Shown: positions 1-35,247 of the stretch, piece by piece
How the letters are laid out: each line of letters opens with the position of its first letter
Position numbering within the stretch: the first letter of the stretch is position 1
From: Psammoneis japonica
Taxonomy: Eukaryota
Assembly (NCBI GenBank): GCA_008632985.1
Contig: QPGO01000086.1
Location: 310,001 to 345,247 of the forward strand
Direction: 5' to 3'
Length of the DNA: 35,247 nt
Made by a program: the position numbers and the translations under genes
The notes under the pieces: model-generated
The model's database searches: none
The model's input: the letters and a program-made list of their open reading frames with translations, nothing else
What the model was told of the DNA's origin: nothing

Positions 1-254
1 GACAGTATTCCACTCTTTCTGAAAGAGTAAGACAGGGACGGATTCCTCGCCTATGCAAACATTGATTGTCGTTATTTTGGAAGTTATGCACGGCAGGATT
101 GCCCCCGGAACGATTCTCGTCTTTGACGAGTAGAAGAACCTTTGCCATCCGACATGCATGGAGAGAGTGCTGCAAGAGATTCGGTTGGCACTATGAGTAT
201 TTGGCCTTTAGCTTGGCCATGAAGCAGACTTTAGACCATGTTGTTGAGGGATGA
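1..254 (+). pseudogene. 3' fragment of a TylF/MycF/NovP-type SAM-dependent methyltransferase, disrupted
   Basis: Three frames give DSIPLFLKE*...LAYANIDC, ILEVMHGRIAPGTILVFDE* and AWRECCKRFGWHYEYLAFS. These match the family pattern 'DxDLY...RIxPGTxIVFDEY...AW.E...YEYLAF', with stops and deletions. Truncated by the window start. Confidence 0.55.
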
Positions 255-433
255 TGACCCGAGTGAGACAAACGAATTGGTTTACTAATTGATTCGGTTT
301 CGGTGCAAACGCCTTTTTGCCCATTTGTCTTTCTACTTCCTACTTTCCCCTTTCGCTAATTCAAGACCTTGTTCCCCATTATGTGTAAGTAGCCCTAAAG
401 AATCCGTCGCTGCATACATTCTTGAAAAACTTG

Positions 434-2939
434 CTACTCAAGGCTGTCCTCTTCGTCATCTTCAAAAAACTTAAAGACGTATGGCGCGCGCCCGGTCCGT
501 CCCGTACCGGTCCCCCAATTGCTCATGATTGGACTCATCCTGAGATTCCCATATGCTGGCCTATTGGCGTCCATGTTAGAATCTTCATCGACAAGGTCAA
601 TGCCATTGCAACTGCTTGTTTCGTCCCGAGAATCGGAAGCCGTGGCGTCCGCTACTGTTTGCGATGACCTCGGACTGGTTTTCACCCAGAATTGATGACG
701 AGCTTCTTCACGAGACTTTTTCTCTGCGGCCGTTGCAAAATAGGATGCAGTAGACCCCACTTTTTCCGGAGAAGTGGATGCACTCCTGGTTGTGTCTCCA
801 GAAATATCTTTTTGCGACTTTCTCTCTACGACTCGTGGTGCAATTGATGCAAGGGACGCCAACTTTTCCAAAGGACTAGAAGCGAGCTTGAGCTCATTAT
901 CACGACGATCTTGCTTGGAGTGTGTCAGTACGGTGAGCGAAGTATCCGATGCATCAGACGTTGATCTTTCCACAGATTTTGGAGCGGGCTTGAGCTGATT
1001 CTCACCGCGATCGTGCCTCGTGTTTCTCACTGCAGCTAGAGTAGCTTCTTCTGATGAAGCGGGTAGCAACGTTTCCGCGGACCAGGGCGTAGTCTTGCTC
1101 TGGCCTACACGGCGATCATCCTCTACGGACTTAGGCGGAGTATTCGTTGCAGAAGATTCAAAGCTTTCGAAGGAACTAGGAGCGGTCTTGCTAAAGTTGT
1201 CACGACAATGTTTCCTCGAGTCTTTCAGTGTGCTGGTCGTGGTTTTTGACGCTGTGGACTCAAACCTTTTCAAAGAAGTAAGAGCAGTCTTGAGCAGGTC
1301 TGCACGCTGATCTTGCTTCGTCTTTTCAACTATCGCGGGTGTAGCGCCTTCTAATGCAGATGGCTCCAACCTTTCCGCGGAAGTAGGAACAGGCTTGATC
1401 TGAACTGCTTGACGATCTTGCTTCAAACTCTTCACTGCTCTAGGTGGAGTCTTTGACGCAGTGGGCGCGACCCTTTCCACTGAAATGGTAGAAGTCTTGT
1501 TCAGTCCTTTGCGACGATCTTGCTTCCAGTTTTTACCTAAAACGGGGGAAGTGAGTTTTGATGTAGCAGACGCCAACCTCTCCGAAGAGCTACGAGCAGT
1601 ATTGGTCTGATCTTCAGAACTACCCTCCGTCAAATTTGCTAATGTGTTCGCAGTAGCTGGTGGTTTCTTTTCCAAAGGGCCAGGATTAGCCTTAATCTGA
1701 TCTTTCCGAGTGCCTTCTTCCGGGCGTGGTACGAAGGGCTCGACTTCTTCGAGTATCGTTCTGTTGACCGTTGCACCAAGAGGGCGGATGAGCAAATGAG
1801 AAATACAATATACACGGCAATTTAAAGGATGATTGATGCACTTACCGGAAGCATTCTCGGCGACCAAGCACCTCTTCATCACCTAGTTTGAATTTAGTGA
1901 TCCAATTTTTGTCAACCATGGGGTATTGTGAAAGGTGAGCGTCCCATGGTGCTTCCGGTTCGGCGTCAACGTCAATAATTTCACAATTTTCTGGCATTAC
2001 TGGCGTAGGCCTCCTTTTCTTGACAGGAAGAGCTGTACGGTCTCCTACTTCATTTGCCAGGGTCGGTACCTCTTCAGCTTGGGTGCGTTTCTTGCTGCGT
2101 TGGTTCTCTTGTCGAAGAGATGGTCGAGCTTGCGTTGTTACACCAGCATTGGGGGCGATTGCGACGGACGATGGATCAATTTTGCTCTGTTGAAGCTGGA
2201 TTAGTTCTGCCAACGAAAGACCCTGTGGACGTTGGCTTTCGCGCCCTTTCTTCTCACGAAGGCATTGACTGACTTTTTTTCGCGCGTCCTCGTGAGACAC
2301 CTCCATCCAAACATCTCTCCTCTCATTCTTTCTCATGAATCTTCCTGGAGGAGAGAGACCGTGTATCTGCTGTACGATTTCACGAACAATCTCTTGTTTG
2401 CGGTGAATGGATGCGTGCAATGTGTATTCCTCTTGTCGCTGCTTCACCAGCTGCCGAAGGTAGACATTGCCGTCATGCTGGTTGACATACCCGCCTCTTC
2501 CACACAAGACATCATTTTTCCTTGGGATTAGGATGGGCGAAGGATTGGACGGCGGCTCGCGCCCTTTCTTCTGACGAAGGCATTGACTGACTTTCTCTCG
2601 CGCGTCCTTATGAGACACCTCCGTCCAAACATTTCGCCTTTCATCCTGTCTCATGAATCTTCCTGGAGGAGAGAGACCGTGTATCTGCTGTACGATGTCA
2701 CGAGCAATCTCTTGCTTGCGGCTTTTGGATGCGTGCAATGTGTATTCCTCTTGTCGCTGCTTCACCAGCTGCCGAAGGTAGACATTGCCGTCATGCTGGT
2801 TGGCATACCCGCCTCTTCCACACAAGACATCATTTTTCCTTGGGAGAGAAGAAAAATTGGACGGCTCGAAAGGATGAATCGCCTCAACGTCGACTCCACC
2901 CGCTTTCCGCGCTTCGCGATGCGTTCCTCCTGACGCCAT
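434..2939 (-). CDS. Protein with two tandem DUF6824-type domains and a repetitive S/T/K-rich C-terminus; join(1846..2939, 434..1760), ~806 aa
   Basis: Two copies of 'DVLCGRGG..NQHDGN...Y....K..I...I....PPGRF......W.EV....AREKVSQCLR'. An 85-bp GTAAG...AACAG intron (1761-1845) joins ORFs 1842..2939 and 434..1882 in frame (ECFR|TILEEV). Confidence 0.85.
720..1620 (-). repeat. Degenerate ~34-aa coding repeat, about 8 copies
   Basis: Recurrent units KQDRRKGLNKTS, KQDRQAVQIKPV, KQDQRADLLKTA, RHDRGENQLKPA and KQDRRDNELKLA. The DNA motif GATCTTGCTT recurs. Confidence 0.65.
2239..2845. repeat. Near-identical direct repeat of ~289 bp (2239-2527 and 2557-2845, period 318 bp) encoding the duplicated DUF6824 domain
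   Basis: Long identical stretches occur twice, e.g. CATGAATCTTCCTGGAGGAGAGAGACCGTGTATCTGCTGTACGAT. Confidence 0.95.
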
Positions 2940-3249
2940 CGTCTTTTTGTGCGTAGCGATTGTTACGATGCGAAAGGGTTTGTTGTTTAGGAGCGTGTTG
3001 CTCTGAGAAGTTGCCCGTTGCTGATGACAACCTTGTGAAGACTTTGTGTGATGGAGCCAGAGCCACTCGTCGTGTTGACCTCTCCTAAAAGCAACGGAAG
3101 CTTTTTGATTTTGAAAAATAACGGCTCGGCGTAAAAATGTATTGGAGCGCTACGAACAGGAATTGAGTCGTTGCTCTACGTAAATTTTATACGAGGCCAA
3201 CGGTACACAATTCTATCTTGAATGATGATCTGTGCTTCATTGACGGTCG

Positions 3250-3420
3250 CTCTACTCCCTCTCTCTCTACTACTCTCTAGAGTAGTAGCTAGTAGAGAAG
3301 CTCTAGAGAGAGTAGCTTACTCTACTCTAGCTACTAGAGAGCTAGCTAGAGCTAGCTAGAGCTAGCTAGCTGGCTCTATTACCGAGCTTGAGTTACCGGT
3401 AACTCTCTAGTAGCTAGAAG
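3250..3420. repeat. CTAG/AGCT/TAG-rich low-complexity tract
   Basis: Built almost only from CTA, TAG, GAG and CTC units. Includes about three tandem AGCTAGCTAG and CTCTAGAG at 3275 and 3301. Confidence 0.85.
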
Positions 3421-4295
3421 CAGAGCCACCGATGCTCGATCACTCATCGTCAAGCCTTCTGCTGCCTCTGCTACTAGCTACAGGAGCTATGGCTACTGAA
3501 ATGGTAGAGAGCAAAAGTAGATACAAAGGATGACGCGTTCTACAATAGTTTCAAGTTCTCAGTTCTCCACTTGCGAGCTAGAAAAGAGAGCAGTATCCAG
3601 CCCCATACCTGAACTCGAAGCGCCTCGTCGAAGCTGCGAGGATCTATTGTACTATTCTCTCGAATTCGAAAGGATAGAGTGCCGTATCCTTCCAACTGGA
3701 GAGAGTACAGCAGACTTATACTTGTTGCGATGGCGACGGTACTTTGCAAAAAGAAGTGTAGTAGAGAAGGCAACTGAACTAGACGAGATCTTTTTCACAA
3801 AACGTAAAGAGCTACTAAAACAATTTCAACAAACTTGAACCCCTCCCCATGCTCTCTTGTCGTTTTACACAACATAAAATTCAGTCAACCACGTCACTGT
3901 CAAATAACCCATGGATGTAGACTGGACGCGCGCCCAACAACGAAGAGTATGCATTGGCCCTTCGCCGTCCAGCCTTCTGAAACCCTTGAAACGGATAAAG
4001 ATGTGTAGGAATCACGTCATTACTCCACGCAGACGCCAAGCCTGGATGTGCAATATCGTACACAGTCTTCATCCCTTCCTCAAACTCTGTTCCTGGTTGG
4101 GACCAGGCTTGAGGAAGGTCTGGAAACCTAGAAGAGCACATTGACGAATGGGACCTGTAACGAGTGCGAAAGTAGAAGCAACAAAAAGTTTATGTGAGAG
4201 ACATATCGAGAGGATTGAATGCGTTGCCCCCGACGCATGTAATATCAGTGACATCCCCGCCTCTCGTGTCACTCAAGCATAAACATGGTGTTGCT

Positions 4296-5677
4296 TCAAT
4301 CTTTGGATGCGGTGTCGGGCGGACTCGTCTCCTGCCGTTGTTTGGAGTGGTTAGGCACGGGAACTATTTGATCATAAAAGCCAGAAATATGCAACCATTC
4401 CTCTGGAGGAATAGCATCATCTCGCCACATCAAATGGTCCGCCAGTGCCCCGCACTCACAAACAGTGCCCGACTCTGCAGCATTTCCACACTGGCAAAAG
4501 CAGATTGGCTTGTAGACACCAGATGCTTGTCTGCTTAGTGACGGAGAGGTCGTGGAGGACCGACGAGACACTGACCTACTACTGCGACCTTCGAAACACC
4601 ATTCTTTCCAGCACGTACCTCGTTTTTGGAATCGTTCATCAGCGCGCCGATTCCTCCGAGGTCCCCGTGGCTGGAACTACTGTCTGTCAGACTCTTGGAA
4701 AGTTTCGCTTTCCCGTTCCTGCCCAAAGCCTCGTCTTCAAACTCATCTTCAAAGGGATTGACAAATGGAGCGCCGAGAAAGCTTGCATCCTTGTCCGTAT
4801 CATCCAACGCCAAGGAGTTTGTCCTAACCAAGTTCTCCTCCTTCTTATTTTTCACCGACGGTGGCATAGCAAACGCAGACGACGGGGGCCAGCCAAATTT
4901 GATTGGTGGGACTGGTTTCAACGGCGGAGTTTCGTCATTGGGTGGTGGTGTGGGTGCCGTGGTTCGTGGGTCGGACACGTCATCGCTTCTGCTGTCGTGT
5001 TTCGCCTTGGCTCTCTTTTTGGGCGGATGCATCGCTTCCTGTCGCTCCTCCTCTTCCGCTTCCCTTTTTGCGGCTTCAGCATTTCGCTTTAGCGCATTGA
5101 CAGCCGCAGCTGAAGCTCTACTGAGAGGCTGGATTGGTCTGACGCCTATCGGTTGATTCAAGACTGGCGTGGCGAGTCTGACTTCAGCTGTTCGAGAACG
5201 CTTCTCATCCATGGCATGGTCCGCTCGAATCTTTGGAGCCCCCTCCCGTAACGCCTGACTCGTCTTTTGCATAGCCTTTTCATCTGATACCTCCACCCAT
5301 CCAACAAGCCCGTTACCATAACCTCCTTTTGCGTCCGGGTCCTTGGCTAAGAATCGACCCGGCGGATCCAAACTCTTGACTCGGTCCACGATTTCCCGTG
5401 AAACTCTCGCTTTCTCCGTCTTGTTGGCTGCAAGGTTGTATTCGTTCTTTCGCTCTCTCACCCAATCACGAAACGTAATGTTGCCCGGATGAGAATTTAT
5501 GCCACCGCCACGTCCGGATAAGACATCGTGATCGTGAGGATTTCGTATAAGAGTCTTGGCTTCCCCGTGCAAGCCCGTAGACACCACGTAAGAAGCCCCG
5601 TTCGCGGATACAAAGTCAGATTTCACTGTTCTCCCTCGCGTCTTGGCGCCGCTTCTGTTTCTTGTCAATGTGCTCAT
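4296..5677 (-). CDS. DUF6824-domain protein; main ORF 4535..5677, probably extended to 4296 by a Cys-rich C-terminal segment
   Basis: Contains 'HDVLSGRGGGINSHPGN..FR..V...K.EY.....EK......I...V....PPGRFL...W.EV..EKAMQKTSQALRE'. A downstream frame encodes CFCQCG...CECG, but the junction (intron or frameshift near 4570-4620) is unresolved. Confidence 0.8.
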
Positions 5678-6354
5678 GATGTATAAGTTGCTCTGAATAT
5701 TGTAGTGATGGATGTAAAGAAGTGGTGCGTTGTTGATGTGTAACTATAAAATGGTTTGTTCTTGTTGACAATGCTGCTTCGTTGTGATGTATTACGTTTT
5801 TTTCGCGAACCTGTTGTCACCGTCCTGTGTCATCACGCGTTCTTTCTGAGTCGCGTTCCGAACTCGATCGAAACGTGGGATTGGTACTGCTTACACACGT
5901 AGAATGACTCATCCTTTTTCTACGTGGCATCTCCATACAACGCTACTGAGTCGTGAGTCAGGTTCTCGTCCGTTGGTCGCTCTTTTGCTGCAACCAGCCG
6001 TCGGACATTCTTTTCACCAGTATGTTTTCTACGTGAATCTACAGGAGGGCAGCCACATCACGAACTTCAATATGACGTCAGACAGAACAGCTGGAGCGAA
6101 GGATGATGTCAAGATGACGTTGACAACTAGTGTCAAATTTTGACGTCTGTCTTTCGAACGATTTTCGATTCCGGCTTCGCCGCGCTTTTTGTTCGGGACC
6201 ATGGTGTTTTGCAGCTTGTCCTGCCGTCCATCTCATGACTTTGAGAAACGAGGTCAGCAGACGAAGATGGCAAGTCATCAACGTAGGCTACATTGCAAAT
6301 GCGAACGCCGTGACCCTTACACAACGGAAACATGAAAAACAGTCCTGCGGGATT

Positions 6355-6355
<1 letters not shown>

Positions 6356-6397
<42 letters not shown>
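6356..6397. repeat. (CT)n microsatellite
   Basis: Uninterrupted CT dinucleotide run. Confidence 0.95.
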
Positions 6398-6400
<3 letters not shown>

Positions 6401-7244
6401 CTGCTCTCCAGCATATAGTCGTTCGATCTTGAGGAAGTGAAATTCATGCTCTTCTGTACATCGTCATACAGAAAGGATCAACCTCGAATTTTTTTCTGAC
6501 GCGGATGGGAATCAAGGACCAATTAATTGTATGGATGAATTCAACAAAAAATTGTTCCCGCCACCAAGCGTAAAGGACACACGATGAAGCGCATCGCAAA
6601 GTCAAGATGTCACTTTTCGCCGTGTCAAGTCACTCCAACGGCAAGGCGCAAGGAGTCGCATTGATAACTTTGAACAATGGGGAATGACGATTATTATGAT
6701 GATGACGGCTACTATTCCAATTACGTGAGAACGACGCAAGACGCAGGGCCGTGGTTGTTCTGGTCCGTGGTTGCGATTGTCATTTCGTTGTTTCTGTCGA
6801 TATTCCCATTAGGTAAGTGTTTTGGGGGATTTTGACAATACTCATTATTATTCGGTAGTCAAGCTCATCTTTTTGTTTCCCCTGCATGTCAGTTTGGATG
6901 GGAAGAAAATGGAAAAAGTTCCGCAAGGCGAGAAAACGAGCAAGAGCCTTCGCGAAGGCTGCCAATCAAGAAAAGGAAAGGGTATGTTGGCTGTTTATTC
7001 TGTATCTAATGATGTTGTTACACGTCTCTTATAACACAGCATCATGGCTATTATTTATTAAACAGAGCGAGCACATGGAGCATGGGTATGAGGCAATGAG
7101 TGACGAACCGAATGCCGGAATGAGCAAGGACCAATAGAGTCGGTGATTACAGAATGTGCCAAGGATTAGTCTCCTACTTTGATGCCATTGGAGCAGGTTA
7201 CCGACAATGCTAGTTTTAACCAAGCCAAACAGGCTCCACCAAGA

Positions 7245-7672
7245 CAAGTCAAAGGGAGTGTAAGTCAACTTCAGTGGTTTTGCTCGTGACACTGTCACGT
7301 GTCACACCAGACTCATGATGTCTTTCTCTTTCTTTCACGAGTAGCGTATGTATGATTCCAGCAAAGAGACCGATGGAGGGGACGTAACCCACAACGATTT
7401 TATAGACCCAGCGGGTACTGAAAGGTTGAAGGAGCTGACGACTACGTTATCTTCACCCTTGTCAGACCAGCTATCCGCAGAAAGTACCAATGACCAGTGG
7501 ACTGCAACGTCGTCTTTAGATCACGTTACCAACGAAGTTATTTTTAACCAATCTGAAGTGCCTTCAAGAGAAGACAAAGGGGATGTGAGTCACCTTCTTC
7601 TCGTTTTGCTCGTTGTGACATGGCCACACTCGACTCATGTCGTCCTTCACCTTTCTTCGACGAGTAGGTTAT
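7245..7672 (+). repeat. Diverged tandem intron/exon module upstream of the MATE domain (period ~325 bp)
   Basis: 7250-7350 and 7575-7672 share GTRAGTCA...TTTTGCTCGT...GACTCATG...CGAGTAG. CAGCAAAGAGAC occurs at ~7359 and ~7887. Confidence 0.6.
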
Positions 7673-8037
7673 GAACAGGGATCAACCAATGAGGGATGGA
7701 AATGATTCCATCCAAGCGGCTGATGAAACGACTATAGTCTACCACGAATTGACAGACCCAAGGACACCGAAATGCGAAAGGAGCATAAGGCTACTTCACA
7801 TGCGTCAGATCGTCAAGGTACCGCGTCTCCCGTAAAAGCCGGAGCTGGGGTGACGCAGACAGGGTGAACATGGAGCTCCTAGAGATTCAGCAAAGAGACT
7901 TACAAGACGATATCATTTGAGTACAGTGGACAAGGTAAGCATTTGCCAATCTGAACAAGACATGCGCATATCGTATTGTATGTACCGACTTGAGTCACCA
8001 ACGGCCGCTCCTATTGAATGCTTTTTTTTTTTTTCAG

Positions 8038-10250
8038 ATTCTCGATCCTTTTGTATTCGAAGACGACCAGCTGCAAAAGACTGAAACAATTTCTCATTTT
8101 GATGAAGACGGGGTACCCGGAACAAACCAGATTGATCTATTTGAGACCAGCATTCTTGACCAACGTGCCTGTGTGCCGCAGAAAGGGCGTGCTGCCCCTG
8201 GAAGAAAAGTTCGAGCGGCACCTGTGGTTCTGTCGGACACAGACGTGAATGACGACGATACTGGGGACATGCCGGACAATGGCCCAGAAGGCACAAGGGT
8301 GCCGATTACACGTTAGAGGAGTCTTCAGAGGATAGCTCGGACGACGAAGGCAAAGAGGGTGAGACAGAATTTGATTTGTTCATGCGGGAGACTACACGGG
8401 GCTGGGAAACGTTAAAAGCTGTCTTGAGCCTCGACAGAGAAACGAAAAAGATTTTTCGACTGGCGGCACCTGCTACGTTCTCGGCCATCAGCTCAGCAGC
8501 AATGGACGCAATAAGTAAGCTGATTGTCGTTGAATACGTCTTGTACCGAATGCGTATTGCCGTCTGTGTTTGGTTCTCTCACAATACTTCCTGCTTAAAT
8601 AGCCACTGCGTTGATTGCACAGAATGCCGGTACAGAGGCTTTCGCCGCATATTCAATGGTTGGTGTCTTTTTGGGATTGACAGACTCGCTTACAAGTGGC
8701 GTCGCGGAGGCCGAAGGTGTTTTGACGGCGCAAGCAATTGGGATGGACAATGGCTTTCTAGCAGGACAATACGCACAGCTATCACTTGTACTTTACCTCA
8801 TTGGCGCAGTTCCCATGTATACCATGTGGACTTTCTTTGCCGACAAGGCCGTTCTTGCATTTGGAATGGACGAAACGGTGGCAATGCTAACTCGTGAATA
8901 TATCCCAATCGCAGTTTTTAGCTACATGTACGTGCTGCTTAGATACAATCCCTTGCCACGGAGGGCTAATCTCGATTGCTTTTCATACGAACTAAACTCA
9001 CGGTGATTCTGCTGTTCTTCCGACAGGGGTGGTGGGATCGCTTCAGGTTTAGGAACATTAATGTGGAGCGCTGACCATGGTGGTTTTATGACAGCAGTTG
9101 ACACAGTGTTCTCTGTACTTTATGTGGTTGCCATTGCCGCCGCGTGCGCCGCCTTTGACCATCTCGCTCTAACTACGATTGCTTGGATTGGAATCGGCTA
9201 CTCCATTCTTTACGGAAGCTTTGTGTTCTCTGCAACAAAACGCAGAGGGATGCTTGATCCCTACTGGAAGGGATTGTTCAAAAGATTCGCGCTCAAGGTG
9301 AGTTCTTGATTACTGATATGTTTGAATTTGAAGAGCGTGCTTCTGAACGTAATTCTTCGATTCTTTATAGAACTTCAATCTGGTGAAAGGAGTTGTGAAA
9401 ATGGCGTTGCCTCTCTCATTTGGAACTTTAATGTCGACAGGAGAAGTAAGTTGAAGCCGTGAACAGCAATTTCGCCATGGTGTTTGAAGATGTGTCTCAC
9501 AGTCCGTCTATATAGTGGGAGATTCTTACGTTCTTTGCGGCAAGAATGGGAGGCGCCGAAGTTGCAGCCTGGTATATTGCAGGGGCCATCTGGAGTGTTT
9601 TCGAATATGCTCCAGGGGGCATCGGCACGGCGGCCGAAATTCGGATCGGCTATCATCTCGGGAACGGCAATCCTCGCATGGCGAAGCTAGCTGCATACAA
9701 AAGTCTCTTGTACTCTGGGTTGTGGTCGGCGCTTATTACAGTCATTTTCTCAGTCTTTTCTCGCAATATTATCGGCTTGTTTACAAGTGATCCTACGTTG
9801 ATTTATCTTTTGGAAGAGTGCGTCCCGCTCATGGCGATCGGGAATGTGCTGTGCTGCCTTGGCAATGATGCCTACAGTGTTATTTCAGCACAGAGCCGTC
9901 CTAAACTGTGTACAAAAGTCTACCTGGTGTTTACATGGTGTGTTGTGCTTCCTTTATCGGGATACTTGGTTTTCTACAGAAATTTTGGTTTGCCAGCACT
10001 TATTGCGTCTGTGGTTGTTTCGTACGGAACGATTGCTGTGTGTTTTCTCTATGGTGAGTTGCATTCTTTAGATAGTTCTAAACCACTTGCTTGTTGATTT
10101 TTCCTTTCTCATGCTTCTAATCGCCATTATCTTTCAGTGGTATTTACATCGAACTGGTCCAAACTTAGCAAAAAGGTCATTGCCAAAGCGAATGAGATGG
10201 AAGGAGATGAGGAGTCAAAATGCGTCGGTAAACAAGATGTTCTTGTGTGA
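8038..10250 (+). CDS. MATE-family (DinF/NorM-like) multidrug/toxin extrusion transporter, multi-exon; 5' end uncertain, possibly from ~6886
   Basis: Segments 'KIFRLAAPATFSAI', 'LTAQAIGMDNGFLAGQYAQ', 'GIGTAAEIRIGYHLGNGNPRMAK' and 'IIGLFTSDPTLI' are typical MATE motifs. GT-AG introns are present; the last is 10054-10137 and the stop TGA is at 10248-10250. There is an apparent frameshift near 8310. Confidence 0.85.
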
Positions 10251-10299
10251 GCGCGCTGCAGGAACCCCTGCTTCGCTGTGATCATCTCAGCATTGTTCT

Positions 10300-10530
10300 T
10301 GTGCCAGCCCGTATATTTTTCCTTTGGGACGTATTGCTGTCGCACTTCTCTACTGTCTGCACTGACCTGTTTGTAGGATCGTGTTGCCTCAAACATCGTT
10401 GCAAGATGTCTCACGGGCCTACTGGTTTGCCTAGATCCCGCCATCAGTTGTCTTTACGTCGAACTGGTCCAGCAAAAAAAGTCATTTTGAAAATCGAATA
10501 AATGTGGAAGAGGAGGACAGGGACAGCGAA
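10300..10530 (+). pseudogene. Remnant duplicate of the MATE 3' end
   Basis: GRIAVALLY plus an intron-like stretch plus VVFTSNWS (GTTGTCTTTACGTCGAACTGGTCC at ~10447) parallels GTIAVCFLY|VVFTSNWSK (GTGGTATTTACATCGAACTGGTCC at ~10137). Confidence 0.6.
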
Positions 10531-10731
10531 AAAAAAACATGAAGTTGTGTAAGAAGTGCTAGAAGAAAAGTATTTCTCAGCAGCCTTTGCGCAATTGCAG
10601 ATTTGAAGTGTTCGCTGTGCTTGTACAGAAAGGCCGTGCTCTTTTGTAGTACGGTACTTTCTAGCCTGCTGCATCTCAAAACGGAAAACAACAAATCATA
10701 GAGAGGGCGTTTAAAACTCACTCCTCACTCT

Positions 10732-10759
10732 AGAGAGAGAGAGAGAGAGAGAGAGAGAG
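10732..10759. repeat. (AG)n microsatellite preceded by CTCTAG
   Basis: AG dinucleotide run starting within CTCTAGAG (10728). Confidence 0.95.
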
Positions 10760-10769
10760 CTACCAGGCC

Positions 10770-13700
10770 CTCTAGAGAGGTACGTAGATGTTCTAGGAGG
10801 TAAAGCTGAGAAGATCTGATGCAGGCGGTATAGGGCCCTGCTGTAGATGTGCTCTGTGCTTGGCCTCTACTCTAGCTAGCGAGCTCTGTTGGCAGAGAGG
10901 CAGAGGTTCGTTCGTTCGCGTTGCCATGCTTTTAAACTATAGAAATTACGTAAGCCCATGCAGAAATAGAAGCGATGAGGGAAGCAGCAAGAGGTGGCAC
11001 ACGGAGGGAGCTGCAGGAGCAGGAGGAAAGAAGGGGCGGGCAAGGCAGCATGCCGGAGGTTTAAGGAAGGAGCCGGAGCAAAAGGAGAAAGGAGAGAGGA
11101 GAGGAAACAAAGAGTGTGTGCGGCAGAGTGGTGAAAAATGTTGCATCCAAGGGTCTGCACAGCCCATTGAGAGGGAGAAGCAGAATGATGGAGCTGCCAA
11201 AGTGATCAGTGGCAAGTTGATCCCATGCAAAGTTGGCAGCAGGAAGGAGAGCCAAAGGAGAAGTGTGAGCACAGGAGAAGGCGTCAACAAAGGATGCAGT
11301 TGAAGGCTGCAAGAAAGAGTGGTCAGGCCAGGGAGGCTTGGATTGGAAGAAGCCAAGACCACCAAGATGGTTGACAGCAAAAAGAAGAAGAAAGATCCCA
11401 CTGGCATTGAGGGATTGACCAGCAAGGACCTGTCAGAAGAAGAGGCAGAAGGGCCCAAAAACCTCAATCTTGTGCTTGAATGGTGTGCCTCAGTCAAAGT
11501 GGGAGAAGAAGGGAAAGAAGCCAAGACCACCAACATGGCAGACAGCAAAAGGCAGAAGAGAGATCTCACTGGCATTGAGGGATTGAACAGCAAGGGAGCT
11601 GTCAGGAGAGGAAGAGGCAGAAGGGCTTGAAAACTTTGATCTTGCACTCAAATGGTGCTGCGAGTCAGTTAAAATGGGAGAAGAAGGGGTGGGCAGACCA
11701 GGAGGAGGGCAAGGGGGAGTTTTGGAGACAGCGACATCAATGATTGATGGCAACATGTCAATGCTGAGAGGGAGTGGAAATGGAGGCAGGGGGGTGGCAC
11801 CAATGCCAACGTTGGTCGGGCAAAGGAGAGGCCAATGCAGGAGGAGGTTCGCAGGCTCAAGGTGAGCATCATTGGGCACAAGGACAAAGATGGCATCTCA
11901 GATGCTGTTGGAAAGCTTGGACTTGTGACTGTGCTTGCACGCAAAGGGATGATCCCCGAAGGCATCAAGTGTGGTGTGACTGCAAGGACAAGAAGAGTTG
12001 ACAAGGAGAGTTGACAAGGGAAGAGGGGGCACCAGGAGGCAAAGCTTGCATTGAACTGCCACAGCGCACTTGTCAGAGGCAAGGCAAGAGGCAGCAAAGC
12101 AGCGGGAGAGAGAATGAAGTGGGAGGCTGGCAAGGGGATTGGCAGGAGCATGTCAGCAAGGGCAGCAGAGATGATGTGTTGTGCTGATGAGCATGACAGA
12201 GCCTGCGGGCTGGGCCGGGGAGTGTTGCAGACTCAACCAACAACCAAAGCAAAGGGGGAGCTGGGGCAGATGGAGATGAGTCAGAAGAAAGGGTGGAGGC
12301 AAAGCAGCAGAAGAGGGTGCAGAGGCACAGATGAGAGCAAGGGGCCAAGGCTGTTGCCAGAGGGAAGCTGCACTCCTTGAGCGGAGAAGCAGAAAGAGCA
12401 AAGGAGGGAGACAAGGAACAATGGGATGGTGTGGCGGCAGTGGGATCTTGAAGACCAAAGCCACCAAGGGACGCAGGGAGAAAGGCAATGGCCAGAGAGC
12501 AAGGAGGAAGAGCACCGGCATGGGTGGAGGCATGGAGAAGGAAGTGTTGGATGATGGTGAGCAGGAAGTCTTGCAAGGGAGAAGTCCAGAGAAAGGGGTG
12601 GGGCAGGGGCGGGACAGGCTGTCAGAATTAAAGTTGCAAGAGAAATCAGTGCCAAGAAGACAGGCTTTGGAGGAGAGGGAGGAGGAAATGTTGGAGAAGA
12701 GGGAGAGTTTGCTGAGGCTTGAGAGCCAAGAGGCTGGCCAAGGAAGCAAACACTGGAGGCAAGTTTGAGATCACAGGAGGGATCAGCAGAGGGGCTGAGA
12801 AGGAGAGAGCATCCTGCAGGGAGGAGGTCAAGGACCAAGGGAGGGTGGAGAGGGGGTTGGTGCCATTGATGGAGGCAACAATTTTGGTTGTGCTGAGATT
12901 GAGCTTGATGCCACAAAGCAGCAAAGGAAACAAGGAATGATGGGGAGGGAGAGAAAGGCATTGACATTGTCAATGTGAGAAGAACCAGCAGACGATCAAG
13001 AGCAGGAGGCAAGACATTGCTGAATTTCTTGGCTGGTGGGACAAAGGACACAAGAGAGCACCTGGGCATGCAAAGACAGGGCCAAGGGGGCAGCCTTGAG
13101 CAAAGCTTTCTTGCTGTGCAAAAGAGCTCCAAGTGGAGTCAGGTCAGTGACACCAGCACTCATTGGAGTTCTGACAAATGATGGGATCAAAAAACGAAAG
13201 CACAGGACTGAGAGATTCCTTGGAAGAAAGGATGTCATGGCAGGCATCACAAAAGAGATCTCATCAACAACTTGATGAGGTCAAGAAGGAGCAAGGCCTT
13301 GGAAGGAGCAGCCAAAGAGAGGTGGTGTTCAATGTTGGTGTGAGCAGAATGGACAAGAAAGTCAAGACCACCCTTGACACTGACACCAAACTGACCATGG
13401 GGGAGAAGGAACTTGGAACTCAGAGCAAAACAGAGTCACAATGATGGAGCCAGACAGGCAGCAAAGAGCAGCGCCAACACCATTGGGCAGAGCTTGCAGT
13501 CAAGATCAGCAGGATCTTTATGAAGTGTGCCACAAAGCAGCTGGAGGAGAGAAAGGGGTGGGACAGAGGCGCGCAGGGACCAATCCATTGTGAGAACAAG
13601 AAGGAGGAGAACCTGAGGGGATGAAAAGCAAGAATTTTGTTGGGTGGAGCCAGAGGGCGACTCTCAGCAGAGTGCAGAGCACAGGCCTTGAGAAGATTGA

Positions 13701-14400
13701 TGGAGTCAGCAAAAACTTTAGCAGCAGTTGCTGGCTTGCATCTGCCAAGAGCCAAGAGCCAAAAAGGGGCTCAGAGGACAGGAAGATGGGGTCATTGCTG
13801 GGAGAGGAGGAAGAGCAAGCAGAATGTGCTGGATGCATTCTTTGATGTCTGCAGAACACACCTGGGCAACTGTTCATGATGTGCTGCAAGTGTGAAGGAG
13901 GAGACAGGTTCGTAAAATTGCCTCTTTTTCTGTTGATGATCATTTGCATTTTCATTGCTTGACAAATTTACTGTGGAGCTCACACACAGAATTCTGTGGG
14001 CCAAATGTCACACGGAATCCTGCCTGGGACTGGAGCCGGTCTGCCAAGGGTGGAAGCAACAATGTTGGCATTGAGGGTGGTCCAGGGCACAGAGTGCTTG
14101 TGGCATGAAGGTGACCCTCAAGATGGCATGGAGAGAAAGGCAGGTGCACTTGCTGTGGTTGCAATGTCTGCAGGTGTGCAGGTTGGTGGCTTTGAAGAAC
14201 TTGTTGTGAACATGAGAAAGGGAGAAATGGGGGTGCTGCCAGTGAAAATGGCTGAGCACAAGTTTCAGTGGGGATGCCACGGGTGGAAGAAATGTGTGTC
14301 AGAAAAAAAGTTGGCAGATGGAGCGCAACTGGGCAACAGACAGACAAATGCGACAGAAGAGTTGTCCCCATGCTTTTCGTGCGGCATTCAATGCTGACAG
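10770..14400 (-). mobile_element. Decayed non-LTR retrotransposon with restriction-like endonuclease (CRE-clade-like), near full length
   Basis: Motifs occur in the expected order on the minus strand: N-terminal C/H-rich zinc-finger-like region (~14150-14370); RT motifs FAQQESFAQGCPL (~13083-13123), HIDNVNAF (from YIDD, 12954-12977) and GIKLNLSTTKI; GGFGLQDP (~12445-12470); CCHC knuckle CPCSHTTLDAFGDHPFAC...LSNSI*D (~11895-11990); RLE-like EPANLLL...IIDVAV. Many TGA stops and frameshifts. Confidence 0.85.
11346..11689. repeat. Diverged ~170-bp tandem duplication within the retrotransposon 3' region
   Basis: AAGCCAAGACCACCAA...GACAGCAAAA...CTGGCATTGAGGGATTGA...GAAGAGGCAGAAGGGC...TGGGAGAAGAAGGG occurs twice (11346-11513 and 11514-11689). 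Confidence 0.9.
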
Positions 14401-14619
14401 TGGTGTGCTGCTGGCAATGCTGTTGGCTGGTTTTCATGCAACAAAACACACCACATGCATCTTGTGGTGAGCAATGAGCAGGGATGTTTGCCCACATTGA
14501 CCGTGGATGCAGTTTGTGGTTGATTTTGGGGCATTGCTGTTGCTGCTGGGTTTTTGCAATTTTCTGTGCAAATTGCACACAGCAACAATGCAAGATGTTG
14601 ACAACAAGGGCATCATTTT

Positions 14620-17600
14620 GAATGATTGGGCAGAGCTGTCAGACAGACACCACCAGCAATGCATGGTGACAGGTTTTTTTGTGCCAGCAGCAATGTGGCA
14701 ATCTTCAACACAGATGATGAAGGAAACTGCACCCGGAGCAAACATGAGGAAATTGCCAACAGCGCTCAGAAGGCCACCACTCTTAGCCTTTGCAGGGGTG
14801 CACCAAGGTCTTTGCACTGGATGCCAAAATGCTGCATGAGCTGCATGAATTCTCACCCAAAGGTGAAGTGCCGCCACACTTCATCAGCTCCTCCAATGAT
14901 GGCAAGTGGTTTGCCCTCTTGTTTCAGAATTGCAACCTTTGCATTTGCAACAGCAGTGAGCAGAAACTGAGAAAGGCCAGCCTTTGGTCACAGGGCCACA
15001 TCTCTGCCATGACCTTCAACAGCCCTGATTTGATGCTCCTCATCAATCAAGTGGTGCAGGTGCAAGAGTTGATGGGGTTCTTGCCTTCATTGATGGCACA
15101 GCAAACTCTCGGCCCAAGCTGCCTGGAGTCAATGAAGGCTCAGCCCAAGCTGCCTGGAGTCAATGAAGGCTGGTGGCCCTTTGGCATTTGCATCAGCACA
15201 GCGGCCATTTGCCATGGGATGGTGGTGCCGCTGTGCATGATTCTGTCATGACCAGGAGAGTTGGGCAGGATGATGCACTGTGCCATGATTGGCAAAAACA
15301 CCCATGCCCTTGACAGCGCCCAGCACAATGGGGCTTGGCCAAGTCATCAGCAGCCACCAACTTGCTCAATTTGATTCATGGCAGCCAGCACAGAGCTGTG
15401 CTCTCTTCATTGCTGCAATGCTCACAATCAGCTGTTGGAACATCAAGCAGCGCAAATTCTCTTTGCACCCCCACTGGGGCAAAGGAGTGGCCCCAAAGTG
15501 CAACGGAGCATTGATGCAAATCTTTGGTCCAAAGAAAACTTGGCAAAAAAGACACCCCACATCATTGCAAGCAGCTGTGTTTGCAAGCACTTTTGCCTTT
15601 TGCCCTCACATGTGGGCAGCTTCTGCACCTTTGATGGGGCCTCTTCTTCTTGGCATCATGATTCTTGAGGACATCTGATGGGCCAATTGGTTTGCAACAC
15701 TCTGGTGGTTCTTGCCACCTTCCCATTCACCGTCACCACTGTCCCAGTGACAGGTCAAGGCCTGCTCAAAGCAGGCATGCTTGATCTTGGAAAAGTGCAA
15801 TTGACGAATGACAAAAATGTCTTCTGAGACACCAAGCATGGCCATGGGCTGCAACTGGCATTGCCGCTTTCAGTTCTGCCTTTGCCGCCTGCAGAATGAC
15901 AGATGTCCATTGGGACAATGACAACAGCAATGGTGATCGTGCCATGGGGGCCAACTGGTGGATTTCTGGTGGAACAATGGCACTCAGTGATGTGGTGCCA
16001 TTCTCCAGCAACACCATGCACACTGCCAGACCAACCATGATGATTGGATCAGGCAACAGTTTTTCTGCTGCCGAGGTCTTCGTGGGCAACACAGCCCATC
16101 TGGCGGGCAGCTGTCCTTTGCAGGGGAGATGCACATTGACAATGCCGCCACCAACGGGCAAGTCAACACAATGGGCAACACTTGAGTGTTGGTTCATTGA
16201 ACTTTGCATGGCTTTTTGGCACGTTGGACAGCAGGAACATTGGTGCAGGTCAACAACTTGATGCTGCAAATCAGCCTGGGAAGCGGGGCATCAAACCAGA
16301 TCCCTGATGCCTCCAGCCTTGATGTGGGTGGTGGTTTGGGCCTGTTCCTCTTTCAGGCATGGCAGGCACGGCACATCCCAACTTGCCATCAGGTTGCAAC
16401 TCCTTGCTGATGCTGGGAGCCGGCAGCGGCAGCAGCACATTCACTGGTGCACTCAACGACAACAGCATGGAGGTTTTGTTGTCAAAAGGAAGGCCGGCAG
16501 TGGTGCACAAATCCTCACTCCCACTGCAGCCAATGGCTTCACAGGAACAACCACCATTGCCAGCAGTGCACTGCTGCTGGCAAGTTCCATCACCAATGAC
16601 ACGCTGCAAGTCTGTGGCAATGCTCTGTCCAAAGCCTTCATTTGAGTTTCTTCTTGGGCTGAAGTTTGAAATGCTCTGTTGACTCCAAGCTCTGACACCA
16701 TCTTGCTCAACTCCATGATCTGAACAGTTGCAAGTTGGCAGTTGATTTTGGCGCCTCTTGTGTTGCAACATCTCAAGACAAACATTTTGTTGATCTCCTC
16801 ATGCAAAAAGTCATGAAGCTGTTCCAGATCTTGAGAGTTGTGCACTTTGACAAAGGCAGCTTTTCTTTGCATTTGGATGAATTCTGCTCAGGCAATGGCT
16901 GTTGTGGAACATTGTCCAGCACAAGCACACAGCACCCAATGGCAACTGAAGACAGCTTGGATGGAGCAAGCCACCCATTGCTGCAACACTTCAATGGATG
17001 TCAAGAAGACATTTCTTCTTGGAGAGACAACACTTGAAATTTGGCTGTGAACAATTGCACTGTCATCTTCCCATTCCTGTCTTTGCAAACAAGCAAGAGT
17101 TTGCAGGCAGTGCTGTCCCCATCATCACTCCATCGTGCTGCTCTGGAGTTGTGATTGGTTGATTGTTGACAGTTGCTTCTGTTGATCAGCGTGCAACTCA
17201 AACAACCGTGCAAACCATTTTGTCGCCACTCCATCTGCAGAACAATGACAAGTTCTGATCCAGATGCAAGAAGGTGAATGTCATGTAAAATCTCACTGTG
17301 AGTCTGTGCAGATGTGGCGCACTTCCTCCAGGCCATCTGGGGAAGTTGGGTGTGTCCACACAAAGTGAGTGCACTTTTGATTGGTCCACGCCAAAGATGT
17401 TGCAATTTTTTTGGCCATTTTGAATCCTTGCTGGGCATGACATCGGATGAGCAATGGTGGTGCTCGCATGACACAAATTTACACTCAGCATCAACACAGA
17501 AGACAAATCAAAAATTTCAGACAAATTTAGAAATGACAACAACTGCCCAAGGAGAGCCACTTGTCAATGTCAATGCAAAGCCAACTGGGAACACTGTCGC

Positions 17601-18290
17601 CATTTCCATCTGAGAGTTTTTTTGACGAGCTGAATTTTGGAGGTGAGCTCAAGCTGTCCAAGTGGGAAAGACCCCAAGAAGTGGAGGCACTGCAAGTCAG
17701 CTCATCATCGTCCTCACTGTCACACTGCCAACTCTCTTTTTTCTTCAGAACACAAAGTTTGTTTGCAACATTGAGTGTCTTGTCAAAAGCAATCTGTGCT
17801 GGCTTTGAGACCGAGAGGGCAACAAGATCAACATCCAAAAAGTCATGGCCATGCAAGTCTTCACAACTTTCTGGTGGACACAAATCTGGTGCTTTCTCCT
17901 TGCTCCAGTTTTCAACAACATTGCCTGCCTCAGCATCAAGTCACCCCTTGTCAAACAAAAGGACCAAGTGCTGGGGTTGGACTGACACCCCAAATGCTGT
18001 CAAGATTTTTGTCGGCAATTTTGTCAACTGTGGCTTGATGGCATTTTCCCAAGGAATTCACCCGGCGCCCCCTTTTGAAGGAATGAGCAGAACTTTGCAA
18101 AGGCCAATTTGCCTCTGATGAATTTTGGAGAGAAACATGTTCCTGCAGCAGCCCGGGTCCACATCTTCTTCAATTTGTTCCCAACAGAAGTGCGAACTCA
18201 ATTGCAGCATTGTCAACTTGCGCGCAAAATTCTTTTAGCCACTGACCGGCAGTTTTCAAGAATGGGGCGGCATCGGCTCTTCACCATCAT
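14620..18290 (-). pseudogene. Decayed long gene (~1,200 codons) of unrecognised family
   Basis: ORFs 16453..16872 and 15766..16269 share one frame, broken only by TGA codons plausibly derived from CGA. The frame continues to ~15140 and resumes after removing a 31-bp duplication (AWAESLL...AVANAKVAILKQEGKPLAIIGGADEVWRHFTFG). Further protein-like segments run up to ~18290. Confidence 0.6.
15108..15171. repeat. 31-bp tandem duplication
   Basis: CTC(G/A)GCCCAAGCTGCCTGGAGTCAATGAAGG occurs twice. The only difference is CG (15110) versus CA (15141). Confidence 0.9.
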
Positions 18291-18409
18291 TGTTTGTCGG
18301 CTTGTCTGTCGTGTTGTGTGGGAAGTTGGGCAAAAACAATCAGTCGAACCAGTCAAGTTTCTGCGAACACCGATTTGTTGTTGTTGCCACAGACCCATTT
18401 TTTTTTCAT

Positions 18410-19042
18410 GACAACCTGGCTTGCCTGCCCCCGCCCTTGACCCTCATGCCGAGGCACACCATGCAAGCACAAAATGGAAGTTCAACAGAACCCACAAGAC
18501 CCAACATGAAGCAACCCTCACATCCGCCCTTGACAATGCCGGTGTCCACCTCATTTCCTTTGCCATCGACCACCTGGGAGCTCCAGGCTGCTTCGCCCAC
18601 CGCCTTCTTTTTGGTGCCAACCAAGACCTCCCCATCCCTGCTCCACCCACCCCACCTTGGAACACTGAAACCTGTTTTCAACACCCAGCTGCCCACGCCG
18701 CATGCGCCTGTGCCCAACAATCTCCGTCTGCCATCCTCCCTGCGGTCACCGCCACTTGGCAAACCATCTCTGCCGAACGCTTTGGCCTGACCCACCACTC
18801 CTCAACACCATCACAATGGGGTCTACAGAGCCTGAGCCTCGCGATTACCAAATCGCTCGCTGACCAACTAACCCGCTACTCCACCAAACTACAATCGCAA
18901 ACATCAAACCCCAACTCGAAATCCATCCCTTTTCCCACCTGCATGACTCAGTTCCGCCATTGCCCCGCGTCTGTCCCTCCCCCCGCGCCACTAGGTGACG
19001 TTGCACGTGAACTTCTCACGCCGCGCGTACTACACTCTAGAG
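18410..19042 (+). mobile_element. 5'-truncated 3' fragment of a related CRE-like retrotransposon
   Basis: EAHHASTKWKF...LDNAGVHLISFAIDHLGAPGCF is homologous to minus-strand EAHHSSTRLRF...LNASGIFLLLFAVNHLGGLGFF of the first element. Ends in CGTACTACACTCTAGAG. Confidence 0.7.
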
Positions 19043-19245
19043 CCCTAATAGCTACCGTAGCAGGGATAAAAGAAAAACCTTCGACTCTTGCATTGCTTGG
19101 CATTGGGCGTTGGCTTTGTGGAGATCACTTCCGTTGTTGATTCTCTGTTCGTATTTACACTGTATTTTTGAGGCGTTTCGACAGAAATCGTAAAGAAGAA
19201 GGCTAGTTAATTTGCAAGGCTCCTGAAAAGTCCTTCGACCAAGAA

Positions 19246-20388
19246 ATGGTTGCTACCGATGTCCGACCATCGACCAAGGCGAAACTTCTAAACAAGAAGA
19301 CTCTCAACTACGTTGATTATGAGCAAAAGCATCGGGAACATCTATTCACCTTTCCCAAGTTCTTGGAAGATTGGGTTGTGGAGACCTTTCTTCGACGCAA
19401 GGATCGCCGAAACCTAGGAATCTTTTACGTGGGCATGAACATTCTTGCAACCAGTTTGCCAGTTGCCGTTATGTTGTACTACATCGAACAAAACAATCTT
19501 CTACCTGTGAGCCAACAAATCATTCTTGGAGTTGCATACACAGCTATTCATATGAAGTGCTGGGGACGATCTTTCGTGTTGGCATTGCACTTCATTTCGC
19601 ATTGTTCCATTTTCAACTCGACCTACCGTTTCTTGGACCACGTTTTCAAGGCTGGTATTTGCGTCATGTTTGGTATTCCTCCTGGCCTCTACTACCCTCA
19701 CCACATTGGTATGCATCATGCAGTTGACAATGTTGCTCCTCACGACATGAGTTCCACTATGGATTATGATCGCTCCTCCAAGTGGAATCATTTCAAGTAC
19801 ATGTTCCGTTTCTGGTCGTTTGGTAACTTGGAATTGCCATTCCGACTTATGCAAATGAACAAGCCTGGCTTGGCACTGCAATCTCTTACAGGCTCGATCA
19901 CTTTTGTTGCTATTCTTTCCTATGCCTACATGAACAGCCCAATCGCCGCCATGTTCACTTTGATTCTTCCGTGGATCTTTATCAGTTTCGGTTTGATGCA
20001 AGGAAACTTCAAGGAACACATTTTCGTTGATCCCGAGGACTACGGCAACAACTACAAGACTGCCATGAGCTGCATCAACTGTCCTTCCAACTCTCTCAAC
20101 TTCAACACTGGATACCACATTGAACACCACGAAGAGCCTGGTCTACCATGGTATCAACTTCCCGACTTGTTTTTGAAGAATTTGGACAAGCACGCTGCGA
20201 ACGATTCCCTCATCTTTGACGGCATTGGAACAATGGAAGTGGGAACATTGGTTCTCAACGGAAAGTTTGATGAATTGGCCAAGTACTACTTGAATGTTGG
20301 TCAACCAAAGCGAACCCACGAAGAATTGGTGGCCGAATTCAAACGCCGATTACTTCCTGTGGATCTCTCCAAAGCCGGCAAGGAGTAG
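19246..20388 (+). CDS. Membrane-bound fatty acid desaturase family protein (380 aa, intronless)
   Basis: Three histidine boxes (HFISH, HHIGMHH, YHIEHH) with intervening hydrophobic segments. Intact ORF with a pyrimidine-ending codon preference. Confidence 0.9.
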   Translation: MVATDVRPSTKAKLLNKKTLNYVDYEQKHREHLFTFPKFLEDWVVETFLRRKDRRNLGIFYVGMNILATSLPVAVMLYYIEQNNLLPVSQQIILGVAYTAIHMKCWGRSFVLALHFISHCSIFNSTYRFLDHVFKAGICVMFGIPPGLYYPHHIGMHHAVDNVAPHDMSSTMDYDRSSKWNHFKYMFRFWSFGNLELPFRLMQMNKPGLALQSLTGSITFVAILSYAYMNSPIAAMFTLILPWIFISFGLMQGNFKEHIFVDPEDYGNNYKTAMSCINCPSNSLNFNTGYHIEHHEEPGLPWYQLPDLFLKNLDKHAANDSLIFDGIGTMEVGTLVLNGKFDELAKYYLNVGQPKRTHEELVAEFKRRLLPVDLSKAGKE

Positions 20389-20661
20389 GGCCCCTAAATA
20401 ATCCTGTTTCTTCTACTTATTCATGCGCTACAAATCTGCCCATTCCATTTTGAATACAAGGCCTTCGACGCCTTTGCCCTACCTGCCCATTTTAGCATGA
20501 CGAGTCAATATTTTTTGGAGCTGCCATGAATCCGTGTCATTCCTTTCTGAGAAATGGCCTCATTGCAGCTTCAATAACTCTTCTAGCTACAACCATGTCA
20601 AATACAGTGTCAGGATAGCGGAGTAGTATTTATGTCACCAGTGGCAGCAACAGCAGTTTTA

Positions 20662-23220
20662 CTAGAATGTTACATCGCAAACTTCGTTTGCAACAGCTTC
20701 GTTGCTGAGGTAGTCCTCCATCATTTCTTCCAGGGCGTGCAATCGTGAACGTTTCAAGTCTGCGTCATTCGCGAGGTGACTTTGTTCCATGGTAACCACG
20801 GCAATGGCCTTTTCGACAAATCGCAGGGCCAATTTGACGCCTGCACCATTCTCAAACAAGTTGTTCATGGCATCTGCCATGGCATTGACTTTGTCCTCGT
20901 CCAGGGTCGAGGACATGTTCTCAGTTGCACTGAAACTATCCCGCAGCAGCTGTGCCATTGATTCAGATCCAACTGGCTGGGGAACTGCAACTGTTTGGAC
21001 AAAGCACTCATTCAAAACAGAGCAGGCAGCATTGGACATTGATGTGGCAGCAATGACTCAAAAGTGTTTTTCAGTCACCTTGGACTGACTGACTGCCTTG
21101 GCTGCAGTGGATGTTGCAGGTGGAGTTTGCAGCAGTGCCCGCAGAGTGGAAATCATGGCGCCACTGCAGCCATTGGGTCCAGATCCCGCACAAACTTGGT
21201 CAATGTCCTTCAGAACTGGAAGAGACCCGGGCATTTCTCAGGCTTCCACAAACTTTTCTGCCAGAGCAGCAGCCTGTCCAGCCCCCATCGACCAGCAAGT
21301 CCAGTGCTGTTGCAAAGCAAACAAATTCTGATGCTCCAGTTGAGAGGAAGCTTTGGCAGCCAGCAGTCTGGGTGGCAAGCGCAGTGGCTCCACACCTGCT
21401 TCCAGTGCCACCACCAACTGGTGGCATTGACTCTGCCAATTCCAAAGTGAAAGATCTCAAAGGCAGTGCAACAAATTGATCAAGATCACAGAGGACTCGC
21501 TTCATGGAAGAAGAGCAAAGGCCAGTGCCATGAGGACATCTTGCCTTCAAAACTTCATCTTGCTTCCCAAGGACTGGCCGAACTTCTCTCAAGGCATCAT
21601 TGAGGTCTTTGACTGCAAGAACACCATTGGCACCATCATCATCCTGCTGCTCTTTGGCGCGTGCCAAGGCAAAGCTTGCAGTGCTCCATGCCAAGCCTGC
21701 AAGTTCAGCTCCAGTGCAGTGCTCTGTGATGACAGGCAATCCCTTCTTGCCAAGGTCTTCAAGACATGCTTGGGCATCTTTGCGGATGCCACCTGCCTCC
21801 TTCATTGACCTTGCATGAGCTCAAAGAATGTCTCTTCTGCCAGCATCATCAGGCAATTCCACCCAATGATGCACTTCCAGTCAACCAGGATGCAAGAATG
21901 CTGGGTCCAGCAGCTCACAGGTTGATTCACACAAGTCCAACAATGAGGACATTGTCAGCCTCTTGGACTCCATCCATCTTGGCCAACAGTTGGTTGGCAA
22001 TGCTGCCATGCACTCCAGCCATGTTGCTTGTCACACTGCCTCTCTTTCCAGTGATGGCATCCATTTCATCAAGAACAACAACATGTGAAGAGCAGACATG
22101 ATGTTGCCAACTTGTTTGCATTCATCAAGAATTTTGGGGCAGTTGACAATTTGTTCTTGGGTGCCCAACAAGGTTGCCAACTCTCTTGCCAACAAGGTCA
22201 CTCCACAACCAGGATGCCCACTCAGAAGAATGCCTTGGACATGGTTGATGCCCAGTCATTTGGCAGCTTCAGGGTTGGCACCACTGGCAAGAACATGGTG
22301 GATGACAGAGTCCAGCTGGACATCCAAGCCACCAACCTTGTCAAAGGTTGAGTTCAATCATTCTCCCAAGGGTTTCTTTTCTGAGGCATTCTCCCCTTCA
22401 GCTTCATTGCTGGCTTCTCTGTTTGGTCTGTTTGTCTTGCACTCCTCTTCCTCTTTGGCTGGCTCAGGCGCAATGACCAAGAACTCCAAAATGTGATTCT
22501 CAGACAAGGTGTGCAGTGGGCCTCCCACACATTTGATGTGGGCTTTGCTGTCTGTCAAAAGGTCTCCTCTTCTTCATCTTTTTTTTTTCAATGCAGTGTG
22601 CACAGACCTCCCAAGAAGCTTGCATTGCCACCACCACAAACATCTTTTTTCAAAGTCTTTTGACAGAACCCTGCATTCTGACCAGGCCCTTGGAGCAACC
22701 ACACTTCCACGATGGAGTCAAGGGCTTGACTGCTGACCAACTTCCTGTGGGCACTGATGCTGCCATTGACCATGATCTTGAGAGAGGATGTGCAAAAAGG
22801 CACCCCAATCCTGGCCTCCAGCCAGACAAAATCAAGGAGGTTGTGGGGCACCGGCATCTGCTTTGGCCAAGAGTTGGTTGCAGGCCCTGCCTTGGACTCG
22901 GGCTTGATGTTGACAAGGTCCATGAGATGCGCCACAGCATCATTGTCCCCCCAAGTCTGTGGTTGATGGAGCATCTGGCTCCACAGCAGTCTTGAAACTT
23001 GCCTGATGCAAAGCTGCTGGTGTTTCTGTTGAATCCAGGGCAACACGGTCGGATGGAGTTGAGCCCAAGAAGGTGATGGCGGAGGGACCCACCCAAGCTT
23101 CAATGGATTGCAACAAAGCCAGAAGCAGAAATGGAGAGTGGTCAAGAGACAAGGCTGATTCACTGCAAAAGAGCTCTTGCAAACACTCTCCATGTCGTGG
23201 AACGCTGCGAAAGCTTTCAA
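20662..23220 (-). pseudogene. NSF/Sec18-like vesicle-fusing AAA+ ATPase pseudogene
   Basis: Reads GGLDVQLDSVIHHVLAS...AAK*LGINHVQGILLSGHPGCGVTLLARELA (decayed Walker A), HVVVLDEMDAITGKRGS...SIANQLLAKMDGVQEADNVLIVG (Walker B region) and EHCTGAELAGL. The C-terminal ORF 20662..21039 is still open. The 5' limit is approximate. Confidence 0.85.
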
Positions 23221-23529
23221 TTTCCGAAAGTGGGTTGCTGGGGCATCGCTTGGGTGCAGATTCGTTCCACACCATCGTCAACTCAGTGTTGCTTTTTGGC
23301 CTTGTCCAGAATGACATTTTTTTGTCTGTTTGTGTGTGCCTTTGTTGGAGGAGTCAATGCCAGATGAAATTTTATCAGAGCCTTCATTTGCACTCGTGGT
23401 TGATTGCTCATCTGCGTGTTTTGACATTGCAGGCATGCCTTGTGTTTGTGCCCCCAGTGAGACATGACTCAGATGTGATTTCCCAACCATGTTCATGCAT
23501 TCCATGTTCTGTTTGCTTGAAAAAGTCTG
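20939..23529. other. Hypermutated domain 2 (TpA/CpG depleted), fading out to ~24030
   Basis: Manual count: one TA (23373, in TTTTA) in ~2.6 kb, and four more between 23530 and 24030. Confidence 0.95.
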
Positions 23530-24354
23530 TAGAGACAGGATGAACATGCCCACAACACCACATGAAAAAAAGGAAAAACGAGTTTGGCCGGCACAGCCGC
23601 TGTTGTTCTAGAAAGCTTGGCCGCTGGAGACCAAAAAATCATCAGAGAGAGAAACAATCTAAGACCAACACTTGAAATGCTGGCACACATCAAAGGAGGA
23701 CACTTCTGAGGGGAAGAGCTGTGTGAGAGCATCAGCAACAATCGACTGTTGTTGTGAAAGGCTGACAACCGAAAGTTTTGCGGCAAATTCAAAGCTTCTC
23801 AATCTTTTGAAACTGACGAACGAGAGACAAAAGTGCCGTCTGATTTTTTCATCCATCAATGACCCTTGACAAGCCATCAAGAAGGTGCAGCAAAGAGCTG
23901 CTGCGCCCGGGAAGGGCCGCTGGTAACGCGTGTCAATGCCATGTCGTTTTGTGGTGGGTGATGGCTTTCCGGTCTGCGAAGAGTGAGATCGCGAGTGTGG
24001 GTCCGAAATGATTTGCGGAAGTTTGTCCAATAAGTGATCTATAAATATCCGGATACATCATTCATTGATCTAACGGTCGAAAAATTTCTTTTATTAAGTA
24101 CACGTGGAAAGCACGCCAGATCACTTAAGAACTACGACGTCAAGTTTCTCCGTCCTAAATAAATAAAAATTCGATATGAAAATTTCATTTTGTCTGCCGG
24201 TATTTTTGGCGGGAAAACTCCGCTCGCGATCCAAGTACGATGCATGCGGGACGCGACATGAAGCGGAAGAATTCACAAACGTGCCGGAGTTGTTTCCCGG
24301 CAATCCCGTCGTGTGGGGGTGATAACTGCGAAGTAGTAGCCATCACCACCCCAC

Positions 24355-27300
24355 ATGACTGAGACCATGATGGCTGGAGGAGTGGCGGTAGAAGACGCCG
24401 GGCCTCGGCAACTTTTCCCCGAGGCAACAACCATGACGCAGAACAACATTGGCTCGCCGGCGTCAACTTCGACCGCAACACCGCAAACTGACAACCGTGA
24501 AGACACAGCAGGCGAGGATCCGCCTACCAAGCCACTCGTAGAACCATCAACAGCTCTGCAGCAGCCATCCATTCTGGAAACCATTGGGCCCTCTGCTACG
24601 GCGCGGCCTCCAGTTGCTGCGGTCGACTCCAGAGGCTCAACCAGAACGTCTAGTAAATCAGAGCGAAGGAGGAGGCGTAAGAAAGCAAATTCAGACTTGG
24701 GCCCCATGCTGACGGAAGAAGAGCAGTATGCTTCTAATGAGTTTGGGAAGAAAGCAGTAAGCGAACGTCATCATTCTCGGCGCCACCATCACCACCATCG
24801 ACGAACGACCAGTGAAGATTATCGTTACTACGGACATCCTCAGGAAGATCCATATTATGCGCAACAGATGCAGCAGCGCTACCCCATCCCTCCTCAACTG
24901 TATCCTCCAGCCACGTATCAGGAGTATATGTTACAGCAGCAGCAACAGCAGCAGCAACAGCAGCAGCAGGTAATGTATCAGAGTCCACCAGCGCACCAAC
25001 GTATGCGTGGGCATCACCGTGTTCAGAGTGATCCCAACGTACCGGTTCCAGATATGGTAGGATATTGGAATGGTCAGTCACCCGCCCTTTCTCCTGCGGG
25101 CAATCCCCTCATTCCTATTTTAAATCAAGATGGGATGGCCGTAGACGCATCACCTATGGAGAATGGTGGTTCTCGTCGTATCCGCAACCAACAGTTCTCT
25201 AGCAACCGGGTACGATCCTCTTCTGCTTCAGGACAAATCCAGCAGCAGTACGGCTCCATGCAGCAGCCAGTTCCGCCTCCAACATCCGCCGGAATTACTC
25301 CCGAAAAGAGCTCCCCTCGACAGCAATATTCTCCTCGCAGTCAGTTTTCTCCTCGCGGCGAAATCATGTCGTTGGCCAATGCCTTTTCGCCGCAGCGACC
25401 AACAAGTGGGAGCCGAAGGACACCCCCACAGTCTCCTGTACAAACCTACCAACAGGTTTCGCCTCACACAACCATGGGCATTCCGCCGGGCTTGTCTCCG
25501 GCAACCATGACTCCTCCTCCGGCATCGGTCCTTCGCAAAGGAAGTAATAGTGGTCCGTCATCGTATCCCGGCGGTGGTGAGGATCCTCGTGGTGTGACGT
25601 TTTCTCCTCACACACCCGTAGCTTGGGATACTTTGTGGAAGAGGGTGGTGGTGTCCCTGAGGACTTGATTCAGCCAACAAGGAATCATCATCGTCCGGTA
25701 GGCACAAGCGATCGGCGCAATCCATCCGAAAGATGAATATGCGACAGCAGTCGGCACAAATCTACATGGAAGAATCCAAGGGTACGCAACAGCCCAAGGC
25801 TTGCAGGGATGTCTTGTTTGCAGTCTTGTTTGTCTTGCACTTGATTGGCATGGTGTACTTGGGTTCCATGTATGGTCCCGACGCGTTTAGCAGAAGGAAC
25901 GGTTCAATTGATGACGACGATGATCCTTTACACGTGACGGTGGCTTATGCAAATGTCATTTATGTGGCTTGTCTCTGCGGGGCCTTTGCAATTGCCGTGT
26001 CGTCGCTCGTCTTGTGGCTCATGGCAGTGTTTGCTCGTCGTGTGGTTCAAGTGGCGCTCATTCTGACGATTGGTTTGAGCTTTTGCTGGGGAACCATTGG
26101 GATTGGTCTGAGCCCAAAGAATATTGTTCCCATTACCGGAATCATTGCCCTTGCACTGAGTGTTGGTTATACCTTTGTCGTTTGGGACCGTATCCCCTTT
26201 GCCACGGCGAATCTGCTGACGGCGCTCAGTGCTATCCGAGAAAACTTTGGAACCGTGTTAATTTCATTTTTCTTTCAAGGATTGGCGTTGGGTTGGTCCA
26301 TTTACTACACCTTTGTTGTTGTGGGTGTATACGACGCCATTGAAACTGGCGATCTTGTCATTGGTAAACAGGCTACAATATTTCTGTACACCATGCTTGC
26401 CATTTCTTACTATTGGACATTTCATGTGCTATTGGTAAGAATATTGTTTACGATTGTTGTGTCTCAGTACGGAGTTTCGATTCATCTAATCCTCTATTTT
26501 CACGGTTTGCTGTTCAGAATATTGTCCAAGTTTCGGTGGCCGGGACGATTGGTTGTTGGTGGTTTAAGGAACATGCTCGATTTTGCGACGGAACTCCTAC
26601 AAGGAATGTCTTGTATTCAATTTCCTTGTACTTTGGATCCATTTGCTTTGGAAGCCTTCTTGTCGGACCCGTCCGTCTCATTCGTCAGTTTTCGCTCTTT
26701 TTCCGTCCCAACCAAGTGGATGACACGGCTCTCATGTGCTTGCACGAGTGCCTGTCGTGTATTCAAAATTGCATTGCTTCCGTGGCGGACAATTTGGCGG
26801 CATATTTTAATCCGTTTGCTTTTACCTATGTTGGATTGTATGGATATAGCTTGCTTGATGCCGGTCACCATGCCACGAAGCTATTTGAGAAGCGAGGCTG
26901 GGCGCAGATTGTGGCGGACGACTTGATCCCAAACATTTTACTCATGGTTAGTCTGGTAATTGGAGGCTGCACCGGGGTCTTTGGGTCTTTGGTGGAAGAT
27001 TTGGAAGGATTTAACTTTATCAATGGCGACAGAGAAGCTTTGCAGGGAGCGACGGCAAAGGCGTTTGCGTAAGTTCTAATTTCCAGTGGAAGCTCGTTTG
27101 CCTTGTTTGTTTCCTTGCTCATTTCTTATTTGTATCGCACACGATAGAATTGGCGTGCTTGTCGGGCTGGTATTGACCAGTGTCCTGTTTGGAATCATTA
27201 GTAGCTCGGTCAATGCCGTTCTCGTTTGTTTTGCGGGAAGCCCGGTGGAATTCGAAAGGTACCATCCTGAACTAAGCCACGAAATGAGAGCTGCGTGGAG

Positions 27301-27394
27301 AGAGGTATGGCCAGGTTGTATGAACGTTGTAGATATCAAGGTGGCATATGCTCAGCAGAATGAAGTAGAAACTGAGACGACTCCCCTTGTTTAA
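24355..27394 (+). CDS. Choline transporter-like (CTL/SLC44/Pns1) membrane protein with a long low-complexity N-terminus
   Basis: Motifs 'CRDVLFAVLF', 'WDRIPFATANL', 'FGSICFGSLLV', 'YFNPFAFTYVGLYG' and 'LFEKRGW...DDLI'. Introns 26435-26517 and 27069-27147 restore the frame. The link from ORF 24355..25668 to 25733 requires frameshifts near 25620-25670. Confidence 0.85.
24934..24969 (+). repeat. CAG/CAA poly-glutamine repeat
   Basis: Encodes Q12 in the N-terminal region of the CTL-like ORF. Confidence 0.9.
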
Positions 27395-28882
27395 GCGACA
27401 AAAGGATGGACAGCTCAAGGAGGATCGGTTCAGCTTCTACTTTCCTTCATATTACTGTATATTTGTTTCATAATTGATCTTTAATGGACTTTGTAATGTG
27501 TAGCTCTGCGCTGCTTCCTCTGGTTTTTGTGCTTGAATTTTAAACAGAAGTGCATTGACAGGATCAAGCGGAATCCATAGAGTCGGCATTCTTCTGTTCC
27601 TCCCGAACAACAAGTGAATACGACGAATCGATAAAAATATGCAGGCGATCAGCGCCGAAATAGTCCAGCACATATCAACGACAACACGCTGTAACGAATG
27701 CCCCGTCGCGGACCCCATGTTTAAAGTGTGCGATGACATTGCAAGCGCTACGACCGCCATCGCAGTCCACATTGACGTACGCACGGAATGAATAACACGC
27801 CAATAAAGATTGCTATGTCGTACTTTAAGTATTTCTACATCTACTGTAAAGGTTCAAAGCGTGTTTCAAATATTTGAGACACACCAATATCAAAAGTTGA
27901 TATAAATTGGTAGCGTAGGGTAACATTGCCTCAAGAGCGTCATCAAAAGATAGCGCTCAAGCTTTTACGTATCTTCAGAGTGACAAAATATCACAAAAAA
28001 AAAAGTAAAAGGGGGGACGTACTACGGAGACAACAAGAAAACTTGCGAGTCAACCGTGTTCTAAATCAACACTCCCTACGAGTGAAGACTTACCGTATCA
28101 TGCCACTGATACGACAGAACCCCAAACCTGTGTTCCGTCAACAGTATGATCTGCTCGGCGAGCTTTTGCTGCTTCGCAGACGAACACCGCTGTCTGTTTC
28201 AACAGCCGTGACCTGACGGGTCAAGCGAACAGGCAACTTCCTACGCTCAAAGACACGAGAGTGACATGGACTCAAGGCCGGAGAGACGCATTCGATTTGC
28301 CCCGACCTCTGGACTTAACTGGCAACACCTACGCCACCTAGAGACAACACGCCATCAAGCATAATGAGTTGTGGAATGCCAAACAAATGCAAGGTCTCAA
28401 TCCAGAGGAAGGGCGAGCCATCCTTGGCGATAACGGCATTCAGGCTTGGCAAACAACAACACATCGTGCGAGACGACGAGTGTGAGAGAGCGCAAAGTCG
28501 AAGAGATTTGTTGTGTCGTGACCGTTTCTAAATTTCTCAATCACTATCTTTTTTGTGTACCTAAGTAGAATTAATACCATTATATCGTATGTAGAAAATT
28601 GGTAGGAACTTGGTACTCTCTATCGGATTACCAATTCCGCCGTAGGCTCTACGGTAGCAAAAAAAAACTGCCGCCGATGACCGATGACGTCTTCTTTGTC
28701 GAGGTCCGAGCTCCAGAATTAGCAGCACACCGCAGACGATACCGCATAACCTGAAACCCGCCCGCAACCCGGAACATAGGGCCCTACACAATGATCCTTC
28801 GCTTCATGTTGTCTGTGTGAATAAAAACTGAGCTATGCTTCTCGTGATTATTTAGGTGAACAAGAATTTGTACCGAATCAGC

Positions 28883-31016
28883 ATGTTTCGACCCACAAAA
28901 CGACCGAAAAAGAAGAAAGTCGTGACGACGTCAACTAGTAGTGGTGATGATAAAGATGGTGCGTCGTCTTCCGAAGATGAAATCGTAGTGGTAAAGCGTC
29001 CTGTCCAAAAGAGCAAAAAATCAGGGCGAAAGAAAGCCAAAGTTCCCTCCAAAATTTCGTTCGAGTTGGATACAGAAGAACCCACGAAAAAGAAAAAGAG
29101 AAAAGGAGGCGGTATGGGCTATGGCGGAGCACAAATAACTGTTGAAGCTGAAGAGGAAACCGTCGAAGCCGTCGAATCTGACATGTATGGAAAGGAAGCG
29201 ATGGAGAAGCTCAAGTCGCAGCAACGTTTCAAAAAGAAAAAGATTGAAAAGAAGAACGAAGCGGAGGAGCAACGTACCGAGACGCGAGACGTAGAAGCTG
29301 ATGGAGGCACGTCTCTCCCTTCGTACATACCTCTCTCCACCGCTAAAGAGACAGAGCCAGTCATTCTGGCAGGAGAAGAGGCGATTAATTTTGACCAGAA
29401 TGAAAGTCATGAGCAAATGGAATTGGAACCGCAGCAAACCTTTCCTGCTACCGACGATTGTAATGCTGAAGCGCAAGATGGGAGGCGCAAGTTGCTCGTC
29501 GAGCAGGCATTCTACCTTCCAAAGCCATACCAAACCAAACGGTGACGCCTCGAACAAGCTCAGTCAATTGAAACAACAAGTCGAATCGACGCTGGGTCAC
29601 TTGAGGAACCAACAGGATGACATAAAACAAGCTCACGATGTTCGCATGGTGGAACTGCAGCAGACAAGGTCAGAATTACAGCGACACGAACAAGAACTCG
29701 ACAAGAGTAGCAAGGCTTTGGAGTATTATCAGCAGCTCCGACTGACACTAGCGTCATGGGTAGGGGCCTTGCGAGAACTGCAATCCAAAGTACAGCCGGT
29801 GCAGCAAGCTTTGTTGGAACTCGAAACCGAAATCTCTTCTCCGCAGCACTTGCAAGAATGGCAGGCAGATGTCATTGCGACGTTATCCGAGGCACAGTTA
29901 CTGGACCGCGTATTGGGAAAACAAGTAGAAATACCAGCACGAGAAGTTGCGACGCAAGTTGATGAATTCGGTAGAGATGTCAAATCACAACAATCGCTGC
30001 AACGAGAACAGCGCGCACGACAGAGACGCCAGAGTCGACAAGAATGGGAAAAGCAACAAACGGACGAGAGCCTCTCACTGGAAGACTACTACTCGAGTAA
30101 CGGTTTCTCTTCGAATGAAGAAAAGGACCAGGAAGAGCGACGGACTGCGCTTTTAGAGGCGCTTCATGTCGCAAAGCAGGAACTGAGCGAGGATTACACG
30201 TCGACGTCAAGTCTCTTTGGCGTATTTGAGGAATGGCGACAACACTATCCAGATGAATACAAGCAGTGCTTTGCGTCTCTTAGTTTTGCCGATCTGTTGG
30301 GTGTTCTTGTCCGCGTTGAAATGTGCTCGGACTTGAATCCTTTGCATTTCGGGGAGAAACAGCACCCACAACTCGACTGGTTAGAAATGTTAAAAAGTTC
30401 AGACAGCGACCAAGACGAATCGGAGGATGCATCACCTCTTCAACAAGTTATTGACAAGATTTTGGTTGCCGCTGTTGTCAAAATTTTGGAATTGGGCGCC
30501 TACAATTTATATTCGACAAGCCAGACGGCGATATCCTCGTTTTGTCGTTGGGTGTTTGGGATTATGCCACATAGTCGTAGTGTGACTCGACTGAGGGTAC
30601 GACTGGTGCAATACATCCGTGAATGCCTCGATTCTGTGTCTATTCCTATACTTGTCGCTAGCAGTGACGTAGCAGCCAAGGCGGCTCAAATTGACTTCTT
30701 GGACCAAGCCATGGAGTTTGCAACGGAAGGCCAAGTGTATCGACTCAAGAATCTCCTCGTCAATATTTTTCGCTACTGGGCTCCGATTGTCAAGGAAAAT
30801 GACGAAGCGTTGTGTCAAACTGTCTTGGAGTTTGTTTCGAATAACTTTCTCTTCACCTTATCCTCACTGCAAGCGAGGGGATTGACGAACCTCAGTACCA
30901 AAGTTTTTGGCGAGGTCTGGGAAGCATCCAAAGAATCTAAGTGGCTGGATCGACCAACTACAATGCTTCAAGCTGCACCACTTAGAGCAGCAGCTGTTGC
31001 GTTTCAGCAAAGCTAA
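28883..31016 (+). CDS. GCFC/PAXBP1 (Ntr2-like) spliceosome-disassembly factor-like protein
   Basis: Charged N-terminus, WEAQVARRAG (in a bridging third frame ~29480-29560), coiled coil, 'VDEFGRD' and 'FEEWRQHYPDEYKQCFASLS' resemble the GCFC domain. Two apparent frameshifts. Confidence 0.7.
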
Positions 31017-31279
31017 TATGTACTAGACGCGGTTCGAGAGAGTCTGCTTGACTGTACAAAATCTTCAAGTAGTTTAAAGCGTTCTTCTCAGTTTACATTT
31101 TTCACATATGAATAATATTTTCTGTGGCCTCTTCGCCGTTTCTTGCCTCGCATATTGTATCTACAACCATATAGTACGACGTTCAAATGCGTTACTCGCG
31201 AATGCCTCAATCGCATTCTCGACACAATTTGCGACGACGACCATCTTCTCGAAACTCGGAAACTTCGGTTCTCTGGTTT

Positions 31280-31762
31280 CTAACACGCCAGTTTCGTCTT
31301 CCGCTGCAAGCTCAAGGCCTTATCTTTTTCCCAGTTGGAGTATATGGACGACAACACCTTAATCATACTGGGGTCGTTAATACCAAGCGCTTTCTGTCGT
31401 TTCTGTTCACTCAGAATCCGTCCAATGGTAGCTTTTCGTCGTTGTTGCTTCTCGTTGGGAGCAAACCAAATAAATTTTTCAAGACCCCGAATGGTCTCGT
31501 ACTCAGTCTCAAAGAACATCCCTTTCTTGGCACTGTTAATAGCAGCTTGATTGCGTCTCTTGATACACGCGTAGTCATGTGCGGTGAACCAACACTCTCT
31601 CTGTTCCAACGGGGTTCTCCTCGGAATCACCTTTAGCTGAGTGGACTCCGAACTGAAACGCACTCTACCTTTTGTCACCACACGGTCTTGATCAATCTGC
31701 TTTTTGGGAGACATCATTGGCGTCTCTGGAGTGATGGAACGCCTCGATTTTTTCTTCAGCAT
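31280..31762 (-). CDS. Diatom-type hypothetical protein (VRF...W(F/Y)..DY...RGLE family)
   Basis: 'RVRFS...ECWFTAHDY...ETIRGLEKF...ILSEQKRQKALGINDP'. Start codon uncertain (31762 or 31807). Confidence 0.7.
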   Translation of the reverse strand: MLKKKSRRSITPETPMMSPKKQIDQDRVVTKGRVRFSSESTQLKVIPRRTPLEQRECWFTAHDYACIKRRNQAAINSAKKGMFFETEYETIRGLEKFIWFAPNEKQQRRKATIGRILSEQKRQKALGINDPSMIKVLSSIYSNWEKDKALSLQRKTKLAC

Positions 31763-32494
31763 GGTCGAAAGGACAAACACGGTGAGAAATGTGGCAACCT
31801 GCCGCATCTCGTTTCTTGATCCCTTCTCCACGATTTCAAAATGTGCGTTGAGTCTTCTTGTGATATATTTTATACGGTAATTAGGTAATATTTAATCGTG
31901 TTATTTAATACAAAATTTATTCTTTATATTCAGATCGAAATATATATTTTGAGGTTGAAATTTTGATGCACATCAAAGGAACATGACTGGAACGGCCTTC
32001 CCACCATTTTTTTGGTCCCTTGCTATCTCCGATCACGCCTTCTGTTACAGGTAACACGGCGTGTCAACTGAAGATAAGGCGTGTCAAGACCAATGGCGCA
32101 AAACGAAATAAATTCCATCGACAATTACCAACTTGTCAAAAATTCTAACTAAAAACTAAAACTGGTGGCTCTGCAGTTTAGCTGCATGCGTTGAAGCAGC
32201 CAAGCCAATCTTTGCCGGATGCTAAATGACCATCTTGCTCTTCTCCGACCTCTTTCTAGAGGTATGCGTGTATGCGTGCATCATCAGTCGAATCTAAGAC
32301 TGAATGGCAGCTTCCACCGTCTCCTGGCAAACAGTACTGCGTCTTGAGAGAGTAAGCTCAGCAATTCATCGTGTTTGTCACAAGCGAGTGTAGCTAGAAA
32401 CTGCAAAAGTCGTTCCACATAGCACCCTTTCTTTCAAGCTTTCAACGAGTCTCCCTAACTTGTCATTGTATATCACGACGTCTTTTGAAAGCCC

Positions 32495-33148
32495 CTACCT
32501 CCAGCCGCCGACCACTTTTGTAGCTTTTGCTGGTTGCATTTTCTTGTTCAACAGCACCTGCCCCTGCGTTCCTGAATTTTCAGCAAGTTTGTCGTTGTCC
32601 AGCAATTTCAGCTTAGATGGCATATCTACTGTGTAACCGGCCTTTTCGTAAAAGCGCTGCGCCGCGACGTTTGTATCCTCCACGTGCAAAAGCAAGTACT
32701 TCACACCTTGCTGACTGGCATTTTTCTCCATGGCATCCATAAGGGCTCGAGCAACGCCTTTGCGACGATGCTCTTGAGCCGTCACGACATCCGTTACATA
32801 GAGCGCCAAGTTTTTTGATGCTAGGGCCCCTTGTAGCTCCAATGCACTGAGTTCAGCAGCACCCACGGTTACCCTTCCCAGCTCAGCCAGAAACACCGTA
32901 GCATCAGCTTTTCGTTCCTCAACGAGTTCAGCGGTCGCTGCCCGAAACGCATCGCGGCTCGTGTCAAACTTGCCTGAAATCCATTCATCGTAACGTAAAT
33001 CCGCAAGCTTCATTACATCTAGCATGGAGGAAGCTTTCCTGACAGAAATCTGGGGAGGAGCGAGCCCATGGGCAACACAGCAGTGGCTTGCGAGAAGAAG
33101 TAATGATCCGCGACCAAAAAGACGCAACAAGCGCCACATAACAGCCAT
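32495..33148 (-). CDS. GNAT-family N-acetyltransferase, probably plastid- or secretory-targeted
   Basis: Acetyl-CoA motif A 'VVTAQEHRRKGVARALM' and motif B 'LHVEDTNVAAQRFYEKAGY'. N-terminal hydrophobic signal ending AHG-LAPP. Confidence 0.9.
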   Translation of the reverse strand: MAVMWRLLRLFGRGSLLLLASHCCVAHGLAPPQISVRKASSMLDVMKLADLRYDEWISGKFDTSRDAFRAATAELVEERKADATVFLAELGRVTVGAAELSALELQGALASKNLALYVTDVVTAQEHRRKGVARALMDAMEKNASQQGVKYLLLHVEDTNVAAQRFYEKAGYTVDMPSKLKLLDNDKLAENSGTQGQVLLNKKMQPAKATKVVGGWR

Positions 33149-34004
33149 TATTCGAACAGAATCAGTCTCGTTTACGAGTATTCGATTGCAGGGCTAACGA
33201 CTGTCACGACAGAATACCATAATCATCGTCGATCGTCGACCGTCGATGATAGAATAGGCGCAATCGCTCTGCGCTGCGCGCGTCGAAGTGCGTGTTGCGT
33301 GTCTGAATGTTGCGACATGCGACATCTATCTCGACCGAGCATTTCGCACCCATGCTGGCTAGGCTGAATCCGCCTTTCTGGCGCCGCTGGTAGCAGAGCG
33401 GAAGCCATTCAAACCATTAACAATGCCTGCATTCCCCCTTACTAATTTAACGGTCTACACATGACGGCTCTTGCGATTATTTCGTTTTACTCTCTCCTTA
33501 TCCAAGAACCCACTCTTTCAAGTCGATGAGCCCCAGCTCTAATCCCATCCTTCGTACGCACCGCGGCACTCTATCACGAATTGTACATACAGTTCAATCG
33601 ATTGCAATGATGCGAGCGCCTCCGCTTCGTAGAGCAAGATTTCCTATTCCTCATGACATGGTTGAGTTTGCGAGTTGCGAGTTTTGCATTTCGCTCTCAC
33701 GAAGGTTTATAAGGCGCGAGCAAAAAAGCGGAAGAAACGCGTTGTCAGTCTTGTTTGGAGTCGCGACCATCCGCAATCAGGAAATTATATCATACGAGTA
33801 TGAGGACAAGTGGTATGCAAATCGGGAGTCACCAACGGACACGCTGCGAACAGCAAAATTTCAAAAGACCCGGGAAACGGGAAACGCTTACGAGTACTTA
33901 TGTTGAGCATCGAGCACACAACTAAACATCACAACACCATAATTGTCACCCAACGGCAGAATCGACTCGCCATTATCCCAAAGCCTTTCCATTTTTATCA
34001 AAGC

Positions 34005-34646
34005 ATGCCTCCAAGACAGATAGATTTCTTATCCGACGGTCCTTCGTACAAGGTTGTTCGATTTGCGGACGGTCCCTACGAGACACACATTGTCGACAGG
34101 AAAACGCCGGAGGATATCCTCAGGACGTGCTATTCTCGTCAAGATTACGCGTTCTTCCACCAGGAATGCCGAGACATTATACAGAGCGCACGAGAGAATA
34201 CACTGGACTACAACAGCTTCTGTATACGTGGGTTAGAGAGATTTATTCACTACAGCGGTTCAGAGACACGAAAGGTAGCTATTCGATTTGTGTTGGATGA
34301 GCAAGAGAGCCAACGAAAGCAAGGTATTCACGATCCGGCACAGTTAATGCTAGCTTCCATGGTAATTTCCAAGAATTCTAAAGCCATTGCCAAACAGTTG
34401 GCGGCGGTTGATGAAATTGCTGCCAGAGCCTCCGAAGAATGCTTGTATAATGTACCCCTGTCGAATGAAGAGGAGGATGACGACGATTGGCTGCATCCAG
34501 AGTCACTCGGTTTGTCTTGCACAACTTTGATTTCGGAAACACAAGGGGTACTGCCACAATACTCTTTCACATTACAAAGCAGTTGTGGTGCAGCTTCAGA
34601 ACCGCATGGTCAACTTCGCCCACGATGGCTTGACATTGATGACTAA
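34005..34646 (+). CDS. Diatom-type hypothetical protein (same RGLE family as 31280-31762)
   Basis: 'VVRFA...CYSRQDY...FCIRGLERF...VLDEQESQRKQGIHDP'. The ATG at 34005 lies within ORF 33810..34646. Confidence 0.7.
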   Translation: MPPRQIDFLSDGPSYKVVRFADGPYETHIVDRKTPEDILRTCYSRQDYAFFHQECRDIIQSARENTLDYNSFCIRGLERFIHYSGSETRKVAIRFVLDEQESQRKQGIHDPAQLMLASMVISKNSKAIAKQLAAVDEIAARASEECLYNVPLSNEEEDDDDWLHPESLGLSCTTLISETQGVLPQYSFTLQSSCGAASEPHGQLRPRWLDIDD

Positions 34647-34949
34647 AGCACTGGGAGCTATAGCATCAGGCATGGCTATTTTCACCGCATTACCACAAAA
34701 TCACAAAACGGGAGGCTTCTCTGCTCTCAAGAGAACTCAAGGCCTTTTGCACAGTTAGCCTCGCCACGTGTACGACTAAGCTATAAACATCAGTTTGAAA
34801 GTGAAACGCCGACCTTTGAGAAATGAGTGTCTCGAAACCATCATTCCACACAGTAACCGTTGTGGTCATGACTATTCTATCGTAGATGCGGCGTGAACAA
34901 ATCCAATTCCCTGTTCTTTTGAGTTAAACGATCACCTTTAGAGTGCCTT

Positions 34950-34990
34950 CTCCTCTCTCTCTATACTCTAGCTAGCTATTAGCTAGGAGA
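34950..34990. repeat. (CT)n plus CTAG-rich low-complexity tract
   Basis: CTCTCTCTCTATACTCTAGCTAGCTATTAGCTAGG. Confidence 0.75.
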
Positions 34991-35247
34991 AGGTACTACG
35001 CTATCCGTCGCCCATCGCTCATTTCACCTACCCTGCTGTGAAAAGGCACGTCCGGCAATCATCCGACCTCACTGGTCGCATTCAAACTCAAGATCTGCGA
35101 AAAGGAGATAAATCAACCTGTTCAACTCCTTGAGTTTCGAATGGCTGAATGGCATTTAATCCATTAGAGGCACCTGTTGCACCTGTGAAAGCTCTTGTTC
35201 ACATGTCCACAAGAAGAGGTTGTCAAAAACACGCAGTTGATGAAGTT

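What the first reader, a model, noticed from the sequence alone, without database searches (positions are those of the whole stretch)
11062..23374. Surviving TpA sites lie almost only in TTTA/TAAA: sequence specificity of the mutator
Seen: survivor contexts are TTTAAG, GTTAAAA, ATTAAAG, TTTATG, TTTAGC, CGTAAAA, TTTACT, CTTAGC, TGTAAAA, TTTACA, TTTAGA, TTTAGC and TTTATC. So 12 of 13 are TTTA or its reverse complement TAAA, and the last is still TTA. Inference: a TpA abutting an A/T-tract is protected on both strands. This suggests an enzyme, or an A-tract DNA-shape or nucleosome effect, with flanking-base preference rather than drift or selection.
Basis: partly seen in the sequence, partly recalled or inferred. 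Interest (0 to 1): 0.75.

Follow-up and report, generated by a model that had tools for sequence, protein, structure and literature searches.

The report
Flanking-base fingerprint of diatom TpA mutator
In this diatom-like genome a process rewrites almost every TA step in dead transposons to TG or CA, and the few TAs left are those whose neighbouring bases slow it on both strands, which gives a sequence fingerprint for finding the unknown enzyme.

Summary
Real but overstated. The two TA-erased transposon blocks (10970-18820, 20940-23520) hold 13 TA, 12 in TTTA/TAAA, against 142 of 1012 in flanks. The quoted range holds 95 TA (22 TTTA/TAAA) because it spans an untouched desaturase gene. In 38 other genome stretches, 383 of 792 survivors (48%) are TTTA/TAAA and 262 (33%) TCTA/TAGA, together 75% against 26% in normal DNA. 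The protected word is therefore TYTA/TARA, not an A-tract as such. Transposon copies show TA becoming TG/CA after insertion, on both strands. Loss rates fit per-position preferences: +1 C/T about 5 times faster than A, -2 T 0.41. That fit predicts survival of 119 hexamers elsewhere (rho -0.69). An A-tract term adds nothing there (p 0.72). In the oldest blocks TAAA does outlast TAGA (64% share), which the fit underpredicts. Several survivors are shared with homologous copies, so they are not sequencing errors. The closest known case is TpA hypermutation in Bigelowiella (2026 preprint; no flank context in its main text). The enzyme is unidentified. This scan has already noted the mutator and its TAY and TAAA/TAGA bias on other pieces of this genome.

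The parts
10970..18820 (.). TA-erased block 1: decayed transposon DNA with 12 TA in 7.85 kb, CpG strongly reduced, CA/TG raised
   Evidence: blocks 1+2 together: TA 0.03x, CG 0.23x, CA 1.62x, TG 1.41x of flank density
20940..23520 (.). TA-erased block 2 (1 TA, at 23373); a weaker tail runs to about 23920
   Evidence: homologous copies on C99 and C335 at 87-91%
18824..20937 (.).
   Evidence: 0.55% divergent from the C99 copy against 3.2-3.3% in the blocks
19246..20388 (+). fatty-acid desaturase gene, 380 aa, spared by the mutator
   Evidence: PF00487 E 8e-23
11347..13496 (-). relic of a reverse-transcriptase element (non-LTR type by my reading of the relative's frame)
   Evidence: 64-71% DNA identity to L113:6541-8674, which lies in a 1253-aa minus-strand frame with RVT_1, E 1e-9; the window's own frames hit no Pfam family (0 of 31)
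13823..14045 (.). repeat shared with loci of a Gypsy-like family; holds survivors 13913 and 13969
   Evidence: 75-86% to L058, L077, L062, L037; of 14 TA in the TA-rich relative L058, the window reads TG 9, CA 3, TA 1, gap 1
14326..14655 (.). dispersed repeat (about 40 places found) lying upstream of the protease/RT frames of a Gypsy-like element in L032; no TA left
   Evidence: of 23 TA in relative L010 the window reads CA 11, TG 11, GG 1
11062..11063 (.). surviving TA, context TT-TA-AG
   Evidence: predicted rate at the 3rd percentile of normal TA sites; no homolog covers it
11670..11671 (.). surviving TA, GT-TA-AA
   Evidence: TA also in two distant relatives, L113 and L132; 2nd percentile
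12629..12630 (.). surviving TA, AT-TA-AA
   Evidence: 4th percentile
13519..13520 (.). surviving TA, TT-TA-TG
   Evidence: 35th percentile, the least expected survivor
13719..13720 (.). surviving TA, TT-TA-GC
   Evidence: 5th percentile
13913..13914 (.). surviving TA, CG-TA-AA; old site
   Evidence: TA in C99, L058 and L077; CA in L062, L115 and L052
13969..13970 (.). surviving TA, TT-TA-CT; old site
   Evidence: TA in C99; CA or TG at this position in six relatives
14784..14785 (.). surviving TA, CT-TA-GC, the one site outside TTTA/TAAA
   Evidence: TG in C99
17286..17287 (.). surviving TA, TG-TA-AA
   Evidence: TG in C99
17480..17481 (.). surviving TA, TT-TA-CA
   Evidence: TA in C99
17528..17529 (.). 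surviving TA, TT-TA-GA
   Evidence: beside an indel in the C99 alignment; 1st percentile
18236..18237 (.). surviving TA, TT-TA-GC
   Evidence: TA in C99
23373..23374 (.). surviving TA, TT-TA-TC
   Evidence: falls in a gap of the C99 alignment

Best explanation
A nuclear mutator acts on integrated transposon DNA and converts A:T to G:C at TpA steps only. It can hit either strand, so a TA becomes TG or CA (shown). Its rate depends on the two bases on each side in a roughly multiplicative way. Written on the strand of the changed A, it is fast with C/T at +1, slower with G, slowest with A. It is slowed further by A at +2, by T at -2 and by C/G/T at -1 (fitted from copies). A TA survives only if both strands are poor targets. 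T-T-T-A/T-A-A-A and T-C-T-A/T-A-G-A meet that condition best, because the same two flanking bases slow both strands. With longer exposure, survivors sort into the slowest words, so old CpG-poor blocks like this one end up mostly TTTA/TAAA (trend shown, size only partly explained). Inferred, not shown: the agent is an enzyme guided to silenced chromatin. My odds are about 45% for a TadA/ADAT-type adenine deaminase working on DNA, 25% for a thymine-directed lesion or mis-repair, 15% for an error-prone polymerase and 15% for something else. The sequence data cannot tell whether the A or its partner T is attacked.
For: Direction and timing: against a Copia copy with identical LTRs (L132), copy L133 has 89 TA>TG/CA changes at 104 TA but only 7 CpG changes at 157 CG in its converted zone. 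8 of the 9 differences between L133's two LTRs are TA>CA/TG, so they arose after insertion. A>G per strand context: TA 89 of 208, AA 5 of 242, CA 3 of 351, GA 4 of 351. The same site ends as TG in some Gypsy copies and CA in others. Context: in three young copy pairs TYTA/TARA sites were kept in 15 of 39 cases, other sites in 17 of 251 (odds ratio 8.6, p 7e-7). Competing-risk fit on 1224 site-by-copy observations at 357 sites, rates relative to A with site-bootstrap 95% intervals: +1 C 4.6 (3.4-8.3), +1 T 5.0 (3.5-12), +1 G 1.75 (1.1-2.8), +2 C/G/T 1.4-1.7, -2 T 0.41 (0.24-0.56), -1 C/G/T 0.52-0.60. The 5' terms are needed on top of the 3' terms (p 7e-5). Independent check: fitted rates against survival of 119 hexamers in 38 other stretches give Spearman -0.69, and all 13 window survivors fall below the median rate, 9 of them at or below the 11th percentile. 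Age trend: TTTA/TAAA share 136 of 385 in CpG-rich, 69 of 130 in middle and 178 of 277 in CpG-poor blocks (per-block Spearman -0.75 over 27 blocks); a pure-loss simulation gives the same direction.
Against: The pure-loss model underpredicts the oldest blocks: 36-46% TTTA/TAAA at 7.5% survival against 64% seen, and 47-58% at 3% survival against 12 of 13 here. TAGA survival falls threefold from CpG-rich to CpG-poor blocks while TAAA does not change, so a further term is missing (a stronger TAAA effect, an A-run effect, or biased gain of new TA). Only 10 TTTA/TAAA observations lie in the young pairs, so the test of a tract term is weak. The families differ: +1 G is 2.7, 0.8 and 3.0 in the three. 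Gypsy copies are related and only about 80% like the reference. I chose the converted zones after seeing the data. CpG density is my proxy for age, not a dated measure. No dedicated enzyme was found.
Confidence: 0.8

Rival explanations
1. A-tract DNA shape or nucleosome placement shields a TA next to a run of A or T. It would be the main cause of the survivor bias.
For: In CpG-poor blocks TAAAA is 98 per 1175 CA/TG contexts against 106 per 2191 for TAAA+C/G/T (odds ratio 1.7, p 2e-4), and TAAA outlasts TAGA. +3 A/T is somewhat favoured among survivors. A weak spacing peak near 152 bp among survivors (3.5x mean power, untested).
Against: TAGA/TCTA is protected as well as or better than TAAA in CpG-rich blocks. 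AATA/TATT is depleted (30 of 792). The survival index levels off at 76-79 for A-runs of three or more. Tract term p 0.72 and +/-3 terms p 0.77 in the copy-based fit. No TAAAA excess in CpG-rich blocks (p 0.54). No 10-11 bp period.
Confidence: 0.12
2. The survivors are not old protected sites but new TAs or homopolymer-adjacent sequencing or assembly errors.
For: In the C99 copy four block TAs differ from the window by a transversion (at window 16654, 16668, 17422, 21310), two of them G/T next to a T-run; these look like gains or slippage. 6 of the 13 window sites could not be checked against any homolog.
Against: 4 window sites are TA in C99 and 2 are TG there; 11670 and 13913 are TA in distant relatives, and 13969 faces CA/TG in six relatives. 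Sites known to be old TA in intact copies are retained with the same context bias. Uniform gain at steady state would give only 25-32% TTTA/TAAA. TCTA/TAGA is no homopolymer context.
Confidence: 0.05
3. The mutator is an error-prone polymerase of the Pol eta type (dGTP opposite T in WA) that fills repair gaps in methylated repeats; the context bias is the polymerase's.
For: Pol eta makes WA>WG changes during gap filling after mismatch repair of uracil (PMC11507097, passages). The blocks also lose CpG, which could supply such gaps.
Against: AA is almost untouched (5 of 242 vs TA 89 of 208). TA loss runs far ahead of CpG loss (7 of 157 CG), and many TA-poor Copia loci keep about 200 CG per 3.7 kb. 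No clear same-strand runs of changes (runs z -1.1 and -0.9).
Confidence: 0.12
4. Selection or drift keeps these particular TAs, for example as TTTA/TAAA signals.
For: None found.
Against: The same bias appears in 26 of 27 blocks with 8 or more TA and in recently converted copies, and it follows position-specific rates on both strands. The window's block frames match no Pfam family (0 of 31).
Confidence: 0.02

Closest known systems
TpA hypermutation of integrated NCLDV and virophage DNA in Bigelowiella natans (Mettrop et al., bioRxiv 10.64898/2026.01.13.699255; parts 1-3 of 5 read plus a term search; supplements not available)
   Same: A:T>G:C transitions confined to TpA, giving TpG and CpA; localised to foreign or transposon-derived DNA; clusters of TpA-poor, CpA/TpG-rich windows; enzyme unknown, ADAT2 proposed.
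   Different: Here a diatom-like genome, LTR and non-LTR retrotransposons as targets and near-complete erasure (1-5 TA per kb); depleted DNA made up 204 of 371 kb segmented in my sample. A +/-2 flank preference is measured here. The preprint's main text has no occurrence of 'flanking', 'context', 'trinucleotide', 'logo' or 'diatom'; its Table S2 may allow the same analysis.
Repeat-induced point mutation (RIP) of filamentous fungi
   Same: Regional, dinucleotide-specific hypermutation of repeats on both strands with a flank preference (RIP as a repeat-directed C>T defence: abstract start of PMC7296669; the CpA preference and TpA gain are recalled).
   Different: Opposite direction: RIP makes TpA from CpA/TpG, whereas this removes TpA and makes CpA/TpG. 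Dependence on repeat pairing or the sexual cycle was not tested.
TadA / TadA-derived adenine base editors
   Same: A>G at TA on DNA (ABE8e off-targets at TA sites, PMC13225742, passages). Natural TadA edits A34 in U33-A34-C35, and a 3' U enhanced TadA8.20 editing 1.5-2 fold (PMC12027372, passages), in line with +1 C/T here.
   Different: TadA8.20 also edited UAG at the highest rate in a fixed reporter, whereas +1 G is slow here. TA exclusivity is stricter here (about 20-50 fold per A). No natural genomic-DNA activity of the TadA/ADAT2-like genes in this genome is shown.
ADAR and fungal (Fusarium) A-to-I RNA editing
   Same: 5' U preference.
   Different: They favour +1 G (ADAR) or +1 A/G (Fusarium) (PMC4817773, passages), the reverse of the +1 C/T preference here. 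They act on RNA, while the LTR-LTR differences show change after insertion.

Membership tests
Bigelowiella-type TpA hypermutation | A:T>G:C transitions almost only at TpA | tested here: met
   TA 89 of 208 vs AA 5 of 242, CA 3 of 351, GA 4 of 351 in L133; 33 of 82 vs 3, 1, 1 in L100
Bigelowiella-type TpA hypermutation | both strands hit (TpG and CpA products) | tested here: met
   TG/CA outcomes 72/40, 59/57 and 432/435 in three families
Bigelowiella-type TpA hypermutation | confined to foreign or transposon-derived regions, host genes spared | tested here: met
   blocks match RT-element relics; the desaturase island between them keeps its TA
Bigelowiella-type TpA hypermutation | acts on integrated DNA | tested here: met
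   8 of 9 LTR-LTR differences in L133 are TA>CA/TG
Bigelowiella-type TpA hypermutation | about 1000-fold raised per-generation rate, on in only some lines | not testable with these tools
   needs a mutation-accumulation experiment
Bigelowiella-type TpA hypermutation | same flanking preference and same enzyme | not testable with these tools
   bioRxiv supplements (Table S2) closed; enzyme unknown in both organisms
RIP | C:G>T:A at CpA/TpG, raising TpA | tested here: not met
   TA 0.03x, CA 1.62x, TG 1.41x of flank
RIP | triggered by repeat pairing before meiosis, needs a RID-type methyltransferase | not tested
   no search made; TA-rich multi-copy Copia elements at 98-99% identity exist, so being repeated is not sufficient at once
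TadA/ADAT-type DNA adenine deamination | 5' T required, 3' pyrimidine tolerated or favoured | tested here: met
   against passages
TadA/ADAT-type DNA adenine deamination | a deaminase in the genome able to act on nuclear DNA | tested here: inconclusive
   PF14437 finds 5 places of 6 candidates. C38 is TadA-like (133 bits, below the 150 cut-off), C26 and C79 match TadA weakly, C41 is dCTP/dCMP-deaminase-like. PF02137 gives 4 matches at 2 loci. No expansion; activity untested
TadA/ADAT-type DNA adenine deamination | inosine intermediate in DNA | not testable with these tools
   needs chemistry
ADAR / fungal A-to-I RNA editing | +1 purine preference and action on RNA | tested here: not met
   +1 C/T 4.6-5.0 vs G 1.75 and A 1; change after insertion; reference preferences
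Pol eta WA mutagenesis (SBS9-like) | A>G at both TA and AA | tested here: not met
   AA 5 of 242 and 3 of 158, near the CA/GA background
TET/JBP thymine oxidation | TET/JBP gene present | tested here: inconclusive
   PF12851 had no match in G000 but none in the controls either

The most novel reading that the evidence does not exclude
Diatoms carry an undescribed genome-defence enzyme that edits A:T to G:C in silenced transposon DNA after insertion, on both strands. Its target is best written 5'-(A/C/G)-A-T-A*-(C/T)-(C/G), and it nearly ignores T-T-T-A/T-A-A-A. The +1 pyrimidine preference sets it apart from ADAR and fungal editing, and TA exclusivity sets it apart from Pol eta. It would be a natural genomic-DNA adenine editor (or T-directed equivalent), possibly shared with chlorarachniophytes, and the hexamer profile measured here would identify it in vitro.
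Probability: 0.45. Interest if true: 0.85.

Novelty: new variant of a known kind. Interest (0 to 1): 0.6.

Why it matters
The TpA mutator is in print, as far as my searches reach, only in one 2026 preprint on an unrelated alga, with no enzyme and no flank context in its main text. A measured four-position, strand-resolved preference turns 'some mutator' into a testable signature. It can be compared with the 231 de novo mutations of Bigelowiella to ask whether the two share one system, used to screen candidate deaminases or polymerases in vitro, and used to rank transposon copies by exposure. It already argues against ADAR-like, fungal-editing-like and Pol eta-like agents. A natural DNA adenine editor would also interest the base-editing field.

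Tried and rejected
A-tract term and +/-3 positions in the rate fit: no gain. 10-11 bp periodicity of survivors: none (power 0.05-0.65 of the mean). Same-strand clustering of changes: not significant. WA (Pol eta-like) spectrum: rejected. Uniform gain at steady state as the source of the bias: gives too little TTTA/TAAA. The first rate fit used an unconverted zone of copy L100; I discarded it and refitted. Pfam on 31 stop-to-stop frames of 130 aa or more in and around the blocks: no hits. TET/JBP search: uninformative. Deaminase searches gave only ordinary-looking genes. Fourteen further full-length copies of the young Copia family were located but their DNA was not obtained, so that family contributes only L133 and the 3' part of L100 to the fit. 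Literature searches for TpA loss in diatom repeats found nothing relevant.
Full report
Setting. The window is G000:C87:310001-345247 of a 91-Mb, 597-contig assembly. Its genes include two DUF6824 proteins, a MatE fragment, a desaturase, a choline-transporter-like and a GNAT protein. I read it as a diatom from DUF6824 and gene style; that label is recalled and agrees with earlier scan notes, and no call names the organism.

Observation. TA counts per 500 bases fall from 10-44 to 0-6 at about 10970-18820 and 20940-23900; CG also falls and CA/TG rise. The blocks 10970-18820 and 20940-23520 (10,430 bases) hold 13 TA, 12 of them TTTA/TAAA. The TA-normal parts hold 1012 TA, 142 of them TTTA/TAAA (p 6.6e-10). 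Three more survivors just beyond the range are TAGA or TCTA types.

Larger sample. I asked for 40 ten-kb stretches at arbitrary places and received 38. A two-state segmentation on TA density gave 37 depleted segments (203,873 bases, 792 TA) and 167,121 normal bases (6775 TA); segments under 800 bases and 30 bases at each edge were dropped. TTTA/TAAA: 383 of 792 vs 884 of 6775. TCTA/TAGA: 262 vs 943. Either: 593 (75%) vs 1767 (26%). YTAR: 441 (56%) vs 17%. AATA/TATT: 30 vs 1116. Positional enrichment after TA is strongest at +2 A (2.2x) and +1 A/G (1.7x, 1.3x), weak at +3 and near 1 beyond.

Age. Using CpG density as a proxy, the TTTA/TAAA share rises from 136 of 385 (CpG above 30 per kb) through 69 of 130 to 178 of 277 (below 16 per kb), while TA density falls from 5.1 to 2.9 per kb. 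The per-block Spearman is -0.75 over the 27 blocks with at least 8 TA. The window's blocks have 13 CG and 1.2 TA per kb, so they belong to the far end; 12 of 13 at 64% has p 0.026.

Are survivors real and old? A homologous region on C99 covers window 13740-18417 and 19082-34328; whether it is an allele or a duplicate is not known. Of the 8 survivors in its span, 4 are TA there, 2 TG, and 2 fall at indels. 11670 and 13913 are TA in distant relatives, and 13969 faces CA or TG in six. 11062, 12629, 13519 and 13719 are unchecked. The blocks differ from C99 by 3.2-3.3% against 0.55% in the island and 0.96% in the right flank, with 68 CA/TG swaps in the blocks and none in the flank. Four C99 TAs differ by transversions and may be new, so gain contributes.

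Direction and timing from copies. A Copia element with identical 348-base LTRs and 282 TA (L132) was compared with copy L133 (97%). In positions 348-2800, 89 changes are TA>TG/CA (104 TA), 7 are CG>TG/CA (157 CG) and 29 are other. Its 3' half is almost untouched. Eight of nine differences between L133's own LTRs are TA>CA/TG, so the change came after insertion and not at the RNA or reverse-transcription step. In 22 TA-poor Gypsy-like loci compared with one TA-rich copy, most TA read TG or CA and the same site goes both ways in different copies.

Rates by context. Direct count in three pairs (L133, L100 3200-4300, L108): TTTA/TAAA kept 3 of 10, TCTA/TAGA 12 of 29, others 17 of 251. A competing-risk model with one exposure per copy was fitted to 1224 observations at 357 sites (132 + 127 Copia, 98 Gypsy), each site weighted once. 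Dropped beforehand: TATA contexts, non-transition outcomes, sites with gaps, and Gypsy observations with changed flanks or not shared by at least half of four TA-rich copies. 22 of 29 Gypsy loci served as targets; four served as the filter and three overlap other loci. Zones were chosen after seeing the conversions. Relative to A, on the strand of the changed A: -2 C 0.68, G 0.68, T 0.41; -1 C 0.54, G 0.60, T 0.52; +1 C 4.6, G 1.75, T 5.0; +2 C 1.5, G 1.7, T 1.4. Both sides are needed (p 7e-5 and 2e-14); tract terms (p 0.72) and +/-3 (p 0.77) are not. -2 T is below 1 in all three families (0.20, 0.59, 0.44); +1 G varies (2.7, 0.8, 3.0). The fit was made without the 38 stretches and predicts their hexamer survival (rho -0.69, 119 hexamers). 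The slowest predicted are TTTAAA and TCTAAA, which survive at 54 per 280 and 52 per 340 CA/TG contexts; the ten fastest have 4 survivors in all.

What the model misses. Pure loss predicts 36-46% TTTA/TAAA at 7.5% survival and 47-58% at 3%, below the 64% and 12 of 13 seen. From CpG-rich to CpG-poor blocks the TAGA index falls threefold while TAAA is unchanged, and TAAAA exceeds the other TAAAN by 1.7 only in CpG-poor blocks. Possible reasons are a stronger TAAA effect than ten observations can show, a real A-run effect at long times, C>T drift of TCTA into TTTA, or run-extension gains. I cannot separate these.

Mechanism. Shown: TA-only transitions, both strands, after insertion, regional, ahead of CpG decay, with flank-dependent rates. 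Inferred: an enzyme targeted to silenced chromatin. AA is spared, unlike Pol eta's WA (PMC11507097, passages). +1 C/T is the reverse of ADAR and Fusarium editing (PMC4817773, passages). It fits the U-A-C substrate of TadA, although engineered TadA also edits UAG well (PMC12027372, passages; PMC13225742, passages). The same numbers read on the other strand give R-T*-A, so a thymine-directed lesion is not excluded. The genome holds a TadA-like gene (C38), weaker TadA/ADAT-like matches (C26, C79), a dCMP-deaminase-like gene (C41, C317) and two A_deamin loci; none is tied to the process.

What is known. The Bigelowiella preprint (10.64898/2026.01.13.699255; parts 1-3 of 5 read, and a term search) reports TpA-only A:T>G:C hypermutation of integrated viral DNA and proposes ADAT2. 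It gives no flank context in the main text; its supplements were not available and may bear on this. Searches (listings only) found no report for diatoms; the library lacks most subscription papers. Earlier notes of this scan describe the same mutator and YTAR, TAY and TAAA/TAGA biases on other pieces of this genome. They are not counted as evidence. The -2 T effect, the test of the tract term and the age sorting are not in the lines of those notes that I saw.

Verdict. The survivors mark the slow end of a real flanking-base preference of a TpA-directed mutator, TYTA/TARA rather than A-tracts, with an unexplained extra persistence of TAAA in old blocks. New variant of a known kind; interest 0.6.

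Noticed in passing
window 18824-20937: A TA-normal island with an intact desaturase gene sits between two erased blocks, with edges sharp to about 100-200 bases; it is 0.55% divergent from the C99 copy against 3.2-3.3% for the blocks.
   Followed up: partly
L133 (G000:C44:55533-62112) and table: In the young Copia family the 5' part is converted first. L133 loses TA over about 0-3300 and keeps it beyond 4000; L100, L096, L093 and L090 have most changes before 4450; the C362 and C21 copies are 96% and 95% like the reference at the 5' end but 99% and 98% further 3'. This suggests targeting set by the element, not only spread from the flank.
   Followed up: partly
L083-L111 (Copia RT loci): Many Copia loci with long open frames have 26-66 TA but about 200 CG per 3.7 kb, so TA erasure happens without CpG loss and, by removing TAA/TAG, leaves frames open.
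   Followed up: partly
L134:5023-5349 (G000:C160:151023-151349): A 327-base element with 44-base terminal inverted repeats is inserted in a Copia copy; 27 other full-length places at 94-98%. MITE-like.
   Followed up: no
window 21502-31366 vs G000:C335 and C99: A third copy on C335 differs from the window by 0.1% in the gene flank but 3.7% in block 2, and is 98.9% like C99 overall: three haplotype-like copies, with divergence concentrated in the erased block.
   Followed up: no
window 10700-10970 and 18990-19060: Both erased stretches are bordered by short TA-dense patches rich in CTAG/TCTAGA; the first includes a GA microsatellite at about 10733-10760.
   Followed up: no
window 11347-11513 and 11515-11688: Tandem duplication of about 170 bases, 83% alike, inside the RT-element relic.
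   Followed up: no
38 sampled stretches: Survivor spacing has its highest power near 152 bases (3.5 times the mean); significance not tested.
   Followed up: no
L140 (G000:C79:87801-89400): A deaminase-fold domain is in one frame with what I read from memory as a 2-oxoglutarate dioxygenase N-terminal part; only the deaminase part was scanned.
   Followed up: no
window 1842-2939 and 4535-5677 (minus strand): Two neighbouring DUF6824 genes, one with two domain copies.
   Followed up: no

Follow-up and report, generated by a model that had tools for sequence, protein, structure and literature searches.

How could two blocks of a diatom contig have come to be almost free of the dinucleotide TA and poor in CG, while the DNA beside and between them is of ordinary composition? 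We examined this question in a window of 35,247 nucleotides from Psammoneis japonica, by which we mean the whole stretch of DNA that was analysed. Dinucleotide counts delimited two domains. Domain 1 (10969..18825, 7.86 kb) was nearly TA-free, CG-poor, repeat-related and non-coding in appearance, and domain 2 (20936..23924, 2.99 kb) was likewise nearly TA-free and CG-poor. An unmutated island lay between them (18826..20935), with observed-to-expected ratios (o/e) of 0.53 for TA and 0.84 for CG, and held an intact fatty-acid desaturase gene on the forward strand (19246-20388; 380-codon open frame, Pfam FA_desaturase E 9e-23).

Dinucleotide o/e was tallied in 500-base sliding windows along the window, and both domains stood out. 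TA o/e was 0.00-0.13 (0-4 TA) in every window of 11001-18500 and 21001-23500. CG o/e in the same windows was 0.03-0.59, lying below 0.35 except in two edge windows, and the mean o/e of TG and CA in the 500-base windows of both domains was 1.53-1.99. Windows of the flanks had a TA o/e of 0.28-1.24 and a CG o/e of 0.6-1.4. Expected counts for each domain were obtained from the per-base flank rates. Domain 1 contained 13 TA (327.8 expected), 108 CG (448.3), 785 TG (561.8) and 866 CA (530.1), while domain 2 contained 5 TA (124.7 expected), 42 CG (170.6), 301 TG (213.7) and 333 CA (201.7). Relative to the flank rate, the domains kept TA at 4% and CG at 24%. Losses of TA and CG summed to about 655 in domain 1, with a gain in TG and CA of about 559; the corresponding values for domain 2 were about 249 and 218. 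Over whole domains, o/e was 0.03 for TA, 0.21-0.23 for CG and 1.64-1.78 for TG and CA. The CpG depletion and TG/CA excess claimed in the preliminary description were therefore borne out by both the sliding windows and the flank-rate counts. Its tally of 13 TA over two domains of about 10.4 kb was close to the recount, which gave 13 in domain 1 plus 5-6 in domain 2, depending on where the edge of the latter is set.

The pyrimidine-purine steps, summed, amounted to 0.226-0.228 per base in the domains and 0.233-0.243 in the flanks, and are thus nearly constant, as transitions would leave them. The remaining twelve dinucleotides, AA, AT and GA among them, were close to flank values; AA o/e was 1.12-1.20 in the domains versus 1.14 in the flanks, and TT likewise showed no depletion. 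The longest TA-free runs measured 2502 and 2436 bases, the latter within domain 2 (20937-23373), compared with a maximum of 223 bases outside the domains. A T preceded 11 of the 18 residual TA, versus 22% in the flanks (p = 4e-4), and leftover CG was enriched where the surroundings were G/C-rich.

The left border of domain 1 was knife-sharp at 10969, an edge that an element mutated before landing could also have. The right border was staggered, with CG back near 18050 and TA only from 18824, leaving a margin (18050..18825, from window counts) in which TA was erased and CG mostly kept. Window 18001-18500 contained a single TA (o/e 0.03) and 17 CG (o/e 0.59), and window 18501-19000 contained 26 CG (o/e 0.77), the TA starting only at 18824. 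TA loss in domain 2 spanned 20936 to about 23924, and CG returned from about 23200; at two margins, TA loss extended about 0.7 kb past CG loss. The end at 23529 given previously fell short on the right, where the TA footprint is about 0.4 kb longer.

Judged from its sequence, the gene behind domain 2 is an NSF, or vesicle-fusing AAA ATPase, present as a pseudogene on the reverse strand (20662..23088; Pfam, tblastn and consensus alignment). This identity, already proposed in the preliminary description, was backed by a Pfam AAA match (E 7e-6), by 117 homology hits of which 92 were diatom-type vesicle-fusing ATPases (E <= 8e-58, 43-53% identity), and by an alignment to the family consensus that was colinear over most of its length with both nucleotide-binding regions visible. 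The tblastn match occupied two frames and covered residues 106-868 of the 869-residue homologue P0008. The pseudogene carried in-frame TGA stops, at least five of them at conserved Arg, as well as frame shifts. The tblastn match was continuous across 20936 down to 20665-20671, where the homologues also end. Beyond the edge at 20936, the final ~90 codons of the gene, with its TAG stop (20662..20935, reverse strand; tblastn and consensus), were of normal composition, holding TA, CG and one kept Tyr codon.

The direction of change was read from columns common to at least 50% of the 92 homologues. None of the six conserved Tyr was kept, having become Cys (TGY) three times, Leu twice and Phe once. 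Conserved Arg was kept in 11 of 43 columns, and 20 of the 32 changes led to Cys, His, Gln, Trp or stop, CGN having given way to TGN or CAN; the conversion of Arg to TGA, His or Cys that had been described was thus seen at conserved columns. In addition, six Leu had become Pro (CCA) and three Val had become Ala (GCA). For comparison, Phe was kept in 6 of 7 columns and His in 5 of 6. Among columns common to at least 80% of the homologues, 116 of 302 were changed, 72 of them by a single step (CG>CA 18, CG>TG 8, TA>TG 6, TA>CA 5, other transitions 10, transversions 25) and 44 by multiple steps. We read the 25 transversions and 44 multi-step changes as in part ordinary decay, or else as the mark of an old divergent paralogue. 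One motif had been described as YTGAEL turned into CTGAEL; CTGAEL was indeed found at 21718, but the column is F in 78 and Y in 14 of the 92 homologues, and a Tyr origin of this Cys is possible, though not the likelier one.

Domain 1 was related to repeats. Of three sequencing runs compared with the window, read set X1 yielded 1100 contigs with 80-99% likeness, mostly on domain 1, a contig depth that does not equal copy number. Tandem and direct-repeat searches revealed a tandem duplicate of two ~168-base units inside the domain (11347..11688, forward strand), the units being 83% identical in four letters and 92% after purine/pyrimidine reduction. Four TG<->CA swaps, one TG/CG and one CA/TA difference were observed between the aligned copies. 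A search for intact paralogues within the window by sensitive blastn and purine/pyrimidine-coded self-comparison returned only this duplicate and purine-tract noise. Among 132 open frames with a minimum length of 90 codons, Pfam gave no match inside the domains at E <= 0.01 beyond chance-level Dynein_C and PATR, and reading domain 1 through in all six frames gave no RVT or other family at E <= 1; the weak PATR match in these frames is surely chance. A 1200-residue read-through of 14530-18129 (reverse strand) had no HMMER hit among 1.84 billion representatives. The letters HIDN, taken previously for a reverse-transcriptase YIDD altered by mutation, were present, but the frames contained no reverse-transcriptase match and the HIDN open frame had no homologue (285 residues; word-indexed search, 0 of 7999 scored candidates of lengths 156-499 at E <= 0.001). 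The reading of domain 1 as an LTR or other retrotransposon found no support, the six-frame Pfam search (E <= 1) having shown no recognisable reverse-transcriptase domain. Neither an Rfam family nor a tRNA was found in the window. A search of metagenomes for the orthologous locus, anchored on the desaturase, gave eight loci, the best at 66% protein identity; all were too distant for comparison, and none contained a TA-free, CG-poor stretch. One of these was a G+C-rich stretch with normal CG.

Our main reading, to which we give a probability of roughly 0.7 and which concerns one locus in one organism, is that the blocks were mutated in situ in the chromosome by transitions directed at CpG and TpA, the two self-complementary pyrimidine-purine steps, each being turned into TpG and CpA. 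Conversion of TA and CG by mutation, as the preliminary description held, is favored over native composition because of the codon polarity of the pseudogene and the TG<->CA swaps that separate the tandem units. Change in place is indicated because the edge at 20936 lies inside a gene whose 3' end is normal, and because the tandem copies swapped TG and CA. The searches found no intact relative at the DNA level; the direction of change was taken from protein columns, from a single tandem duplicate and from a small number of read differences.

The CpG half of the signature would be the decay that methylated CpG undergoes in silenced DNA. As in 5-methylcytosine deamination of the vertebrate type, CG gave way to TG and CA, its o/e was about 0.2, the surviving CG lay preferentially in G/C-rich surroundings, and the depletion was accompanied by a matching gain of TG and CA. 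Diatom transposons are CpG-methylated by DNMT5a, according to PMC9998398. Methylated-CpG decay leaves TpA untouched, however, and here TA loss was more complete than CG loss. As an account of the whole signature it fails because TpA contains no cytosine, yet TA o/e was 0.03, in agreement with the earlier argument that CpG decay alone cannot remove TpA. The TpA half would instead be a TpA-specific A:T-to-G:C transition that affects both strands about equally, runs to near saturation and follows regional limits instead of those of a gene or element. From the substitutions in the pseudogene, the process seems to have been lasting and not one ancient burst, because many other substitutions that should have created new TA have accumulated and yet the coding part of the pseudogene holds none; the argument is weakened because the transversions and multi-step changes may be ordinary decay or the legacy of an old paralogue.

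Most known cases of regional hypermutation as a defence against mobile DNA are fungal, and there only C is changed, into T. The alternative that survives best, although we regard it as improbable, is modeled on this repeat-induced process (RIP): a diatom DNMT4 (a RID relative) and a partner would mutate duplicated DNA once it had been detected, perhaps ahead of meiosis, and the borders would be the ends of duplicated segments instead of chromatin borders. RIP in ascomycetes (RID, DIM-2) resembles what we observed in being regional, near-saturating transition hypermutation in a dinucleotide context, in filling repeats and gene copies with stops, and in having sharp edges that may end within a gene. 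The repeat relatedness of domain 1 would suit it, and the edge inside the NSF-type gene might be where a partial duplicate stops. DNMT4 was present in 31 of 60 diatom species surveyed, and the diatom enzymes are described as related to fungal RID and without known function (PMC9998398). The direction of mutation, however, is wrong. The changes of RIP are exclusively C:G to T:A, for the most part CpA to TpA, so that it creates TpA and lowers G+C; here TpA was destroyed, half of the events were A:T to G:C, G+C was about 0.50-0.51 and the host is a diatom. TA>TG and TA>CA together made up 11 of the 72 single-step changes, and A:T-to-G:C change is beyond any cytosine methyltransferase or deaminase. 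RIP is recognised by a high TpA/ApT (threshold about 0.89) and a low (CpA+TpG)/(ApC+GpT) (about 1.03). The two indices were 0.033 and 2.16 in domain 1, 0.032 and 2.12 in domain 2, and 0.72 and 1.18 in the left flank; those of the domains are reversed, confirming the earlier judgement that this is not fungal RIP. Furthermore, few extra X1 contigs fell on domain 2 (contig depth again not being copy number), and no partner copy was seen.

Less probable still is editing before integration, in which RNA or cDNA of a mobile element would undergo ADAR-like A-to-I change and cytidine deamination and then be copied into the genome. ADAR hyper-edits double-stranded RNA, turning A into I, which is read as G, and favors A after U. 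Its clustered A-to-G changes with a 5' U/T preference are similar to those seen here, and the sharp left edge and repeat-related nature of domain 1 are consistent with an inserted element. ADAR, however, targets RNA, also edits A after A, reaches the genome only via reverse transcription and is unable to stop midway through a resident gene. The NSF-type gene continues unbroken into its unmutated 3' end, AA was not depleted, TG and CA gains were about equal, indicating that both strands were hit, and the tandem copies diverged after duplication through TG<->CA swaps. Three further marks of fixed ADAR editing (change of A after A, one strand per event, bounds set by an element) were not observed, the edge at 20936 lying inside a resident gene, and no reverse transcriptase was found by the Pfam, HMMER read-through or HIDN open-frame searches.

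We consider it very unlikely that the bases are an artefact, whether from modified bases misread in silent DNA or from foreign DNA joined in, although the sequencing runs that contain this DNA all come from one sample and one study. X1 contigs, assembled from 31-letter words of accurate reads, matched the window identically over 12473-12893, 17762-18096 and 23125-23524, and one contig of 2695 bases spanned 19082-21783, joining normal DNA to domain 2. This agreement of accurate-read contigs with the TA-free bases, and the bridging of one edge, speak against an error of base calling. Misreading of the palindromic TA on both strands would also be expected to produce TG on one strand and CA on the other, making clean contigs impossible, and the stops and amino-acid changes of the pseudogene are consistent with real mutation. 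Elsewhere X1 departed from the window, for example at 16 sites in 797 bases, several of them TA/TG, CG/TG or TG/CA. No RNA run was listed among those that contain the stretch. A second read set (X2) was RNA-like, one contig omitting 9296-9515 and 10053-10136 of a MatE gene; X2 contigs were almost absent from both domains, a blank cover that is not evidence of silence. Just as unlikely is DNA that was always without TA and CG, either foreign or selected against both steps in the manner of the joint CpG and UpA suppression of RNA viruses and host mRNAs (PMC5659819), since Tyr cannot be encoded without TA and the homologues' conserved Tyr was lost in 6 of 6 columns, the NSF-type gene is broken by stops and is normal beyond 20936, and at 13844 the window has TG where other copies have TA (consensus of 12 X1 contigs).

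Under mutation in place, several chemistries could account for the TpA half. Our preferred pick, at about one in three, is hydrolytic deamination of the adenine at TpA, which would yield hypoxanthine that is then copied as G; the deaminase would be recruited to the same silent chromatin in which CpG decays. An oxidised thymine (5-formyluracil type, from a TET/JBP-like enzyme) mispairing with G receives about one in five, error-prone repair synthesis about one in seven, and some route beyond those named the remaining third. The second phase of antibody somatic hypermutation involves AID, mismatch repair and polymerase eta at WA motifs. It is similar in that cytosine deamination is followed by nearby A:T mutations, for which TA is a hot spot and among which A-to-G is frequent. 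It differs in that AA, undepleted in the domains, is also a WA motif, in its many transversions and in being known only from vertebrate B cells. Repair synthesis of the polymerase-eta type was set aside as sole cause, neither AA nor TT being depleted.

The CG loss is of the ordinary methylated type, and the TA erasure is without a described counterpart in the literature searched. Full-text searches of the open literature found no described process that erases TpA by A:T-to-G:C change, and term look-ups in PMC2806351 and PMC12718438 found that neither mentions loss of TpA, hypermutation or mutation of the RIP kind in diatoms. A process of this kind, if real, would represent a new mutational chemistry in eukaryotic chromatin, and could point to a natural A:T-editing DNA enzyme of interest for base-editing tools. 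More speculatively, a dedicated genome-defence activity of diatoms, or at least of this one, may edit duplex chromosomal DNA in silenced domains, changing C:G to T:A at CpG and A:T to G:C at TpA until neither palindromic step is left, a possibility that we hold only tentatively. It would mean that nature has a DNA editor specific for TpA that acts on adenine (or thymine), and that mutational silencing was invented independently a second time, outside fungi. Long TA-free, CG-poor runs are a simple signature for which any genome can be searched, and because a resident gene is destroyed up to a sharp border within it, what sets such borders is open to direct test. If true, our main reading would also explain why part of diatom repeat DNA escapes homology searches, as seen here in 7.9 kb without a recognisable family.

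Two blocks poor in TA and CG were observed, domain 1 at 10969-18825 and domain 2 at 20936-23924. With expected counts taken from the per-base rates of the flanks, domain 1 contained 13 TA (328 expected) and 108 CG (448 expected), and domain 2 contained 5 TA (125 expected) and 42 CG (171 expected). All 500-base windows across 11001-18500 and 21001-23500 held 0-4 TA, and at the same scale CG observed/expected ratios were mostly 0.03-0.32 and those of TG and CA 1.5-2.0, while flank windows had TA ratios of 0.3-1.2 and CG ratios of about 1. The longest TA-free runs were 2502 and 2436 bases within the domains and at most 223 bases elsewhere in the window. These scans and counts confirmed the preliminary description, which had reported TA as nearly absent, CG as depleted and TG and CA as in excess. 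By arithmetic on the flank-rate counts, approximately 655 TA and CG were lost and 559 TG and CA gained in domain 1, with approximately 249 lost and 218 gained in domain 2. Pyrimidine-purine steps totaled 0.226-0.228 per base in the domains and 0.233-0.243 in the flanks, and this near constancy is expected if TA and CG were altered solely by transitions. AA, GA, CA and AT were undepleted, indicating a specific process, and the twelve dinucleotides other than TA, CG, TG and CA lay near flank values in both domains, with small shifts only. AC (0.80-0.82, flanks 0.95-0.97) and GT (0.76-0.80, flanks 0.89-0.96) were lower, while GC (1.22-1.23) and TT (1.29-1.45) were above the flanks; these shifts may reflect a weaker second target, with A before C changed to G.

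Erasure was more complete for TA, with residual TA at 4% of the flank rate and residual CG at 24%. Along the gene-facing margins (18050-18825 and approximately 23200-23924) TA was nearly absent while CG ratios were 0.4-0.8, so TA loss did not simply track CG loss base for base. A preceding T was found at 11 of the 18 residual TA, compared with 22% in the flanks (p = 4e-4), and residual CG was located in G/C-rich surroundings.

Domain 2 represents a dead NSF-type AAA ATPase gene, located at 20662-23088 on the minus strand. Pfam AAA was found in a read-through frame of domain 2, residues 106-868 of P0008, an 869-residue NSF-type homologue, aligned by tblastn across two frames, and both nucleotide-binding regions were visible in a consensus alignment, although full of changes. 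In a word-indexed protein search the first 92 of 117 matches were vesicle-fusing-ATPase-like (43-53% identity), and diatom wherever the source was named. The pseudogene continued unbroken across the domain edge at 20936, and its last ~90 codons, up to the TAG stop at 20662-20664, had ordinary TA and CG. This terminal part kept one Tyr, agreed with the family at conserved columns and stopped at the same point as the homologues. The border is therefore regional, neither the end of a gene nor that of an element.

The direction of change was read from columns with a residue common to at least 50% of 92 homologues. None of six conserved Tyr was kept (three Cys as TGY, two Leu, one Phe), and 11 of 43 conserved Arg remained, with 20 of the 32 changes leading to Cys, His, Gln, Trp or TGA; the earlier reading of Arg positions turned to TGA, His or Cys was thus borne out. 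Leu had become Pro (CCA) six times and Val had become Ala (GCA) three times, the Leu codons left were exclusively TTG, CTG, CTT or CTC, and Phe and His were mostly kept (in 6 of 7 and 5 of 6 columns, respectively). Among columns common to at least 80% of the homologues, 116 of 302 had changed, 44 by more than one step and 72 by a single step (CG>CA 18, CG>TG 8, TA>TG 6, TA>CA 5, other transitions 10, transversions 25), placing 37 of 47 single transitions in the four TA and CG classes. The 6 to 5 ratio of TA>TG to TA>CA and the approximately equal gains of TG and CA indicate that both strands were hit. In domain 1, the two units of a tandem duplicate (11347-11688) differed by four TG/CA swaps, and additionally by one TG opposite CG and one CA opposite a surviving TA. 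An exchange of both letters of a dinucleotide is the expected outcome when an ancestral TA or CG has been resolved separately in each copy, and the mutation therefore postdates the duplication. Polarity was drawn, at one locus, from the columns of the protein alignment, a single tandem duplicate and a small number of differences in reads. A native, TA-free composition of the domains is unlikely.

Many transversions and multi-step changes were also observed in the pseudogene. Random change on that scale should, by estimate, have introduced at least some 15 new TA into the coding sequence, and none was found at 20938-22840, which suggests that erasure lasted long or continues; this argument would be weaker if the gene was already a divergent paralogue before its death.

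Contigs of sequencing run X1 were assembled from 31-letter words and so derive from accurate reads. They equaled the window exactly over 12473-12893, 17762-18096 and 23125-23524, and one of 2695 bases spanned 19082-21783, linking the desaturase to domain 2. X1 differed from the window at 5 of 1306 flank bases and 16 of 797 bases in domain 1, and thus does not merely restate the assembly. Twelve of the 31 differences listed within the domains (10 events) interconverted TA, CG, TG and CA, and ran both ways (X1 TA with window TG, and the reverse). All runs came from one sample in one study. A sequencing or assembly artefact is an unlikely source of the TA-free DNA, as a modified base misread on both strands of palindromic TA would give TG on one and CA on the other at every site, precluding clean contigs.

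Domain 1 is repeat-related DNA. X1, among three runs compared, yielded 1100 contigs at 80-99% likeness, mostly over domain 1, differing from the window predominantly by transitions (522 places; transversions 161). Six read-through frames gave no believable Pfam family at E <= 1, and a 1200-residue read-through had no match among 1.84 billion representative proteins. The preliminary description had read HIDN as an altered reverse-transcriptase YIDD; the letters are present, but no Pfam match and, by protein search, no homologue of the containing frame supported a reverse transcriptase. The plus strand at 11000-14000 was strongly purine-rich (GC skew +0.24 to +0.45, AT skew +0.26 to +0.42). TA and CG transitions cannot yield such skew, so this bias is probably native to the repeat, and the long minus-strand open frames there are a product of composition alone. 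At 13868-13933 X1 contig depth was far above its surroundings, with many contigs terminating at the borders, and this may be a piece of a very abundant small element. Directly upstream, a 12-contig consensus read TTTAATG in other copies where the window reads TTTGATG.

The window has the appearance of nuclear DNA from a diatom. By Pfam, its genes encode two DUF6824 proteins, a MatE transporter, a fatty-acid desaturase, a choline-transporter-like protein and a GNAT acetyltransferase, and the nearest relatives of its NSF-type gene in protein searches were diatom proteins. Three adjacent long open frames (437-5743, minus strand) included the DUF6824 frames at 1845-3149 (two domain copies) and 4538-5743 (one copy), the former containing a 318-base tandem repeat (2239-2845, 1.9 copies, 93% alike). 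On the MatE gene (8599-10354) a single contig of run X2 covered 9023-9295, 9516-10052 and 10137-10354, skipping the intervening stretches as expected of a spliced transcript with two introns, so X2, although labeled 'DNA?', is probably an RNA run. Microsatellites were observed at 6356-6408, (CT)25, and 10732-10759, (AG)14, the latter 210 bases outside domain 1, beyond its sharp left boundary. Open frames of 442 codons (24340-25665) and 573 codons (29295-31013, plus strand) could be assigned to no Pfam family, the latter giving a Baculo_PEP_C match at chance level.

Deamination converts 5-methylcytosine to T, and the CG half of the signature would require nothing new beyond decay of methylated CpG. 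CpG methylation of diatom transposons, maintained by DNMT5a, is described in PMC9998398. The TA half would require an A:T-to-G:C transition at TpA. Our preferred chemistry, with roughly one chance in three, is deamination of the adenine of TpA by a candidate deaminase that would be recruited to the same, presumably silent, chromatin; the product, hypoxanthine, pairs with C. Enzymes of the deaminase fold that accept A as well as C have been described, as in trypanosome ADAT2/3. Oxidised thymine mispairing with G is less probable. By this route T and 5-methylcytosine would be handled in one way, both being 5-methylpyrimidines before a purine. Repair synthesis by an error-prone polymerase, triggered by T:G mismatches, is less probable again, given undepleted AA and TT; the balance falls to a further route not among these. 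A repeat-induced trigger of the type of fungal repeat-induced point mutation (RIP, RID-dependent) is possible for the targeting, as diatom DNMT4 is RID-related and, according to PMC9998398, without known function, but DNMT4 cannot provide A:T-to-G:C transitions. The indices used for RIP also point the opposite way (TA/AT 0.03 and (CA+TG)/(AC+GT) 2.1-2.2 in the domains, 0.72 and 1.18 in the left flank). Editing before integration would suit the knife-sharp left edge of domain 1 at 10969, but a resident gene whose 3' end is normal, undepleted AA and the swaps between tandem copies make it very improbable.

Searches of openly accessible full-text articles found no report of TpA-erasing mutation, or of mutation resembling RIP, in diatoms or stramenopiles at large. 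On the sequence of one locus, we file the signature as putative regional, context-specific hypermutation of a form for which no report was found. A categorically new DNA-editing defence may lie behind it, a reading that we hold tentatively and consider doubtful.
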